A stretch of 64,000 nt of DNA from a plasmid, in sequence record NZ_CP088995.1; one strand, 5' to 3'. The notes under the pieces were generated by a model. It did no database searches and was not told the DNA's origin. It worked only from the letters and a program-made list of their open reading frames with translations. A program made the position numbers and the translations under genes. Positions 1 through 64,000 of the stretch are shown piece after piece (positions within the stretch are counted from its first letter, which is position 1; each line of letters starts with the position of its first letter).

Positions 1-91
1 CCATTTCGTACGTACGAAATCAGGCGACGCTATGCGAAATCTTGGCGGCAATCCCCCGCGACTACGTGATTTTTTTAACGTAGAGCGCGCT

Positions 92-176
92 TTTTCTTGC
101 CATAGTAGGCCATTTTGGCCTATAATCTTAATTAAGAAGACCGGGCACCCGCCACGGTCAATACCGGAGAACTCCG
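92..176 (+). promoter_or_regulatory. CUP-like promoter/operator module, copy 1. Contains a -35 TTGCCA (97-102), a 17-bp palindrome TAGGCCATTTTGGCCTA (106-122) and a -10 TATAAT (121-126), followed by a leader and RBS shared with copy 2.
   Basis: Near-consensus sigma70 hexamers lie either side of a perfect palindrome. The 3' 45 nt are almost identical to the sequence upstream of klcA. Confidence 0.5.
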
Positions 177-455
177 ATGATCCACACAGCTAACCGCACC
201 TTTCACCAACTCTATCGAGAATGGATACGCGAACGCCGCGAGCATATGCACAACGTTTTGACCTGGGAGCGTGATCGTTACGGTGCTCGCCTCGTCGGTC
301 TGTTTTATCGTTACTGCAAGGTGGCCAACCCCTTTCCCCGTTGCACTCTGAATACTCGGATCAACTACCGCGCCCATGCGGTGAATCTGCCAGATTGGCC
401 AGCCCGCAGCCTGGAGCTGAATAAAATGTGGCTCAGTTGGAGAGAAAAAAAGTAG
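177..455 (+). CDS. Hypothetical protein (92 aa) expressed from the CUP-like promoter. Sits next to klcA in the position of the orf of orf-klcA-korC modules.
   Basis: ORF starts right after the conserved leader/RBS. No family recognised. Confidence 0.45.
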   Translation: MIHTANRTFHQLYREWIRERREHMHNVLTWERDRYGARLVGLFYRYCKVANPFPRCTLNTRINYRAHAVNLPDWPARSLELNKMWLSWREKK

Positions 456-565
456 GCCGATTTGGCCTATTTTTTATTGTACCCGCTTGACACAATAGGC
501 CAAAATGGCCTATTATATATCTCAGAAGGCCGGGCACCCGCCACGGTCAATACCGGAGAACTCCG
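452..565 (+). promoter_or_regulatory. CUP-like promoter/operator module, copy 2. Contains two palindromes (TAGGCCGATTTGGCCTA at 453-469 and TAGGCCAAAATGGCCTA at 496-512), a -35 TTGACA (487-492) and a -10 TATTAT (511-516).
   Basis: Direct repeat of copy 1 including the leader and RBS. The operator lies between -35 and -10. Confidence 0.5.
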
Positions 566-991
566 ATGATGCAAACAGAACTTAATCCCCTGATCTGCTC
601 CCTGGTCGCCACCCCTCGCCGTATGGCTGCAATGCCCCGCTATGTAGGCCGTTTCTATGTGGTTTTCGAGTCGATGCTTTACCAGCAAATGAAAGGGCTC
701 TGCCGCGAGTATCGCGGGGCTTATTGGCTTATGTGGGAGCTGTCGAACGGCGGCTTTTATATGGCTCCTGGGCGTCGTGATGAAATGCTGAACATCGAGG
801 CCATGAACTACTTTAGTGGCCAAATGAGCGCCGATGCTGCCGGGATTACCGCTTGCCTCTACCTCTATAGCCATCTGTCATTTCACACAGAAGGCGCTGA
901 CCAGGAGCGGTTTTCAAGGCTGTATCACAGCTTGCGGGATTGGGCTTGTGAGCATGACGAAAAAGAGGCCATCTTGGCCGCAATAGACTAG
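566..991 (+). CDS. klcA: Antirestriction protein KlcA/ArdB family
   Basis: 141-aa product resembles KlcA/ArdB proteins. A paralog with the same motif layout (…SADAAGI…) is at 37378-37806. Confidence 0.8.
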   Translation: MMQTELNPLICSLVATPRRMAAMPRYVGRFYVVFESMLYQQMKGLCREYRGAYWLMWELSNGGFYMAPGRRDEMLNIEAMNYFSGQMSADAAGITACLYLYSHLSFHTEGADQERFSRLYHSLRDWACEHDEKEAILAAID

Positions 992-1000
992 CAACAGAAA

Positions 1001-1022
1001 GCCCCGGTGATGGCCGGGGCTC
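1001..1022 (+). terminator. GC-rich hairpin (GCCCCGG…CCGGGGC) downstream of klcA. A near-identical hairpin recurs at ~1281-1304.
   Basis: Perfect 7-bp stem followed by a weak T tract. Position suggests a terminator. Confidence 0.3.
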
Positions 1023-1304
1023 TTAAAGGAGGTGCATAGGTAGAAAAAGAAATGGTGCCCCTGGTATGGCTGCAACCAATCACAGGGGCTTTCACCGGTC
1101 AATTTGAGGATAAACGCGATGAATACGGATATTGTATCACTTGCAAAACACATTGGCGACGCTCTGACGGCCCGCCGCCCCGTTCATATGCCGCGCATGA
1201 AGATGCGGGAGCTTGGCTTGCTCTTGATTGAACTGAAGGCGTATCGGGAGGCCGCCGCGACCGTTACCCATTGATAAAAAAGCCCCGGCATTGACCGGGG
1301 CTAT

Positions 1305-1616
1305 TTGAGGATTTATCGCATGATTAGACCTGAAACGCTTAGGCCGTTCGCTGAAGATTGGCAGGCTCCAACCGCCGATGAAATCAAAGAGGTGTTGGAG
1401 CTGATTAGGCAACGAAAAGGGCTTAGTAAGCCTCTCAGTGGCGTTGATGTCGCTGATCTCGTTGGTTTGCCTGGTGAGAGAGGCAGCGGAAAGGGAACCC
1501 GAACCTTCAGGCGTTGGGTGAGCAAAACCAACCCTAGCCCTATTGCTTATGGTGCCTGGTCTATCTTGGCCCACCTGGCAGGTTTCGGGGCTATATGGGA
1601 CGCTGACCGGGATTGA
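1305..1616 (+). CDS. Small hypothetical protein (103 aa) at the korC position of non-Tn4401 KPC elements. Possibly a KorC-like regulator, possibly a fusion with the ISKpn6 remnant.
   Basis: ORF only. Its 3' end overlaps the start of the truncated IS1182-family transposase frame. Confidence 0.3.
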   Translation: MRIYRMIRPETLRPFAEDWQAPTADEIKEVLELIRQRKGLSKPLSGVDVADLVGLPGERGSGKGTRTFRRWVSKTNPSPIAYGAWSILAHLAGFGAIWDADRD

Positions 1617-2601
1617 AACCATGACCGAACATAAGGCCGAACGTGCTCCCTGGGGAGACTTCCCGGCAGTAGTGAGGAACGGCGATCTAAAGGATCTCTC
1701 TAAAGAACCTGAATACGAAGCCGCCAAACATGGCGACCACAAGGCGATGAGCTATAAGCGCATGAAGCCGGCCGAGGACGAATTGCATTGCGAGATCAAG
1801 GCGCTGCTTGATCGCGCCAAGGCTACCGACGACCAGGAGCGTAACGAGCCGGAGCTGGACATTCCTGCCGAGATTTCTCGCCGCGAGAAGCGCCTGGAGG
1901 CGATCCAGGCGGCAAAGGCGCGCCTGGAAGCGCGCCAGCGTGAAGCGGACCAGGCCCGGGGGCGCAGCGAAGACGATGGCCGCCGGCCTCGCCATCCGGA
2001 TGGCTCGGACAAGGGCGGTGGCTCGTACAAACGCGAGTTTGGTGTGCCGGATGACCGTGATCAGGAAAGCTTCACCGATCCGGACAGCCGGATCATGAAA
2101 CACGCCGGTGGTGGCTCCGAGCAGAGCTACAACGGGTACACAGCGGTCGATGCCGAGCACCAGATCATCGTGGCGGCGGAGTTGACCAACTGCGCCGCGG
2201 ACAGTCAGGCGCTGCTGGGCATGCTGGCAGCAGTTCAGGCCAACACCGGAGAAATGCCGGCCCAGACGCTGGCGGATGCGGGATTCCGTAGTGAGGCTGT
2301 TCTGGCAAAGGTCGCCGATCACCACGGCGATGTCATCGTTGCCCTCGGCCGCGAGGGACGTGAAGATGCCAAGGTCAATGCCAAGACCCATCCGCATACG
2401 GCGGCGATTGCGGCGAAATTGAAAACGGAGCAAGGCGATGCAGCTTACCGCCGGCGCAAGTCGATCGTGGAGGCTCCGAATGGTTGGATCAAGGCGGTGA
2501 TGGGATTGCGTCAGTTCAGCATGAGGGGCCTGGACAAGGTGCAAGCCGAGTGGAAGCTCGTCTGCATGGCGCTAAATCTGAGGCGAATGGCGTATCTGTG
2601 A
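1543..2601 (+). CDS. IS1182-family transposase, 5'-truncated (delta-ISKpn6-like). The reading frame is open from a TTG; the intact protein should be ~439 aa.
   Basis: The C-terminal 330 aa resemble the ISKpn6 transposase of KPC contexts. It is convergent with blaKPC as in Tn4401 and NTE-KPC elements, and the N-terminal part is missing. Confidence 0.8.
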   Translation: MLMVPGLSWPTWQVSGLYGTLTGIETMTEHKAERAPWGDFPAVVRNGDLKDLSKEPEYEAAKHGDHKAMSYKRMKPAEDELHCEIKALLDRAKATDDQERNEPELDIPAEISRREKRLEAIQAAKARLEARQREADQARGRSEDDGRRPRHPDGSDKGGGSYKREFGVPDDRDQESFTDPDSRIMKHAGGGSEQSYNGYTAVDAEHQIIVAAELTNCAADSQALLGMLAAVQANTGEMPAQTLADAGFRSEAVLAKVADHHGDVIVALGREGREDAKVNAKTHPHTAAIAAKLKTEQGDAAYRRRKSIVEAPNGWIKAVMGLRQFSMRGLDKVQAEWKLVCMALNLRRMAYL

Positions 2602-2850
2602 GGGCGAAGGTTAAATGGGGCGGCTCAAATGCACCCCAGTCGTCATAACACGCCGCGCGCCGCAAGATTGGTATCCTTGGCGCCGACGCCTTGCCAATTG
2701 CAGAGAGCGCCGCCGCCATCGTCAGTGCTCTACAGAAAACCGGTCACACGGCTCTGCCGCGCAGACTCCTAGCCTAAATGTGACAGTGGTTGGTAATCCA
2801 TGCCGCCCGCAAGGGCGGCGGTGGTGGGCCAATAGATGATTTTCAGAGCC

Positions 2851-3732
2851 TTACTGCCCGTTGACGCCCAATCCCTCGAGCGCGAGTCTAGCCGCAGCGG
2901 CGATGACGGCCTCGCTGTGCTTGTCATCCTTGTTAGGCGCCCGGGTGTAGACGGCCAACACAATAGGTGCGCGCCCAGTGGGCCAGACGACGGCATAGTC
3001 ATTTGCCGTGCCATACACTCCGCAGGTTCCGGTTTTGTCTCCGACTGCCCAGTCTGCCGGCACCGCCGCGCGGATGCGGTGGTTGCCGGTCGTGTTTCCC
3101 TTTAGCCAATCAACAAACTGCTGCCGCTGCGGCGCAGCCAGTGCAGAGCCCAGTGTCAGTTTTTGTAAGCTTTCCGTCACGGCGCGCGGCGATGAGGTAT
3201 CGCGCGCATCGCCTGGGATGGCGGAGTTCAGCTCCAGCTCCCAGCGGTCCAGACGGAACGTGGTATCGCCGATAGAGCGCATGAAGGCCGTCAGCCCGGC
3301 CGGGCCGCCCAACTCCTTCAGCAACAAATTGGCGGCGGCGTTATCACTGTATTGCACGGCGGCCGCGGACAGCTCCGCCACCGTCATGCCTGTTGTCAGA
3401 TATTTTTCCGAGATGGGTGACCACGGAACCAGCGCATTTTTGCCGTAACGGATGGGTGTGTCCAGCAAGCCGGCCTGCTGCTGGCTGCGAGCCAGCACAG
3501 CGGCAGCAAGAAAGCCCTTGAATGAGCTGCACAGTGGGAAGCGCTCCTCAGCGCGGTAACTTACAGTTGCGCCTGAGCCGGTATCCATCGCGTACACACC
3601 GATGGAGCCGCCAAAGTCCTGTTCGAGTTTAGCGAATGGTTCCGCGACGAGGTTGGTCAGCGCGGTGGCAGAAAAGCCAGCCAGCGGCCATGAGAGACAA
3701 GACAGCAGAACTAGACGGCGATACAGTGACAT
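2851..3732 (-). CDS. blaKPC-2: Class A carbapenemase KPC-2 (293 aa)
   Basis: Translation [26 protein letters not shown]…[12 protein letters not shown] matches KPC. It has His at the position that is Tyr in KPC-3. The true start is the second Met of the listed ORF. Confidence 0.93.
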
Positions 3733-3807
3733 CAACGATATTCCTTGTTTGAAGGTGGAGCTAGGTGTAGCGGCCGGATGTAATCAGGCCGCTACAGCTG
3801 GGATTAG

Positions 3808-4012
3808 GGGTCTGACGCTCAGTGGAACGAAAACTCACGTTAAGAAGTCATTTTTCAATATTATTGAAGCATTTATCAGGGTTATTGTCTCATGAGCGGA
3901 TACATATTTGAATGTATTTAGAAAAATAAACAAATAGGGGTTCCGCGCACATTTCCCCGAAAAGTGCCACCTGACGTCTAAGAAACCATTATTATCATGA
4001 CATTAACCTATA
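3808..4012. other. Tn3-derived remnant (delta-blaTEM). Holds the sequence downstream of blaTEM (GGGGTCTGACGCTCAGTGGAACGAAAACTCACGTTAAG) fused to the blaTEM promoter/upstream region, with the bla ORF deleted.
   Basis: Recognisable pBR322/Tn3 sequence. It continues at 5093 after the ISKpn27 insertion. Confidence 0.7.
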
Positions 4013-4988
4013 TGTCAAGACCCGGCTGGTTATACACGCGTTTCCTGAACAATTCAGGGCGTTTTTCATGCCATTCCTTGAGCGCCTGAACGGGTGTTTT
4101 GTGTTGGAGCGCGCGTTGCGGAATGCTGTGGTTGTAGATCTTGACGTAATTGCGCAGCGTCGATTCCAGTTCGGCAGCTGAACCAAAACGGGTCTGGTTG
4201 ACGATGTCGCTGATACGACCGTTGAAGCGCTCCACCATGCCGTTGGTCTGCGGATGACGAGGCGGGATGAGCCGGTGCTCGATGCCGAGCTGCTTGCACA
4301 GGCGGTCGAACACGTGTGTGCCGCTGGGTTCCTTCTTCTTGCCGCCAGCCGTGAAGCGGTCGGTGAACTGGCTGCCGTTGTCGGTCAGAAGCTTGACGAT
4401 CTTGACGGGACAGGCTTGCTGGACTTTGTTGAGGAAGTCGCCACTGCTGCCATCGGTCTGGTCGGCATAGAGCTCGATGAAGACCCAGCGCGTAGCACGG
4501 TCGATGGCAACGAAGAGATAGCGCCTTGCCGTCTCGTCGGGCATCTGCGGCAGGTACTTGATGTCGATGTGCACAAAGCCCGGCTCGTAGTCCTTGAAGG
4601 TCTTTTTCGTGGCGGGCGCAGTGCCTTCCTGCTCGACCAGGTTACGTAGATCCGAGACACCGTGGCGGCGCAGGCAACGTCCCAGGCCGGCACGCGAGAC
4701 GGCTGGATTGATGAACTCGCGCGTGACCGCCAGCAGGTCGTCCGTGGGCAGCAGCAACGTCTTGCGCAGCTCCACCACGATGAGCTCCTGCTCGGGCGTG
4801 AGCGTCGTGTACATCTTGTTCGGCGCATGCGACTTGTCTTCAGGAGACTCGCGGTTTTGCCACTTTCGGATGGTTTGGCGGGTGACGTTGTACATCCTGG
4901 CCAGTTCGGCCTGCGGGAGCGTCGAGTTCCTGATTTCCTCACGGATCAGGTGGGTAGTACGGGCTTGGCTGTGCAGTGCCTGGGTCAT
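4008..4988 (-). CDS. IS481-family DDE transposase (326 aa) of ISKpn27
   Basis: N-terminal HTH plus an integrase-core catalytic domain. The stop codon lies in the flanking target duplication. Confidence 0.85.
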   Translation of the reverse strand: MTQALHSQARTTHLIREEIRNSTLPQAELARMYNVTRQTIRKWQNRESPEDKSHAPNKMYTTLTPEQELIVVELRKTLLLPTDDLLAVTREFINPAVSRAGLGRCLRRHGVSDLRNLVEQEGTAPATKKTFKDYEPGFVHIDIKYLPQMPDETARRYLFVAIDRATRWVFIELYADQTDGSSGDFLNKVQQACPVKIVKLLTDNGSQFTDRFTAGGKKKEPSGTHVFDRLCKQLGIEHRLIPPRHPQTNGMVERFNGRISDIVNQTRFGSAAELESTLRNYVKIYNHSIPQRALQHKTPVQALKEWHEKRPELFRKRVYNQPGLDI

Positions 4989-5092
4989 CGAGTTGCCAGT
5001 GAAGAGTCGGATTGGAACAGTGTACGCAAAACGTGTCTGGCCTTGAAGAGCGGCCAGCTACGCATGGGTACATGATCCCACGAGTCCAGACA
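4013..5092 (-). mobile_element. ISKpn27 (ISKpn8)-like IS481-family insertion sequence. It is 1080 bp with imperfect terminal IRs (TGTCAAGAC / TGTCTGGAC) and a 6-bp target duplication CCTATA (4007-4012 and 5093-5098).
   Basis: Tn3 sequence is interrupted precisely. The duplicated CCTATA flanks the insertion. Confidence 0.8.
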
Positions 5093-5110
5093 CCTATAAA
5101 AATAGGCGTA

Positions 5111-6391
<1,281 letters not shown>

Positions 6392-7601
6392 CCAGGAACG
6401 AAGTAGCGCGTGTGACGACGGCCGGTACGCCGACACGCGCCACGGCCTCGGCCCAGCGCGCGGCCGGCGGTTGGAGCAGGCCGTTGTGCACCGAACCGTG
6501 GTAGGTGCCGACCGCCAATGTGAGCCAGCGCTCTAGCTCGCGCAGCGTCAGGGCGGCCTTGTTTTCGGAATCGTAGTCGCCGCGCTGGTCAGGGTTGGAG
6601 AAGGTCGTTCCCGGCAGTTCGTCGTGAATCATCTGCATCGCCGTGCCGATGATCCGTTCCACGATGCCGCCATAGTGCGGCTGTCCCAGCGGGCGATAGT
6701 CCAGCCGGATGCCATGCTGCTCGCAACCCCGGCGCAGGGCCTCGCTCTTGAACTCGGCCGCGTTGTCTAGGTAGAGCAGCAAGGGCTTGCCGCTCATCTG
6801 CCAATCCATTTCCACGTTCAGTCCTTCCAGCCAAGGGCGCTTGTCGCAGGCGACATGCACGAGGCACAGGCCAACCGAAACGGCAGACGGCGCTTCCAGC
6901 GTGACGACCATGCCGAGCACGCAGCGGGTGAACACGTCGATGGCGAGGGTCAGGTACGGGCGGCCAATAGGTTGCCGGTCGCGGTCATCGACCACGATCA
7001 GGTCGATGACCGTATGGTCTATCTGCACCTGCTCCAGCGGCGCGGTCACGGCAGGAGGCTCGCCGCCCACACCTTGTAGGTCACGAGCGGCATCCTGGCC
7101 TTCCCGCCGGCGGATGACCTTGCGCGGGTCAAGGCTAGCGATCCGTAAGGCCACGGTATTGCGCGCCGGCACTCGCAGTTTTTGAGCCTTGCACACCTGA
7201 GTGACTTCGCGGTGAAAGGCCGCTAGGCTGCGCTTCTGCTTGGTCAGGAACCGCTTTTGCAGTAGCTCGTGGATGACGCGCTCGACCGGTTCCGGCAAGC
7301 GCCCCTTACCTTTACCTCCACCGGACTGGCCGGGCACCAGATCCGTCACGAGGCCGCTGCCTTGCCGGGCACGCCGGATCAGAACGTATACCTGGCGCCG
7401 AGACAAGCCCAGCGCCTGAGCCGCCATATCGGCCGCTTCGTGCCCGACCGTCTCCGACTGCGCCAACGGACTGATGATCTCCGCACGACGGCGCGCACGC
7501 TCCCAAGCCTCATCAGGCAGAGTGGCCACGCCTTGTTCTGGAATCCGTGGGGTGTCCGTCGCCATGCTCACCTCGCTTTGGTGCACACGAGTATTGAGCA
7601 T
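6392..7601 (-). pseudogene. tniA: Tn402/Tn5053-type transposase tniA, 3'-truncated by IS26. About 403 of ~559 codons remain.
   Basis: N-terminus MATDTPRIPEQGVATLPDEAWERARRRAEII…SGGGKGKGRLPEP is typical of TniA. The ORF runs into the IS26 IR. Confidence 0.75.
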
Positions 7602-7639
7602 AGTCGAGATTGGTGCAGATCACTTCTGATATTGAACTG

Positions 7640-8347
7640 TCAGGAGCTGGCTGCACAACAGCCATTACGCCCAATCAACTGGTGCAGTCGTCTTCTGAAA
7701 ATGACATCCATGCCCAGCCCGTGCGCGAGCTGGATCACCGCCCGCACGATAGTTTGGTCACGGGCATCATCCGGGAGCCTGGCGACAAAGGATTGGTCGA
7801 TTTTCAATGTGGTGATGGGGCAGCATTTCAGATGTTGCAGGCAGGAATAGCCGGTGCCGAAGTCGTCGGCGGCGAAGCGCACGCCGATGGCGCGCAAGGC
7901 GTCGAAACTGGCGAACAGGGCTGGATTGCCGAATGCGACCGATTCGGTCAGTTCGATCTCCAGAAGCTCGGCGGGCAGGGCCATATCGGCCAGCACCCGC
8001 TTTACCTCGTCGTCGAACGTTGGCCCAACCTGGCTGGCGGACACATTGATGGCAAGACGGAACGGTTGCCATGCCGGTCCTTGCCACTTGTGCATCTGGC
8101 GACAGGCCTCGCCCAGCACCCACGCGCCTATTTCCGGCATCAGGCCGAACGACTCGGCCAGCGGCAGGAACTGGCCGGGCGGCAACAGGCCAAGCCTCGG
8201 ATGCCGCCAGCGCATCAACGCTTCCGCGCCAGCGATCCGGTGATCGCGCAGATCGACCAGCGGCTGGTAATGCAGGTCAAGCTGTCCGCGCGCCGCCGCC
8301 TGCGCCAACTCGGCCGCCGTCCATCCGGCGGGCTGCGAACTCGTCAT
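7640..8347 (-). CDS. urf2M: urf2M-like EAL-domain (c-di-GMP phosphodiesterase-like) protein. This is the Tn21 urf2, interrupted at its 3' end by the integron IRt.
   Basis: EAL-domain motifs are present. The start overlaps the merE stop (ATGA). Confidence 0.7.
   Translation of the reverse strand: MTSSQPAGWTAAELAQAAARGQLDLHYQPLVDLRDHRIAGAEALMRWRHPRLGLLPPGQFLPLAESFGLMPEIGAWVLGEACRQMHKWQGPAWQPFRLAINVSASQVGPTFDDEVKRVLADMALPAELLEIELTESVAFGNPALFASFDALRAIGVRFAADDFGTGYSCLQHLKCCPITTLKIDQSFVARLPDDARDQTIVRAVIQLAHGLGMDVIFRRRLHQLIGRNGCCAASS
7682..7706. repeat. 25-bp IRt of Tn402/class 1 integron (TGTCATTTTCAGAAGACGACTGCAC on the minus strand)
   Basis: Matches the Tn402 terminal IR. Lies between tniA and urf2M as in In2/Tn21. 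Confidence 0.7.
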
Positions 8348-8580
8348 GATCCGCCCCGGAAGGCGCGCAGCAGCCGCGTTACGGCCAGAACGAACAAGCC
8401 GGTCAGCGCGAGCGCGGCAACACCCCAATGCTCGCCAAGGAAGGCACCGGCGGTCGTCCCGGCCAGCACGGCGGCGAGAATCGGCAGATGGCAGGGGCAG
8501 GTCAACACGGCCAGCGCACCCCACAGGTAGCCGGAAACGGGTTGGCGCGTCTCGGGCGGCAGTTTGTCAGGGGCGTTCAC
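8344..8580 (-). CDS. merE: Mercury resistance protein MerE (78 aa, GTG start)
   Basis: (V)[34 protein letters not shown]… matches MerE. Confidence 0.8.
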
Positions 8581-8939
8581 GGCAATGCCTCCTCGTGCGC
8601 CCGCTCGGCTGGCATGGAGGCCAGTTGCGCGTCCAGATGGGCCAACGCCGCGCGCCGCCGCTCGACCAACTGGCGCAGCACGGCAAGCTGCGCTGCGGCT
8701 TGTGCGCCGTCCGCTGCGTCGAGCGCACGGCACAGCCGCGCCAGGGCATCCAGGCCGATACCCGCCTCGAAGGCCGCGCGCACGAAGCACAGCCGTTGCA
8801 AGGCCGCATCGTCGAACACGCCGTAGCCGCCCGTGGTGCAGGCCACCGGCCGTAACAAGCCGCGCACCAGGTAGTCGCGCACGATATGTACGCTCACCCC
8901 AGCGTTATGGGCCAGTTGCGATACCGTGTAGGCGCTCAT
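8577..8939 (-). CDS. merD: MerD co-regulator (121 aa)
   Basis: [34 protein letters not shown]…. Confidence 0.85.
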
Positions 8940-8956
8940 CGCACACCTCCTTGTCC

Positions 8957-10702
<1,746 letters not shown>

Positions 10703-11125
10703 TCACAAGCGCTTGGCGGGGAGTTCGCAGCCGTCCGGTCCGCAACGGCGATGCGCCGGCGACACGAAGTCCCAGATCGACACCCCAATCATCAAGGCCA
10801 GGCCGACGTACATCAGGTTCGCCGTCCACCAGTTGCCGAGCAGCCAGACCGTGGCCGCAAACACGATGGCCGGGCCGATCATGCCGAGCAGACTGCGCAG
10901 CCATTGCCGATGACTGAACCAACCCAGCGCGTTCGCCAGGAAGGCCAGCGCGGCAAACAGCGGCAGCAGGCGGCTGATGAACAGTCCCTCGTACTGGCTC
11001 AAGAAGCCCAGCCCGATGGCCGCGCCGAAGCTGGCGAGGGCTGGAAAGCAGGCGGCGCAGCCCATCGCGGAAACGACGCTGCCGAGCGCGCCGGTTTTAT
11101 CGGCAATGCGTGTCATCAGTCCCAT
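10703..11125 (-). CDS. merC: Mercury transport protein MerC (140 aa)
   Basis: MGLMTRIADKTGALGSVVSAMGCAACFP… matches Tn21-type MerC. Confidence 0.85.
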   Translation of the reverse strand: MGLMTRIADKTGALGSVVSAMGCAACFPALASFGAAIGLGFLSQYEGLFISRLLPLFAALAFLANALGWFSHRQWLRSLLGMIGPAIVFAATVWLLGNWWTANLMYVGLALMIGVSIWDFVSPAHRRCGPDGCELPAKRL

Positions 11126-11160
11126 GAAGCGGCTCTCGCTGTTGTCGTTGGCTTGCTGGC

Positions 11161-11436
11161 TCACTGCTTGACGCTGGACGGATAGCCGGCGTCTGCGGTG
11201 GCCTTGGTCAGCTTCTGTACGCTGGCCTTGGTGTCGTCAAAAGTGACGACGGCCTCGCGCTTCTCGAAGCCCACATCGACCTTGCTCACGCCTTCGACCT
11301 TGGAGAGCGCTTTCTTGACTGTGATCGGGCAGGCGGCGCAAGTCATGCCGGGAACCGCTAGCGTGACGGTCTGGGTAGCGGCCCACACCGGGGCAACAGC
11401 GGCGGCGAGGGCAAGGGAGGCAAACAGTTTCTTCAT
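11161..11436 (-). CDS. merP: Periplasmic mercury-binding protein MerP (91 aa)
   Basis: Signal peptide plus GMTCAAC metal-binding motif. Confidence 0.9.
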   Translation of the reverse strand: MKKLFASLALAAAVAPVWAATQTVTLAVPGMTCAACPITVKKALSKVEGVSKVDVGFEKREAVVTFDDTKASVQKLTKATADAGYPSSVKQ

Positions 11437-11449
11437 GATGAACTCCTGG

Positions 11450-11800
11450 TTAATAGAAAAATGGAACGACATAGGGAAATCCAAGCGCGACCAGGACCAG
11501 CACGGCCACGATCCAGAAAATCAGCTTGTAGGTGGCGCGCACCTGCGGAATCGCGCAGACCTCACCTGGCTTGCATGCCTGCACGGGCCGGTAAATCCGC
11601 TTCCAGGCGAAGAACAGCGCCACTAGCGCCGCGCCGATGAACAACGGTCGATAGGGTTCCAGCACCGTCAGGTTGCCGATCCAAGCACCGGAGAAGCCCA
11701 GGGCGACCAGTACTAGCGGCCCCAGGCAGCAGGTCGATGCAAGAATGGCGGCCAGCCCGCCGGCGAAGAGCGCACCGCGCCCGTTTTGTGGTTCAGACAT
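11450..11800 (-). CDS. merT: Mercury transporter MerT (116 aa)
   Basis: [31 protein letters not shown]…. Confidence 0.9.
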
Positions 11801-11843
11801 ACGTTGGCCCTTTTGAATTTGGATTGGATAGCGTAACCTTACT

Positions 11844-11861
11844 TCCGTACTCATGTACGGA
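11844..11861. promoter_or_regulatory. mer operator dyad TCCGTAC-N4-GTACGGA in the divergent merR/merT promoter
   Basis: Canonical MerR operator between merT and merR. Confidence 0.8.
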
Positions 11862-11871
11862 GTCAAGCGAT

Positions 11872-12306
11872 ATGGAAAATAATTTGGAAAACCTGACCAT
11901 TGGCGTTTTTGCCAAGGCGGCCGGGGTCAACGTGGAGACAATCCGCTTCTATCAGCGCAAGGGCCTGTTGCGGGAACCGGACAAGCCTTACGGCAGCATC
12001 CGCCGCTATGGGGAGGCGGACGTGGTTCGGGTGAAATTCGTGAAATCGGCACAGCGGCTGGGGTTCAGTCTGGACGAGATTGCCGAGCTGTTGCGGCTCG
12101 ACGATGGCACCCACTGCGAGGAGGCCAGCAGCCTGGCCGAACACAAGCTCAAGGACGTGCGCGAGAAGATGGCCGACTTGGCGCGCATGGAAACCGTGCT
12201 GTCTGAACTCGTGTGCGCCTGCCATGCACGAAAGGGGAATGTTTCCTGCCCGTTGATCGCGTCACTACAGGGCGAAGCAGGCCTGGCAAGGTCAGCTATG
12301 CCTTAG
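11872..12306 (+). CDS. merR: Mercury-responsive regulator MerR (144 aa)
   Basis: [33 protein letters not shown]…. Confidence 0.9.
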
Positions 12307-12317
12307 CGTGCTTTATT
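12302..12317. repeat. Outer 16 bp of the 38-bp Tn21-family terminal IR (mer end). The IR is split by IS5075.
   Basis: CTTAGCGTGCTTTATT. The remaining 22 bp are at 13647-13668. Confidence 0.75.
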
Positions 12318-13646
12318 TAATGAGATGGTCACTCCCTCCTTCCCAGTACTATGCTGAGGACAGGCTTTCATTCGGAGAACCATCATGGAAAACATTGCGC
12401 TTATTGGTATCGATCTGGGTAAGAACTCTTTCCATATTCATTGTCAGGATCATCGTGGGAAGGCCGTTTACCGTAAAAATTCACCCGACCAAAGCTAATC
12501 GAATTTCTGGCGACATGCCCGGCAACAACCATCGCGATGGAAGCCTGTGGCGGTTCTCACTTTATGGCACGCAAGCTGGAAGAGTTAGGGCATTTTCCAA
12601 AGCTGATATCACCGCAATTTGTCCGCCCATTCGTTAAAAGCAACAAAAATGACTTCGTTGATGCTGAAGCTATCTGTGAAGCAGCATCACGTCCATCTAT
12701 GCGTTTTCGTGCAGCCCAGAACCGAATCTCAGCAGGCAATGCGAGCTCTGCATCGTGTCCGTGAATCCCTGGTTCAGGATAAGGTGAAAACAACTAATCA
12801 GATGCATGCTTTTCTGCTGGAATTTGGTATCAGCGTTCCGCGAGGTGCTGCCGTTATTAGTCGACTGAGTACCCTTCTTGAGGACAGTAGTTTGCCTCTT
12901 TATCTCAGCCAGTTACTGCTGAAATTACAACAGCATTATCACTATCTTGTTGAGCAGATTAAAGATCTGGAATCTCAGTTGAAACGAAAGTTGGACGAAG
13001 ATGAGGTTGGACAGCGCTTGCTGAGTATTCCCTGCGTTGGAACGCTGACTGCCAGTACTATTTCAACTGAGATTGGCGACGGGAAGCAGTACGCCAGCAG
13101 CCGTGACTTTGCGGCGGCAACAGGGCTGGTACCCCGACAGTACAGCACGGGAGGTCGGACGACATTGTTAGGGATTAGCAAGCGGGGCAACAAAAAGATC
13201 CGAACTTTGTTGGTTCAGTGTGCCGGGGTATTCATACAAAAACTGGAACACCAGTCTGGCAAGTTGGCCGACTGGGTCAGGGAGTTGTTGTGTCGGAAAA
13301 GCAACTTTGTCGTCACCTGTGCTCTGGCAAACAAGCTGGCCAGAATAGCCTCGGGCACTGACGGCGCGACAGCAAACTTACGAAGCATAAAGGCAGAAAT
13401 ACACCAGTTTAAACAATCATTCATCTGGTTTTGCGAATACTGATATTGATGATACTAACGGCCCACCGGCCTGTTGAGGAACCTGTAAAACGGAAAGGCT
13501 CATTGAAGCCGTATATTTTCTGGAGGTTCATCAGGCGCGGAACTCATCGAGGCGCGGGAATAAAATCCCATTCAGACGCCGGATAGATTCAAGCAAGCCA
13601 ACTTGTCGTCAAAATCGGTGTTGCAAAAACGGGAGTGACCATAGAT
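12318..13646 (+). mobile_element. IS5075/IS4321-like IS110-family element (~1329 bp) inserted at the characteristic position in the Tn21 38-bp IR
   Basis: IS110-family transposase flanked by the two IR halves. Confidence 0.8.
12376..13443 (+). pseudogene. IS110-family transposase (expected ~339 aa) broken by two compensating frameshifts. One is near the A5 run at 12475-12479 and one near 12706-12709. The three ORFs 12376-12498, 12537-12764 and 12619-13443 tile the protein.
   Basis: N-terminus MENIALIGIDLGKNSFHIHCQDHRGKAVYRK stops, the next segment continues in frame 0 (…MEACGGSHFMARKLEELG…), and the rest continues in frame 1 (…VQPRTESQQAMRALHRV…). Confidence 0.7.
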
Positions 13647-13668
13647 TCCGTTTTCTGAGGTGCCCCCA
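13647..13668. repeat. Inner 22 bp of the Tn21-family 38-bp IR (TTCCGTTTTCTGAGGTGCCCCC)
   Basis: Completes the IR split by IS5075. Confidence 0.75.
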
Positions 13669-13955
13669 TAAAGCCCTGCGCAGCGCGCAGGGTCAGCCTG
13701 AATACGCGTTTAATGACCAGCACAGTCGTGATGGCAAGGTCAGAATAGCGCTGAGGTCTGCCTCGTGAAGAAGGTGTTGCTGACTCATACCAGGCCTGAA
13801 TAGCTTCATCATCCAGCCAGAAAGTTATGGAGCCACGGTTGATGAGGGCTTTATTGTAGGTGGGCCAGTTGGTGATTTTGAACTTTTGCTTTGCCACGGA
13901 ACGGTCTGCGTTGTCGGGAAGATACGTGATCTGATCCTTCAACTCAGCAAAAGTT
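13669..13955 (-). mobile_element. IS903/IS102-like (IS5-family) fragment holding the 5' end of the transposase gene. It lacks the first ~19 bp including the IR and is cut on both sides, by the Tn21 IR and by IS1.
   Basis: Encodes …FAELKDQITYLPDNADRSVAKQKFKITNWPTYNKALINRGSITFWLDDEAIQAWYESATPSSRGRPQRYSDLAITTVLVIKRVFRLTLRAAQGF, which is typical of the IS903 Tnp N-terminus. Confidence 0.65.
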
Positions 13956-13970
13956 GGTAATGACTCCAAT

Positions 13971-14474
13971 TTACTGATAGTGTTTTATGTTCAGATAGTG
14001 CCCGATGACTTTGTCATGCAGCTCCACCGATTTTGAGAACGACAGGGACTTCCTGCCCAGCCTTGCCAGATGCTGTCTCAGATTCAGGTTGTGTCGCTCA
14101 ATTCGCTGCGTGTAACGCTTACTGATGACGTGCAGTTTTCCCTTCAGACGTGACTCATACATCGGCCAGCCGTCCGTCATCCATACCACCACGTCAAAAA
14201 CTGACAGCAGGCTCAGAAGACGCTCCAGTGTGGCCATAGTGCGTTCACCGAAAACGTGGGCTACCACCGCCCTGCGTATCCTGTCATACGCGTAAAACAG
14301 CCAGCGCTGACGTGATTTTGCACCGACGTAGCCCCATTGCTCGTCCATCTCCGCACAGACAATGACATCACTGCCCGGCTGTATCCGGGAGGTTACTGAC
14401 TGCGGCCTGAGTTTTTTAAATGGCGCAAAATGGTGTTGAGGCCCACGCCCATTAGTCGTGCGGTGGCACGGCAA
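13971..14474 (-). CDS. insB: IS1 InsB (expressed as an InsAB' fusion by -1 frameshifting)
   Basis: Canonical InsB sequence. Confidence 0.9.
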
Positions 14475-14668
14475 CCGACGCCGTTCATAGCCATATCAAT
14501 GATTTTCTGGTGTGTACCGGGCTGAGAAGCGGCATAAGTGAAGGTGAGCTGCCATGTTTTACGGCAGTGAGAGCAGAGATAACGTTGATGCCCGGCAGTA
14601 CTTTTGCCATTACGCATCACGCCTTCAGTAGCGGAACAGGAGGGACAGCAGACGGAGACTGAAGCCAC
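14393..14668 (-). CDS. insA: IS1 InsA
   Basis: [40 protein letters not shown]…. Confidence 0.9.
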
Positions 14669-14923
14669 GGGAGCACCTCAAAAACACCATTATACACTAA
14701 ATCAGCAAGTTGGTAGCATCACCATGTTTTCATACTGGCGTGTATGCCACATTATTAGCATTTTGCGAATAAAAATAACTGGCATAATTGTATTTAATGA
14801 TAATGTTACATATTGTTAGCCAGGTTCCGGAAAGCGAGAACCGGAACCGCACCTGTCCAGCCGGTATTCCCGTCGATGACCCTCGCTTTTTACTGATTTG
14901 TGCCCGACTGAGAAGTCGGTAAC

Positions 14924-15946
14924 TCAGTTTCGGAATCGGCGCAGATGAGTTTCGGGAACAAAATAAATGTTGCCGCGCGCCCGTGAGCATGCCACGTACA
15001 GCCTGTTACGGGACGACGGTGGAAGGGTTGCCAGTTCCTGACGGGTCAGAAGCTTCCAGTGGGAGGATCCCATCACAATGCAGACATCCTGAAAGTGATC
15101 GAGCCCTTTACTGGCGCCCCAGTTCATGGAATAGCAGCCGTAACGGTGATGTTCACGATAGAAGAGCTTAATCACCGTATTATCGGCGTGCAGGGTGGCT
15201 GAGCGCTCTGTATCTGCGATCGTTTCAATCAGGGAGGCATGTATCCCATGGGCAGCGATACGGATGTTCAGTTGCCCGGTGATAAACTCGCACACTGAAG
15301 CTGAGCAACGCCATGTCCGGTTGAGCGTGTCCCGGTCAACCGCGAAACCTGCTGCGTCGAAGCGGGCCTCATATCGCGTGATGTCGTCGTGCAGCGTTGA
15401 ATTAACGTTGCCGTCATGGCTTGTATCAAAGGTATGCTGATAAAAATCGCCGCAACAGAGCACAGTGATTTCCGCGCGGCAGAGCTCCAGCAGAAAATTA
15501 AAGTCATGTCCGGCAAAGTCCTGGACTTCATCGACAAGCAGTTCATCATAGTAACGGGCAAGCCGGATACGGATATCCGGCAGCAACCCCCGGGCTGTCA
15601 GTAAATGTGCGAGCCTCCGGTGATACAGCCGTCCGGCGGGATCCTGATAATGCCGGGCATTCGTGCGCGGTATTCTGGGTGGGGGCTGGTCGAAGCTCAG
15701 GCCACGCGATGCCAGCTGCTCCTGCAGGAAAGGCCGGAAGCAAAAACCGTGCAGAAACTCAAACCAGGTCATCACCCTGATCCCTTCCGGGATAAAGCCA
15801 AAACGTCTGATAATCTGTGCCCGCAGATGCGCTTCATTATTCACGGTGAAGGTCAGGAGCAGCGTCCTCCTGTCCTCACTCAACCGTCGTATCAGCAGCG
15901 TGGTCTTGCCCGAGCCGGCAACCGCAAATATCACTCTCTTATCCAT
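14924..15946 (-). CDS. Compact UvrD/PcrA-like superfamily 1 helicase (340 aa; GajB-like partner of the OLD nuclease)
   Basis: Walker A AVAGSGKTT, motif II LLVDEVQDF, motif VI LYVACSRARGNIY. Translationally coupled to the upstream OLD gene. Confidence 0.7.
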   Translation of the reverse strand: MDKRVIFAVAGSGKTTLLIRRLSEDRRTLLLTFTVNNEAHLRAQIIRRFGFIPEGIRVMTWFEFLHGFCFRPFLQEQLASRGLSFDQPPPRIPRTNARHYQDPAGRLYHRRLAHLLTARGLLPDIRIRLARYYDELLVDEVQDFAGHDFNFLLELCRAEITVLCCGDFYQHTFDTSHDGNVNSTLHDDITRYEARFDAAGFAVDRDTLNRTWRCSASVCEFITGQLNIRIAAHGIHASLIETIADTERSATLHADNTVIKLFYREHHRYGCYSMNWGASKGLDHFQDVCIVMGSSHWKLLTRQELATLPPSSRNRLYVACSRARGNIYFVPETHLRRFRN

Positions 15947-17493
15947 GCCAGTGCCTCCTGAATATAATCAGGTACGGTCAGCTCTCCGGCGTGCAGCTGT
16001 AACAGCCGGAATGCTGCTTCTGCCTTATTGGCCAGCATGTATTCCTGCACCGTGAGTGTCCGGCGGGGTCCGCGGAAAAGCGTATCACACAGATCAGCGT
16101 TATCCTGATACAGGCTGATTTCAAATGTGGATCGGGTGTTATCGCGATCAGCAAATACCCGGGAGCGGGAACAAATCACGTCAGCATAGCGTTCATCGCA
16201 GTTTTGCTGATAGTTGCCGTCATTATCACGAAGGGCCGCGACGCGATTTTCCAGAAGACGGGCCAGTTCAAGATAACGACGGAAACTCGTTCCGCCGATA
16301 GCGATGATGTGAACTCCGTCTTCCTCCGGTGCCCTGCCATACAGGCGGCGATAAAAGGCCTCGATCAGAATAAACTCAGCATCCCCCTCCACGAGCAGCA
16401 CACGTCTGGCCAGCGCAAATTCCAGTACGTTATTATCCGGTGCTTTCATGAAGAAGGCGGCAGTCTCAGCGGAAAGTTCATTCATCAGTACCGGCCGGGC
16501 AGACCCGAGGAGGATTGCCTTACGCAGATCGAGGCGGGAGGAGATATGGCTGCTGTGTGTGGCAATAAACACCTGCGTCTGCCGTTCAGTGGCAAGCTGA
16601 TTAACCAGCCTCTTCATACTGACATGGCTGAGATGATTTTCCGGCTCCTCAAGCAACAGTACGTGGAGCTCTCCCTGCTGCTGATGCCGCTGCAGCGCAA
16701 ACTCCGTTTTGATGAAGCACTGCCTTCCTTTTCCACGGTGACGAATGGAAATACCGTCCTCGGTAATGTCCAGATTCGCCTCAAGCCCTGATTTAGCACC
16801 GGAACGCACGCCAAACTGATACGTTTCCAGCGTGTCGTTTATGGCTGACAGATGCCGGGTGCAGAAGTGCATTTTCTGTTGCCGGTAACTGTTTTCAAGC
16901 CGGTACCGATCGGCCACCGGCACATTGACGCTGTAAACTGTGCGCGTATATTCCTGTGCGGCGTGCTCGTTATCGATGCGTGCACTGTCTAAGAGCAGAT
17001 GGCGCAGATAGCGTCTGAAGCTGGCGAAATGACCACCGGAGAAGGTGCTGAACCGCACGGAATAGTATTCATAGGGAAAATTATCGGGATCCTGCTGTAG
17101 TACATTGTGAATATCCTGGCCGTATTCCTCCGTCATTGGTGCAATACGCATTCTGAGACCATCCGCATTGATACCCGCCAGATTTTGCCTGCCGTTCAGG
17201 TCAGGATCTCCCCCATTACTCAGGAAAACGTCAGCTGTCAGCACGGGTAACTGATCGGCGCGGCGCTCACCTTCCTGAAACTGCCTTACTGCTGACTGGG
17301 ACAGGAGCGATTCCACACCCAATGCCTCGACCCGGTGCCGGCTGTCACTCAGCACAAGGTCAAGGGCCAGCAGAATCGTGCTTTTCCCGGACTCATTGTC
17401 CCCGACCAGAATGTTACGGTCATGAGTGAAGCGCAGGTCCAGTTCCGGAAACTTTTTAAAGTTTTGCAGCATAAGCCGCGTGATCAGAGGCAT
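15931..17493 (-). CDS. OLD-family ATP-dependent endonuclease (520 aa), with an N-terminal ABC-type ATPase and a C-terminal Toprim nuclease domain. GajA-like, class 2 OLD.
   Basis: Walker A GDNESGKST; ATHSSH signature/H-loop region; Toprim motifs LLVEGDAEF and DNDG. The gene overlaps the downstream helicase gene by 16 nt. Confidence 0.75.
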   Translation of the reverse strand: MPLITRLMLQNFKKFPELDLRFTHDRNILVGDNESGKSTILLALDLVLSDSRHRVEALGVESLLSQSAVRQFQEGERRADQLPVLTADVFLSNGGDPDLNGRQNLAGINADGLRMRIAPMTEEYGQDIHNVLQQDPDNFPYEYYSVRFSTFSGGHFASFRRYLRHLLLDSARIDNEHAAQEYTRTVYSVNVPVADRYRLENSYRQQKMHFCTRHLSAINDTLETYQFGVRSGAKSGLEANLDITEDGISIRHRGKGRQCFIKTEFALQRHQQQGELHVLLLEEPENHLSHVSMKRLVNQLATERQTQVFIATHSSHISSRLDLRKAILLGSARPVLMNELSAETAAFFMKAPDNNVLEFALARRVLLVEGDAEFILIEAFYRRLYGRAPEEDGVHIIAIGGTSFRRYLELARLLENRVAALRDNDGNYQQNCDERYADVICSRSRVFADRDNTRSTFEISLYQDNADLCDTLFRGPRRTLTVQEYMLANKAEAAFRLLQLHAGELTVPDYIQEALAWIRE

Positions 17494-17566
17494 CTTTTAT
17501 TCCTTTATATACCGCTGACTGAAAGAGTGTCCGGCTGCGCCAGACCGCCTGTTTTGTTTTACAGCG

Positions 17567-17983
17567 TTATCTTACCCAGTCTTCCAGCACAAGACCCGGT
17601 ACCCGCTCAAATTCCCGCGTATTATTCGTCACCAGCACGGCACCGGCGGCGATGGCGTGCCCGGCAATGGCCGTGTCGTTCGGGCCGATCGGCGTCCCGG
17701 CCATTCGCAGCGCCACCTTAATCTCCGTGGTGGCGTCCACCGCAGCGCGATCCCAGGGCAGGATGGCATCGAGGCGGGCGCAGAACGCGTCGACCAGCTC
17801 GACGTGGCGCGGGGAGGCCTTCGGGCCGGTGGCCCCGAAGCGCATTTCAGAATAAGTGATGGCCGAGACAACGATGCGCTGGCCGCGCAGCACCGCCTGC
17901 TCCAGGCGCTTCAGGACGGCTTCCGGCTGCTCGCGCATGATGAACGAGCAGATACAGGTGTCGAGCATATAGGTCTTGTTCAC
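17567..17983 (-). CDS. vapC: PIN-domain toxin VapC (VagD)
   Basis: MNKTYMLDTCICSFIMREQPEAVLKRLEQ… gives the PIN acidic residues D8, E42, D99 and D117 (sequence numbering). Confidence 0.85.
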   Translation of the reverse strand: MNKTYMLDTCICSFIMREQPEAVLKRLEQAVLRGQRIVVSAITYSEMRFGATGPKASPRHVELVDAFCARLDAILPWDRAAVDATTEIKVALRMAGTPIGPNDTAIAGHAIAAGAVLVTNNTREFERVPGLVLEDWVR

Positions 17984-18213
17984 AGGTTAAATCGTCCTTC
18001 GTCGCTGACAACGTCCTCGCGCTCCGCCATAAAGTCCGGGTCTGCCTTCTCGAACTGCGCGAACGAGCCCCAGGTCGGCCGGACGGGACGCAAAATAATG
18101 CTGTCCCCTTCCCGGACGATCTCCAGCTCGCTCACTCCCTCAAAATCCAGATCGCGGGGCAGACGAATGGCGCGGTTATTGCCGTTTTTAAAAATGGATA
18201 CAGTTCTCATCAT
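17980..18213 (-). CDS. vapB: Antitoxin VapB (VagC)
   Basis: 77-aa SpoVT/AbrB-like protein that overlaps vapC by 4 nt. Confidence 0.8.
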   Translation of the reverse strand: MMRTVSIFKNGNNRAIRLPRDLDFEGVSELEIVREGDSIILRPVRPTWGSFAQFEKADPDFMAEREDVVSDEGRFNL

Positions 18214-18239
18214 TTCCTCCTGGCCGACCGGCCTGTATG

Positions 18240-18360
18240 ACTATGTTCAGTATATGCAGATGCAAAGCATATGTATAGTCATAGCATATGCAGATGGTAA
18301 GTATATGCGTATGCCACACCTATGCAGATGCCCGGCATATGGATATGTTGAACCTATGTT
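18240..18360. repeat. Cluster of short direct repeats upstream of vapB. TATGCAGATG occurs x3 and GCATATG x4, with inverted GACTATG/CATAGTC. Probably the vapBC promoter/operator.
   Basis: Repeats sit immediately 5' of vapB on the minus strand. Confidence 0.4.
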
Positions 18361-18788
18361 GTATTCTCTCTTTTCCCGGTCAGATCCGAAAAAAGCTAGT
18401 TCCGGATCTGCCGGAACGGCTCCGGCGCGCAGCGGCCCGGCAACACAAGATGTAGCGGTGTTCCCAGCTGAGGATGACGCTATATGTTGTGTCCCTCCCC
18501 TCCCCCGTGACCGGCCGCTCACCACCGGAAAACGCCGCTTTGCTTATTCCCTGACCGTGGTACACTTCCGGAAAGTTGTTATACGCAAAAAAATCGGATC
18601 TGCCGGAAACGGCCATCCGGTAATTTAGCTGCGTGACTGTTTCATGCCTTATCACGTGCTGATTTCTTCCTTTGTGTACAAAATGAATCATAACGTATAC
18701 ATTTATTGTTATAGCGGTAAATCAGGCTTCATGTTTACTTCAAAGACCATTTACCAGTCCTGAATACGTTTTGCATAAGGAAGGAGTC

Positions 18789-19733
18789 ATGGCGAAGATC
18801 CAGGCCAGAAATGTTGACGATGCGCTGTTTGCACGCATTGAGCAGTCAGCGATGAAAAATGAACGTTCACTCGAAGGGGAGATCCGCCTGGCGCTGGCCA
18901 GACAGTATCCTGCCGGGACCACCTCTCCGGAAATCCTCTCCAGCCGGCAACAGTGGCAGAAGGAATGTGGCGGGCGTCTGCGCGCCCTGTTTGACCGTCT
19001 GTCCGCTGACGGCTTTTTCCCGGGGGCCGGGCAACCCGGGCCGACGCGGATCGCCGACCAGGTACGGATAGCTCACCGGTTACATGTTTCCCCGGGACTG
19101 CTCCTGGACTGTATCGATGGCGCCGGTGAGTTAACCCGTGAGCTGGCTGAACGGATTGAAAGCCGGTTCGGCGCCAGTGCAGACTGGCTGACCACCGGTG
19201 ACGGGAAGATGTTCCCGCTGGTGATCCTGGGGACGTATTTTGGTGTCAGCTGGGAGGAGTTTTTCTTCCCGGATGATGATGAAAGGTATGTCTTTGAGTT
19301 CATCCGCATCGCCGGTGGGCGCCATGATGGCACCCTGATGATCCTGCGCCAGCATGAGCAGAACGGCCGTATCACTGCCGGCGTGGTAACAGAGGCGTTT
19401 TTCCTTGGTGCCGGTATGGGGCCGGGGGGGTATGTAAACCTGAAAGAATTTTTGTTGTTCCTCAGACAACACGGCGGGAATCTGGTCATGAATGCGTATG
19501 TGTTCTCCCCCCCGGAGCCGGATTTTGATTTCTGGTCAGTCATGGGTCAGCACCATCCGGTCTGGTTCCGTGACGCCAGACGTCGCTCCCCTTCCCGCTG
19601 GCTGCAGCAGGTACTCAGTGGTGAAGATCCGGGCGAATGGTTTGCCGGGGGATGGTCATCAATACTGAAAGAAGTGGCCGAAGCTACCCCTCCGGATAAC
19701 GCTACTGAACATACAGAAAAAAATGATGAATGA
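18789..19733 (+). CDS. Hypothetical protein (314 aa). It has an N-terminal Arc/MetJ-type ribbon-helix-helix segment and a central HTH-like segment (…HVSPGLLLDCIDG…). The C-terminal domain is unknown.
   Basis: First gene of a five-gene co-directional cluster with 24-45 bp gaps. RBS AAGGAAGGAG precedes it. Confidence 0.55.
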   Translation: MAKIQARNVDDALFARIEQSAMKNERSLEGEIRLALARQYPAGTTSPEILSSRQQWQKECGGRLRALFDRLSADGFFPGAGQPGPTRIADQVRIAHRLHVSPGLLLDCIDGAGELTRELAERIESRFGASADWLTTGDGKMFPLVILGTYFGVSWEEFFFPDDDERYVFEFIRIAGGRHDGTLMILRQHEQNGRITAGVVTEAFFLGAGMGPGGYVNLKEFLLFLRQHGGNLVMNAYVFSPPEPDFDFWSVMGQHHPVWFRDARRRSPSRWLQQVLSGEDPGEWFAGGWSSILKEVAEATPPDNATEHTEKNDE

Positions 19734-19769
19734 TTCGGTGCATCACGGCAACGTATAACAGGAAACCAG

Positions 19770-20162
19770 ATGAACAGAACATATGACGAACCAGAGACCG
19801 AAACGGACGTGATGGCCGCCGCCTTCCGCACCATACGCAGGTACGGCATGACTATCATCACCGCCACGCAGCATATGGATGTTAATGGTTACGTGAAAAC
19901 TGACCCGCGGATGCCCAGAACGCGGCTGCGCCGCTACCTGGGGCAGTATGGCCTGCGCGGTGAGGCGCTGAACAGGGAGGTCAGACGTATCGTTGCAGGG
20001 CCTGAGCGACGCGACAGTAAGCTGAAGGACGGGATTTACTATACCTGGCCTTATGGCTGGGAGCCCTGTGATTTTACGCCGATGATGCGCCGTATTTTTC
20101 GCGGGAAGCGGACCCGCCATGTGATGATGTCAGATGAAATGCCAGCGCTGTTTCTCAACTAA
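19770..20162 (+). CDS. Hypothetical protein (130 aa)
   Basis: Second gene of the cluster. No recognised family. Confidence 0.45.
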   Translation: MNRTYDEPETETDVMAAAFRTIRRYGMTIITATQHMDVNGYVKTDPRMPRTRLRRYLGQYGLRGEALNREVRRIVAGPERRDSKLKDGIYYTWPYGWEPCDFTPMMRRIFRGKRTRHVMMSDEMPALFLN

Positions 20163-20186
20163 AGTACTAACGAACAGGCCCAGTCT

Positions 20187-20741
20187 GTGTATAAGCATAC
20201 TCCCCAAATCAGGTTCGGGATGATAGCGCCCGGACAACATGGCAAGAATCTGCGGGACATTCCTGAGCAGTGTTTTGATTACGGGTTTGATCGGGAAGAT
20301 CGCTGGCCGGGGCTGGTTCTGGCCTCTACGGTAACTGTGCCGAACGGTAACACCGATGGCTGGCGACTGGCGACGCAGAGTTGTGGTGGATTCAGCTGTA
20401 ACGAATTTCAGGCCGCGGTTCTGCCCCTGCCAGTTCGCCCGGAGATGCTACGGTTTCTTGAAACCGTCGCGGAGGAGGAATTTTCGCCGGCGCCTCTGGA
20501 TTACTTCAATATGATGGATGCCGCCGATGCCGCAGCAGTTAAAAAAGGGTTCCTGTCATGTCTTCACCGCGCGGGGCTTTCCTGCAGTGAGCATAATCTG
20601 TCACTCCTGACACAGGCGCTTTATCCGGTGGATGCCACAGCGGAAAACATGAAGATCCTGGCCGGGAATTGTACTGAACTGGCCGCAATGAAGGTTCCCG
20701 GGGGACTGACGATATTTATCGTGGGTCAGAACTGTGATTAA
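20187..20741 (+). CDS. Hypothetical protein (184 aa)
   Basis: Third gene of the cluster. Confidence 0.45.
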   Translation: MYKHTPQIRFGMIAPGQHGKNLRDIPEQCFDYGFDREDRWPGLVLASTVTVPNGNTDGWRLATQSCGGFSCNEFQAAVLPLPVRPEMLRFLETVAEEEFSPAPLDYFNMMDAADAAAVKKGFLSCLHRAGLSCSEHNLSLLTQALYPVDATAENMKILAGNCTELAAMKVPGGLTIFIVGQNCD

Positions 20742-20786
20742 TTTGAACACAAATGAGCCATTCCTGGAGACGGAGGATAACAGTCA

Positions 20787-20990
20787 ATGATGCCGGCATT
20801 ACCAGGTCCGGGCGTTTCGTTTTCCGCTGCGCAGCTGCCGATGATGACGACCCTGAGCGCCAGTGACGGCTGTCACCTGTATTTTGAGCAGGGCACACTG
20901 GTGTGGATCGAGGTTTACTCGCAGGGCGACAAGCGCTGGCCGTTTTATGGCAGACCAGAACTGACGGGAATTACCCATTCATCCACGTAA
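20787..20990 (+). CDS. Hypothetical small protein (67 aa)
   Basis: Fourth gene of the cluster. Confidence 0.35.
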   Translation: MMPALPGPGVSFSAAQLPMMTTLSASDGCHLYFEQGTLVWIEVYSQGDKRWPFYGRPELTGITHSST

Positions 20991-21019
20991 CAGTTACGCA
21001 ACGGGACAAAGAGACCGGT

Positions 21020-22024
21020 ATGGAAGCGAAAACTAAAACCTTCATAAAAACGTCTGTTGATGATAACGGCATGTGGCTGCTGACCGTCCCGGCGGGGAGC
21101 GCGGGCAACGAAACGGTGGTTGTGGTCGTCAGACGGGTGGAGGAATGTCGTTACGGGTCTGAGGACTCGCCAGGGGCATATCTGTGGATCACCTGTAGCC
21201 TGACGCTGTACGGTGACGGACAAAGTACACCGCAGACCATTGTCGCGAAGTTCGAGCACGGCCGTGTGGAACTGTTCAGTGTTGAATTTATGCTGAATGA
21301 ATTTTTACCCCGTGGTCGGGGAGTGGGCAGCTGGATCATGCAGCAGATGGTGCTCTGGACCCGCTCCCTGCCGCCGGAAACGCTGGTCAGACAAATCCAC
21401 ATTTCGTCCGTGGATGCGAAAAACATTCACAATCTGATCCGCCGGAGCAGACTGTGGCGTGGGCTGGGTTTCCGGTTCCCGCCGGGGGAAACCAGCTCAA
21501 TGCCGCTGCGGGCAGACGAACTGCAGTTGCCACGGGGCAGGTGTTCAACGCTCCGGGTGGAGCCCCTGGTATCCGCGGTACGCCGGCTGGAAGACTGTTA
21601 TCGCGGGCTGCAGGAAAAAATCGTGCAGCTCGAAGGCAAAAAACGGTCGCAAAAACAGTTAATTACTTCACTTAGGAATCGTCCATTTTATCATCTGTTG
21701 CACAGGAAAGGGGGCCAGCTCCCGGACGAGAAATGTGACGCCCTGCCACTGCGGGCAGAAAAACTGTCTCTGCCGCAGAGCGGGGATTCTGACCTGGAGG
21801 TGGCGCAACGGGCAACCGGGGTTATCCGGCTGGCAACCCTGTGTAGTCAGTCGCAGGAAAAAATCGTTGAGCTCGAAAGGGATCTTGCCTCGCAAAGTGA
21901 ATACCTCCTTGACCTGCAGACAAAGCTCCTTTCTATCCTGTGGGGGAAAGTCGCTAACCTGACCTTATTCTGGGGGGGCGTGGTGATTTTTCTGTACTTT
22001 ATCAAGTGGATGTTGGTGGCATGA
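21020..22024 (+). CDS. Hypothetical protein (334 aa) with three regions: an N-terminal GNAT-like fold candidate (…EFLPRGRGVGSWIMQQM…), two tandem ~81-aa coiled-coil repeats, and a C-terminal transmembrane helix.
   Basis: Internal 243-bp tandem duplication (~21480-21660 versus ~21740-21900). Hydrophobic C-terminus LTLFWGGVVIFLYFIKWMLVA. Confidence 0.5.
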   Translation: MEAKTKTFIKTSVDDNGMWLLTVPAGSAGNETVVVVVRRVEECRYGSEDSPGAYLWITCSLTLYGDGQSTPQTIVAKFEHGRVELFSVEFMLNEFLPRGRGVGSWIMQQMVLWTRSLPPETLVRQIHISSVDAKNIHNLIRRSRLWRGLGFRFPPGETSSMPLRADELQLPRGRCSTLRVEPLVSAVRRLEDCYRGLQEKIVQLEGKKRSQKQLITSLRNRPFYHLLHRKGGQLPDEKCDALPLRAEKLSLPQSGDSDLEVAQRATGVIRLATLCSQSQEKIVELERDLASQSEYLLDLQTKLLSILWGKVANLTLFWGGVVIFLYFIKWMLVA

Positions 22025-22207
22025 ATGTTCCCGTTCCATAGCCACCCACTGAAGAGGACTGAAACCAGTGCCCGAAAATATCGTGTCTGTAATCACTGAC
22101 GGGGTAGTTTTGTTTGCGACTTCGTCTGTTTTCTGGCTGGCTAGTCATCCTGACTCCGGTAATATTACGAAGAAAATTCTCGGCAAAGAAAAAAGTTAAC
22201 AGAAATT

Positions 22208-22987
22208 ATGAATAACCTGGTTCCAGTTGGATCTCCGCAATCTCCCGGAACATTGCTCCCGGTGGCCATCGATTACCCTGCCGCCCTCGCCCTGCGCCAG
22301 ATGGCGCTCGTGCAGGATGAACTGCCGAAATACCTGCTGGCGCCGGAAGTGAGCGCCCTGCTCCATTACGTGCCGGATCTTCACCGCAAGATGCTGCTGG
22401 CGACGCTGTGGAACACCGGCGCGCGCATTAATGAAGCGCTCGCGCTGACCCGGGGGGATTTTTCGCTGGCGCCGCCGTATCCGTTCGTGCAGCTGGCCAC
22501 GCTCAAGCAGCGCACCGAGAAAGCCGCCAGAACGGCCGGCCGAGTTCCCGCCGGTAGCCAGGCTCATCGCCTGGTTCCGCTTTCCGATCACCACTACGTC
22601 AGCCAGCTGCAGATGATGGTGGCCACCCTGAAAATTCCGCTGGAAAGACGAAACAAGCGCACCGGCAGAATGGAGAAGGCGCGTATCTGGGAGATCACAG
22701 ACCGTACCGTGCGCACCTGGCTTAGCGAAGCGGTGGAGGCCGCAGCGGCCGACGGGGTGACGTTCTCAGTACCGGTAACCCCCCATACGTTCCGTCATTC
22801 CTACGCGATGCATATGCTGTATGCCGGCATACCACTGAAGGTTTTGCAGAGCCTGATGGGCCACAAATCGATTAGCTCGACGGAAGTCTATACGAAGGTG
22901 TTCGCACTTGATGTTGCTGCTCGGCATCGAGTTCAGTTTCAGATGCCCGAAGCGGATGCGGTAGCCATGCTGAAAGGGAATATTTAA
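22208..22987 (+). CDS. resD: Tyrosine site-specific recombinase (ResD-like plasmid multimer resolvase, 259 aa)
   Basis: Integrase catalytic residues R…HxxR…Y (…TPHTFRHSYAMHML…EVYTKV). Confidence 0.75.
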   Translation: MNNLVPVGSPQSPGTLLPVAIDYPAALALRQMALVQDELPKYLLAPEVSALLHYVPDLHRKMLLATLWNTGARINEALALTRGDFSLAPPYPFVQLATLKQRTEKAARTAGRVPAGSQAHRLVPLSDHHYVSQLQMMVATLKIPLERRNKRTGRMEKARIWEITDRTVRTWLSEAVEAAAADGVTFSVPVTPHTFRHSYAMHMLYAGIPLKVLQSLMGHKSISSTEVYTKVFALDVAARHRVQFQMPEADAVAMLKGNI

Positions 22988-23032
22988 GTACTTAGGAGAA
23001 TGATGCTGGCGAACGTCCTGCTCGCCGGTGAG

Positions 23033-23290
23033 TTATCTGGACCAGCTGACGGGAATATCTGCTCTGTATTCCTCATACTGCTCATAGATTGCATGCTGAA
23101 GCATCGTAATACGTTCTGACAACCTGTTGGCGTCCGACATATGCCGCCATTCCCCCTCAATAGTGGTTTTCTGTCCATCCGGGAGATTGAGCGTGATCAA
23201 TACCTTTGTATCACGAAAAATCACCCCGTCAGTGAAAGAATTAAGACCACTTCTTACGGTATTATCTATATGTATAGTTTCAAGTTTCAT
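23033..23290 (-). CDS. Hypothetical protein (85 aa, MKLETIHIDN…)
   Basis: ORF only. Confidence 0.3.
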   Translation of the reverse strand: MKLETIHIDNTVRSGLNSFTDGVIFRDTKVLITLNLPDGQKTTIEGEWRHMSDANRLSERITMLQHAIYEQYEEYRADIPVSWSR

Positions 23291-23860
23291 CTTGTTACCT
23301 CCTGTTGACCGGATCCCAAGCATAGATATCTGAATTCAAATTGCCTAGTGAAATGTCTGGATATGCCGCATTTTTCCCCTTATACAGCGAAGCTGGCCAA
23401 AGGCCAGCCCGCATGGATTTATCGCTTTTGCCAGTAGATCAGCATGGCAAGGAACAGGATTGTTGCCCCCTGAGAAGCGGGAGAAGCGGTCAGGAAAGTT
23501 TCCAGCAATGACATTATCGTAAAACTCCGCATTATTAATTTCAGGTGTGTGATTCAGGGGCCTTAGTCCCCCTTTTACAGGACGTAGTGTTCTGTCACGA
23601 CGGGAGCCAGGGTTAATAAAAACGATTCGAATATGTCTGCAGGGACGATAGAAATCTTCGTGGGGGTTGTCTCGCTGTAGCGGGCTCTGGAGAGCGACTC
23701 GGGGGAGGAGTAGTATCTTCCGGCCACGGATATGATCGAGCCAGCAGTGCTCGCCGCAGTCGAGCGACAGGGCGAAGCCCCGAGTGAGCGAGGAAGCACC
23801 AGGGAACAGAACTTATAAATTCTGCTTACGCTAAATGCCTGAAAAATCACCTCCCCCTCG

Positions 23861-24140
23861 TGGTTATCCACTTATCCACGGGCATATTTTTATAAAGTAC
23901 TTTTTTATTGTTTTTCTATATTTTACATCTTTTAGGGAGCCTGAAAGCCGCGTACAGTGCGGCCTGAGAGGGGGCCTGTATGGGCAACTGGTAAACATAA
24001 TATGGGAAATTAATCACGTATCAGTGGGTTTTGTGTCAACAAGCTATGGGATACGCATCAACAAGCTATGGGAAAGAGGTCAAGTTCAGTTCTCAATTAT
24101 CCACTTGTGGATAAAGTGCAGATTTTTCCGGTGGATAAGT
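23861..24140 (+). promoter_or_regulatory. Replication origin region of the FIB-like replicon. Contains DnaA boxes (TTATCCACT/TTATCCACG at 23863-23879; TTATCCACT-TGTGGATAA at 24098-24115; GTGGATAAG at 24131-24139), an AT-rich stretch (23885-23935) and short repeats TCAACAAGCTATGGGA x2.
   Basis: Consensus DnaA boxes and an AT-rich unwinding element lie just upstream of repA. Confidence 0.65.
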
Positions 24141-24211
24141 ATCGCGATAGCTTGCAATTTCTGTTTTCACTGTCATTATGGGTGGGTAAAAATTTACCCA
24201 TAGGCATTGAA

Positions 24212-24934
24212 ATGGATACTCAAGCACTCTTGCCAGCTACTAAAACGTTTAAAAAACGCGCCAGTATAAAGCAATCTAACGAATTGACTGAAGCAGCATA
24301 TTACCTGCCTCTTCAGGCAAAACGTGTGCTGTGGTTATGCCTCATGCAGGCCTATTTTAACGACAGCCAGGAAGATGACTCTGACGTATTGCCGCTCTTC
24401 AAAATCAGCGTTTCCGATTACGTCAAATACTTCAATGTCGCTACGTCTGTCGCCAGTCGTGATGTGAAGGCTGGGGTAAATGCTCTGGGCGAATCAACGG
24501 TTACCTTTTATCCAAAAGAAGGTGAGTTTGAAGAAGTTAAGCGTCCGTGGCTGGCTGAAGCAGGAATGAAGCGAGGCCGGGGTTCCTGGCAGATTGAATT
24601 TAACTACAAGGTCATGCCATTCCTTGTCGGCTTAACCTCCCAGTTCACTACCTATTCTCTCTATGACTGTGGCCAGCTTAATAGTGTTCGTGTCATCCGG
24701 CTTTATGAAAGCCTGTGTCAGTTCCGGAGCACTGGTGTCTGGATCACCACACATGACTGGTTATGTGAAAGGTTTATGCTCCCTGCCTCGCAGAAAAACA
24801 ATATTGCTGAAATGAAGCGTACCTTCCTGGAACCTGCTCTGAAGAAAATTAATGAGAAGACGCCATTAAAGGTAACATATACCACTGAAGAAGATGGTCG
24901 CTTGCTGTTTAATTTTCTTGATAAAAAACAATAG
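24212..24934 (+). CDS. repA: Iteron-type replication initiator RepA (RepE-like, FIB(K)-type replicon)
   Basis: Similar to the F RepE family (…SNELTEAAYYL…RLYESLCQF…). Start chosen downstream of the DnaA boxes; the listed ORF begins at 24068. Confidence 0.75.
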   Translation: MDTQALLPATKTFKKRASIKQSNELTEAAYYLPLQAKRVLWLCLMQAYFNDSQEDDSDVLPLFKISVSDYVKYFNVATSVASRDVKAGVNALGESTVTFYPKEGEFEEVKRPWLAEAGMKRGRGSWQIEFNYKVMPFLVGLTSQFTTYSLYDCGQLNSVRVIRLYESLCQFRSTGVWITTHDWLCERFMLPASQKNNIAEMKRTFLEPALKKINEKTPLKVTYTTEEDGRLLFNFLDKKQ

Positions 24935-24989
24935 TCTGTAATTTATTTTCCCTCCCCCCTTAGTTTGTTGCTGACATATGGGGGGAACT

Positions 24990-25655
24990 AAACTTGCTGT
25001 ATTTCCCATAGTGCTTGCCTAACTTGACCTGTTTCCCACAATCCCGGCTGTCTGCGTAGTTGACCTGTTTCCCACAGTCCCGGCCGTCTGCAAAGTTGGC
25101 CTGTTTCCCATAGTCCGGGCCGTCTGCAAAGTTGACCTTTTTCCCATAGTCCGGGCCGTCCGCGGAGTTGACCTGTTTCCCATAGTCCGGGCCGTCCGCG
25201 GAGTTGACCTGTTTCCCATAGTCCGGACCGTCCGCGGAGTTGACCTGTTTCCCATAGTCCGGGCCGTCCGCGGAGTTGACCTGTTCCCATAGTCCGGGCC
25301 GTCTGCAAAGTTGACCCGTTTCCCATAGTCCCGGCCGTCTGCAAAGTTGACCTGTTCCCCATAGTCCGGGCCGTCCGCGGAGTTGACCTGTTTCCCACAG
25401 TCCGCGCCGTCCGCGGAGTTGACCTGTTTGCCATAGTCCGGGCCGTCCGTAAAGTTGACCTGTTTCCCACAGTCCCGGCCGCCCGCGAAGTTGACCTGTT
25501 TCCCATAGTCCGGGCCGTCCGCGAAGTTGACCTGTTCCCCACACTCCCGGCCGCCCGTGAAGTTGACCTGTTTCCCATAGTCCGGACCGTCCGCGAAGTT
25601 GACCTGTTTCCCATAGTCCGGAGCGTCCATAAAGTTGACCTGTTTCCCACAGAGG
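24990..25655 (+). repeat. Array of about 18 direct 36-bp iterons (consensus AGTTGACCTGTTTCCCATAGTCCGGGCCGTCCGCGG, with several sequence sub-variants) immediately downstream of repA
   Basis: Strict 36-bp periodicity, e.g. the repeat GAGTTGACCTG begins at 25165, 25201 and 25237. Confidence 0.85.
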
Positions 25656-26043
25656 ATGGAAAACTCTTCTTGTGCTGAGCGTAAGAGCTATCTGCCGGAA
25701 CGGTTCCTCTTCGCTTCCTCGCCAGTTCGCTCGCTACGCTCGGTTACATGGCTGCGGCGAGCGCTGATACATAAGGCTCAGCATTGCACTGGTCGTAACT
25801 AAAATCAGAATCCTTCTGAATGACCCTCCTGTCTTGCAAGTTGGATACCTTTCTCAAAGCCCTTTTGTATGAGTTGTTGTTGATGGTCAAAAGTGCGTCT
25901 GCGTGTTGCTGCAGTGTGATTTAGTAGCACGCCCGTCGAGCTTCCCCCCTCTCCTGTTGAGAGCGAAATCAAAACAATATGAATTTTTGCTTGCAACATG
26001 ACTCTTTTTGTTCAAAATGACAAAAAACGTCATGAGGTGATAA

Positions 26044-27249
26044 ATGGACAATATTGAGCAGTTACGGAAAGTCGCTACACGTGCAGGTAAGCTTCTGACA
26101 TCTTTGAGCGAAAGTATCCGCCAGCAAAAAGAGGAATTGAAGCTTACCGAGTTCTATCAGGAATACAGCAAAGCCGCTCTGTATAAGCTGCCTAAGCTCA
26201 GTAAAGGCAGTGTTGAGTATGCTGTGGCCGAAATGGAAGCCGGTGGCTACATTTTTAAAAAGAAACCTTCTGGTAATACGATGAAATACGCGATGACGAT
26301 TCAGAATGTCATCGATCTGTATAACCATCGTAAAGTACCGAAGTACAGGGATCGCTTCGATAAAGCCTTTACGATTTTTGTATGTAATCTTAAAGGTGGT
26401 GGTTCCAAGACAGTTTCTACCGCTTCATTATCACATGCTTTTCGAGCTCATCCTCAGCTTCTGTTCGAAGACCTGCGTATTCTGGCCATCGATTTCGATC
26501 CGCAGGCATCTCTGACAATGTTCCTGAGCCATGAGAATTCAGTGGGCTTGGTTGAAAATACGGCTGCTCAGGCCATGCTCCAGAACGTGTCTCGAGAAGA
26601 ATTACTTTCCGATTTTATAGTACCGTCTATTATCCCTGGTGTTGATGTAATCCCCGCTTCCATTGACGATGCATTCCTTGCTGAAGGCTGGAAGGGATTG
26701 TGTGAAGAACATCTGCCAGGGAAAAATATTCATGCGGTGCTTAAAGAGAACATTATCGACAAGCTCCAGCATGACTACGACTTTATTTTCCTTGATAGTG
26801 GTCCTCACCTTGATGCGTTCCTGAAAAACTGCATTGGAGCGGCAGACCTGATGTTGACCCCTCTTCCACCGGCGACGGTTGATTTTCATTCTTCCCTAAA
26901 GTTTGTGGCCAGCCTCCCTGCCCTCATAGATTCCATTGAAATGGATGGGCACACCTGCAATCTCATCGGTAATGTCGGCTTCATGTCCAAGATCCTGAAC
27001 AAGTCTGATCACAAAATTTGCCATAGTCAGGCCAAAGAGGTTTTCGGTGCCGATATGCTAGACATGGTTCTGCCGAGACTGGATGGTTTCGAACGCTGTG
27101 GGGAGACTTTTGACACAGTTATTTCAGCAAATCCAGCAACCTATGATGGAAGTACAGAGGCACTAAAAAGCGCAAAATCAGCAGCGGAAGACTTTGCGAA
27201 GGCAGTCTTTGATCGCATCGAGTTCATTCGTACTAACGGAGGTATGTGA
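26044..27249 (+). CDS. parA: Type Ia partition ATPase ParA/SopA (401 aa, N-terminal HTH plus deviant Walker A KGGGSKT)
   Basis: P1/F-type ParA architecture. Confidence 0.85.
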   Translation: MDNIEQLRKVATRAGKLLTSLSESIRQQKEELKLTEFYQEYSKAALYKLPKLSKGSVEYAVAEMEAGGYIFKKKPSGNTMKYAMTIQNVIDLYNHRKVPKYRDRFDKAFTIFVCNLKGGGSKTVSTASLSHAFRAHPQLLFEDLRILAIDFDPQASLTMFLSHENSVGLVENTAAQAMLQNVSREELLSDFIVPSIIPGVDVIPASIDDAFLAEGWKGLCEEHLPGKNIHAVLKENIIDKLQHDYDFIFLDSGPHLDAFLKNCIGAADLMLTPLPPATVDFHSSLKFVASLPALIDSIEMDGHTCNLIGNVGFMSKILNKSDHKICHSQAKEVFGADMLDMVLPRLDGFERCGETFDTVISANPATYDGSTEALKSAKSAAEDFAKAVFDRIEFIRTNGGM

Positions 27250-28223
27250 TGTCGAATGAGAAAAGAAAAACCATCGGCAGACAGTTAAATACCCAGGCGT
27301 CAATAGCGGAAATGACGGACACCGGTAGAAGCCAGGTATTTACCTTAAAAACCGGCAGGAAGGTAACGTTCAGGTTTGTTCGGGTGCCTGCATCTGAAGT
27401 TGAAAGTAAGACATTCGTTAACCAGGAAAACAACGGAAGAGATCAACTTGCACTGACCAGGGAGTCCCTGAAATCCATTATCCAGACGATTAAGTTTCAG
27501 CAGTTCTTTCCCTGTATTGGTATTAAGCAAAGTGAAAGGATTGAGATACTGGATGGTTCAAGACGGCGAGCCTCAGCAATTTTTGTCCGTACAGGCCTTG
27601 ATGTAATGGTTACCGAAGAACATTTATCAGCTGATGAAGCTCGCCAACTGGCTAAAGATATCCAGACAGCTAAAGAACATAATCTTCGGGAGATTGGGCT
27701 GAGATTGATCGCTCTTAAAGAGTCCGGATTTAATCAAAAGGAAATTGCTGAACTGGAGGGGTTATCTCAGGCTAAAGTTACCAGGGCGCTGCAGGCGGCG
27801 GCCGTACCGCAAGACTTAATTTCTCTGTTCCCGGTTCAGTCGGAGCTATCGTTTAGTGACTATAAACTTCTTTTAGAAGTTAATGAAAAACTTAGTGAAA
27901 AGGGATTAACTCCTGAAGAACTCATTCAGGCTGTATCAGCTCAGCTCGATGCAATTTTGAATGATGGCGAGCGACCAGAAGACGAACAGAAAGCCAGTAT
28001 TCTGAAGCTGATTTCTCAGGCATCTCAGGCATTAATCGATCCATCTCCCAAGGAAAAGTCAGTGGTTTCCCCACTCTGGTCTTTTGAAGAAAAGGACAAG
28101 TTCGCGCGTAAGCGTGTGAAAGGGCGCACGCTGACTTATGAGTTTAGCCGTATGTCAAAAGTGATTCAGGATGAACTGGACAAGGCTATCAACGAGGTCC
28201 TTGACAGAAATTTGAGTCAATAA
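27246..28223 (+). CDS. parB: Partition protein ParB/SopB (325 aa)
   Basis: ParB-like nuclease domain. It overlaps the parA stop. Confidence 0.8.
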   Translation: MMSNEKRKTIGRQLNTQASIAEMTDTGRSQVFTLKTGRKVTFRFVRVPASEVESKTFVNQENNGRDQLALTRESLKSIIQTIKFQQFFPCIGIKQSERIEILDGSRRRASAIFVRTGLDVMVTEEHLSADEARQLAKDIQTAKEHNLREIGLRLIALKESGFNQKEIAELEGLSQAKVTRALQAAAVPQDLISLFPVQSELSFSDYKLLLEVNEKLSEKGLTPEELIQAVSAQLDAILNDGERPEDEQKASILKLISQASQALIDPSPKEKSVVSPLWSFEEKDKFARKRVKGRTLTYEFSRMSKVIQDELDKAINEVLDRNLSQ

Positions 28224-28305
28224 TTTCGCCATGGCGATTTCACATCTAACTTATTGTAATTAGGCAGTTTAGGCTGAGAATTTCAAGGTGAAATCGCCAT
28301 AGTTT
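28224..28305 (+). promoter_or_regulatory. parS: P1-type parS centromere with heptamer A-boxes (ATTTCAC/GTGAAAT) and hexamer B-boxes (TCGCCA)
   Basis: The region TTTCGCCATGGCGATTTCAC … GTGAAATCGCCATAGTTTCAC carries these motifs directly after parB. Confidence 0.6.
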
Positions 28306-29576
28306 CACGCCAGTTTCGCTGCAGGAATATCTGACCATCGTGTCGTATAAGCAGGAGAAAGCATCTCCCGTTTCATCTGCCATTCCGAGGCCATACCCCG
28401 CCCCGCAAACCATACTTTACCCAGCCCTGAGTTGTTGATCCCGTCCAGAACCCTCATCAGCTCAGCACTGTGAGGGCGTGGCGGGCGTTCGTCAAACAGC
28501 TGCAGCTGCGAAACGCCGGAGCCGGTGAAGTCATTCAGCATAACTCCGGCTTTGGCATACCGGTGCCCATCCCTCCAGATACGCTCCAGAGCCATTGTGG
28601 CGGCTGCAATGATGTCCCTGGTGTCCTGAGTGGGTGTAAGCAGTTTTTCCGTAGCCACGTTGCCGTAGTAAGGCTCTTTAATGGCGAACGGAGACGTTTT
28701 GATGAAAACGGAAATATGCCGGCAATACTGGTGCTCTTTACGCAGTTTTTCAGAGGCCCGCTCTGCGTGCTGACAGATAGCCTGACGGAGTGACTCGTAC
28801 TCCGTGATCTTCACGCCAAAACTGCGGCTGCAGACAATTTGCTGTTTCGTCGGAGGGGCTTCCTCAAGCGAAAGGCAGCTTTCCCCGTTCAGTTCCCGTA
28901 CCGTTCGCTCAAGGACCACAGAAAAATTTTTGCGGATGAAGGCCGGGTTCGTCAGAGCCAGATCGAGCGCGGTTTTTATGCCCAGCACATTTAGCTTGCG
29001 TGCAATACGGTTACCCACCCCCCAGATTTCTTCAACCGGCTGCAGTGAAAGCAGTTTCCGCGTCCTTTGCGGATTTCCCCTGGTCAGCGCGAGTACGCCA
29101 CGAAACTGTTTCCACTCTTTTGAGGCCCACTGGGCTGATTTTGCGAGGGTTTTCGTTGGTCCGGCGCCCACGCCAATGGTCAGGCGGGTACAGTCATACA
29201 CGTGCTGACGCAGCTGCCGGCCGAAGTCCTCAAGCCCCATACAGTGCTCCACGCCGGTCAGGTCGAGGAACATCTCATCAATGGAATACTGTTCCACCCT
29301 GGGGGCCAGTTCCTCCAGGCAGTTCATCACGCGCGCCGACATCGAGGCGTAAAGTTCATAATTACTTGAAAACGCATATATTTTTTCCGGGTACCTTTCG
29401 TTTTTTATCTGAAACCACGGAGTTCCCATTTTGATCCAGGGCTTCGCCTCGGCACTGCGAGCGATTACGTTCCCGTCGTTGTTGCTCAGGACGACTATCG
29501 GCTTTCCTTTCAAATCCGGGCGGAAAACACGTTCACAGCTGGCATAGAAGCTGTTCACATCGGCCAGGGCAAACAT
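28305..29576 (-). CDS. umuC: Error-prone DNA polymerase V catalytic subunit UmuC/MucB family (423 aa)
   Basis: [35 protein letters not shown]… is a Y-family polymerase sequence. Confidence 0.9.
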
Positions 29577-30007
29577 CAGTACATCTCCCTCGGGCGGTGG
29601 ATGATATGCGTGACAACGCCAAAGATATCCAGCTCGTCGGGATCAGGATAAATCGGCGACCAGGAGGCATTCATGGGCTGCAGCGTCAGTCGCGGCGTCA
29701 GCAGAAGCCGTTTCACCGTAAACTCCCCCTGTACGCTGGCGACAACGATATCGCCGTGCCGCGGCTTTTCAGCACTGTCCACAACCAGCAGATCGCCATT
29801 GTACAGACTGCCGTCGGCCATGCTGTCTCCGCTGGCACGCAGGTAGTACGTCGCGCTCGGATGCCGTATGCAGTAATCATGGAGATCCAGATCGGACTCG
29901 ACATAGTCAGCAGCAGGGCTGGGAAAACCGCAGCTGGCCAGATCGGCAAACAATGGATGGGCCTGTGGCGGGAGTTCTTTCCCGGTGCTGAAAAGTTGTA
30001 GTTTCAT
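29576..30007 (-). CDS. umuD: UmuD/MucA family protein (LexA-like S24 peptidase, 143 aa)
   Basis: [10 protein letters not shown]…[10 protein letters not shown]…[16 protein letters not shown]…. Confidence 0.85.
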
Positions 30008-30030
30008 CTTTCCTCCTGACACTCTAATTT

Positions 30031-30050
30031 TTACTGGTTATGCATACAGT
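30031..30050 (-). promoter_or_regulatory. LexA (SOS) box TACTGTATGCATAACCAGTA upstream of umuD
   Basis: CTGT-N8-CCAG is close to the consensus CTGT-N8-ACAG. It lies 24 bp upstream of the umuD ATG. Confidence 0.6.
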
Positions 30051-31990
30051 GTGCGCCGGGAGACCGGTAGAGATCAAGGGGTGAAAGTCCCCGACCATTG
30101 AAGGACCAGCAATCCACAAGGTCCCCGAGTCATGCGTTGCATACCGCGAGGTATGGGGCGAAGCGTTGACAGGGGTGTTGACAGGCCAGCCATTGAGCCA
30201 CGAAATGTATATTAAATTACCGGGTGCCGACGTTGTACTGTTAACGGAAGGCAACATCATAGGGTGCGATACTGCGAGTGCCACATGGACCCGGCGGGGT
30301 CTGAGACCCTGGCATGTCAATACGATCTCTACGCGGGAACCGGGAGATCTCCCCTCTGACCATCTGCCAGTGTCGGAGATGGCCCGCACCGGGAAGACGA
30401 GGAGTCATAGCCGGTGATGTACGGAGAGGAGAAGTCGGACTCGCTCATAGTAGCGGCGAAGCAGGCGAACAACCCGAAAGGAGCGGAGTCAGTGGAGCGA
30501 AGGAGCGGGGCCAAGGGGAACGCGGAACAGCCACACATGCGCCGGACACAGAGCCGGGAAAGCATGTCACAGAGGCTGTCACGCGTGCGGGAAGCTGCGA
30601 AGCAGCGGAAGAAAGAACGGTTTACAGCATTGTTCCACCTGCTGACAGTCGAAGCACTGGAAGCCGCATTCCTCTCCCTGAGCAGGAAAGCGGCCGCCGG
30701 AGTGGATGGCATCAGGTGGATGGACTACGCCGGAAACATGAAGAACAACATAACAGATCTGCACCGGAGGCTACATCAGGGCAGCTACAGGGCGCAGCCC
30801 GGCAGGCGTCACTACATCCCAAAAGCGGATGGAAAACAACGCCCGCTCGGCATCGCCTCGCTGGAGGACAAGATCGTCCAGTATGCGCTGGTGAAAATCC
30901 TGAACGCAGTCTATGAAAACGACTTTATGGGGTTCTCATACGGGTTCAGACCCGGGCGAAGCCAGCACGATGCACTGGACGCACTGGCCACAGGGCTGGT
31001 ACGCACTAACGTAAACTGGGTACTGGATGCCGACATCAGTCAGTTCTTCGACAGGGTGAGCCACGAATGGCTGATCAGGTTCACAGAGCATCGGATCGGC
31101 GACCGGAGGGTAATCAGGCTCATACGTAAGTGGCTCACAGCCGGGACGTCGGAGGAGGGTCAATGGCGAGCAACGGAGGAAGGCACCCCACAGGGTGCGG
31201 TCATCTCACCGCTGCTGGCAAACATATACCTCCACTACGTCTTCGATCTGTGGGCGCATCAGTGGCGACGTCGCTATGCCACAGGCAATGTGGTAATGGT
31301 CAGATACGCCGATGACATCGTCATCGGGTTCGACAAACGATACGATGCCCGGCGCTTCCGTATAGCCATGCAGCGCAGACTGAGGGAGTTCGGACTCACG
31401 GTTCACCCGGAGAAAACCCGTCTGATGGAGTTCGGCCGCTTCGCTGCCGAAAACCGTGCCATCAGGGGAAAAGGCAAACCAGAAACGTTCAACTTCCTCG
31501 GGTTCACGCACATCAGCGGGAAAGATCGCAACGGCAGGTTCATGCTGATACGAAAGACCCGCCGGGATCGGATGACGGCAACTCTGAAAGCCATCAAAGA
31601 CGGTCTGCGAAGGCGCTGGCATTACTCAATCCCCGAACAGGGAAAATGGCTCAGGAGAGTGGTTCAGGGATACCTGAACTATCACTCGGTACCGGGCAAC
31701 TTCCCCACCATGCAGAAGTTCAGGACACACGTAACAAACCTCTGGCGCCGGGCGCTCAGGCGCAGGAGCCAGAAGGATGATACGACCTGGACGAAAGCAA
31801 ACAAACTGGCAGCCGCATGGCTACCAAGGGTTCGGGTTCTTCATCCATGGCCTGTGGAGCGGTTCACCGCCAGACACCCGAGGCAGGAGCCCGGTGCGTA
31901 AATCGCGCACGCCGGGATCTGTGCGGGGGGTATCCGGTAACGGGTATCCCTACCGCGACATATTTAACAGCGTGACGATAATCCAGATCG
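30051..31990 (+). mobile_element. Bacterial group II intron (~1.9 kb). The 5' end is GTGCG at 30051. The 3' boundary is approximate (31960-32010).
   Basis: Starts with the conserved GUGCG. Encodes an RT/maturase after ~490 nt of domains I-III. No endonuclease domain. Confidence 0.7.
30537..31901 (+). CDS. Group II intron reverse transcriptase/maturase (RT domains 0-7 with YADD, X/thumb domain; no En domain)
   Basis: …RVREAAKQRKKERFTALFHLLT… …RYADDIVIGF…. Start uncertain: 30414, 30537 or 30567. Confidence 0.85.
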   Translation: MRRTQSRESMSQRLSRVREAAKQRKKERFTALFHLLTVEALEAAFLSLSRKAAAGVDGIRWMDYAGNMKNNITDLHRRLHQGSYRAQPGRRHYIPKADGKQRPLGIASLEDKIVQYALVKILNAVYENDFMGFSYGFRPGRSQHDALDALATGLVRTNVNWVLDADISQFFDRVSHEWLIRFTEHRIGDRRVIRLIRKWLTAGTSEEGQWRATEEGTPQGAVISPLLANIYLHYVFDLWAHQWRRRYATGNVVMVRYADDIVIGFDKRYDARRFRIAMQRRLREFGLTVHPEKTRLMEFGRFAAENRAIRGKGKPETFNFLGFTHISGKDRNGRFMLIRKTRRDRMTATLKAIKDGLRRRWHYSIPEQGKWLRRVVQGYLNYHSVPGNFPTMQKFRTHVTNLWRRALRRRSQKDDTTWTKANKLAAAWLPRVRVLHPWPVERFTARHPRQEPGA

Positions 31991-32029
31991 CATGCCTTAA
32001 GAACATTTTGAGTAAATAAAGGTGTTCAA

Positions 32030-32140
32030 AATGCTTATATTAATCATTTTGATATTTTTATATTGCTCATATTGAGAAATATTACTTTGTTTTTTTCATT
32101 TTGCTCTTATAATTGGTATCAAATTGAGTGTAACTAACGG
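32030..32140 (+). promoter_or_regulatory. AT-rich region with short repeats upstream of stbA. Candidate parC-like centromere/promoter.
   Basis: TTTTGATATTTTTATATTGCTCATATTGAG… lies upstream of the ParM-like gene. Confidence 0.35.
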
Positions 32141-32146
32141 AGCATA

Positions 32147-33121
32147 TTGATGAATATTTACTGCGATGATGGTTCAACTAATGTTAAGCTGGCATGGTTT
32201 GAAGGCGATGAGCTTCAGACCCGGGTTTCTGCGAACTCCTTCCGGCATGGCTGGAAAGTGGCGGAATTCAGTGCGGCAACGTTCAACTATCAGGTGGGGA
32301 CGCTGAAATACACCTGGGACAGCGTCAGTCGGGATGCCATCCCGACAACAAACGTGGAATATCAGTACGGTGATCTCAACCTGCTGGCCGTGCATCATGC
32401 GCTGCTGAACAGCGGACTGGAGCCGCAGCCGGTGAGCCTGACCGTGACGCTGCCCCTGAGTGAGTATTACGACGGGGACTGCCAGCGGAACGAGGAGAAC
32501 ATACGACGCAAACGGGAAAACCTGATGCGTGAGCTGGTTCTGAATAAGGGCAGGGCATTTACCGTAACGGACGTGAAGGTGATGCCGGAATCACTACCGG
32601 CGGCGTTCTCCCGTCTCGCGGAGCTGAAACCCGGCCCCGCTGAGACCACCCTGATTATCGATCTCGGTGGTACCACGCTCGATGCCGGTGTGATTGTCGG
32701 CCAGTTTGATGATATCAGTGCGGTGCACGGTAATCCGTCTGTCGGTGTGTCACAGGTCACCCGCGCAGCTGCAGGCGCGCTGCGTGCGGCAGACAGCGAA
32801 ACCAGCGCCCTCATCGCTGACACTGTCATCCGCAACCGCAATGATCGTCAGTATCTGCAGCGTGTGATCAACGATGCCGGTAAAATTGACGAGGTTCGGA
32901 ACAAAATAACAGAGGCAATCACTTCCCTGGGGGCGCGTGTCACCAGTGAGCTGACGGCCTTCAGGAACGTTAACCGGGTATTCCTGGTCGGGGGAGGGGC
33001 TTCCCTCATAGAAGAAGCTATCCGTCAGGCCTGGCCTCTGGCTCATGACCGTATCGAGGTTATAGGCGATCCGCAGATGGCGCTGGCCAGGGAGATTGCC
33101 CTTTACAATAAAGAGGACTAA
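32147..33121 (+). CDS. stbA: Actin-like segregation ATPase ParM/StbA (324 aa)
   Basis: Actin-fold motifs, e.g. DDGSTNVK and LIIDLGGTTLD. Confidence 0.8.
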   Translation: MMNIYCDDGSTNVKLAWFEGDELQTRVSANSFRHGWKVAEFSAATFNYQVGTLKYTWDSVSRDAIPTTNVEYQYGDLNLLAVHHALLNSGLEPQPVSLTVTLPLSEYYDGDCQRNEENIRRKRENLMRELVLNKGRAFTVTDVKVMPESLPAAFSRLAELKPGPAETTLIIDLGGTTLDAGVIVGQFDDISAVHGNPSVGVSQVTRAAAGALRAADSETSALIADTVIRNRNDRQYLQRVINDAGKIDEVRNKITEAITSLGARVTSELTAFRNVNRVFLVGGGASLIEEAIRQAWPLAHDRIEVIGDPQMALAREIALYNKED

Positions 33122-33123
33122 AC

Positions 33124-33795
33124 GTGCCGGACGGCCAGTATTCTTTCTATCTGCACAGCGACGATCGCACCGACATCGCGGCGATGGCAACCATCAGCAC
33201 CATCTCACAGCCCCTGCGCGGTGAGTTCATCCGTACCGCCGCCACCGCCGGGGCGGTGGTATACCAGGTGGATGCCCGTTTACCGGCGCTGATCCCGGTG
33301 TTCTTTGCCGGGCAGCTAAGCGCTGTCCGCCTTTGCGCCGTGATGGCCCTGGTCTCCGGAACCTGGTCCTCACTCACCGGCCTTCCGGATGAGCCCGAAA
33401 ATGGTGGGGCTGCTCTGCCCGTGTCACCGGAGACGGAATACCAGCGCCGGCGTTACACCCTGACGCTTCAGAATGGCCGGAGTGGGGAACGGGTGGAAAG
33501 TGTGCTGACGGAAGCGTCATCCCGTCTGCGTGGGGATCTGCTGAGAAACCTGATTATCACCGGTCTTGCCCTCCACACGACGGCGCCTGAACTGCCGCGC
33601 CTGCTGGCCAGTATGCCGGTACCGCCCACCTCGGTCAGTGAGCTGCAGGCACTGGTTCAGCAGATGGCCGGCACCGCTGACGTGAACAGGGCTGCAGCTG
33701 CAGTACCGGATACGCCGGCAGCATCTGCCGCGCCGGTGTCCGGGTCGGATACCCGGGAAATAAAGAAAAATATGCGGCGTGCATTCGGCGACTAA
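33124..33795 (+). CDS. stbB: ParR/StbB-like plasmid stability protein (223 aa)
   Basis: Immediately downstream of stbA in the operon. No strong motif. Confidence 0.5.
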   Translation: MPDGQYSFYLHSDDRTDIAAMATISTISQPLRGEFIRTAATAGAVVYQVDARLPALIPVFFAGQLSAVRLCAVMALVSGTWSSLTGLPDEPENGGAALPVSPETEYQRRRYTLTLQNGRSGERVESVLTEASSRLRGDLLRNLIITGLALHTTAPELPRLLASMPVPPTSVSELQALVQQMAGTADVNRAAAAVPDTPAASAAPVSGSDTREIKKNMRRAFGD

Positions 33796-33857
33796 CAGTA
33801 CGAATCACATCCACTACTACACCGATTTCAAATGACTGGCATCCCAGGGCGGTTCTC

Positions 33858-34088
33858 ATGTCACCAGGATTCAGAAATGTTCTCCGTCTCGCCCGCATTC
33901 CCGTCGACAGCAGTGAACCGGTGCGAAGAAAATTTGGCAGCCGGCTGATTGGCATTGTGACGGTATGTCTGCTTCCGCTTCTGGTTTTCGACGTTCCGCA
34001 GTGGGTTTTCATTTTGTCGCAGGTCATCTGGGGGGCGGGCGTCTATATTGGCCTGTCCCTGGCCGGGGATAAATCCCTGAACCGCTGA
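33858..34088 (+). CDS. Small hypothetical membrane protein (76 aa)
   Basis: Two hydrophobic helices. Confidence 0.35.
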   Translation: MSPGFRNVLRLARIPVDSSEPVRRKFGSRLIGIVTVCLLPLLVFDVPQWVFILSQVIWGAGVYIGLSLAGDKSLNR

Positions 34089-34524
34089 TACAAACTTTCC
34101 GGTTGTTCAAAAAAAGAACAGACGTGGTGGCGTCTGTTCTCCCGCGCTTCTCCGTCGTTTGCCTTCAGGTTATCCACAATTTTAAGCCCCGGATTTGTGG
34201 ACAGGTATGCCGGTAATTCCCCGTTCGCCTGGAGTTAACGCCAGCCTGCCGCCCGCTGCCAGTGTCTCGCGTCCGGTCTGGTACGGGACGGGCGGTTTTT
34301 CCGCTCCGGCCCGGCGTCGTTGAGAGTGTACGCCAGTCCCTCGCCCTTTTAAGGAACGCCCTTCAAGCCGCTTTCGCGGCATATCCTTGCCGTCCAAAAG
34401 ACGGACGGCTGCGGTATTCCACGGTCGGCCTGACCCGTGACCGGACGCGATGAACAGGCAGCGTGCGGCAGGGAACGGTATCGCGGTGATGCCTCCTGCC
34501 CCCTCAGACTACAGGAGTGCTGCC

Positions 34525-35226
34525 ATGTCCAGATTCATTCTCGGGAACTGTATTGATGTGATGCGCGGATTCCCCGACCGTGCCGTGGACCTTATTGTGA
34601 CCGATCCGCCTTACCTCGTCGGTTTTAAGGACCGTCAGGGCAGACAGATTGCCGGGGATGTGACGGACGAATGGCTGCAACCGGCCACGCTGGAGATGTA
34701 CCGCGTCCTTAAAAAAGACGCGCTGATGGTGAGCTTCTACGGCTGGAACCGTGTGGACCGCTTTATGGCCGCGTGGAAGGCGGCAGGATTCTATGCCGTG
34801 GGCCAGCTTGTGTTCACCAAAAACTATGCCTCCAACCGTCGTAACGCCAGGGCCCGACGCGGATTTGTGGACTACTGCCATGAAGGGGCTTATGTCCTTG
34901 CCAAAGGCCGCCCCGTGCCGCCCCTTAAACCGCTGCCGGATGTGCTGCCCTTCCCGTATACCGGTAATACCCTGCATCCGACGCAGAAACCAGTGGAGGC
35001 GCTACAGCCGCTGATTGAGTCATTCAGCGCTCCGGGCGCGATTGTTCTCGACCCGTTTGCCGGAAGCGGTTCGACCTGCGTCGCTGCATACCGTGCCGGA
35101 CGCCGCTATATCGGCATCGAAATGCTGGCGCAGTACCACCGGGCCGGAACCGAACGACTGGCCGCCATGCACCGGGCCGTAAATACCCCGGCGGCGAACG
35201 ATGAATGGCTTCCGGAGGCCGCGTAA
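34525..35226 (+). CDS. Orphan DNA N6-adenine/N4-cytosine methyltransferase (DPPY motif IV, FAGSGST motif I)
   Basis: …LIVTDPPYLVGF… …DPFAGSGSTCVAA…. No adjacent restriction gene. Confidence 0.8.
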   Translation: MSRFILGNCIDVMRGFPDRAVDLIVTDPPYLVGFKDRQGRQIAGDVTDEWLQPATLEMYRVLKKDALMVSFYGWNRVDRFMAAWKAAGFYAVGQLVFTKNYASNRRNARARRGFVDYCHEGAYVLAKGRPVPPLKPLPDVLPFPYTGNTLHPTQKPVEALQPLIESFSAPGAIVLDPFAGSGSTCVAAYRAGRRYIGIEMLAQYHRAGTERLAAMHRAVNTPAANDEWLPEAA

Positions 35227-35447
35227 TGAATTACGACGGACACGAAGCCCTGCGCCGCGATATGGCCGGGCTGGCGAACAATCTTTGCGACCTGAAAACC
35301 ACCCTGAAAGTGCTGGAAGACACGTACCACTACCGGTACGACGGACTGGCGGAACGGCTTGCCGGTATCAGTCTGCGACGTCTCAGCGTCCTGATGGATG
35401 AGGCGTTCAATATTGCACTGATGCTCGATGAAAGCTTTCTGGATTGA
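35226..35447 (+). CDS. Hypothetical protein (73 aa)
   Basis: ATG overlaps the methylase stop (TAATG). Confidence 0.4.
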   Translation: MNYDGHEALRRDMAGLANNLCDLKTTLKVLEDTYHYRYDGLAERLAGISLRRLSVLMDEAFNIALMLDESFLD

Positions 35448-35456
35448 GGAGAGAAC

Positions 35457-35876
35457 ATGTACGGAACCCGTGAAGATCTTTGCAGGATGCTGAATGAGCA
35501 ATATCCCGCAGAAACCCCGCTGAACCTGATTATCTGGACCCCGGCGGATATTGAAGCACTGGCTGACGGGATGGAATATTCCTTTTCAGAACATGACGTA
35601 AGGGCAGTACTGGAACGCATGGACACTATACCGGAAGAACAACGGCTTGAGTCGGGCGTGTCAGCCGGCCTGGTGATGGCACTGATAGACCAGGTGAAAG
35701 AGAACGGGCAGAGGGTGACTGTGCCGGTTGACCTGCTTGAAACCCTGCTGATTACCGCCGAACAGGCATTGTGGGACAGGGAATGGACCGCACGGGATCG
35801 CAATCTCCCGGTGCCGGAAAGCGTAATGCGCCGCCTGGCGGATACAGCAAAAGTGCGGGCATTACTGAAAAGCTGA
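35457..35876 (+). CDS. Hypothetical leading-region protein (139 aa)
   Basis: ORF with RBS. Confidence 0.45.
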   Translation: MYGTREDLCRMLNEQYPAETPLNLIIWTPADIEALADGMEYSFSEHDVRAVLERMDTIPEEQRLESGVSAGLVMALIDQVKENGQRVTVPVDLLETLLITAEQALWDREWTARDRNLPVPESVMRRLADTAKVRALLKS

Positions 35877-35929
35877 CAGCAGATCGCCCCGCCACGCGGC
35901 GGGGTGATATAACCCGGACAGAGACGATA

Positions 35930-36697
35930 ATGATGAAAAAAGAAACCCTTAACACGCTTATTCTGCGTCACGGCGACCGGATGCTGCGCCAGGCTGGCTG
36001 GCCCGACACTGTTGATATGGCGCCCGTCGCCCCCGAAACCGTACCCGGCTGGCTTGCCGCCTGCGGCTCTCTCAGTGGCGTGGAAATCCTCACGCTTACG
36101 GAACAGCTTTGTCAGCCGCTGACGTATGGCCGGGCAGCGTTGTTGCTCGCCAGCGCCCGGCGGCTGGCGGGAACCCCGGCTCGTCTGCATCTCTTTCCGG
36201 TGCAGGCATATCCGCATCCGGAGCGGCTGGCTGACTGTCAGGTTATCCGCCTGCCTTACGCTCAGGAGTGGCTGACAGCGGCGGAATGTGACGATCTGCT
36301 GGCCTTCCTGAAAGCCTCCCTCACGCAGATATCGGAAATCGTCCACCGGGATACGAAGCGCATCGCCGCCGCGCTTACGCCGTCCGTCAATCCCCGTCTG
36401 ATGGACAGGCGGATCGGTGACTGGCGCTTGCTGGCCGTGGAGTATGATCATGATAACTGCCTGGACGAAGACGAAACCGACAGGCTGGATCAGGTCCTCG
36501 ATGCCATTCTGATTCGCGATGCGCGATTCTGCCCGGTCCTGCTCACCCTGGTTAACGAGCGGGAGGAAACTATCAGGAGCGCAGGGGTTATCGCTGATCA
36601 GCTGCGTTTTACGGACACTCCGGTCCGGCGCTGGTTTGATCGCCGGGTTTTAAGGGAAATGGTGAGAGAGGCCCGCGCCAGCAGAACTCAGGAGTGA
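35930..36697 (+). CDS. Hypothetical leading-region protein (~255 aa)
   Basis: ORF. Start chosen at MMKKETL. Confidence 0.45.
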   Translation: MMKKETLNTLILRHGDRMLRQAGWPDTVDMAPVAPETVPGWLAACGSLSGVEILTLTEQLCQPLTYGRAALLLASARRLAGTPARLHLFPVQAYPHPERLADCQVIRLPYAQEWLTAAECDDLLAFLKASLTQISEIVHRDTKRIAAALTPSVNPRLMDRRIGDWRLLAVEYDHDNCLDEDETDRLDQVLDAILIRDARFCPVLLTLVNEREETIRSAGVIADQLRFTDTPVRRWFDRRVLREMVREARASRTQE

Positions 36698-36719
36698 CAG
36701 CCCGGAGCGTCAGGGGAGG

Positions 36720-37360
36720 GGGACCCTCCCTTGTCAGCCTGCCGGCACAGGAGGTGTGGTGCGATAAGGATGTCGCCGTGCCGGCTCCGCGTCCACCCGG
36801 CCCGGTTTCCGGGCCTTTTGGGTGAACACAACCCTCTGTTATCGCCGTGCCGTGTGCTGGCTGTGCCGTGCCTTCACTTTAGCCCGGCAGCCGCAGAGGC
36901 TGGAGTTCGCTGGCGCCGCCATCCCCGGATAAGGCAGTCGCCGGCTTGCCGTTGCCGCCGGCTCCGCTTCACCCGGCCCCATCCCTCCGGTCCGTGGCCT
37001 TATTACTGCGTCTGTCGCGTTGCGACATCTGCTTCCGCTTTTCTCCCGGTGGTCGAAAAACGGGGGAGAGAAACCCTGTATTCAACCTCCTGCATCGCGA
37101 CGGGTAGTGCCGTGCCTTCACTTTAGCCCGGCCGCTGCAGATGCAAGGGTGCGCTGACGCCGCCATCCTCGCCCGGTCGCAGGTTTTTTATGATGCTCGC
37201 CGTTCTTCCCGTCGTTTTCTCGCTCAGGTTTCGCTCGAAAACCGTCCAGACCAGCTTCGCGCTATATCTGCGCTGCGGCCTCCGGTGTCGCCCCTGCATC
37301 TTCCGCTTTTCGCCGGGCTGTCGTGTCGGCACGGCACAACCCGGTGCCGCAGTCTATGTG
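36720..37360 (+). repeat. GC-rich ~640-bp non-coding region containing the direct repeat TGCCGTGCCTTCACTTTAGCCCGG twice (36857-36882 and 37108-37131). Possible single-strand initiation/promoter element.
   Basis: No credible ORF. The repeat and many local palindromes lie upstream of the klcA paralog. Confidence 0.4.
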
Positions 37361-37377
37361 ATTACGGAGGTTTATCC

Positions 37378-37806
37378 ATGCAGTATGTGAATACATGCCC
37401 GGTCCTGAATGTTGAGGAGTCCGACCGCCTGTCTTTTATGCCGTACCTGTTCGGCACGGATTTCATGCTCGCGGAATTACAGGTGTACGCTCTGGCCAAA
37501 AAATGGATGCCCGAATATGAGGGCGGCTTCTGGCATTTTATTCGCCTGCCGGAGGGGGGCGGCTACATGATGCCGGATTGTGGCCGGGTACATCTGGTCA
37601 GTAGCGAAAACTGGTTTGATCGCACTGTCAGCGCCGACGCGGCGGGCATTATTCTGACCAGCCTGGCGATTAATCGCCGTCTGGCGGCCCATCATGACAG
37701 CAGTAACCCGGCGCTGACTCGCCTTTATATGCTGCGTGATGCCCAGCTCTGGAATCACATCACCTTTCACCCCGAATGCAGTGCTATTTACGCCGCGCTG
37801 GACTGA
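37378..37806 (+). CDS. Second KlcA/ArdB-family antirestriction paralog (142 aa)
   Basis: Shares the layout and the …SADAAGI… motif with klcA at 566-991. RBS GGAGG. Confidence 0.65.
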   Translation: MQYVNTCPVLNVEESDRLSFMPYLFGTDFMLAELQVYALAKKWMPEYEGGFWHFIRLPEGGGYMMPDCGRVHLVSSENWFDRTVSADAAGIILTSLAINRRLAAHHDSSNPALTRLYMLRDAQLWNHITFHPECSAIYAALD

Positions 37807-37848
37807 TTAACGACCGGGGCGGTTACACCGCCCCGCAGGGAGACAAAA

Positions 37849-38355
37849 ATGACTTCATCAGTAACCGTTCCGGCCGTCTACGTGGGCACATATCACCAGT
37901 ACAACGGCGGCAGTATTTTTGGCAAATGGTTTGATTTAACCGACTTCGACGACGAAGACGAATTTTATGACGCCTGCCGGGCGTTGCATGCCGCCGAGGA
38001 TGACCCCGAGTTTATGTTTCAGGACTGGGAAGGGATCCCGTCTCAGTTTGCCTCTGAATCCTCTGTTAAGTGGGCGTTTATCGAGGCATTCCGGCAGGCG
38101 CAGGACGAAGGACGCGCTGCCGCGTTTGTGGCCTGGGCGGACTATACCGGCGAGTGCGACTATGACGCCTTTGATGAGGCGTATTGTGGCGAGGCTGAAA
38201 GCGAGGAGGATTTTGCTTATGGCTTTGTGGAGGATCACGGCCTGTTAAACGAGGTGCCTGAATCCCTGCGCGTCTATTTCGATTATGAGGCTTACGCGCG
38301 GGATCTGTTCAGCAGCGGCTATGTCTTCCATGAAGGCTATGTATTCAGCAACTGA
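37849..38355 (+). CDS. ardA: Antirestriction protein ArdA (168 aa, DNA mimic)
   Basis: …VPAVYVGTYHQYNGGSIFGKWFDLTDFDDEDEFYDACRALH… is the ArdA family. Confidence 0.85.
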   Translation: MTSSVTVPAVYVGTYHQYNGGSIFGKWFDLTDFDDEDEFYDACRALHAAEDDPEFMFQDWEGIPSQFASESSVKWAFIEAFRQAQDEGRAAAFVAWADYTGECDYDAFDEAYCGEAESEEDFAYGFVEDHGLLNEVPESLRVYFDYEAYARDLFSSGYVFHEGYVFSN

Positions 38356-38397
38356 TGACTATCCGGCGGGGAAGCCCGCCGGTTAAGGAGAAAGCAC

Positions 38398-38589
38398 ATG
38401 AAACTTGCACCACAAAGCCGCGATATCCTGCGACAGTACAAAGCCCTGATTAATGCCCGCCGCCGCGATGCCGGTCAGCGGGAACTGACCACTGCGCAGG
38501 TGATGGATGAAATCTGCGAATACATGACCTGTCAGTGCGCCGTCTATATTGGCGGCCATTTCATTCTTCAGGGGGGAAAGGCACGATAA
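38398..38589 (+). CDS. Small hypothetical protein (63 aa)
   Basis: ORF with RBS AAGGAG. Confidence 0.35.
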   Translation: MKLAPQSRDILRQYKALINARRRDAGQRELTTAQVMDEICEYMTCQCAVYIGGHFILQGGKAR

Positions 38590-38776
38590 ATCACAGGGCA
38601 GGGGGGAACCTCTGCCGCTTCCGGCCGCGCGAAAACCCGGGCAGGCTGCGCCTGCCGGAGAGAGACGTCGCCGCGCCTCCGGCGCCGCGCACTCTCCTCT
38701 CCGTTGTCAGTCGCTGTTGCCCCGGAATTCGCGTATTATCAGGGATATCTTCCTGTAAAGCAGACCGGTAAAGCAT

Positions 38777-39031
38777 ATGTCAAAGTGGAATATCGCCTCT
38801 TTTTCAAAGGAGGAGCAGGATAAAGTTGCCGTCGATAAGGTGGCTGCTGCTGTTGCCTGGCAGGAGCGCATGAACAAGCCCGTCGTGCCGGAACTTGTTG
38901 AACGGGAACAGCCTGAACACCTGCGCGAATATTTCCATGAACGGCTCCGCGTACATCGACTGAACAGTCAGCAGCTGCCGCGCGCAAATGCGCCCGAATA
39001 TAATAAACCCGGAGATGAGCAGCAGAAGTGA
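38777..39031 (+). CDS. Small hypothetical protein (84 aa)
   Basis: ORF. Confidence 0.35.
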   Translation: MSKWNIASFSKEEQDKVAVDKVAAAVAWQERMNKPVVPELVEREQPEHLREYFHERLRVHRLNSQQLPRANAPEYNKPGDEQQK

Positions 39032-39065
39032 TTCTTATAGTCAGTGTGTCCAGGGAGGAAATTTT

Positions 39066-39386
39066 ATGCGTATGTCTCTGATGTTTGCAGCCGTGACGCT
39101 TTTAACCGGTATTAACCTGTTTTTTATTCCGTTTCAGCCTGTTCCGGCTCTGTGGGGGGCTATCCTGGCCGTTGCTTTTGTTCTGATTAATGTCGTGGCG
39201 GATAAGCTGCGCCTCTGGAGTGGCATTGCGTGGATTATCGTTGCCGGCATCATCATAACGCTGATGCTGAAGGGGAAAGAGCCGGGTGACGAATTACGCG
39301 GGTTGATCACCGTTTTTGCTTTCCTGGCTTCGGCCTGGTACTGCGTTGTACAGTACAGAAAAGAGCAGGGCGAATCTCAGTCCTGA
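39066..39386 (+). CDS. Small membrane protein (106 aa, 3 TM helices)
   Basis: RBS GGAGG. Hydrophobic. Confidence 0.45.
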   Translation: MRMSLMFAAVTLLTGINLFFIPFQPVPALWGAILAVAFVLINVVADKLRLWSGIAWIIVAGIIITLMLKGKEPGDELRGLITVFAFLASAWYCVVQYRKEQGESQS

Positions 39387-39465
39387 CCTGACCGGTACCC
39401 TTCATCTTGCTGCTGCTCTTCCTCTGGCTTTGCCTCACTTTCCTTTCACACAATCTGCTCCGGGG

Positions 39466-40040
39466 CCACCTTCGGCTCCTGACCCGCTGGCGCGGTTCAG
39501 TCGTCGAGCCACACTCCGCTAACCGCGAAAAGACGCGGTAAGCTCCGCCGAACCCGCTACGCGGTTTCGGGCCTGGCGGCTAGTGTCTGATGTCTGACGT
39601 CAAGGTCAACGGCAGCGCTTGCTGCGACCGTCCCGGTCGCGCCGCTTTCACCGTGCCGGCGAAGGACTGCCGGCACTCTGCGGGGCAACGCCGTTTCGCG
39701 CCCGCGCGTTCCGTCGTTGCGGCGGGTGCCTGCTCCTTTCCCCTGGTACCCGTATCACCCGTTTGAGTCCATTCGCCGGGGCTGAGACAAGCACAACCCG
39801 TCTTGCTGTCCAGGGGACGGCAGGGCCTTTCGCAATAAATTTTTCCCGGCCATTCCGCTGCCGCTTCATTAGGCCGAAAAAAATTTCCCGCTCACCCCCG
39901 GACATCTGCACCGGGCCGTGCTCGTTTACGCCCTTGCGGCGAACGGCTCTCAAACGGGTGAAGGTTATATCCAGGGGGCAGGTTCAGCAGGTCCCCGCAC
40001 AAAGTCAAAACCGCGGCCCCGGCAACTCAACGGGTGATGT
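39466..40040 (+). repeat. Leading-region large repeat, copy 1 (Frpo/ssi-like, ~575 bp), upstream of the 75-aa orf
   Basis: Shares the core …TGTCTGATGTCTGACGTCAAGGTCAACGGCAGCGCTTGCTGCGACCG…CAACTCAACGGGTGATG with copies 2-4. Confidence 0.75.
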
Positions 40041-40065
40041 TCTTTAAAAATCAGGAAAAAGAAAA

Positions 40066-40293
40066 ATGCAGGATCCTTCATTGCGAACGTATCGGATCGC
40101 ATTTCTGGGAAGCAATGCCAGCGGCAATCTGCCGATGTTTACCCGGGTGCAGGCCACGACCGGAAAACGGGCGATAAAAGCGTTTATTGAACGCTGTGAA
40201 CCCGTCAAAGGCTGGTTTCTGGGCGAACCGGAAGACATTACCGATCAGCTTAAGAAGGAGGAAGAAGAAGCGGGAAGCAAACCGCAGATATGA
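40066..40293 (+). CDS. Hypothetical protein (75 aa)
   Basis: ORF 26 bp downstream of repeat copy 1. Confidence 0.4.
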   Translation: MQDPSLRTYRIAFLGSNASGNLPMFTRVQATTGKRAIKAFIERCEPVKGWFLGEPEDITDQLKKEEEEAGSKPQI

Positions 40294-40384
40294 AAAAAGC
40301 AGGGTAAACCCTGCTTCTCCCACGCCGTAAAAATCGCACGAACGGTTTTTCCGGCTTCGTTAACTACCATAAGGAGTCAACTCT

Positions 40385-40615
40385 ATGATCGTTTCTATTT
40401 TTTCACCTTCCGCAGGCGCTGTAAAGCCCCGTCGTCATTCGCGCATTCTGCGCGCAGATATCACCGCACCTGAGATTGATCCCGCTCTCAGAGCTTTCGG
40501 GCGTCATATCGCCAGAAGTCACCGCAAAGGGCGCGGTGTCCACATCCCCGCGATGAAAAATACCGCCCTCGGGCAGGTACTCCGCACGCTGGAACTGAAA
40601 CGCGCATTTAACTGA
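40385..40615 (+). CDS. Hypothetical protein (76 aa)
   Basis: ORF with RBS AAGGAG. Confidence 0.35.
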   Translation: MIVSIFSPSAGAVKPRRHSRILRADITAPEIDPALRAFGRHIARSHRKGRGVHIPAMKNTALGQVLRTLELKRAFN

Positions 40616-40666
40616 TGAGGTGAGCCGCCCCGCGAGGGGCGGCAACTGCAGGAAGGAGAAAACACA

Positions 40667-42022
40667 ATGACACCGACTACCGCACAGATCATGACGGAAA
40701 ATACCGTCAGCCAGACTTACCGGGCAACTTATTCACCCGATGATAATAAATTGCGACTTTACGCATCATTACGGCTCGATGAAGAAACGTATTCCCTGAT
40801 CAACAAAGCAGGCTTTCGCTGGGCGCCCAAACAGGAACTCTTTGTGGCGCCAGCCTGGACGCCGGGGCGGGAGGATGTCCTGCTTTCCCTCGCCGGTGAT
40901 ATCGAGGACGAGGACAGCACCTTGTTTGATCGCCAGGAGCAGCGCGCCGGGCGGTTCAGTGACTACAGTGACCGGCGGGCGGTTGAATCGGAGCAGGCGC
41001 TTGCGCATGTTGATTCGCTGGCATCGGCTGTCCCGCTGGGACAGCCGATCCTGGTAGGCCACCACAGCGAGCGCCGCGCGCGCCGGCATGCGCAGAAAAT
41101 TGAGAACGGCATGAAACGTGCGGTGATGCTGTTCGAGCGCGCCGAATACTGGGAACAGCGCGCGCAGGCCTCTCTGCGGCACGCGAAATACAAGGAGCGT
41201 CCGGATGTGCGTTACCGCCGTATCAAAAAAATCGAGGCGGAATTACGCAAGTCCCAAAAGCACATTGCCCGGTCTGAAAAGTATATGACGATGTGGCGTG
41301 CGCAGACGCTCGATCTGAAAATGGCGTTACTGGTCAGTAATTATGATCATATTCATGCCTGCTTCACGCTCGACAAATACCCCCGCCCGACAGAGAAAAG
41401 CCAGTATGAGGGCTCGATGTCTCTCCATTCTGCCCTGTCTGAGGAGATCATTACTTTTGAACAGGCGCGGGATATTGCGATCCGCTGTCATGAGCGCACG
41501 ATTAGCCACCAACAGCGCTGGGTTAATCATTACCAGAACCGCCTGGCCTACGAACGCGCGATGCTTAATGAAAACGGTGGCGTTGTCACCCGAACAGAGG
41601 AATTTGAACCAGGCGGGCAGGTACTGAGCCGGGGAGAATGGTTAACCATTCTCCGGGTTAACCGGAGTCAGGGGGAGGTGAGTTCAGTCGAAACGCCCTG
41701 TTATCGCTTTCTGGGCTACAGCGGCACGATGAAACTCACGCCCGACCGTATCACGGACTACAAAGCCCCGACAGCGGAGGAAGCCAGCGACGCGAAGAAA
41801 GCGGCGAAGCGCCCACCGATCGTCAACTATCCGGGGGAAGGGTTCCGGGAAATGACAAAGGCCGAGTGGGCGAAATTACCCGCTGATTATAAAGGCGTGC
41901 GGGGTGCTGCAGAAACCGAAACACACGGCGCTTACCGCTTCCGCCGGTGCATGACGCACGGCTGTACGCTCGTGAATGTGTATATCACAGACATGAAAAC
42001 CGTTGAAATTCCGAAAAAATGA
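40667..42022 (+). CDS. Large hypothetical leading-region protein (451 aa; DUF3560-like)
   Basis: Long ORF. No catalytic motif recognised. Confidence 0.5.
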   Translation: MTPTTAQIMTENTVSQTYRATYSPDDNKLRLYASLRLDEETYSLINKAGFRWAPKQELFVAPAWTPGREDVLLSLAGDIEDEDSTLFDRQEQRAGRFSDYSDRRAVESEQALAHVDSLASAVPLGQPILVGHHSERRARRHAQKIENGMKRAVMLFERAEYWEQRAQASLRHAKYKERPDVRYRRIKKIEAELRKSQKHIARSEKYMTMWRAQTLDLKMALLVSNYDHIHACFTLDKYPRPTEKSQYEGSMSLHSALSEEIITFEQARDIAIRCHERTISHQQRWVNHYQNRLAYERAMLNENGGVVTRTEEFEPGGQVLSRGEWLTILRVNRSQGEVSSVETPCYRFLGYSGTMKLTPDRITDYKAPTAEEASDAKKAAKRPPIVNYPGEGFREMTKAEWAKLPADYKGVRGAAETETHGAYRFRRCMTHGCTLVNVYITDMKTVEIPKK

Positions 42023-42069
42023 CAGGAAGGCTCCCCGGCATCTTGCCGGGGAGATCAGGGAGTACATTC

Positions 42070-42633
42070 ATGCATCATGACCTTAAACACCGTATTCAGG
42101 CGATGCGGGACAAACTGGAGGGGCGCGCCCCTGTCGCTGAAATTCAGGGGAGCTCGCAGCTTTTTGTCACCCCCGCCCCGGAATGTCGCCGGCTGGTTGA
42201 GCTGGCTGATGTCCGGGAAACCGATCGCATTCTGGAACCCAGCGCAGGAACGGGCGCCATACTGCAGGCGATCAGGGATACAGTCCCCCGGGCGAAGTGT
42301 GACGCCGTGGAGCTGCACGCCGGATTAGTCAGCCACCTGCAGGCACGTTTCCCGGAGGTCCGGACCTGGTGCGGGGATTTTCTCGAATATCATCCGGATC
42401 GCCGGTATACCCGAATCATCATGAATCCGCCGTTTCATCGCGGTGATGATATCCGGCATATCCGGCGGGCATTAACTCTGCTTGAGCCTGGCGGGATTCT
42501 GACGGGCATATGTCTGGACGGCCCGCGTCAGCAAAAGGCGCTGGAGTCCCTGGCGGACGTCTGGGAGCCGTTGCCGCGGGGAACATTCACGTATACCCAG
42601 GTAGCGACCGCCATCCTCAGAATAACCGTCTGA
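42070..42633 (+). CDS. Orphan SAM-dependent N6-adenine DNA methyltransferase (motif I EPSAGTGA, motif IV NPPF)
   Basis: …LEPSAGTGAILQAI… …IIMNPPFHRGDD…. Confidence 0.7.
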   Translation: MHHDLKHRIQAMRDKLEGRAPVAEIQGSSQLFVTPAPECRRLVELADVRETDRILEPSAGTGAILQAIRDTVPRAKCDAVELHAGLVSHLQARFPEVRTWCGDFLEYHPDRRYTRIIMNPPFHRGDDIRHIRRALTLLEPGGILTGICLDGPRQQKALESLADVWEPLPRGTFTYTQVATAILRITV

Positions 42634-42649
42634 TGACACGTTAAGCCGG

Positions 42650-43440
42650 CGGGGCACCTGTCCCCGTCTGGCCGCGCCTCGAAAGACCGCGCGCCTGCGG
42701 CGCCGGGAAAACCGGGCCGCGCTGACGCGCCGCCCGCATTTCCTTTCCGCGTCTTCCCTGTTTGCTGCCTGCTGTCTGTCTGCTTCCTCTTCTTCTCCCT
42801 GCTGTGATGCCTCTTTTTAACCCTTAAAGGCTTTAAAAGCACACCCACACTGGACACCTTCGGCTCCTGGCCAGCTACGCTGTCCGGTCGTCGAGCCACA
42901 CTCCGCTAACCGCGAAAAGACGCGGTAAGCTCCGCCGAACCCGCTACGCGGTTTCGGGCCTGGCGGCTAGTGTCTGATGTCTGACGTCAAGGTCAACGGC
43001 AGCGCTTGCTGCGACCGTCCCGGTCGCGCCGCTTTCACCGTGCCGGCGATAAAGCTGCCGGCACTCTGCGGGGCAACGCCGTTTCGCGCCCGCGCTCTTC
43101 GTCGTTGCGGCGGGTGCCTGCTCCTTTCCCCTGGTACCCGTATCACCCGTTTGAGTCCATTCGCCGGGGCTGAGACAAGCACAACCCGTCTTGCTGTCCA
43201 GGGGACGGCAGGGCCTTTCGCAATAAATTTTTCCCGGCCATTCCGCTGCCGCTTCATTAGGCCGAAAAAAATTTCCCGCTCACCCCCGGACATCTGCACC
43301 GGGCCGTGCTCGTTTACGCCCTTGCGGCGAACGGCTCTCAAACGGGTGAAGGTTATATCCAGGGGGCAGGTTCAGCAGGTCCCCGCACAAAGTCAAAACC
43401 GCGGCCCCGGCAACTCAACGGGTGATGGTTTTAAAAGGCA
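42650..43440 (+). repeat. Leading-region large repeat, copy 2 (~790 bp, including the 5' extension shared with copy 4), upstream of ssb
   Basis: Near-identical to copy 4 over ~780 bp. Confidence 0.75.
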
Positions 43441-43465
43441 AAACAACGGATTAAGGAGATTCATC

Positions 43466-44008
43466 ATGGCAGCACGTGGCGTTAACAAAGTCATTCTGGT
43501 TGGACATCTGGGACAGGACCCGGAAGTGCGTTACATGCCCAACGGGGGCGCAGTGGTCAATCTGACGCTGGCCACGTCTGAAACATGGCGTGACAAGCAG
43601 ACGGGAGAGATGCGCGAAAACACCGAGTGGCACCGTGTTGTCATGTTCGGCAAGCTCGCGGAAGTGGCGGGTGAATACCTGCGTAAAGGCGCACAGGTCT
43701 ACATCGAGGGCCAGCTGCGCACCCGCAACTGGCAGGACGATGCCGGAGTCACGCGCTACGTCACCGAGGTGCTGGTCGGGCAGAACGGCACCCTGCAGAT
43801 GCTCGGCGGCCGCCGTGAATCCGGAGTGCCTGAGAGCGCCGCGCAGCCGCAAAATCCTGCCACCCCGGCACAACCTGCTCAGGCCGCAGCTAAATCCCCG
43901 AAAGCGAAGGGCGGTAAGAAAGGCCGTCAGGATGCCGCCCCGTCTCAGCAACCGCCTCAGCCACTCCCGGATGATTTCCCACCAATGGATGATGACGCGC
44001 CCTTTTAA
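43466..44008 (+). CDS. ssb: Plasmid single-stranded DNA-binding protein SSB (180 aa)
   Basis: [39 protein letters not shown]… with the C-terminal DDDAPF-like tail …[12 protein letters not shown]. Confidence 0.95.
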
Positions 44009-44056
44009 ACCACGATGAAGACGCCCCGTTCAGGCGGGGCAGAAAAGGAGAAACAC

Positions 44057-44305
44057 ATGGACCATAACGTTTTGTCCCCGCTTGTATCCCTGCCGGATGG
44101 CACGTTTACCCGCGAGCAGGCTCAGGTTGTCGCAGCGCAGTATCAGAATGTGGCGATTGAAGATGACCAGGGGACCCATTTTCGCCTTGTCGTCCGTCAT
44201 CAGGATGACGGCAGCATGATCTGGCGCGTCTGGAATTTTGAACCGGGCGGCGAGGACATGATGAACCGCTACATCCGGGACTACGGAGTACGCAAAACGA
44301 AGTAA
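44057..44305 (+). CDS. Hypothetical protein (82 aa) downstream of ssb
   Basis: ORF with RBS AAAGGAG. Confidence 0.4.
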
Positions 44306-44374
44306 GCAGTAAGAAGAAGGCCGGACAGGTGGGCTGTCCGGCAGACATTCATCAATAGCTAAGAGGTATCAATT

Positions 44375-46432
44375 ATGTCTGCAACAGAGTCTAAGGTAAA
44401 AACTGCACCGAAAACCAGCAAAAAAACGCTTAAGTCTGCCGAAGCTGAGGCGCTTAAAGTGGCTCTCGATGCCGCACAGGTCGAGTATGTCCCGGTGACG
44501 GCACTGGTGAAGTCTCCCCTGAACGTCAGGACCATTCCCTATCCGGCGGAGAAAGTCTGTTCAATGGCAGATTCCATTGAAGCCATTGGCCTGTTGCAGA
44601 ATCTGGTCGTGCATAACCTCCCGGATGGTCGCTGTGGTGTGGCTGCCGGTGGTCGTCGCCTGAAAGCGCTGCAGCTCCTGCAGAGTGAAAACCGTATCGA
44701 TGCCGGATATCAGGTGATGGTGAAAAAGGTACCTGATGAACTGGCTGTTGCGGCATCAATGGCAGAAAACGAACAGCAGATGGCAATGCATCCGTCTGAA
44801 CAGATCGCCGGGTTCCGCACACTGGCAGAGCAGGGGAAAACCGCCGCGCAGATTGGCGATTTGCTTGGGTTCGGTACGCGTCATGTTCAGCGCATGTTGA
44901 AGCTGACCGAACTGGCTCCCGAAATTCTGGCGGCGCTGGCGAAGGATGAAATCACCACCGAACACTGCCAGGCACTGGCGCTCGAAAGCGATCAGAAACG
45001 CCAGGTGGAAGTGCTGGAATCCGCCCGCAAACGGTCCTGGAATAATGAAGCATCAGTTTCCTCGATCCGTAACCTCATTATCTCAGAAGAGGTTTCCACA
45101 AACGGCGACAAATTCCGCTTTGTGGGAGAGGCCGCATTCAGTCCGGATGAAATCCGGGTTGATCTCTTCAGCAGCGAAAACGGCGGCTATGTCAAAAGTG
45201 CATCGCTCGATACCGCCCTGCTGGAAAAACTGCAGAACATCGCGGAGCACCTCCGCGAAGCGGAAGGCTGGTCATGGTGTGATGGTCGTCTTGACCCGAT
45301 TTCACACTACGGGAAGGACACTAAAATCTGGCGCCTGCATGCTGTCCCGCCTGTGGAATATACCGAAGCCGAATCAGAACGTCTTGCAGAGCTGGAAGCT
45401 CTGGAAGCTAAGTATGAAGACGAGAACCCCGGCGTGAATGATGACGTCGTGGCCGGGGCTCTGGAAGCCGTCTGGGAAGAACAGCAGACCATCGCGCACC
45501 GGGCAAAACACCGGGCATGGACGGATGAAATGAAGCAATCTGCCGGAGTGGTGGTTTCCTGGACTGGCCAGGAGGTGAAAGTACAGCGCGGTGTGGTGCT
45601 GTGCGCCGATGAAAAAATGGAGGAGAAGGATGCATCCACCGATCAGGCCCCTGAAAAAGTCGATCCGCTGGACGCCGTCAGTGTCCCGTTGCTGACCCGC
45701 CTTTCTTCTGAACGCACACTGGCGGTTCAGGCGGCCCTGTTGCAGCAGCCGCAGAAAGCCGTCGCGCTGATGGTCTGGAAAATGTGTAACTCGGTTTTCC
45801 ATACCACAACGTCCGTCAAAGAGCCGTTCTGCATTAGCGTGAGTGTGTCGCATTACGCGCTGACCCGTGAAGCACCTGACGGTGAAAACAGCGTTGCGTT
45901 TCAGGCCATCCAGTCAGAAAAAGAACGTCTTGAAGCCCTGCTGCCGGAAAACTGGCGAAAGGATATGACCACCTTCTTTACGCTCGATGGCGCAACCCTG
46001 ATGGCACTGATGGCTTTCTGCACCGCCTGCTCCATAGATGGTGTACAGGGCAAGGATGAATCTGGTCGTAAACACCAGAGTTCGCTGGATGGGGTGGAAA
46101 ACGCCATTCAGTTTGACCTTCGTGACTGGTGGAAACCGACGGCTGATAACCTTTTCTCGCACATGAAGCTGCCACACATTGTACAGGCACTCTCTCAGGC
46201 CGGACTGGCTGGCGCAGCACAGGACGCCGCGAAGATGAAGAAAAAGGATGCCGCTGAACATGCAGAGCACTTCCTCTCAAAAATCCGTTGGGTTCCGGAA
46301 TGGATGACCAGTGCTGACAATCAGAAACAGCCTGCCGCAAAGTCTGAACTCAGTCTGGCAACAAGTCAGAACGATACCGACGCTGATGCCGGCGACGTCA
46401 CCGACCATAACAACCCGGCCTGCGCCGCCTGA
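44375..46432 (+). CDS. ParB-like nuclease-domain protein of the leading region (685 aa)
   Basis: N-terminal ParB/Srx motif (…LVHNLPDGRCGVAAGGRRLKAL…). Confidence 0.7.
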   Translation: MSATESKVKTAPKTSKKTLKSAEAEALKVALDAAQVEYVPVTALVKSPLNVRTIPYPAEKVCSMADSIEAIGLLQNLVVHNLPDGRCGVAAGGRRLKALQLLQSENRIDAGYQVMVKKVPDELAVAASMAENEQQMAMHPSEQIAGFRTLAEQGKTAAQIGDLLGFGTRHVQRMLKLTELAPEILAALAKDEITTEHCQALALESDQKRQVEVLESARKRSWNNEASVSSIRNLIISEEVSTNGDKFRFVGEAAFSPDEIRVDLFSSENGGYVKSASLDTALLEKLQNIAEHLREAEGWSWCDGRLDPISHYGKDTKIWRLHAVPPVEYTEAESERLAELEALEAKYEDENPGVNDDVVAGALEAVWEEQQTIAHRAKHRAWTDEMKQSAGVVVSWTGQEVKVQRGVVLCADEKMEEKDASTDQAPEKVDPLDAVSVPLLTRLSSERTLAVQAALLQQPQKAVALMVWKMCNSVFHTTTSVKEPFCISVSVSHYALTREAPDGENSVAFQAIQSEKERLEALLPENWRKDMTTFFTLDGATLMALMAFCTACSIDGVQGKDESGRKHQSSLDGVENAIQFDLRDWWKPTADNLFSHMKLPHIVQALSQAGLAGAAQDAAKMKKKDAAEHAEHFLSKIRWVPEWMTSADNQKQPAAKSELSLATSQNDTDADAGDVTDHNNPACAA

Positions 46433-46476
46433 TAACGGAGACGCCGCCCTGCGGGGCGGCGATAAGGAGACTGAAA

Positions 46477-46908
46477 ATGAAAACGTTACTGACTCTGGAT
46501 GTCCTGAAAACCATGTCTTCTGATGAGCTGGAAGACTACCGCGCCGCCGGTGAAGACTTTCGCCGGGAGCTGAGTCACGCTGTCATGCGCGATCTGACCT
46601 CACCGTCCGGCTGGTCCGTGAATGCCGAATACCGGTGCGAATTTGGCGGCTTCTTTCCTGTCCAGATCCGTTTTACCCCCTCTCATGGTCACTTTGATGT
46701 GGCGGTATGCAGTCCGGGGGAGTTGAATCCTCGCTGGATAGTGGTCTTTGTTACCCGTGACGGTCAGCCGTTCTCTGTCGTTCGCGTGATGGATGCATTC
46801 AACCCTGAACTCATCACCCATACTCTGGATCTCATCGAGTGTCTTGACGCCGGTGGCTACTCGTTTGCCAGCATCATCAGCACGCTGTCACAGGAGGGCG
46901 CACAATGA
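46477..46908 (+). CDS. psiB: Plasmid SOS inhibition protein PsiB
   Basis: MKTLLTLDVLKTMSSDELEDYRAAGEDFRRELSHAVMRDL… is the PsiB family. Confidence 0.9.
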   Translation: MKTLLTLDVLKTMSSDELEDYRAAGEDFRRELSHAVMRDLTSPSGWSVNAEYRCEFGGFFPVQIRFTPSHGHFDVAVCSPGELNPRWIVVFVTRDGQPFSVVRVMDAFNPELITHTLDLIECLDAGGYSFASIISTLSQEGAQ

Positions 46909-47633
46909 TCCCGTCATCCAGTGCTCTTGTATCCCTGAAACCAGCCCGTCAGGCAGCGCTGCAGGCCATCATGACGGTGGAAGAGGCTCGCCAGCGCGGC
47001 GCACGTCTGCCATCGATGCCACACGTCCGGACATTCCTGCGCCTGCTGACAGGCTGTAGCCGGATTAACAGTGACGTTGCCCGCCGTATTCCGGGCCTTC
47101 ACCGTGATCCAAAAGACCGCCTTTCCAGCCTGAAACAGGTGGAAGAGGCGCTGGATATGCTTATCTCCAGCCACGGGGAATACTGTCCGCTGCCGCTGAC
47201 AATGGATGTGCAGGCTGAACTTTTTCCGGAAGTCCTTCATACCCGAACAGTACGCAGGCTAAAACGTCAGGACTTTGCCTTCACCCGAAAAATGCGCCGT
47301 GAAGCCCGTCAGGTCGAGCAGTCCTGGTTACTGCGTCAGAACCTGCTGGGACAGGCTGTCACAGAACTGAATTTTCAGTCACCGGAAACCGTCTGCACCT
47401 GGTACACCCGGTGGAGCGACGAGTTTGACGCGGCAGAGCTTGCAGCACCGTTCTGGCGCTGGCAGTCGCGATTCACATCGCTGAAGGAACTGGACTGGCT
47501 TCGCATCAGCGGTGAGCCGCTGTATGCAGTGATGTACGAAATTCCGTTAATTGTCCGGGAAACACCTGAGCATATTCGTGTTGCTGAACGCTGGCAGGTG
47601 CCAAATAAGCTGGCTGATCGGAGTGGTGTATGA
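46905..47633 (+). CDS. psiA: Plasmid SOS inhibition protein PsiA
   Basis: Overlaps the psiB stop. PsiA-like length and motifs (…TPETV…WYTRWS…). Confidence 0.75.
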   Translation: MIPSSSALVSLKPARQAALQAIMTVEEARQRGARLPSMPHVRTFLRLLTGCSRINSDVARRIPGLHRDPKDRLSSLKQVEEALDMLISSHGEYCPLPLTMDVQAELFPEVLHTRTVRRLKRQDFAFTRKMRREARQVEQSWLLRQNLLGQAVTELNFQSPETVCTWYTRWSDEFDAAELAAPFWRWQSRFTSLKELDWLRISGEPLYAVMYEIPLIVRETPEHIRVAERWQVPNKLADRSGV

Positions 47634-47956
47634 AGTGGCGCTATTCTCTGCGCTGGAAACTGCCGCACAGGCCCTGCCCGGGTCCACGGGAACTGATTTC
47701 CGTTGTCGTGGAGGCTGGGCAGGCGGCACCTGAAGAGGTGATGTCACGCTGGGTGGCTGGCTCAGGTTACGCTGTATGCGTGGATTTTCACGGCCAGAAA
47801 CAGATCCAACGCTGGAGCGATGAACGGAAAGCTGCGGTGAGAAGGCGCAACATGCAGGCTCGTATTCATCGTGTTGCCCCTTTGTTTGCCGACGAGTTAA
47901 TCGAGCGTGAACTGGCTGCGCGTCCGGAGTATTTCAATGGCAAGTCCGCCCGATGA
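47630..47956 (+). CDS. Hypothetical protein (108 aa)
   Basis: ORF overlapping the psiA stop. Confidence 0.35.
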   Translation: MKWRYSLRWKLPHRPCPGPRELISVVVEAGQAAPEEVMSRWVAGSGYAVCVDFHGQKQIQRWSDERKAAVRRRNMQARIHRVAPLFADELIERELAARPEYFNGKSAR

Positions 47957-47984
47957 ATAAGTACAATGCTGTCTGACAACTCAG

Positions 47985-48386
47985 ATGGCCAAATACAAGG
48001 AAAGCAGAACTATGAGGTACTGGTTGCTCGTTATCTTAATGAACGTGCTGTTCTGGTTGATCGTGAAGCATGTTGCTCCGGAATGGTATGGTTCCCCTTG
48101 TTATTATGCAGGCCAGATTATCTGCACACTAATAGCTGCGGTCATCACATGGCGTGATCCGCCTGACTGGTTAGATGGAATCCTGCTCGGCGTTATAGAA
48201 TTCGGCGTTCTGATTGCCGGGATTATATTCTTTGTCTGGGGCATCGGGTACAAGCTGGCATTCTGGGGGCAACATGATCCTAATACCATATATGCAAGTG
48301 CAAACGATGTGATTTTGCCTAATCTTGCGCTGGGCACGGGCGTCTTGATTGCGGGATGGGTATACATTAGATATTTAAAGCGCTAA
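47985..48386 (+). CDS. Hypothetical membrane protein (133 aa, 4 TM)
   Basis: Hydrophobic ORF. Confidence 0.4.
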   Translation: MAKYKESRTMRYWLLVILMNVLFWLIVKHVAPEWYGSPCYYAGQIICTLIAAVITWRDPPDWLDGILLGVIEFGVLIAGIIFFVWGIGYKLAFWGQHDPNTIYASANDVILPNLALGTGVLIAGWVYIRYLKR

Positions 48387-48613
48387 GCAGCATAAAGCGT
48401 GGATATACCTGGTAAGAAATAGCACCGTCCCGGTATAATCGACGTGGCGCTTGAGGCTTTTTGCCTCATGACGTGAAGGTGGTTTGTTACCGTGTTGTGT
48501 GGCAAAAAGCAGAAAGCCCCGTAGTTAATTTTCATTAACCCACGAGGCCACCTGTATGCCTAGACAACATCAGGATAGCCTCTTAGATGCCGCAAGGCAA
48601 GGAGAAGAAGGCC

Positions 48614-48772
48614 ATGAAACTGCCGCGAAACACTCTGCTCGGGTGCGTATTAATAGTGTGCCTCACACTGCTGATATTCACTTACCTCACCCGGAAATCA
48701 CTTTGTGAAATCCGGTACAGGGACACGAACAGGGAGGTGGCGGCTTTTCTGGCTTACGAATCCGCTAAGTAG
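48614..48772 (+). CDS. hok: Hok-family type I toxin (52 aa). Its antisense RNA and mok-like leader are expected just upstream, ~48450-48613.
   Basis: [52 protein letters not shown]. Confidence 0.85.
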
Positions 48773-49464
48773 CTAACCCCGGCGGGGGGAAGCCCCCGCC
48801 ATTCAGGGGAGATGATGTCTGACAAGCCTGAAGCGCCTTTATGAAGGGGTTACCGTTCACCGGTAGCCCCTTTTTCCTGCTTACAGGAAAAAAAGCCCGC
48901 ACGACAGGCGGGCAAAAATCTTTCATCTACCTACAACACAGATTCAATGAATCGCAAGTCACATTAACATCCTTCATTCACCGTAACACCCTGTCATCAG
49001 TCTGAAAAAAAAGTGATTGATTGTGAACATTTGGGTTCTGGTGATAAGTTCTCTCTGTAGCGTAGCCCTCTTTACGGAGGGGTGGAAACAGCAACGGCAG
49101 AGTTAAAAGACCACGAGTCAGTGAGGCTGTCCAAAGGCTCCCCGGGGAAACCCGGCGCTACATCAGGTTGCATAGCACTTAACCCGCCCGCCTGCCGGGT
49201 TTTCCTTCCGGAAAAGTGCTGCTATAACTTATTCGTGCAATGCGCGGTATCCGCTTTCCTGGTAAATCAGTCGCCCGGTCTGCCAGGTGATACTGCAGTT
49301 CATTCCTTATATGATACAGTGATGTTCGCCTGCTTTTTAAGCAGGCTTTTTTTGTTGATTATGTATGACATCTGTCATACAGTTGATTGCGTAATGAACA
49401 GAAATTGTTCCACTTAACTCAGTGAGGCGAAGCGCAGTCGCGGGTGAGCCAAAGGAGAGCCAGC

Positions 49465-49737
49465 ATGAACTTCACGATAAAATCCCGTAAAACCGGCGAA
49501 ATTTTCAGTTTTTACGCACCCGACAGTGGTGGTTATGTTCACCTGGAGTCCCCGGGGCACCCTGGTAACACCGGCGCCCAGATTTGCCGTGGTGGAGGGT
49601 TTATGGGGAGTACGCTTTCCTGTGGCGCTTCTGAGGACGATCTGGCCAGTGTTGCCCGTAAATGGTACCGACAGTTCGTGAGGGAGCGGCGCAAATTCTT
49701 AATTATGTCGGGCCAGTATTCTGAGGATAACCAGTGA
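49465..49737 (+). CDS. Hypothetical protein (90 aa)
   Basis: ORF. Confidence 0.35.
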   Translation: MNFTIKSRKTGEIFSFYAPDSGGYVHLESPGHPGNTGAQICRGGGFMGSTLSCGASEDDLASVARKWYRQFVRERRKFLIMSGQYSEDNQ

Positions 49738-50084
49738 AAAAAGAGATCTCCCGCAACCCCTCTTTCACACCTTCGCCTAAGCTGCGAGCACATCTGAACT
49801 CCCACAGGGAAGGGGTGACTGAACGGCTGAATAATATCTTTGATCGCTATGCGCATCTGGTTCGCGCCTGTGCCCTTCCTCTCGATGACGACGAAACACA
49901 GGTTCTGCTTAATGTTCTGAATGGCTCCGTTGTGGAACCCGCCTTTATTGAATATCTGGCTCAGGAAATTCGGGACTCGGATGATTATCTGGAAGGGATA
50001 CCCGCAGCTAAATCACTGTACGAAAAGTGTCAGTCAGCGACCTATCCGCAATTGCTGGCCACCGTCGAACGGCTCGATCGCTGA
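49734..50084 (+). CDS. Hypothetical protein (116 aa)
   Basis: ORF overlapping the upstream stop. Confidence 0.35.
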   Translation: MKKEISRNPSFTPSPKLRAHLNSHREGVTERLNNIFDRYAHLVRACALPLDDDETQVLLNVLNGSVVEPAFIEYLAQEIRDSDDYLEGIPAAKSLYEKCQSATYPQLLATVERLDR

Positions 50085-50098
50085 AGAAGGTAAATCCG

Positions 50099-50416
50099 AT
50101 GAGTGACGTACTTTCCTGCAGACAACTTACGGCTAATCTTAAGATGATTGCCGGGGCGATTGGCTGCCTCAACAGGAACGATGTTGCACAAATTATCAGC
50201 CTGGGCGGTGTTCCATGTTCAAAAAGCCGGGCCGACTCGATAATCCGCAGTGCCGGGGCGGAAAAAAATGCATCCGGTAATTCTCATCTTCGCGGAGCCA
50301 GAATAAAACGATCCGCAGATGTCACACCGGAAGAATTCAATGCGTTTTGTGCAGGGCTGAAAACATTTCTTGTCTCGTTTGAAACGAATAATGTGAGTGA
50401 AAACAATGATAAGTAA
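50099..50416 (+). CDS. Hypothetical protein (~105 aa)
   Basis: ORF. Confidence 0.3.
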   Translation: MSDVLSCRQLTANLKMIAGAIGCLNRNDVAQIISLGGVPCSKSRADSIIRSAGAEKNASGNSHLRGARIKRSADVTPEEFNAFCAGLKTFLVSFETNNVSENNDK

Positions 50417-50589
50417 GCTCCTGACCTGTCTGTGCTCCGGACAAATGCAGTTTCAGGAATTAATAAATCCCTATATATGGCAGCGTTAATTTTGTGACGC
50501 GGATTATTACATCCAGCCCGCTTATTGAGCTGTAGATATTGATTTATGTTGATTGTTCTCGATTCGTCCATTGGATCAGCCCGTTATTT

Positions 50590-51240
50590 CTCTGCGGGCT
50601 TTTGTTCTTATATTCCTCCGTTCCTTCCTGTGATGGCTTTATTTCCTGCTGTGTCCCTTTTTAAAACTGAAAAGGATTAAAAGCACACCCACACTGGACA
50701 CCTTCGGCTCCTGGCCAGCTGCGCTGTCCAGTCGTCGAGCCACACTCCGCCAGGGCAGCTGCTTCGCACCCGCCGGGCTCCGCCGAACCCGCAAGCGGTT
50801 TCGGGCCTGACGGCTAGTGTCTGATGTCTGAGGTCAGGGTCAACGGCAGCGCTTGCTGCGACCGTTCCGGCCGCGCCGCTTTCACCGTGCCGGCGATAAA
50901 GCTGCCGGCACTCTGCAGGGCAACGCCGTTTCGCGCCCGCGCTCTTCGTCGTTGCGGCGGATGCCTGCTCCTTTCCCCTGGCGCCGTATCACCCGTTTGA
51001 GTCCATTCGCCGGGGCTGAGACAAGCACAGTCGCCATCATCCGTCCAGGGTAAATGGCACGCGGTAAACCGCGCCCTGGACAGCTGCTGTCGCCCGTGCT
51101 CGTTTACGCCCTCGCGGCGAACGGCTCTCAAACGGGTGAAGGTTTTATCCAGGGGGCAGGTTCAGCAGGTCCCCGCACAAAGTCAAAACCGCGGCCCCGG
51201 CAACTCAACGGGTGATGGTTTTAAAAGGCAGAAAAACAGA
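50590..51240 (+). repeat. Leading-region large repeat, copy 3, with a divergent ~130-bp central segment
   Basis: Shares the 5' and 3' blocks with copies 1, 2 and 4. The middle segment is replaced. Confidence 0.7.
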
Positions 51241-51256
51241 CAAAGGAGAAAGCTGG

Positions 51257-51613
51257 ATGAGCACACAAAACGTCAACGTAAAACCCTCCACCAAAGAAAG
51301 CACAACCCTCCGGACTGACGGTTTTGTGCGCAACATTCATTCCCGAAACCCGTTCGATGTTATCCGCGCCGATGTAGTGCTGGAACGTATCGAGAAAGAG
51401 GCTGGTTGGTGCTGCGGGATGCATTACGAGCTGTATCAGGCCCATCTGCTGGGTGGTGCGCTGGATTATCTGGATGCGCTGCCGTTGAAAGACCGTCCGG
51501 TGTTAATGGGCGCTGCGGCAAAGCGCGGCTATCTGCTGACGCTAGCCGAAGAGGAACGCGCGCTGGAAGCACGGGATGTACTGATGAGTGAACTGGCGGC
51601 AAACGACTGCTGA
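51257..51613 (+). CDS. Hypothetical protein (118 aa)
   Basis: RBS AAGGAG. 17 bp downstream of repeat copy 3. Confidence 0.45.
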   Translation: MSTQNVNVKPSTKESTTLRTDGFVRNIHSRNPFDVIRADVVLERIEKEAGWCCGMHYELYQAHLLGGALDYLDALPLKDRPVLMGAAAKRGYLLTLAEEERALEARDVLMSELAANDC

Positions 51614-51673
51614 GAAATAAACACGGATGGCGGCGTATCGCTGCCATCCCTTAAAGACCAGAGGTAACGCAAA

Positions 51674-51886
51674 ATGAAAGTATACGGCCATCAACACTCA
51701 TCAGAGGTTTTCTCCCGGGAAACTTCCCCATCCTGTTTTGAACCAAAAGCGGAAAAGTTGATCGCTTTTCATGGAAAGGATGCCAGTTACGCCTATAACG
51801 TGCTGGCCGATCTGAAAGCCGCAGGTGCTTCATATACGCGCCGGAATATCATCGCCGATATGTTCCGCCGTCTGGGTGTGGAATGA
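51674..51886 (+). CDS. Hypothetical protein (70 aa)
   Basis: ORF. Confidence 0.3.
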   Translation: MKVYGHQHSSEVFSRETSPSCFEPKAEKLIAFHGKDASYAYNVLADLKAAGASYTRRNIIADMFRRLGVE

Positions 51887-51896
51887 GGTCTGGGCA

Positions 51897-52121
51897 ATGG
51901 AACACGTGAAAAGACAAATCCAGCAGGGGGCAGGGAACGCCTATTATGCGGGGATGCAGTGGCGCGGTATTACACTCGGACACGCCGATGCTGCAGCGCT
52001 TAATCAGTTTGATATCGATATCAGCAAAGCTCAGGCACCCGAAGCACGCACCTGGTTGCTTCAGAACAAAGCGGAATTCATAGCTCTTATGCTGGGTATT
52101 GAGATTGTAAAGATCGGGTAG
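51897..52121 (+). CDS. Hypothetical protein (74 aa)
   Basis: ORF. Confidence 0.3.
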   Translation: MEHVKRQIQQGAGNAYYAGMQWRGITLGHADAAALNQFDIDISKAQAPEARTWLLQNKAEFIALMLGIEIVKIG

Positions 52122-52185
52122 TGAGAAGTTAGCTAACTTAGCTCTTGAGCTAAGTTAGCTTTTAAGCTAACGTATACACATACGG
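52113..52185. promoter_or_regulatory. Palindromic operator array (TTAGCTAACTTAGCT…AGCTAAGTTAGCT…AGCTAACG) upstream of the RelE/HigB-like toxin gene
   Basis: Multiple inverted copies of AGCTAA/TTAGCT lie directly before the TA operon. Confidence 0.5.
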
Positions 52186-52201
52186 ACCAGAGATTACATT
52201 C

Positions 52202-52522
52202 ATGTTCACAGTCATCTTTCATGATGAGGCTGAAAAAGAGTTTACGGCTCTGCCTGCTGCCATTCGTGCAAAAATGGCCAGGCTACTCATGAAGCTGGAA
52301 GCAAACCCTCGCCAGCTACGCGAGCCAGATACCAAGCCGCTTGGAAACGGCCTTTTCGAAATACGTACAATGGGGGCAGATATCGCCCGCGGAATCTGGG
52401 TATATCAGAGTGGTGAACGTATTTTTCTACTTCGGATCTTTATCAAAAAATCGCCAAAAACGCCCCCGGCAGAAATAGATCTGGCACTTCGCAGACTGGA
52501 GGAAATGCAGAATGAAATATAA
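52202..52522 (+). CDS. RelE/ParE-superfamily toxin (HigB/Gp49-like, 106 aa)
   Basis: Toxin-first gene order with a downstream XRE antitoxin. …IWVYQSGERIFLLRIFIKK…. Confidence 0.65.
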   Translation: MFTVIFHDEAEKEFTALPAAIRAKMARLLMKLEANPRQLREPDTKPLGNGLFEIRTMGADIARGIWVYQSGERIFLLRIFIKKSPKTPPAEIDLALRRLEEMQNEI

Positions 52523-52790
52523 AACCCTTAGCCAGGTTCATACCGAAGCAATGAACGATCATGAGTACAGCGCGGCATTCGAGGCAGAAGAAGCCTCGGA
52601 GCTACTTCGGGAAACCTTAGCAACATGGAGAAAAGAAGCGGGTTTGACGTCGGCACAGGTTGCAGAACGTATGGGCATCAAAGCGCCTACTATCTCACGT
52701 ATGGAGAAGAACGCTTCGCGAATGAGTATTCAGACGCTGGTTCGGTACGCCAGAGCCTGCGGTGTTAACTTTAAAATTCAGCAGGTTTGA
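52512..52790 (+). CDS. HTH XRE-family antitoxin (HigA-like, 92 aa)
   Basis: …LTSAQVAERMGIKAPTISRMEKN… HTH. Overlaps the toxin gene by 11 nt. Confidence 0.65.
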   Translation: MKYKTLSQVHTEAMNDHEYSAAFEAEEASELLRETLATWRKEAGLTSAQVAERMGIKAPTISRMEKNASRMSIQTLVRYARACGVNFKIQQV

Positions 52791-52917
52791 ATGTCACTCG
52801 TCAGCCGGATCCTCAGTGGTGAACGCAGTCTGACCCTCGATCACATGCGGGCGCTGGCAAATCGATTTCAAATCCCGGTCTCGATGTTTGTTGACTGATT
52901 CGGGAACAGAGCAGGCG

Positions 52918-53700
52918 AAGGGGGCATCTGTCCCCGTCTGGCCGCGCCTCGAAAGGCCGCGCGCCTGCGGCGCCGGGAAAACCGGGCCGCGCTGACGCGC
53001 CGCCCGCATTTCCTTTCCGCGTCTTCCCTGTTTGCTGCCTGCTGTCTGTCTGCTTCCTCTTCTTCTCCCTGCTGTGATGCCTCTTTTTAACCCTTAAAGG
53101 CTTTAAAAGCACACCCATACTGGACACCTTCGGCTCCTGGCCAGCTACGCTGTCCAGTCGTCGAGCCACACTCCGCTAACCGCGAAAAGACGCGGTAAGC
53201 TCCGCCGAACCCGCAAGCGGTTTCGGGCCTGACGGCTAGTGTCTGATGTCTGAAGTCAAGGTCAACGGCAGCGCTTGCTGCGACCGTCCCGGTCGCGCCG
53301 CTTTCACCGTGCCGGCGAAGGACTGCCGGCACTCTGCAGGGCAACGCCGTTTCGCGCCCGCGCTCTTCGTCGTTGCGGCGGGTGCCTGCTCCTTTCCCCT
53401 GGTACCCGTATCACCCGTTTGAGTCCATTCGCCGGGGCTGAGACAAGCACAACCCGTCTTGCTGTCCAGGGGACGGCAGAGCCTTTCGCAATAAATTTTT
53501 CCCGGCCATTCCGCTGCGCTTCATTAGACCGAAAAAAATTTCCCGCTCACCCCCGGACATCTGCACCGGGCCGTGCTCGTTTACGCCCTCGCGGCGAACG
53601 GCTCTCAAACGGGTGAAGGTTATATCCAGGGGGCAGGTTCAGCAGGTCCCCGCACAAAGTCAAAACCGCGGCCCCGGCAACTCAACGGGTGATGGTTAAA
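52918..53700 (+). repeat. Leading-region large repeat, copy 4 (~780 bp)
   Basis: Near-identical to copy 2. Confidence 0.75.
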
Positions 53701-53726
53701 AAATTAAACAGGTGAAGGAGAATAAT

Positions 53727-54548
53727 ATGCGTTTAGCATCCCGATTTGGACTTACTCATTCCATTCGTCAGGAACGCCCACTGACTAACGATGAATTAGT
53801 CAAGGTTGTACCTTCTGTGTTTTCAGAAGAAAAGCATAATTCACGTAGTGATCGCTATACCTATATTCCAACCATTACACTGCTGGATAAATTACGTGAA
53901 GAAGGTTTCCAGCCATTTTTTGCCTGTCAGTCACGAGTAAGGGATGAGGATAAACGGGGGCATACTAAGCATATGGTAAGACTTCGCCGTGAAGGGGCCA
54001 ATAAAGGAACAGAAGTACCCGAAATCATTCTTCTTAACTCGCATGATGGATCGTCCAGTTATCAAATGATCCCGGGTATGTTCCGTTTTGTATGCACAAA
54101 TGGCCTTGTGTGCGGTACGTCGTTTGGTGAGATTCGTGTACCTCATAAAGGTGATATTGTTGGAAGGGTTATCGAAGGTGCTTACGAAGTTCTGGGAATT
54201 TTCGATAAAATAACTGAAGGCGTTGATGTCATGAAGTCTATTGCCTTAACCAAGGAAGAACAGCGTCTGTTTGGACAAGCTGCATTAACCTACCGATATG
54301 AAGATGAAAATAAATCTCCGGTCAGTATTGAACAGATAATTCATCCGCGCCGTTATGAAGATAAAAAAGATGACATCTGGACTACATATCAAAGGGTCCA
54401 GGAAAATCTGATTAAAGGCGGTTTGCCTGGCCGAACTGAAAAAGGGAAAAGAACAACAACCCGGCCAGTAAAAGCAATCGATGGTGATGTTAAACTCAAT
54501 AAGGCATTGTGGTTAATTGCGGAGAAATTCCGCACTCTTAAAGGCTAA
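53727..54548 (+). CDS. DUF932-like leading-region protein (273 aa)
   Basis: ORF with RBS AAGGAG immediately after repeat copy 4. Confidence 0.5.
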   Translation: MRLASRFGLTHSIRQERPLTNDELVKVVPSVFSEEKHNSRSDRYTYIPTITLLDKLREEGFQPFFACQSRVRDEDKRGHTKHMVRLRREGANKGTEVPEIILLNSHDGSSSYQMIPGMFRFVCTNGLVCGTSFGEIRVPHKGDIVGRVIEGAYEVLGIFDKITEGVDVMKSIALTKEEQRLFGQAALTYRYEDENKSPVSIEQIIHPRRYEDKKDDIWTTYQRVQENLIKGGLPGRTEKGKRTTTRPVKAIDGDVKLNKALWLIAEKFRTLKG

Positions 54549-54577
54549 TTATAAGCGCCGGGCAGCTGTCCGGCGTT

Positions 54578-54910
54578 TTGATGGTGGGAATACTTATGTT
54601 TGAATTTAAAGCTGTCTGTATCAGTATTTCACATATGGAAGAAGGTGATATCAGAGTTCTTCAGGTGCTTTCATCAACAACCAATTATCTAACTTGCGAT
54701 AGTTACTTAGAGTGGATACATGATACACCTTATGGTTGTGTTATAAGGATGTATGATTTCAAACGCCATCTTCTGGCGCTAAAAAGAGGTGGGGTGTCAA
54801 AATTTTTACGCAAAACTCTTATACTAATGCACCGGGAGGGTGGGTATCTGCTTTTTCATTTTGATAGTGATGCCGATTATTATCCAGGTATAGATGCCGT
54901 AGATTTTTAA
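54578..54910 (+). CDS. Hypothetical protein (110 aa)
   Basis: ORF. Start uncertain. Confidence 0.3.
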   Translation: MMVGILMFEFKAVCISISHMEEGDIRVLQVLSSTTNYLTCDSYLEWIHDTPYGCVIRMYDFKRHLLALKRGGVSKFLRKTLILMHREGGYLLFHFDSDADYYPGIDAVDF

Positions 54911-54942
54911 GAAATTCAAGCCTTCTTATATCAGAAGGCTTT

Positions 54943-55428
54943 TTAGTTCATGGCGATTTTCTGATCTTTAGAAGAAGTTCGTTTGCTTGCTTTGATAGCC
55001 GTGTAGTAGTAATGGATCTTCTTCGCATACTCGTAACGTCTTGCTGCCTGGCGCGGGGTCTTTTTGAAGCCTGCATTGTATGCCCCGACTGCATCCCACG
55101 AAACGCCCCACTTTTTAAACGCCTGAGCCAGATAATAGGCTCCGGTGTAGATGTTAAGACAAGCATCGCTAAGAAGATGATCCGGTTTTATTCCATATCG
55201 CGACAGTTCGTTGAAATGCTGCGAGTCAATTTGCATCAAGCCTGATCCATAACCCGTAACAGGATTACGCCCAATCGCATCAATTTTAAATCCTGATTCT
55301 TGCCATGATATAGCACGCAGGAGATCCGGATCAATTTTGTAATCCCTGCCAGCCATATCAAAGCAGTCTGCTGCCATTGATGACAATGGTATTAAAGACA
55401 GGATGATACCAAACGCTACTCCCTTCAT
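54943..55428 (-). CDS. Lytic transglycosylase (F-plasmid gene X/orf169-like, SLT domain, signal peptide)
   Basis: …[34 protein letters not shown]… is an SLT motif. Lies next to oriT. Confidence 0.85.
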
Positions 55429-55439
55429 GAATTCCCCTC

Positions 55440-55830
55440 CGTGCCAAATCCCGGAATAACCTTAACCCATCCAAGACCGAGACTCAACATATATGCACTC
55501 CTCACCACAAAATCACCACACACTACGCAAAATTAAAATTTTGCAGATTTCACTTTAGCTTCAGTGGCTTAACTGTAGTTATATTACATTATGTTATTTT
55601 TCTTTATATATATGTGAGTTGCCGGTGAGTCAGTAGTAAGTCGTCGGTAAGTCTATAGCGACTCGTTTATGACTCACTCTTTTATAATCATATATTTAAA
55701 GCGACTTAACTCTAGACTTAAGTCGCCATATGACTCGTAATGCAACTTTCTTAGACTCTAGACTTAAGTTTAGAGTTGTAAAGAAGGTAAACTCGCGTTA
55801 TCTTCTCGCCATAATAACTTGTTTGATGCT
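55440..55830 (+). promoter_or_regulatory. oriT: F-like oriT region between gene X and traM. AT-rich with direct and inverted repeats (e.g. GACTTAAGTCGCCATATGACTCG / TAGACTTAAGTTTAGAG) that are candidate TraM/IHF/TraY sites.
   Basis: Position is conserved in F-like plasmids. The nic site was not pinpointed. Confidence 0.55.
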
Positions 55831-55851
55831 GTTTTTAATAAAGGAACCGAT

Positions 55852-56235
55852 ATGGCCAGGGTACAAGCTTATGCTAGTGATGAAGTTGCAGAGAAAATTA
55901 ATGCAATAGTGGAAAAGCGAAGGGCTGAAGGGGCAAAGGAAAAGGATGTCAGTTTTTCAAGTGTCGCTTCGATGCTCCTTGAATTAGGGCTTAGGGTTTA
56001 TGAGGCTCAAATGGAAAGAAAAGATTCAGGGTTTAACCAAACTGAGTTTAATAAGATTTTGCTTGAGAATGTCATGAAGACTCAGTTTACCGTATCCAAA
56101 CTTTTGGCTATTGGCTCTCTAAGCCCTCATGTTACAGGTGATGAACGATTCGAGTTCCGCAGCATGGTGAGTAACATTCGAGAAGATGCAAAAGATGTTA
56201 TTTCTCACTTCTTCCCCGAGCAGGAAGAAGAGTAA
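55852..56235 (+). CDS. traM: Relaxosome accessory protein TraM (127 aa)
   Basis: …EKINAIVEKRRAEGAKEKDVSFSSVASMLLELGLRVYEAQMERK… resembles F TraM. Confidence 0.9.
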   Translation: MARVQAYASDEVAEKINAIVEKRRAEGAKEKDVSFSSVASMLLELGLRVYEAQMERKDSGFNQTEFNKILLENVMKTQFTVSKLLAIGSLSPHVTGDERFEFRSMVSNIREDAKDVISHFFPEQEEE

Positions 56236-56339
56236 GAACTGGTGTGTGTTTATGGTGGTTTGTAATTAATTCAGCAGTAAAAAAAGAATAATGATCTAGC
56301 TTTAAAAAGTGACATGGAAGTATAAGGAATATAGAATAC

Positions 56340-56415
56340 TTACAGGGTTGTACTAAAATTTGTTGAAGCGTTGACGTCCGGGGCTTGTCCCCCCGAACGT
56401 CAACTATCCATAGTG
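56340..56415 (-). ncRNA. finP: Candidate FinP antisense RNA region (traJ leader; strong hairpin GTTGACGTCCGGGG…CCCCGAACGTCAAC at 56369-56403)
   Basis: Perfect 13-bp stem immediately upstream of the traJ RBS. Position matches F-like FinP stem-loop II. Confidence 0.4.
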
Positions 56416-56434
56416 TCCTTTCCAGGAGGCGCCT

Positions 56435-57172
56435 ATGTGTGCGAAGGATCGTAGTCATATTGCTGTGCGCAGTCAAACAGATTCCATTCATTCTATGCGC
56501 GAGATGCTTAATATTTCATCTTGCCCTGCTTTTATTCGTGATTCCCGGGGCGAAGTAATTCACACCAGCCCAACCTTTGACAAAATTTTCTTAACATCTG
56601 GTGGAACTGGAGCATTTGATACACCCAGAGCACCGGGAAGCTGGTTTCTGGATCTCTCCCTGGAGATCAAACTGGAACTGATGCAGTCAGAACTGAAATC
56701 GTTTTCAGAAGGTTCTGCTGTACTTGTTAAAAATATTTGGTTGGCAGGTTCACTTTGGACTGTTTTTATTGAAACGTTCTCGATTAATGAAGATACATAC
56801 AGTAAATGGGTTTTTATAAATGAAGATGAACCGATACCTCATCCTTCAATGGAATACAATGACTTTTCTATAAAGATGCAAAGATATATCGAAAGAATTC
56901 AGCGTTCAGCAAAGTCTGACTGGGCTATCTTTAATCTGTATGCGGTTGGGTTTTCTCATGCATCTATTTCTAAGATTACAGGTGTTGGGGTGCAAACCTC
57001 AAAAAATACAGTTAGTAAAATAAAAAAGGAACTGAGCTTTGATGATCGTGACTATATCATAATGTCATCGATCTATACTCTAAGTTATGGAAAGTTTATA
57101 TCGAATGTGGTTTCGATATTAAAAGACGGTGTTAATTTTTTGTTAAATCAAAAGTGCCATCGGTACTTTTGA
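56435..57172 (+). CDS. traJ: Transfer operon activator TraJ (245 aa)
   Basis: Position and weak similarity to F TraJ (…CPAFIRDS…). RBS AGGAGG. Confidence 0.7.
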   Translation: MCAKDRSHIAVRSQTDSIHSMREMLNISSCPAFIRDSRGEVIHTSPTFDKIFLTSGGTGAFDTPRAPGSWFLDLSLEIKLELMQSELKSFSEGSAVLVKNIWLAGSLWTVFIETFSINEDTYSKWVFINEDEPIPHPSMEYNDFSIKMQRYIERIQRSAKSDWAIFNLYAVGFSHASISKITGVGVQTSKNTVSKIKKELSFDDRDYIIMSSIYTLSYGKFISNVVSILKDGVNFLLNQKCHRYF

Positions 57173-57274
57173 TTTGTGAAAATAATTTACTCAAGATTTC
57201 TCCTTAGTTTGTTTACTTTTAAATCCTCCAATGTAAGATTTATTAAAGGTTGGTAATCTTACTTTGGAGGTCGA

Positions 57275-57493
57275 TTGGAAAGAGCGATTAGGAGCAACGC
57301 ACGACCTGCGCCTGGAAAAAATGTGCTTTTAAAATTAGATGAAGAAACTAATCGTCGACTCATCAAAGCAAAAGACAGAAGCAGAAGAAGTAAAACAGCT
57401 GAAGCTTATTTGAGACTGAAAGATCATCTAGAACGTTTTCCGGACTTTTATAACTCGGAACTAGCCGTACCAGGAGGTGAAAAGGAAGAGTGA
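57275..57493 (+). CDS. traY: TraY (single ribbon-helix-helix, 72 aa)
   Basis: …KTAEAYLRLKDHLERFPDFYNSE… matches the TraY C-terminal repeat. Confidence 0.8.
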   Translation: MERAIRSNARPAPGKNVLLKLDEETNRRLIKAKDRSRRSKTAEAYLRLKDHLERFPDFYNSELAVPGGEKEE

Positions 57494-57554
57494 TTTAACA
57501 TCATAGTCAAAAATCTGTTTTATATATCAACCATTCTTTTTAAAGGAAATAAAT

Positions 57555-57923
57555 ATGAATGCTGTATTAAGTGTTCAGGGCTCTGCTGTCTCTGAAAAAA
57601 CCAAACCGTCTTTTATGTCCCGCGTTTTCAATAAAAAGAAAGCCCTGAAAGTCGCTAAAGTTGCGCTGCCGGTTGCTGCTGTGGCGGCGTTCTTCCCGGA
57701 TGCTGCGATGGCCACCACCACGGCAACCGACCTGATGAAGTCCGGGGATGCGACCGTTAAAGGCACGTTTGGTAAGCAGTCCAGCGTCGTCAAATGGGTG
57801 GTTCTGGCAGAAGTTGTCGCCGGCGGCATCATGTACATGATGACCAAAAACGTGAAGTTCCTGTTTGGCTTCGCGATTATTTCCACCTTTATCACCATCG
57901 GTATGTCGGTCGCCGGTTACTGA
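57555..57923 (+). CDS. traA: Propilin TraA (122 aa)
   Basis: MNAVLSVQG… with a mature pilin core …[26 protein letters not shown]…. Confidence 0.9.
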
Positions 57924-57936
57924 CAGGAAGCACGTG

Positions 57937-58242
57937 ATGACGGGAGACGAATTAAAGCGATACCGTTTCCCGGAAACACTGACTAACCAGTCCCGCTGGT
58001 TTGGCTTATATCTCGATGAACTTATCCCGGCCGTGATTTGTCTCGGCTGGGGTTTCTGGACCAGCAAGTTCATTTTTGGCATAGCTTCAGCGGTACTGGT
58101 TTTCTGGGGTATCAAGAAACTGAAAAAAGGGCGGGGCAGTTCCTGGCTACGCGACCTGATTTACTGGTATCTGCCAACCTCCCTTCTTAAAGGTTTCTTT
58201 CATGATGTTCCGGACTCCTGTTTCCGGCAGTGGATTAAATAA
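57937..58242 (+). CDS. traL: TraL (101 aa)
   Basis: [31 protein letters not shown]…. Confidence 0.85.
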
Positions 58243-58261
58243 ATCAACGGGGAAATAACAT

Positions 58262-58629
58262 ATGGAACATGGTGCCAGACAAAATACCACCCGCGTTATC
58301 GCTGTGGGATTTATCAGTCTGGGGACACTCCTGACCCTCAGTCTTGCGACCAATATTATCCAGGGCATAAATAATTACCGTCTGCAGACGGAACAGAAAG
58401 TGGCGGTGACACCGATGTTATTCCGTGCACCCTTTGCGGTGTCTCAGAACCAGGCTGACGCCTCTTATATTGAGCAGCTGGGCCTGTCCTTTGTTGCCCT
58501 GCGTCTGAATGTCACGCCGGAAACGGTTGATGCCCAGCATCAGCAGCTACTCCGGTATGTATTACCCGCCTCGCAGAACAGCCTCAAGGTCCAGCTGGCT
58601 GAAGATGCGAAACGCATTAAAGACAATAA
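58262..58629 (+). pseudogene. traE: traE truncated after ~123 codons by IS26
   Basis: TraE N-terminus (MEHGARQNTTRVIAVGF…). The ORF runs into the IS26 IR at 58630. Confidence 0.8.
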
Positions 58630-59449
58630 GGCACTGTTGCAAAGTTAGCGATGAGGCAGCCTTTTGTCTTATTCAAAGGCCTTACATTTCAAAAACTCTG
58701 CTTACCAGGCGCATTTCGCCCAGGGGATCACCATAATAAAATGCTGAGGCCTGGCCTTTGCGTAGTGCACGCATCACCTCAATACCTTTGATGGTGGCGT
58801 AAGCCGTCTTCATGGATTTAAATCCCAGCGTGGCGCCGATTATCCGTTTCAGTTTGCCATGATCGCATTCAATCACGTTGTTCCGGTACTTAATCTGTCG
58901 GTGTTCAACGTCAGACGGGCACCGGCCTTCGCGTTTGAGCAGAGCAAGCGCGCGACCATAGGCGGGCGCTTTATCCGTGTTGATGAATCGCGGGATCTGC
59001 CACTTCTTCACGTTGTTGAGGATTTTACCCAGAAACCGGTATGCAGCTTTGCTGTTACGACGGGAGGAGAGATAAAAATCGACAGTGCGGCCCCGGCTGT
59101 CGACGGCCCGGTACAGATACGCCCAGCGGCCATTGACCTTCACGTAGGTTTCATCCATGTGCCACGGGCAAAGATCGGAAGGGTTACGCCAGTACCAGCG
59201 CAGCCGTTTTTCCATTTCAGGCGCATAACGCTGAACCCAGCGGTAAATCGTGGAGTGATCGACATTCACTCCGCGTTCAGCCAGCATCTCCTGCAGCTCA
59301 CGGTAACTGATGCCGTATTTGCAGTACCAGCGTACGGCCCACAGAATGATGTCACGCTGAAAATGCCGGCCTTTGAATGGGTTCATGTGCAGCTCCATCA
59401 GCAAAAGGGGATGATAAGTTTATCACCACCGACTATTTGCAACAGTGCC
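58630..59449 (-). mobile_element. IS26, copy 2 (820 bp, same orientation as copy 1). No target duplication (flanks GACAATAA / CGGGAAAC).
   Basis: Exact IRs at 58630-58643 and 59436-59449. Confidence 0.95.
58682..59386 (-). CDS. tnp26: IS26 transposase Tnp26
   Basis: Identical to the copy 1 protein. Confidence 0.95.
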   Translation of the reverse strand: MNPFKGRHFQRDIILWAVRWYCKYGISYRELQEMLAERGVNVDHSTIYRWVQRYAPEMEKRLRWYWRNPSDLCPWHMDETYVKVNGRWAYLYRAVDSRGRTVDFYLSSRRNSKAAYRFLGKILNNVKKWQIPRFINTDKAPAYGRALALLKREGRCPSDVEHRQIKYRNNVIECDHGKLKRIIGATLGFKSMKTAYATIKGIEVMRALRKGQASAFYYGDPLGEMRLVSRVFEM

Positions 59450-59611
59450 CGGGAAACTGCGCTGCCGGAGAGTGTGCTGCGTGAACCACAACGGGAGCGG
59501 GAAGCGGTCCGGGAGGTTGCCCGGGAAAATCTGCTGCAGGAGCGTCTGCAGCAGATGGAGCGGGATATGGTCCGTGACCTGCAGAAAGAGAAAACCCTGG
59601 GCGGAGACTGA
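59450..59611 (+). pseudogene. traI: 3' remnant (last 53 codons) of relaxase/helicase traI
   Basis: In-frame …LLQERLQQMERDMVRDLQKEKTLGGD*. Lies directly before traX as in F-like tra operons. Confidence 0.6.
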
Positions 59612-59630
59612 TACAGGAAGGCAAACGCTG

Positions 59631-60377
59631 ATGACAACGGATAACACGAACACGACACGTAACGATTCACTGGCTGCCCGGACCGATACCTGGTTGCAGT
59701 CGTTGCTGGTCTGGTCACCCGGACAGCGGGATATCATCAAAACGGTGGCACTGGTGCTGATGGTACTGGACCACATCAATCTGATATTCCAGCTGAAGCA
59801 GGAATGGATGTTTCTGGCCGGGCGTGGAGCCTTTCCGCTGTTTGCCCTGGTGTGGGGGCTGAATCTGTCCCGTCATGCGCATATCCGGCAACCGGCCATT
59901 AACCGGCTGTGGGGATGGGGGATTATTGCCCAGTTCGCATATTATCTGGCAGGCTTTCCCTGGTATGAGGGGAATATCCTGTTTGCCTTTGCAGTGGCGG
60001 CACAGGTGCTGACGTGGTGTGAAACGCGCAGTGGGTGGCGTACAGCAGCGGCCATTCTTCTGATGGCGCTGTGGGGGCCTTTGTCCGGCACCAGTTACGG
60101 CATTGCCGGGCTGCTGATGCTGGCAGTCAGCCACCGGCTGTACCGGGCGGAAGACAGAGCGGAACGTCTGGCGCTGGTCGCCTGCCTGCTGGCTGTTATT
60201 CCGGCGCTTAACCTTGCCACCAGTGATGCAGCGGCGGTGGCCGGTCTTGTGATGACGGTGCTGACCGTTGGTCTGGTGTCGTGTGCAGGAAAATCATTAC
60301 CCCGTTTCTGGCCCGGGGATTTTTTCCCGGTATTCTACGCCTGTCATCTGGCTGTGCTGGGCGTTCTGGCGCTGTGA
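59631..60377 (+). CDS. traX: Pilin N-acetylase TraX (248 aa, polytopic membrane protein)
   Basis: Similar to F TraX. Follows the traI remnant. Confidence 0.85.
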   Translation: MTTDNTNTTRNDSLAARTDTWLQSLLVWSPGQRDIIKTVALVLMVLDHINLIFQLKQEWMFLAGRGAFPLFALVWGLNLSRHAHIRQPAINRLWGWGIIAQFAYYLAGFPWYEGNILFAFAVAAQVLTWCETRSGWRTAAAILLMALWGPLSGTSYGIAGLLMLAVSHRLYRAEDRAERLALVACLLAVIPALNLATSDAAAVAGLVMTVLTVGLVSCAGKSLPRFWPGDFFPVFYACHLAVLGVLAL

Positions 60378-60431
60378 CGGGTGTGGTATCTTTGACCGCA
60401 AGAGGATGATTCGTCAGAGGCAGAACACAGC

Positions 60432-60992
60432 ATGACAGAGCAGAAGCGACCGGTACTGACACTGAAGCGGAAAACGGAAGGGGAGACGCCTGTCCGCAGG
60501 CGGAAAACCATCATCAATGTCACCACGCCACCAAAGTGGAAGGTGAAAAAGCAGAAGCTGGCCGAGAAAGCAGCCCGGGAAGCAGAGCTGGCGGCAAAAA
60601 AAGCGCAGGCCAGACAGGCACTGTCCATTTATCTGAATCTGCCCACGCTGGATGAGGCCGTGAATACCCTGAAACCCTGGTGGCCGGGATTGTTTGACGG
60701 TGACACGCCCCGGCTTCTGGCCTGCGGTATCCGGGACGTGTTACTGGAAGACGTGGCGCAGCGGAATATCCCGCTCTCGCATAAAAAACTGCGCAGGGCG
60801 CTGAAGGCCATCACCCGTTCAGAAAGCTATCTGTGTGCCATGAAAGCCGGTGCCTGCCGGTATGACACGGAAGGGTATGTGACGGAGCATATTTCTCAGG
60901 AGGAGGAAGCGTATGCGGCAGCGCGTCTGGATAAAATCCGCCGCCAGAACCGGATAAAGGCAGAACTTCAGGCCGTGCTTGATGAGAAATAA
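60432..60992 (+). CDS. finO: Fertility inhibition RNA chaperone FinO (186 aa)
   Basis: [42 protein letters not shown]…. Confidence 0.9.
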
Positions 60993-61114
60993 AAAAAAGC
61001 CTCCATCAGAGAGGAGGCAGGGAAATAAGGCTTAAAAGGAAATAACTTCCGTACCCGAAAGGAAGCCAATTCAGTAGATTATTTAACACCATAATACTGA
61101 CGGGTTAAAGAGGA

Positions 61115-61324
61115 GTGATAAAGATGAATGGATTCAGAAACAGTTCACGGAACGGTCAGGTCTGGCGCTGGCAGCGTGCCGGAAGCCGTGCCGTCAGCCT
61201 GGAGGTCAGGGGATTCCGGAAGGAGGCCGCTGAAGCGTGGCTCCTGGCTGCCCGTGTTGCTCCCCGTACAGACTGGCAGCAGTTTGCACGGCAGAGAGCC
61301 GAACGCTGTCAGCGACGGAGATAA
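61115..61324 (+). CDS. Small arginine-rich hypothetical protein (69 aa)
   Basis: ORF only. Confidence 0.25.
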   Translation: MIKMNGFRNSSRNGQVWRWQRAGSRAVSLEVRGFRKEAAEAWLLAARVAPRTDWQQFARQRAERCQRRR

Positions 61325-61709
61325 TGAAAAAAAACGGCAAAAAAAAGACTTCCCCTGAGCAAAGGAGGCCAAAAATCATTCATAGCGTATTACTGACATT
61401 GAATGAATGCTCTGTACATCAACCCTGTGAAGCTACCACCGGTTAATGCCGGGAGGTTGCGGGAAGAAAGATAATACACAGTCATTACGTGGTTAATATC
61501 TGTCAGAATGTTTTTTGTGACCATAAACTGTCAGATGGATAAAAAAGACCGTCATGTGACGGTCAGTGTTGTCCTGTCAGGGACAAATGCATTCAGTAAG
61601 GAGAGCAAAATAATAACATCACGTTGCCCGGCTGTTAATATCAGGCGATGTTAAGTGTTATTTATGACTCTTTTATCTGGTTGTGAAGTCTGTTAATCAG
61701 GAAGAGAAA

Positions 61710-62309
61710 ATGGCGACCGGAAAATCAGAGAAGCAACAGGTGATTGCCTTTATCGATTACGAGAACTGCAGTAACCTGACAGAAATTTCCTTAAATATAT
61801 ATACGGAGTTAATTATATTCGCGGGTGCGAAACAGAATAATGTGGCACTGCCAGTAAACGCTTTCCCTGAAGCAGTAAAAATCACACTCCGGCATGTCAG
61901 TGAAGTCTCCCGGAACAATGTTGATTTTCATCTGGTGCTGGAGCTGGGGCAGTGTGTATGCCACTACGGGCCGGAGAAGGAATACCATATTGTTTCCGCT
62001 GACAAGGGATATGACGGTATTGTCCGGACACTGCAGGCGCGCGGGATTCGCTGCCGTCGCGTCTCCCCGGATAAGGCGTCATCAGTAAAGATGGCTGCAC
62101 CCGACATGGATATCGTTATCCGGTGGGCAAACAAAATTCAACAGGCAGCGCGGGAGGTTCGTAATATGCCGGTAACAGAAAAGACATTTAATAATTATTT
62201 AAAATCACAGATGCGCGGTGAATGGCGTGATGTCCTGACCAGAGGTATCCGGGATGAACTGGTCCGTCGCGGGGTAATGAAAATTCAGGGGAATAAAATC
62301 ATCTGGTAA
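61710..62309 (+). CDS. NYN/PIN-like (LabA-type) domain protein (~199 aa)
   Basis: …VIAFIDYENCSN…LIIFAGAKQ…HIVSADKGYD… pattern of NYN nucleases. Confidence 0.45.
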   Translation: MATGKSEKQQVIAFIDYENCSNLTEISLNIYTELIIFAGAKQNNVALPVNAFPEAVKITLRHVSEVSRNNVDFHLVLELGQCVCHYGPEKEYHIVSADKGYDGIVRTLQARGIRCRRVSPDKASSVKMAAPDMDIVIRWANKIQQAAREVRNMPVTEKTFNNYLKSQMRGEWRDVLTRGIRDELVRRGVMKIQGNKIIW

Positions 62310-62370
62310 GACTGCCAGAATAAAATGATATTTATTTTATTTATAAAAACAGAAAGGTCGAAAATCAATA

Positions 62371-62703
62371 ATGGCATTTATTTCCATGACAAGACAGAAA
62401 GCGCCGTACAGATATGCAAGCAAGACCCGGTTATCGATAAGACGAACAGACTCAGGCTCTGCCGGGTGTTATGTGACGGTTGCCGTTCGGGGGAAGCAGG
62501 AATTTATTATTGCTGAACTTGATTCAGAAATCCGGAAAATCAGGCTGAAACTGACGGACTCCTATGAAGAAGGGGTAAGGCTGTCTTCGGGCACGTTTAC
62601 GCTTCCGGCCAGATTCTGCCGGGAAATACTGCCGGACGACGTCAGGAGTATCACCATTATTCTGGAAAAAAGCGACGATGAGTGGTGGTACGGGAGTTAC
62701 TGA
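62371..62703 (+). CDS. Hypothetical protein (110 aa)
   Basis: ORF. Confidence 0.3.
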   Translation: MAFISMTRQKAPYRYASKTRLSIRRTDSGSAGCYVTVAVRGKQEFIIAELDSEIRKIRLKLTDSYEEGVRLSSGTFTLPARFCREILPDDVRSITIILEKSDDEWWYGSY

Positions 62704-63007
62704 TATGTGGCAGAACTCCGGACACTGACGCCTTCGCGTTGCTCAGTTGTCCAACCCCGGAAACGGGAAAAAGCAAGTTTTCCCCGCTCCCGGCGTTTCT
62801 GCAATAAAAAGCAGGGGCATGGAGGTCGTCGTAACCAGACAGGAATGTGGTATTATCGCGGCGGGTGTCTGAGCCTTTCTGGTTCAGGCAAGACGCAGGT
62901 ACCAGAAATGCGAAGACCCCACTCGTTAATCCATTAACTCGTGAGGTCTGCATGAAGTACTTAGCACTACTGATTGTAGCCTCTTCTTTGCAGAGAGGTC
63001 AAAGTTT

Positions 63008-63157
63008 ATGACGAAATATGCCCTTATCGGGTTGCTCGCCGTGTGTGCCACGGTATTGTGTTTTTCACTGATATTCAGGGAACGGTTATGTGAACTGAAT
63101 ATTCACAGGGGAAATACAGTGGTGCAGGTAACTCTGGCCTACGAAGCACGGAAGTAA
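63008..63157 (+). CDS. srnB: Hok/Gef-family type I toxin SrnB-like (49 aa). Not in the ORF table because it is shorter than 60 aa. It is preceded by an overlapping leader ORF at 62952-63011.
   Basis: Own translation: MTKYALIGLLAVCATVLCFSLIFRERLCELNIHRGNTVVQVTLAYEARK*. Confidence 0.75.
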   Translation: MTKYALIGLLAVCATVLCFSLIFRERLCELNIHRGNTVVQVTLAYEARK

Positions 63158-63440
63158 GCTGCCGGGCGGGGACGGAAGTCCCCGCTTTCCGGAAGTGTGA
63201 GGTATTTCAGGGGCAGACACCCGACATGCCAGAAACAGCCGGTCCCGCCCGGGGCCGGCATCCAGGTTAAGGCATTTCCTGTTTTTCAGTCATTTCATCA
63301 TCAAAATCACATTAAACGGTCGTAATCAGACATGATTTGTGCGCCAACACAGATCATCATCACAACTTTCAAGTCGCTGATTTCAAAAAACTGTAGTATC
63401 CTCTGCGAAACGATCCCTGTTTGAGAATTGAGGAGGCGAG

Positions 63441-63689
63441 ATGTCGCAGACAGAAAATGCAGTGACTTCCTCATCAGGTACAAAGCGAGCATACCGAAAA
63501 GGTAATCCTCTGACGCTTGCAGAACGTCAGCAGGCATCTCTGGCAAGAAAACGTGCCACACATAAAGAACTCAGAGTGTTCATTCCTGCTGCGTTAAAAG
63601 CGCAATTACAGGAGATGTGTGACGCTGAAGGTGTTACTCAGGCTGAGATGATTGCTGAACTGATAAAGCAGAAGAGTGCTTTCAGCTAA
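63441..63689 (+). CDS. copB: FII-type replicon copy-number regulator CopB/RepA2 (82 aa, RHH)
   Basis: [11 protein letters not shown]…[34 protein letters not shown]… It precedes the expected copA/repA1 at the window edge. Confidence 0.8.
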
Positions 63690-64000
63690 CTAAAATGTAG
63701 CGACATCACATTCTTGCCTGTTTGTGGTGTGCGTGATAGATTGCTGATCGTTTAAGGAATTTTGTGGCTGGCCACGCCATAAGGTGGCAGGGAACTGGTT
63801 CTGATGTGGATGTACAGGAGCCAGAAAAGCGAAAACCCCGATAATCTTCTTTAACTTTGGCGAGTCAGAAAGATTACCGGGGCTAACAAGAAACTGCATA
63901 GAAGCTGTTGCTCTATGCGGGGAGTATAGTTATATGCCCGGAAAAGTTCAAGACTTCTTTCTGTGCTCACTCCTTCTGTGCAACATAAGTGCAGGATGGT

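Follow-up and report, generated by a model that had tools for sequence, protein, structure and literature searches.

A probable compact Gabija-type gene pair co-inherited with vapBC on enterobacterial plasmids

INTRODUCTION

Within a 64,000-nucleotide window of a plasmid (sequence record NZ_CP088995.1), a gene for an OLD-family protein is followed by an overlapping gene for a small helicase, and both lie downstream of a vapBC toxin-antitoxin pair. This arrangement raises the questions of whether the two genes constitute a Gabija defense system, whether the helicase is complete, and whether vapBC is a working part of the same system. The gene pair, called gajAB here, carries no annotation beyond "AAA family ATPase / helicase UvrD" and does not appear in published IncR backbone gene lists. 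A sequence-only reading of this DNA had assigned the pair to Gabija, or class 2 OLD, two terms that are equated in the literature (PMC12796447).

RESULTS AND DISCUSSION

Arrangement of the locus

Open reading frame (ORF) calls place vapB, vapC, gajA, and gajB on the minus strand in that order. The vapB gene (vagC; positions 17980-18213) encodes a 77-aa antitoxin of the AbrB/MazE type and overlaps by 4 nt the vapC gene (vagD; 17567-17983), which encodes a 138-aa PIN-domain toxin. A 73-bp spacer (17494-17566, minus strand) with an AAGGA ribosome-binding site separates vapC from the gajA-like gene for a 520-aa OLD ATPase-Toprim protein (15931-17493). The gajB-like gene for a 340-aa SF1A helicase of the UvrD/Rep type (14924-15946) follows. 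That these are real genes rather than chance ORFs is shown by Pfam domains in the OLD protein, VapC, and VapB, by thousands of homologues of constant length, and by dN/dS values of 0.08-0.13. Including a conserved minus-strand stretch 5' of vapB (18214-18388), which ends at the edge of the homology block defined by blastn, the entire cassette (14886-18388, minus strand) appears as one 3.5-kb block when IncR and IncF plasmids are compared by blastn.

An IS1 copy (13956-14723), recognized by its terminal repeat, transposase annotation, and blastn, delimits the segment 201 bp past the gajB stop codon and is a neighbor, not a component, of the gajAB system. The sequence-only reading had placed the pair inside an accessory segment bounded by IS26, and this is not so. 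The nearest IS26 copies (5572-6391 and 58630-59449) are 52 kb apart, and the DNA between them is not simply an accessory segment because it holds the IncR replicon and maintenance genes. The gajAB pair abuts IS1 where the IncR backbone segment ends on its vagCD side.

The GajA-like protein

The 520-aa protein matches the Pfam models AAA_15 (6e-19) and OLD-like_TOPRIM (4e-17); roughly, its residues 1-355 make up an ABC-type ATPase domain and residues 356-520 a Toprim nuclease domain. Its motifs are GDNESGKST (31-39, with Walker A K37), EEPE (282-285), and ATHSSH (311-316, with H313) in the first domain, and E369 (in LLVEGDAE) and D423-N-D425 in the second. Residues K37, E282-E285, H313, E369, D423, and D425 are invariant among 30 homologues.

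Two PADLOC GajA models of about 532 positions match the protein nearly end to end: PDLC00102 (1.3e-102, covering 4-517 of 520) and PDLC00098 (3.5e-91, full length). Other PADLOC GajA subfamily models give values of 1e-33 to 1e-25, and the P2 Old model is weaker (1.5e-19). Models for AriA, PtuA, and retron proteins match the N-terminal P-loop region only.

The AF2 model (pLDDT 83) has an OLD fold, and Foldseek aligns it with the class 1 OLD structure 6p74 (1.4e-16) and with GajA of the Bacillus cereus Gabija system (BcGajA; 8sm3_A, 1.2e-15). The model thus fits the class 1 Thermus OLD protein as well as BcGajA. In sequence, the similarity to BcGajA (1.3e-10) spans residues 266-409 only, with E369 aligned to BcGajA E379, and this match is lost on a family-profile search of PDB sequences. 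The same family profile matches the Toprim region of the Xcc class 2 OLD protein at 5.8e-4. By its domains and predicted fold, the protein is an ABC-ATPase/Toprim nuclease.

The GajB-like helicase

The helicase carries AVAGSGKTT (8-16), VDEVQD (138-143), and VACSRAR (within 317-325), and motifs Ia, III, IV, and V, which had not been listed previously, are also present. All of the OLD motifs (GDNESGKST, ATHSSH, and Toprim E...DxD) and helicase motifs I, II, and VI quoted in the sequence-only reading were found. The structure prediction shows an SF1A fold that corresponds to the bare UvrD/Rep motor core. The protein has a reduced 1B insert (about residues 75-134), and its model lacks a 2B subdomain: motifs IV and V are 64 residues apart, with core 2A elements only. 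No PDB sequence match was obtained for this protein with sequence and profile searches, and GajB of B. cereus (BcGajB) was not recovered. These features indicate that GajB is a UvrD/Rep-like SF1 ATPase that, in sequence and model, is cut down to two RecA-like motor domains.

Such a small protein could be a fragment of a longer gene. This possibility is ruled out by the constant length of its homologues (about 333-385 aa, in many phyla) and by end-to-end matches to PADLOC GajB models. PDLC00148 (369 positions) gives 1.3e-46 and covers 1-330 of 340, and PDLC00140 gives 1e-41 over the full length; the short GajB models have about 365-369 positions. The proposal that the helicase is a minimal variant is borne out, and homologue lengths indicate that the whole clade shares this small size, which does not result from truncation. 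The compact subtype is already catalogued, as PADLOC holds HMMs for it.

Junction and pairing of gajA and gajB

The gajA stop and gajB start overlap by 16 nt (15931-15946, minus strand; ATGGATAAGAGAGTGA), and this sequence encodes both the end of GajA (..WIRE*) and the start of GajB (MDKRV..). An AGGAGG Shine-Dalgarno sequence is located 8 nt upstream of the gajB ATG. The layout noted in the sequence-only reading agrees with the ORFs, and it recurs among relatives. The OLD gene precedes the helicase gene in 80 of 80 loci, and in 79 of them the 16-nt overlap is kept, with an in-frame ATG or GTG at exactly that offset. The overlap and internal Shine-Dalgarno sequence are features by which, judging from sequence, translation of gajA and gajB is coupled.

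The pair occurs in Proteobacteria, Bacteroidota, Acidobacteriota, Verrucomicrobiota, Firmicutes, and Cyanobacteria. Its contexts are variable and mobile, and one copy in a Dickeya AlpA-type island directly adjoins a type I R-M system. A third conserved gene was ruled out, as the largest cluster of neighbors is found at 10 of 80 loci, all from Pseudomonas.

Relationship to known systems

The Gabija system of B. cereus VD045 (GajA 578 aa, GajB 494 aa; PDB 8sm3, 8j4t, 8tk1) has the same two-gene operon, with the OLD gene preceding the SF1 gene. The proteins share the Walker A lysine, the EEPE Walker B motif, the H-loop histidine, the Toprim glutamate, and DxD, whereas identity in structural alignments is only ∼14%. 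The plasmid GajA is about 60 aa shorter than BcGajA, chiefly in the Toprim/C-terminal part. The plasmid GajB is 154 aa shorter than BcGajB, with a reduced 1B and no 2B (Cacc, BcGajB residues 314-416); BcGajB has a 103-aa Cacc/2B insert at this place (PMC10681800). A GajB with four subdomains (1A, 1B, 2A, and 2B) is a feature of the B. cereus example and not a formal criterion for the family. The contact of GajB with GajA is made by 1A/1B and not by the C-terminal region (PMC10822852), and the 1A/1B parts are kept in the plasmid protein.

The matches to PDLC00102/PDLC00098 and PDLC00148/PDLC00140 place the plasmid pair in a short subtype, with no difference at the level of the family. No described experimental representative was found for these short-subtype models, and a literature search found no experimentally tested member of the compact subtype. 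Two tested systems were considered and set aside as members of the compact clade. The Pseudomonas aeruginosa PA14 system is likewise a nuclease-helicase pair on a conjugative element, the PAPI-1 island, and it needs both genes and their catalytic residues (PMC12407980). However, motif II of PA14 GajB is DESQ, whereas it is DEVQ in the compact clade. Similarly, the GajA residues of the ECOR49 system are K35/H317, compared with K37/H313 on this plasmid. From their sequences, the tested systems of B. cereus VD045, PA14, and ECOR49 appear to be other subtypes.

Class 2 OLD proteins of Burkholderia pseudomallei and Xanthomonas campestris (Schiltz et al. [quoted passage not shown] The Escherichia coli housekeeping SF1A helicases Rep, UvrD, and PcrA are 630-720 aa long, with full 1B and 2B subdomains, proven unwinding activity, and no paired OLD gene. 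Phage P2 Old and class 1 OLD proteins (Thermus scotoductus 6p74) have the same ATPase-Toprim fold. Assignment to class 1, which is a stand-alone gene, is ruled out by the coupled helicase gene at 80/80 loci. Classes 3 and 4 (retron; PARIS AriA/AriB) are marked by an adjacent reverse transcriptase/msr-msd or by an ATPase split from a DUF4435 Toprim protein. They are ruled out since ATPase and Toprim are fused and there is no recurrent third gene.

The vapBC genes and the spacer

VapC matches the Pfam PIN model (8.5e-15) and is related to tRNA(fMet)-specific VapC endonucleases; its scores with NCBIfam VapC models (121 and 108 bits) are under the equivalog and subfamily cut-offs. VapB matches Pfam MazE_antitoxin and NCBIfam TA_anti_VapB (94.5 bits, cut-off 60). 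With a MazE-type antitoxin gene overlapping a PIN toxin gene, the pair is by sequence a VapBC type II toxin-antitoxin system.

Three CATCTGCATA repeats, 34 bp apart, are located in the stretch 5' of vapB (18214-18388), and this region is conserved in the E. coli allele. The repeats probably mark the vapB promoter/operator, and a promoter scan detected a weak promoter-like site upstream of vapB (18277-18249). The existence of the 73-bp gap was confirmed, but the probable promoter that the sequence-only reading had put there was not found, as the scan detected no sigma-70-like promoter in the gap at its threshold. A TATATA/TATAAA box can be seen by eye very close to the ribosome-binding site, and this proximity makes a spacer promoter doubtful. 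In addition, no terminator was detected in the spacer, so transcripts that start at the vapB promoter and run on into gajA are no less likely. The gajAB pair is probably co-transcribed with vapBC.

The cassettes of IncR plasmids from Klebsiella and IncF plasmids from E. coli are 88% identical, and blastn shows that their flanks are unrelated. The vapBC-gajAB linkage is that of a co-inherited cassette, found in this enterobacterial plasmid lineage only. The description of vapBC as chained upstream of the pair holds for enterobacterial plasmids but fails elsewhere. The two loci out of 80 with vapBC are near-identical plasmid copies, which rules out vapBC as a conserved component, and vapBC is absent from the nearest relatives outside the cassette (68-79% protein identity) and from more distant loci. 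Its absence from the latter indicates a lineage-specific neighbor rather than a part of the system. A second vapBC copy occurs near the cassette in E. coli, and vagCD is common as a stand-alone plasmid toxin-antitoxin pair.

Proposed function of gajAB and alternatives

Taken together, these data make it probable that gajAB is an intact Gabija-type (class 2 OLD) defense system of the compact subtype, with an activity that we infer from sequence, predicted structure, and analogy. The assignment is based on the domains and catalytic residues, the full-length PADLOC matches (GajA 1.3e-102, GajB 1.3e-46), the folds, the conserved pairing and overlap, the absence of a third gene, the mobile contexts, and purifying selection. 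The PADLOC profiles, the folds, and the invariant pairing uphold the identity that had been proposed earlier. The remote similarity to the B. cereus proteins, the equally good fit of the GajA model to class 1 OLD, the lack of 2B, and near-exclusive plasmid carriage in Enterobacteriaceae were counted against it.

If the pair acts like its relatives in B. cereus and PA14, GajA and GajB would form a complex, presumably through the GajA ATPase domain and GajB 1A/1B as in the 4:4 assembly of B. cereus, and GajA with bound nucleotide would be kept inactive. Upon phage infection, the Toprim nuclease would cleave the invading DNA. By the same analogy, cleavage may be set off either by nucleotide depletion or by linear DNA ends kept from RecBCD by phage proteins. 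GajB might then hydrolyze (d)NTPs on the resulting DNA ends. The host, and hence the plasmid, would be shielded against phages, and perhaps also against other DNA entering the cell.

One alternative is that gajAB chiefly serves the plasmid within a maintenance block of toxin-antitoxin, resolvase, rep, and par genes, either against competing plasmids and other incoming DNA or for stability. Plasmids carry 778 of the 788 E. coli copies, IncR and IncFIA plasmids alike have the cassette next to toxin-antitoxin, resD, rep, and par genes, and plasmid Gabija systems have been suggested to fend off rival mobile elements (Wu et al., bioRxiv 10.1101/2022.08.21.504612). Moreover, PA14 Gabija is reported to restrict transduced plasmids given licensing proteins (PMC12407980). 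However, the two-gene unit is also chromosomal in many phyla, in unrelated contexts without plasmid genes nearby, and one such copy adjoins a type I R-M system. In addition, about 30% of plasmid carriers have fragments only, and IncR plasmids persist without vagCD (PMC7707992), which indicates that the genes are not required for plasmid maintenance. We therefore consider a chiefly plasmid-serving role unlikely. Another possibility, that the backbone carries along a remnant that is decaying or no longer functional, is extremely improbable. Although many plasmids have truncated or IS-interrupted copies and the helicase is far smaller than characterized GajB, both ORFs here are uninterrupted and have the full length expected from a family whose members are constant in size, their catalytic residues are all invariant, and dN/dS is ∼0.12 (0.12-0.13 for gajA and gajB).

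A further scenario joins vapBC and gajAB in an integrated four-gene system, in which VapB/VapBC autoregulation sets the level of Gabija or VapC is a back-up abortive effector. The single conserved block, which includes ∼175 bp upstream of vapB, is consistent with this scenario, as are the spacer without terminator or detectable promoter and the purifying selection on all four genes. Comparison of the IncR and IncF alleles shows 90% conservation of the spacer, a higher level than at the synonymous sites of vapB, vapC, and gajB. Nevertheless, vapBC is lacking at 78 of 80 loci and in the nearest relatives, and vagCD commonly stands alone, with a second copy nearby in E. coli. The dS of gajA (0.205) is also unlike that of vapB, vapC, and gajB (0.45-0.57), which suggests a mosaic history. 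Integration of the four genes is thus quite unlikely. We hold equally little expectation for a broader proposal, in which the 2B-less OLD-helicase clade is a Gabija variant with a distinct mechanism and, on enterobacterial plasmids, has become part of the vapBC operon, with VapBC autoregulation gating the nuclease in a four-gene defense/addiction module that benefits the plasmid. If this were true, vapBC-gajAB would be among the commonest and least recognized functional modules of carbapenemase plasmids (IncR/IncFII) and of ColV virulence plasmids.

Distribution and significance

The pair belongs to a known family, in which it is an unexceptional and under-annotated member. It was found on 2,270 PLSDB plasmids, and 14% of complete E. 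coli genomes have it. Among all catalogued plasmids, ∼2-3% carry the cassette; these carriers include Klebsiella KPC plasmids of the IncFII/IncR types and plasmids of the ColV type. The resistance plasmids of Klebsiella and E. coli on which the cassette is found are themselves very common. Gabija is known to be enriched on plasmids and to occur with VapBC on E. coli plasmids (PMC12853721; bioRxiv 10.1101/2022.08.21.504612). Taken alone, the finding is a routine defense-system call of modest practical value. If active, the pair would bear on the choice of phages for therapy against KPC Klebsiella, and it could influence plasmid ecology. With its lack of 2B, the compact GajB would offer a convenient minimal model for the contribution of GajB to Gabija. 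On E. coli plasmids, a neighboring gene for a 712-aa ATPase was considered as tmn; this was ruled out, and the protein corresponds to the PADLOC candidate PDC-S06.

An OLD-helicase gene pair behind vapBC

Five features are aligned on the minus strand of the window: vapB (17980-18213, 77 aa), vapC (17567-17983, 138 aa, overlapping vapB by 4 nt), a 73-bp spacer (17494-17566), gajA (15931-17493, a 520-aa ORF), and gajB (14924-15946, a 340-aa ORF). These coordinates bear out the genes reported in an earlier sequence-only reading, including the 16-nt gajA/gajB overlap, ATGGATAAGAGAGTGA, which reads ..WIRE* in the gajA frame and MDKRV.. in the gajB frame. A Shine-Dalgarno element, AGGAGG, lies 8 nt 5′ of the gajB ATG. 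On the plus strand, a 323-aa ORF (17657-18628) runs antisense to vapC, vapB, and the promoter region. Public records place the 153-aa hypothetical protein WP_014343465.1 in its 3′ portion, over the vapB 5′ end; this antisense annotation is probably spurious.

The 520-aa protein is an OLD-family enzyme. It matches Pfam AAA_15 and OLD-like_TOPRIM, and aligns end-to-end with PADLOC GajA model PDLC00102 (1.3e-102); the corresponding values are 1e-33 to 1e-25 for further GajA subfamily models and 1.5e-19 for the P2 Old model. Its motifs are GDNESGKST (31-39), ATHSSH (311-316), Toprim E369, and D423-N-D425. Residues K37, E282-E285, H313, E369, D423, and D425 are invariant among 30 homologues, and E369 aligns with catalytic E379 of Bacillus cereus GajA. 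For the AlphaFold model (pLDDT 83), the structural matches to Thermus class 1 OLD (6p74, 1.4e-16) and to B. cereus GajA (8sm3_A, 1.2e-15) are about equally good, at ∼14% identity. The length of the OLD partner is constant at about 520 aa in the homologue search.

A compact GajB

The 340-aa protein is an SF1A ATPase. Pfam similarity is weak and N-terminal only (UvrD/Viral_helicase1), and residues 1-330 match the 369-position PADLOC GajB profile PDLC00148 (1.3e-46). The protein carries AVAGSGKTT (8-16), VDEVQD (138-143), and VACSRAR (within 317-325). All SF1 motifs are conserved family-wide: I, Ia (TFTVNN), II, III (GDFYQHTFD), IV (TWRC), V (NWGASKGLDH), and VI. Every motif quoted for the two proteins in the sequence-only reading is present, and the profile-HMM check it proposed, run with Pfam and PADLOC, returned OLD/Toprim, UvrD-like, GajA, and GajB models. 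The OLD ATPase-Toprim catalytic residues and the motor core of the translationally coupled SF1 ATPase are intact.

The short helicase could have been a truncation product. However, word-indexed and exhaustive HMMER searches recovered thousands of relatives, and full-length members are essentially all 333-385 aa, which rules this out. By this comparison the short form is a clade trait, and the proposal of a minimal variant holds. In the confident model (pLDDT 88.8), motifs IV and V lie just 64 residues apart, and the stretch between them forms core 2A elements, suggesting that the 2B subdomain is absent and that the 1B-equivalent insert spans about 60 residues. B. cereus GajB, in contrast, contains two inserts, a 1B-like one at 73-155 and a 103-aa 2B-like one at 314-416 (PMC10681800). 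Because B. cereus GajB contacts GajA through 1A/1B and its C-terminal region is non-binding (PMC10822852), loss of 2B need not prevent complex formation.

A self-contained, mobile pair

We examined synteny at 80 loci from different species, including Proteobacteria, Bacteroidota, Acidobacteriota, Verrucomicrobiota, one Sporomusa (Firmicutes) genome, and one cyanobacterial MAG. The OLD gene lies directly 5′ of the helicase gene in all 80, and in 79 an in-frame ATG or GTG begins exactly 16 nt before the end of the OLD stop codon. No recurrent third gene was found among these loci; the largest neighbor cluster covers 10 loci, all from Pseudomonas. Contexts are variable and often mobile, such as plasmid backbones in Serratia and Nissabacter, or, in Dickeya, an AlpA-type island directly adjoining a type I R-M system. 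This synteny pattern is the signature of a self-contained, mobile two-gene defense system. By operational criteria the pair belongs to class 2 OLD, a class treated in the literature as equivalent to Gabija (PMC12796447). The PADLOC scores and the invariant gene order uphold the earlier assignment to a Gabija-type pair, and that interpretation was essentially right.

On the Dickeya dianthicola chromosome (locus L087, 4454-12870), a homologous pair (helicase identity 76%) occupies an AlpA/primase-like island directly 5′ of a complete type I R-M system (hsdR, hsdM, and hsdS), a defense-island context.

The pair matches 2,270 of 72,556 PLSDB plasmids; coverage of the pair is ≥80% in 1,565 of these, and identity is ≥99% in 1,374. 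About 30% of PLSDB carriers hold truncated or IS-interrupted copies, and the sequences indicate that the pair is often lost or inactivated on plasmids. A common fragment among the matches is the 5′ 690 nt of gajA, and IS26 lies within the gajA/gajB stretch in some plasmids (e.g., NZ_CP129848.1, 23032-27560). Among complete Escherichia coli genomes, 769 of 5,426 carry the pair, with 778 of 788 copies plasmid-borne. At least 1,000 contigs encode proteins identical to those of the window, and the only product names given are "AAA family ATPase," "OLD family endonuclease," or "helicase UvrD." The locus is an ordinary, very widespread, under-annotated member of a known family, and its compact subtype is already modeled by PADLOC.

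Obligate pairing, mobile contexts, and purifying selection are evident from these data and from the allele comparison below. By analogy with B. cereus and PA14 Gabija, GajA and GajB would form a complex (PMC10822852, PMC12407980, and others) whose nuclease is held back by nucleotides. Infection might then activate the nuclease, through nucleotide depletion or on linear DNA ends unprotected by RecBCD. The activated enzyme would nick or cleave invading DNA while GajB hydrolyzes (d)NTPs on DNA ends. No experimental test of the compact subtype was found in the literature. Motif II of PA14 GajB is DESQ, whereas the window protein has DEVQ, and ECOR49 GajA has K35/H317, whereas the window protein has K37/H313; both systems therefore seem to be other subtypes. 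What novelty remains could lie in the 2B-less clade working differently from canonical Gabija, or in expression of the pair being tied to vapBC on clinical plasmids.

The vapBC link

The pair had been described as chained to vapBC. This holds for enterobacterial plasmids but not in general. Since vapBC lies 5′ of the pair in only two of the 80 loci, both near-identical Enterobacter copies, and is missing in relatives that share 68-79% protein identity, it is not a general component of the system. Within enterobacterial plasmids, the four genes are a cassette: the same layout occurs on E. coli IncF plasmids (ColV-type and FIA), whose allele shares with the window a single homology block (14886-18388, 88% identity) that runs from 38 bp beyond the gajB stop to about 175 bp upstream of vapB. 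In the comparison of the IncR with the IncF allele, dN/dS is 0.08 for vapB, 0.12 for vapC, 0.12 for gajA, and 0.13 for gajB. Across the vapC-gajA spacer the alleles are 90% identical, and its ends are perfectly conserved. A probable promoter had been proposed there, but a scan of the 73 bp found neither promoter nor terminator; co-transcription of gajAB from the vapB promoter is plausible.

When 14924-18213 is compared with 6999-10289 of the E. coli pMS1050-1 locus (L083), dS is 0.205 for gajA and 0.45-0.57 for vapB, vapC, and gajB, a contrast that suggests recombination inside the cassette and a mosaic history. Upstream of vapB (18261-18337, minus strand), CATCTGCATA occurs three times as a direct repeat at a spacing of exactly 34 bp, with CATATGC motifs interspersed. 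This array, largely conserved in the IncF allele, is probably the VapB operator/promoter array of the cassette. Divergent from the L083 cassette is the gene for a 712-aa ATPase (10676-12814) that matches PADLOC candidate defense family PDC-S06 (2.7e-286); beyond it come a second vapBC, a RES-domain toxin, and ccdAB, and together these form a small TA/defense cluster adjoining the IncFIA replicon. In E. coli plasmids, Gabija and tmn had already been noted to lie together with TA systems, VapBC among them, close to the leading region (Wu et al., bioRxiv 10.1101/2022.08.21.504612).

Plasmid context and insertion sequences

The window aligns at 100% identity with pKP048-like IncFII/IncR KPC-2 plasmids (NC_014312 and others). 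The pair had been placed in an IS26-bounded accessory segment; this is misleading, because the two IS26 copies in the window (5572-6391 and 58630-59449), with 52 kb between them, flank the IncR replicon. On a plasmid typed as IncR only, about 6.5 kb separates the pair from the sole annotated replication initiation gene, and the order is IS1, gajB, gajA, vapC, vapB, six hypotheticals, resD, two small hypotheticals, repB, parAB, umuCD. Published descriptions of the IncR backbone list vagCD (vapBC), resD, repB, parAB, umuCD, and retA, with the OLD/helicase pair unmentioned (PMC7707992, PMC12310702).

An IS1 copy (13956-14723) ends 201 bp downstream of gajB. In the E. coli allele, IS1 also lies about 200 bp downstream, in opposite orientation, and this looks like a recurrent IS1 junction. 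The 162 bp from the IS1 end to the cassette boundary (14724-14885) are not common to the E. coli allele and contain the inverted repeat GGTTCCGG...CCGGAACC.

Follow-up and report, generated by a model that had tools for sequence, protein, structure and literature searches.

The closest described relatives of the repeats analysed here lie in the leading regions of conjugative plasmids. F carries two such elements, Frpo1 (ssiD) and Frpo2 (= ssp1a and ssp1b), one upstream of ssb and the other upstream of the ygeA/DUF932 block by oriT. Priming at Frpo/ssiD depends on RNA polymerase and, as far as the work of Masai & Arai (1997) is summarised in PMC7690428, involves no PriA primosome site. Frpo-driven anti-CRISPR was found to be active only on the leading transferred strand (PMC11541004). 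The class 1 ssDNA promoters of the IncI1 plasmids ColIb-P9 and pESBL, ssi1-3, belong to the same family in published usage, and class 1 start sites were mapped in pESBL by 5' RACE (PMC12672017). Further members, Frpo' 1-3 of Serratia marcescens CP047692.1, were listed as candidates by sequence and structure, and not as tested promoters (Samuel et al., Nature 2024, Supplementary Table 2). Class 2 (klcA/ardA, ssp2) and class 3 (M.EcoGIX) ssDNA promoters follow the same principle in the same region; for ssp2, a second role as a replication roadblock has been described (bioRxiv 10.64898/2026.01.09.698686), but no such role is known for class 1.

With a probability of about 0.9, the four repeats described here are class 1 ssDNA promoters (Frpo, ssiD, ssi1-3, ssp1) in the leading region of an F-like conjugative plasmid of the IncFII(K) type. 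We read them in this way, as did the original prediction, because of their leading-region location, their strand, their homology to F ssiD, a hairpin specific to the transferred strand, covariation, and the lack of a conventional linear promoter, all of which come from this analysis. The wording "primosome site" used in that prediction was loose, as Frpo/ssiD is an RNA-polymerase-dependent priming signal and not a PriA primosome site. The repeats are of an already known kind, and the observation is correct but ordinary.

Four direct repeats in the leading region of an IncFII(K)-type plasmid

The window, i.e., the whole stretch of 64,000 nt that was analysed, is 100% identical to more than 600 F-type plasmids of Klebsiella and E. 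coli. It represents the leading region of an IncFII(K)-type Klebsiella plasmid that is very common. A repeat search, a four-way alignment, and a blastn search of the entire window with the longest copy as the query agreed on exactly four direct copies and no partial ones, and the predicted four-copy family is real:

39464-40049, minus strand: repeat copy 1 (586 bp; bounds by blastn), tail modules and Frpo-type hairpin, upstream of the 75-aa orf
42651-43459, minus strand: repeat copy 2 (809 bp), upstream of ssb
50645-51249, minus strand: repeat copy 3 (605 bp), upstream of the 118-aa orf
52921-53703, minus strand: repeat copy 4 (783 bp), upstream of the DUF932 gene

The coordinates proposed earlier hold to within a few bases, except that the homology of copy 3 begins near 50645, not at 50590, and the motifs quoted with them (GGCTAGTGTCTGATGTCTGA..., CAACTCAACGGGTGATG and GTGCCGGCGAAGGACTGCCGGCAC) were all found. 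A 46-nt block is invariant across the four copies, with 0 expected by chance. The four-way alignment, which had been suggested as a check, confirmed the family and revealed that about 85 nt at the hairpin apex are swapped in copy 3 for a cassette of about 30 nt. Copies 2 and 4 extend about 200 nt further in the 5' direction (42651-42850 and 52921-53120), with 99% identity between these stretches. The right ends of all four copies meet at ...GGGTGATG, followed by a purine-rich ribosome-binding sequence between this end and the gene, and in each case about 17-38 nt separate the repeat end from the downstream start codon. All four repeats are intergenic in the RefSeq annotation of a 100%-identical plasmid, and one-base indels between the copies and their homologues argue against coding; the open reading frames predicted inside them are probably spurious, as had been proposed.

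The order of genes (...ssb, parB-like, psiB, psiA, hok/sok ... DUF932, SLT on the minus strand, oriT, traM, the traJ position, traY, traA) includes the nick region:

55500-55535, minus strand: oriT nick region, TTTTGCGTAGTGTGTGGTGATTTTGTGGTGAG read on the minus strand, between the SLT gene (minus strand) and traM (plus strand)

The four copies and their genes are located 2-16 kb away from the nick (about 55515), and these genes are on the plus strand. The nick motif is on the minus strand, which makes the transferred strand the template for these genes. In the F locus, too, the nick core GGTGTGGTG is a minus-strand sequence. Thus, all four copies combine the leading-region position with the use of the transferred strand as a template, as is expected of a class 1 ssDNA promoter. 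The first gene downstream of each copy is as follows:

40066-40293, plus strand: 75-aa orf, downstream of copy 1; no Pfam family
43466-44008, plus strand: ssb, downstream of copy 2; PF00436, E = 1e-38
51257-51613, plus strand: 118-aa orf, downstream of copy 3; no Pfam family
53727-54548, plus strand: DUF932 gene, downstream of copy 4; PF06067, E = 3e-51

The placement of each copy upstream of one of these genes is as originally predicted (start codons at 40066, 43466, 51257 and 53727). The 75-aa orf is followed by a 76-aa orf and the genes of a DUF3560 protein and a methyltransferase, and ssb by DUF905, a ParB-like gene, psiB and psiA; the operon of copy 3 extends from the 118-aa orf to a relE-type pair, and that of copy 4 comprises DUF932 and DUF5983. 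A scan of both strands of the gaps of about 600 bp detected no linear sigma-70 promoter or terminator. The expected location directly upstream of zygotically induced, ssb/psiB-type genes without a conventional promoter was found, with copy 2 heading ssb-parB-like-psiB-psiA.

Several near-identical copies with a long inverted repeat look superficially MITE-like, as if a non-autonomous mobile element (a MITE or an IS remnant) had inserted four times in the leading region. However, the left ends are nested, unrelated, and differ by copy, while the right ends are all equally distant from a start codon, and the orientation relative to oriT is the same in all copies. The flanks of the four copies contain neither target-site duplications nor shared terminal repeats, no copies occur elsewhere in the window beyond the leading region, and homologues in other genera hold the same position upstream of ssb. 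We rejected a MITE or IS-derived repeat, as the terminal inverted repeats at both ends and the flank duplication are missing; this explanation is effectively refuted and deserves next to no credence.

Homology to Frpo and ssi elements

Each of the four copies is homologous to characterised Frpo/ssi elements, with 67-68% identity to F ssiD/Frpo over 360-373 nt (E = 1e-19 to 2e-20; for the main hairpin of copy 1 and F ssiD, 68%, E = 8e-20). The leading region of F is syntenic with that of the window, and Frpo1 and Frpo2 are found there at corresponding places. They resemble the window copies in orientation and in having a long transferred-strand hairpin, with about 68% identity over the whole 345-370 nt, and have in common with them TTGAGA, CCCTGGAC, an internal bubble and the tail hairpin GCGACCGGAACGGTCGC. 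In contrast to the two copies of F, there are four here, and the two extra ones head operons that are absent from F or driven differently there. The apex cassette is also unlike that of F: copies 1, 2 and 4 have a long version with an extra mini-hairpin, and copy 3 has a short one.

The similarity to the S. marcescens elements is much closer. Over about 400 nt, copies 1, 2 and 4 match Frpo' 1-3 of CP047692.1 at 97-99% identity; the pairs are copy 1 and Frpo' 3 (99.2% over 397 nt, gene junction included), copy 2 and Frpo' 1/3 (99%), and copy 4 and Frpo' 1 (99.0% over 397 nt, gene junction with its ribosome-binding region included). The CP047692.1 island, with one Frpo upstream of ssb and three Frpo', has the same four-copy layout as the window, but its element at the position of copy 3 has a long apex, whereas that of copy 3 is short. 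Copy 3 matches insect metagenome Frpo' 5 at 82% identity over 322 nt, with the same apex in both, and the short apex is also found upstream of ssb in a Citrobacter plasmid. Hence, the central cassette of copy 3 is divergent, as had been noticed, but it is a known apex variant. The copy number and size, singled out earlier as notable, are usual: the repeat variant is present in 3,846 PLSDB plasmids, where about three copies each are the norm, and F too has a repeated tail upstream of the hairpin.

Like the window copies, ssi1-3 occur as multiple direct copies that are dispersed and each head an operon of the leading region. Shared features are the conserved apex-proximal core (GTCCGGGGG...CCCCTGGAC), the bubble, and short GC hairpins in the tail. 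However, only about 43 nt align by blastn (79%), and neither the basal half of the stem nor TTGAGA is common to both; the start sites of ssi1-3 were mapped experimentally, whereas the window copies are known from sequence. Class 2 and class 3 ssDNA promoters have no sequence similarity to the four repeats. The window apparently also carries promoters of these two classes (36700-37378 and 34089-34524).

Site patterns that are incompatible among the four copies point to gene conversion or recombination, related plasmids have from 1 to 8 copies, and one IncI plasmid lacks a 9.7-kb stretch of the leading region flanked by Frpo repeats (PMC3817090), as if the repeats were mainly substrates of homologous recombination, marking module boundaries for the gain, loss or swap of gene cassettes, with promoter activity being secondary. 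This would leave the strand-specific hairpin, the covariation and the fixed start-codon distance unexplained, and we consider it very improbable; recombination is a by-product of having repeats and is compatible with promoter function.

A conserved hairpin on the transferred strand

Folding of each copy as ssDNA, another check suggested earlier, gave an extended and stable hairpin on the transferred strand in 4/4 cases:

39682-40040, minus strand: main hairpin of copy 1, predicted class 1 ssDNA promoter core; -102 kcal/mol, z = -8.4 (plus strand, -86.3 kcal/mol); 13 G.T pairs and no A.C mismatches
43070-43428, minus strand: main hairpin of copy 2; -101.7 kcal/mol (plus strand, -85.0 kcal/mol)
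50918-51218, minus strand: main hairpin of copy 3, with the short apex cassette; -94 kcal/mol, z = -7.9 (plus strand, -71.7 kcal/mol)
53339-53695, minus strand: main hairpin of copy 4; -96.7 kcal/mol (plus strand, -77.0 kcal/mol)

These hairpins of 300-360 nt (-94 to -102 kcal/mol, z = -7.9 to -8.4) are long, stable and imperfect stem-loops of the kind expected of class 1 ssDNA promoters, and contain 5-14 G.T pairs but no A.C single mismatches, while the folds of the complementary plus strand (-72 to -86 kcal/mol) are weaker by 15-22 kcal/mol. In 15 homologues from 8 genera, 97.5% of the cells were paired, as compared with at most 45% when the partners were slid. Compensatory changes were found at 11 pairs, a number reached by 0/500 shuffles, and several G.T pairs are invariant. 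This covariation in aligned sequences supports the predicted hairpin. Of the observations that the original prediction had named as speaking against it, neither was made: the extended hairpin is present, and the hallmarks of an IS or MITE are absent.

The fold of the plus strand is also more stable than those of shuffled sequences (z = -4.5), and part of the element falls in the 5' UTR under either promoter model, as would be the case if the repeats acted through RNA, by giving plus-strand mRNAs from an ordinary upstream promoter a structured 5' leader or riboregulator, and not as a DNA hairpin. However, all the 5-14 G.T pairs of the minus strand become C.A mismatches in the mRNA, with none in the reverse sense, and the plus-strand fold is the weaker one. 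Neither was an ordinary promoter found upstream, nor was there any Rfam match (none at the gathering score over the window, and none over copy 2 even at E <= 1). The probability of an RNA-level action is very low, and the DNA hairpin remains our preferred reading.

Candidate promoter elements in the stem

Two -35-like hexamers and an open bubble are found in the stem of each copy:

39948-39953, minus strand: TTGAGA, putative -35-like hexamer (5/6), duplex on the 5' arm; equivalents at 43336-43341, 51126-51131 and 53603-53608
39807-39812, minus strand: TGGACA, putative -35-like hexamer (5/6), duplex on the 3' arm; equivalents at 43195-43200, 51042-51047 and 53463-53468
39926-39929, minus strand: GTAA, 5'-arm side of the conserved internal bubble, with its partner CTCA at 39783-39786; unpaired in 4/4 minimum-energy folds; equivalents (5'-arm/partner) at 43314-43317/43171-43174, 51104-51107/51017-51020 and 53581-53584/53439-53442

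TTGAGA, 18 nt ahead of the bubble, is invariant in the 15 homologues, an invariance confined to F/Klebsiella-type elements. The best sigma-70 match in F ssiD includes it (TTGAGA-17-CATACT), but it is unpaired in a fragment reported as functional. TGGACA is 20-21 nt ahead of the bubble in the window copies, and homologues differ in the spacing between TGGAC and the bubble (16 to 23 nt); CCCTGGAC is kept in all class 1 homologues, including ssi1-3 of ColIb, and TGGACA remains base-paired in the truncated fragment of F Frpo2 that Samuel et al. used functionally.

The consensus of 15 sequences, too, has this bubble open between helices 6 and 7, and it would be the expected place of a pre-melted -10. 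Neither of its strands contains a good -10 hexamer (GTAAAC and TCTCAG are poor matches), and relaxed scoring of the window copies gave weak sigma-70 matches. In the predicted folds, the stem would offer two -35-like hexamers (5/6) in duplex, at 18 and 20 nt from a single conserved bubble with poor -10 matches. Depending on the hexamer used and the direction, transcription would start near 39795 and proceed round the apex, or near 39940 and proceed straight to the gene, and these two orientations conflict. As the two opposed -35-like boxes flank the bubble, polymerase might be loaded in either direction.

Tail modules upstream of the hairpin

In each copy, a tail of 200-450 nt falls outside what the promoter model explains. 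It consists of two modules:

39593-39699, minus strand: tail module U1, short GC hairpins including GCGACCGGGACGGTCGC; equivalents at about 42980-43087, 50839-50934 and 53257-53355
39464-39592, minus strand: tail module U2; copies 2-4 extend further upstream

U1 is 80-88% identical to the 3' tails of the published Frpo* 5/7, and its hairpin is kept, with compensatory changes, in 14 homologues including F. U2 resembles the 3' tail of Frpo* 4 (85% identity), is only weakly structured (z = -2 to -3), and has no Rfam match. A tail of 110 nt, with the hairpin GCGACCGGRACGGTCGC followed by AGCAAGC, is kept from F to Klebsiella, and further tail modules also come after unrelated hairpin types in other elements. 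We tentatively suggest, although we think it rather unlikely, that the tail is a separate functional module attached to ssDNA promoters. Such a tail might be a signal for timing or priming complementary-strand synthesis, or an insulator between neighbouring early operons.

Proposed role in early gene expression

The ssDNA-dependent transcription, priming and switch-off proposed below are carried over from the literature on F and ColIb/pESBL, and would apply to the window copies by analogy. During conjugation, the minus strand would enter the recipient 5'-first from the nick near 55515, and the 300-360-nt core of each repeat would then snap into a long imperfect hairpin. This would restore duplex -35-like hexamers beside a permanently open bubble, a stand-in for a melted -10. 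Host sigma-70 RNA polymerase would bind the hairpin and transcribe the transferred strand into plus-sense mRNA of the adjoining downstream operon: from copy 1, the 75-aa orf to the DUF3560 and methyltransferase genes; from copy 2, ssb to the parB-like gene, psiB and psiA; from copy 3, the 118-aa orf to the relE-type pair; and from copy 4, DUF932 and DUF5983. These transcripts could also serve as primers for the complementary strand. Its completion would bar the hairpin and leave no ordinary promoter, which would make the expression early and transient. In this way, a hairpin on the incoming strand would let ssb, psiB and their neighbours switch on before the plasmid becomes double-stranded.

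Four Direct Repeats Precede Leading-Region Genes

A repeat search, a four-way alignment, and a blastn comparison of the longest copy with the whole window all identified exactly four direct copies of one repeat family, each heading a plus-strand gene:

Copy 1: 39464–40049, ahead of a 75-aa orf (+ strand, start codon 40066)
Copy 2: 42651–43459, ahead of ssb (+ strand, start codon 43466)
Copy 3: 50645–51249, ahead of a 118-aa orf (+ strand, start codon 51257)
Copy 4: 52921–53703, ahead of a DUF932 gene (+ strand, start codon 53727)

These bounds and gene positions show that the original prediction of a four-copy family ahead of leading-region genes was an accurate description. Its coordinates held overall, apart from a left end of copy 3 placed about 55 nt too generously. 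The four copies agree at every position of a 46-nt block; none such is expected by chance. Their right ends coincide at ...GGGTGATG, with a gap of 17–38 nt from right end to start codon in every case. Copies 2 and 4 have a common extra 5′ extension (~200 nt, 99% identity), and the divergent central cassette predicted for copy 3 was seen as ~30 nt in place of ~85 nt in the middle of the repeat.

Repeats with these properties might be derived from a MITE or an IS, an origin that the original prediction had named as one possible refutation. The left ends are nested and the right ends common to the copies, neither terminal repeats nor duplications were found at the four copies in the window, and all copies have a single orientation, which excludes this origin.

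The variable sites in the copy alignment (39464–53703) fall into incompatible groupings (copies 1 and 2 versus 3 and 4 at six sites, 1 and 4 versus 2 and 3 at four, and 1 versus the other three at six), indicating gene conversion or recombination among copies. An IncI deletion has also been published (PMC3817090). Recombination between copies is thus real, but it follows as a by-product from the presence of repeats and is not an alternative function of them.

The ssb frame is open upstream through all of copy 2 (343-aa ORF, 42977–44008). In other plasmids, the annotation pipeline places tiny genes named 'single-stranded DNA-binding protein' within the hairpin (L003, 502–663; L006, 496–609), which look like annotation artefacts from the GC-rich repeat.

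The Minus Strand Is the Transferred Strand

Several hundred F-type plasmids of Klebsiella and E. coli match a 15-kb stretch of the window at 100% identity. The annotation of one of these plasmids shows a classical leading region in the order umuDC, parM, methylase, antirestriction genes, ssb, parB-like, psiB, psiA, hok/sok, DUF932, an oppositely oriented SLT gene, traM, traY, and traA. The counterpart of the F nick region (TTTTGCGTAGTGTGT/GGTGATTTTGTGGTGAG) lies on the minus strand near 55515. Therefore, the minus strand is transferred 5′-first and reaches the recipient as the template of all these plus-strand genes.

Rfam searches also identified features that are ordinary for F-type plasmids: between umuDC and parM a group II intron accompanied by ltrA (30084–30309), and elsewhere two hok/sok loci, FinP, and CopA (48445–48616, 62863–63020, 56364–56441, 63827–63916). 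On the minus strand, at 40294–40390, a further match of 94.8 bits is to AS-pc01 (RF02875, 'antisense to pHK01_035'). This hit separates the 75-aa orf from the 76-aa orf a short way downstream of copy 1 and runs antisense to the early operon.

The Transferred Strand of Each Copy Folds into a Long Hairpin

Folded as single-stranded DNA, the transferred-strand core of each of the four copies formed one long, imperfect, stable hairpin (−94 to −102 kcal/mol; z = −8.4 for copy 1 and −7.9 for copy 3), as had been anticipated. The complementary strand of the same cores reached −72 to −86 kcal/mol (z = −4.5 for copy 1). The transferred strand is more stable because of a wobble asymmetry: its hairpins contain 5–14 G.T pairs and no A.C single mismatches. 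This asymmetry indicates that the structure was selected on the minus strand rather than in mRNA. A conserved structure acting at the RNA level was accordingly rejected, being contradicted by the asymmetry and having no Rfam match.

For a covariation alignment, F and insect elements were combined with eight added homologues (71–93% identity) from Enterobacter, Edwardsiella, two Klebsiella species, Citrobacter, E. coli, Shigella, and Salmonella. In the consensus hairpin 97.5% of cells were paired, versus at most 45% when the partners were slid. Compensatory changes occurred in 11 pairs, a number reached by none of 500 shuffles, and several G.T pairs were invariant across the homologue alignment. 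Strand asymmetry and covariation together confirm a DNA hairpin.

The 5′ arm of copy 1 carries a direct repeat, CATCACCCGTTGAG (40026–40038) adjoining the ribosome-binding site and CTTCACCCGTTTGAG (39949–39962) further in, with a single complement, CTCAAACGGGTGA, on the 3′ arm (39755–39767), so that two pairing registers are possible. Equivalents are present in the other copies.

The Repeats Belong to the Known Frpo/ssi Elements

We compared the window by blastn with the Frpo/ssi sequences, known as well as candidate, that Samuel et al. list (Nature 2024, Supplementary Table 2; PMC11541004). The entries "Frpo′ 1-3" of S. marcescens CP047692.1 were 97–99% identical to copies 1, 2, and 4 over ~400 nt, including the junctions with downstream genes. 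F ssiD/Frpo aligned with all four copies (67–68% identity over 360–373 nt, E down to 2e-20), and "insect metagenome Frpo′ 5" was 82% identical to copy 3 and had the same short central cassette. F ssiE had no blastn match anywhere in the window. The Serratia island, with one Frpo ahead of ssb and three Frpo′ (PMC11541004), has the same four-copy layout as the window. A report on F describes two copies, ahead of ssb and ygeA, whose deletion abolishes early expression (PMC9849209), and in ColIb/pESBL the start sites of its three class 1 copies have been mapped by 5′ RACE (PMC12672017). With the location, strand, and hairpin evidence, these comparisons support the earlier interpretation of the four repeats as Frpo/ssi single-stranded DNA promoters; mechanism and sequences alike have been published before.

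A PLSDB-wide Frpo annotation was made with the same query set (PMC12826799). The exact variant seen in the window occurs in 3,846 PLSDB records at 11,593 places (1–8 per record, commonly 4), almost never annotated.

Proposed Promoter Anatomy

No canonical linear sigma-70 promoter and no intrinsic terminator were found on either strand of the repeats, which fits genes that are silent on double-stranded DNA. The hairpin contains one conserved bubble (4x4 to 5x5), at which two duplex hexamers, each matching TTGACA at five of six positions, point. In copy 1 these are:

Bubble: GTAA 39926–39929 opposite CTCA 39783–39786
TTGAGA: 39948–39953, 5′ arm, 18 nt from the bubble
TGGACA: 39807–39812, 3′ arm, 20 nt from the bubble

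TTGAGA is invariant in 15 of 15 F/Klebsiella-type sequences, and the best sigma-70 match of the F ssiD entry (TTGAGA-17-CATACT) includes it. At the TGGACA site, all class 1 elements, ColIb included, conserve CCCTGGAC. Samuel et al. (PMC11541004) drove an anti-CRISPR from a truncated fragment of F Frpo2, in which TGGACA is paired and TTGAGA unpaired. Both bubble strands offer a poor −10. Judged from sequence, either hexamer might serve as the −35, with polymerase loading in opposite directions, and the two orientations predict different mRNA 5′ ends:

Loading at TTGAGA, round the apex: copy 1 ~39795, copy 2 ~43183, copy 3 ~51029, copy 4 ~53451
Loading at TGGACA, straight to the gene: copy 1 ~39940, copy 2 ~43328, copy 3 ~51118, copy 4 ~53595

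Three other arrangements were considered and rejected. TATAAC as a −10 (internal loop, copy 1 ~39962–39967, minus strand) lies 33 nt from TTGACT, and its position is not conserved, reading TTGTTA in close relatives. The best-scoring hexamer pair among the window copies, TTGACT-17-GAACCT at the stem base, was judged unlikely: homologues differ freely at its −10 position, and in the F fragment that works the base does not pair. 'UP + TTGCGA-17-TGGACA' (3′ arm, apical) has a variable spacer (15–17 nt), and the variants with a short apex (copy 3, Citrobacter, insect elements) lack it; a −35 is the better reading of TGGACA.

Conserved Tail Modules

The repeat unit exceeds the 328–351 nt usually called Frpo because a tail lies beyond the hairpin on the transferred strand, which puts it upstream when read in the direction of the genes. 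The first ~110 nt of this tail contain the hairpin GCGACCGGRACGGTCGC and then AGCAAGC; they are conserved in all 14 homologues examined, both F copies included, and in Enterobacter and K. michiganensis this hairpin shows compensatory changes. The published Frpo* 4, 5, and 7 hairpin types have 3′ tails that match further modules of the tail. The tail gave no Rfam match, and its modules were discarded as one hairpin, being weakly structured overall (z = −2 to −3).

Other Candidate Promoters in the Window

36700–37378: 680-bp gap upstream of a klcA-like antirestriction gene (37378–37806, PF03230)
34089–34524: region upstream of the DNA methylase gene

The first matches the published 'Frpo′ 4 / Frpo* 1 and 3' (ssp2/class 2 type) at 36765–36888 and 37269–37370, and its transferred strand forms two long hairpins (−164 kcal/mol, z = −5.5). 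This gap is probably a single-stranded DNA promoter of class 2, possibly in tandem. The second forms one long transferred-strand hairpin (−111.9 kcal/mol, z = −6.65), which makes it a candidate class 3 (M.EcoGIX-type) single-stranded DNA promoter.

Significance

The principle is established for F and ColIb/pESBL, and near-identical sequences were listed as Frpo-like in 2024 (Samuel et al., PMC11541004). The practical value of our analysis is modest: precise coordinates for four class 1 elements that genome annotation leaves blank, confirmation of the DNA hairpin by strand asymmetry and covariation, and two concrete, testable start-site predictions per copy. In the first minutes after a resistance plasmid enters a new cell, gene expression is set by these elements, which switch on ssb, SOS inhibition, anti-restriction, and methylase functions; in Klebsiella, this backbone carries KPC, among other resistance genes.
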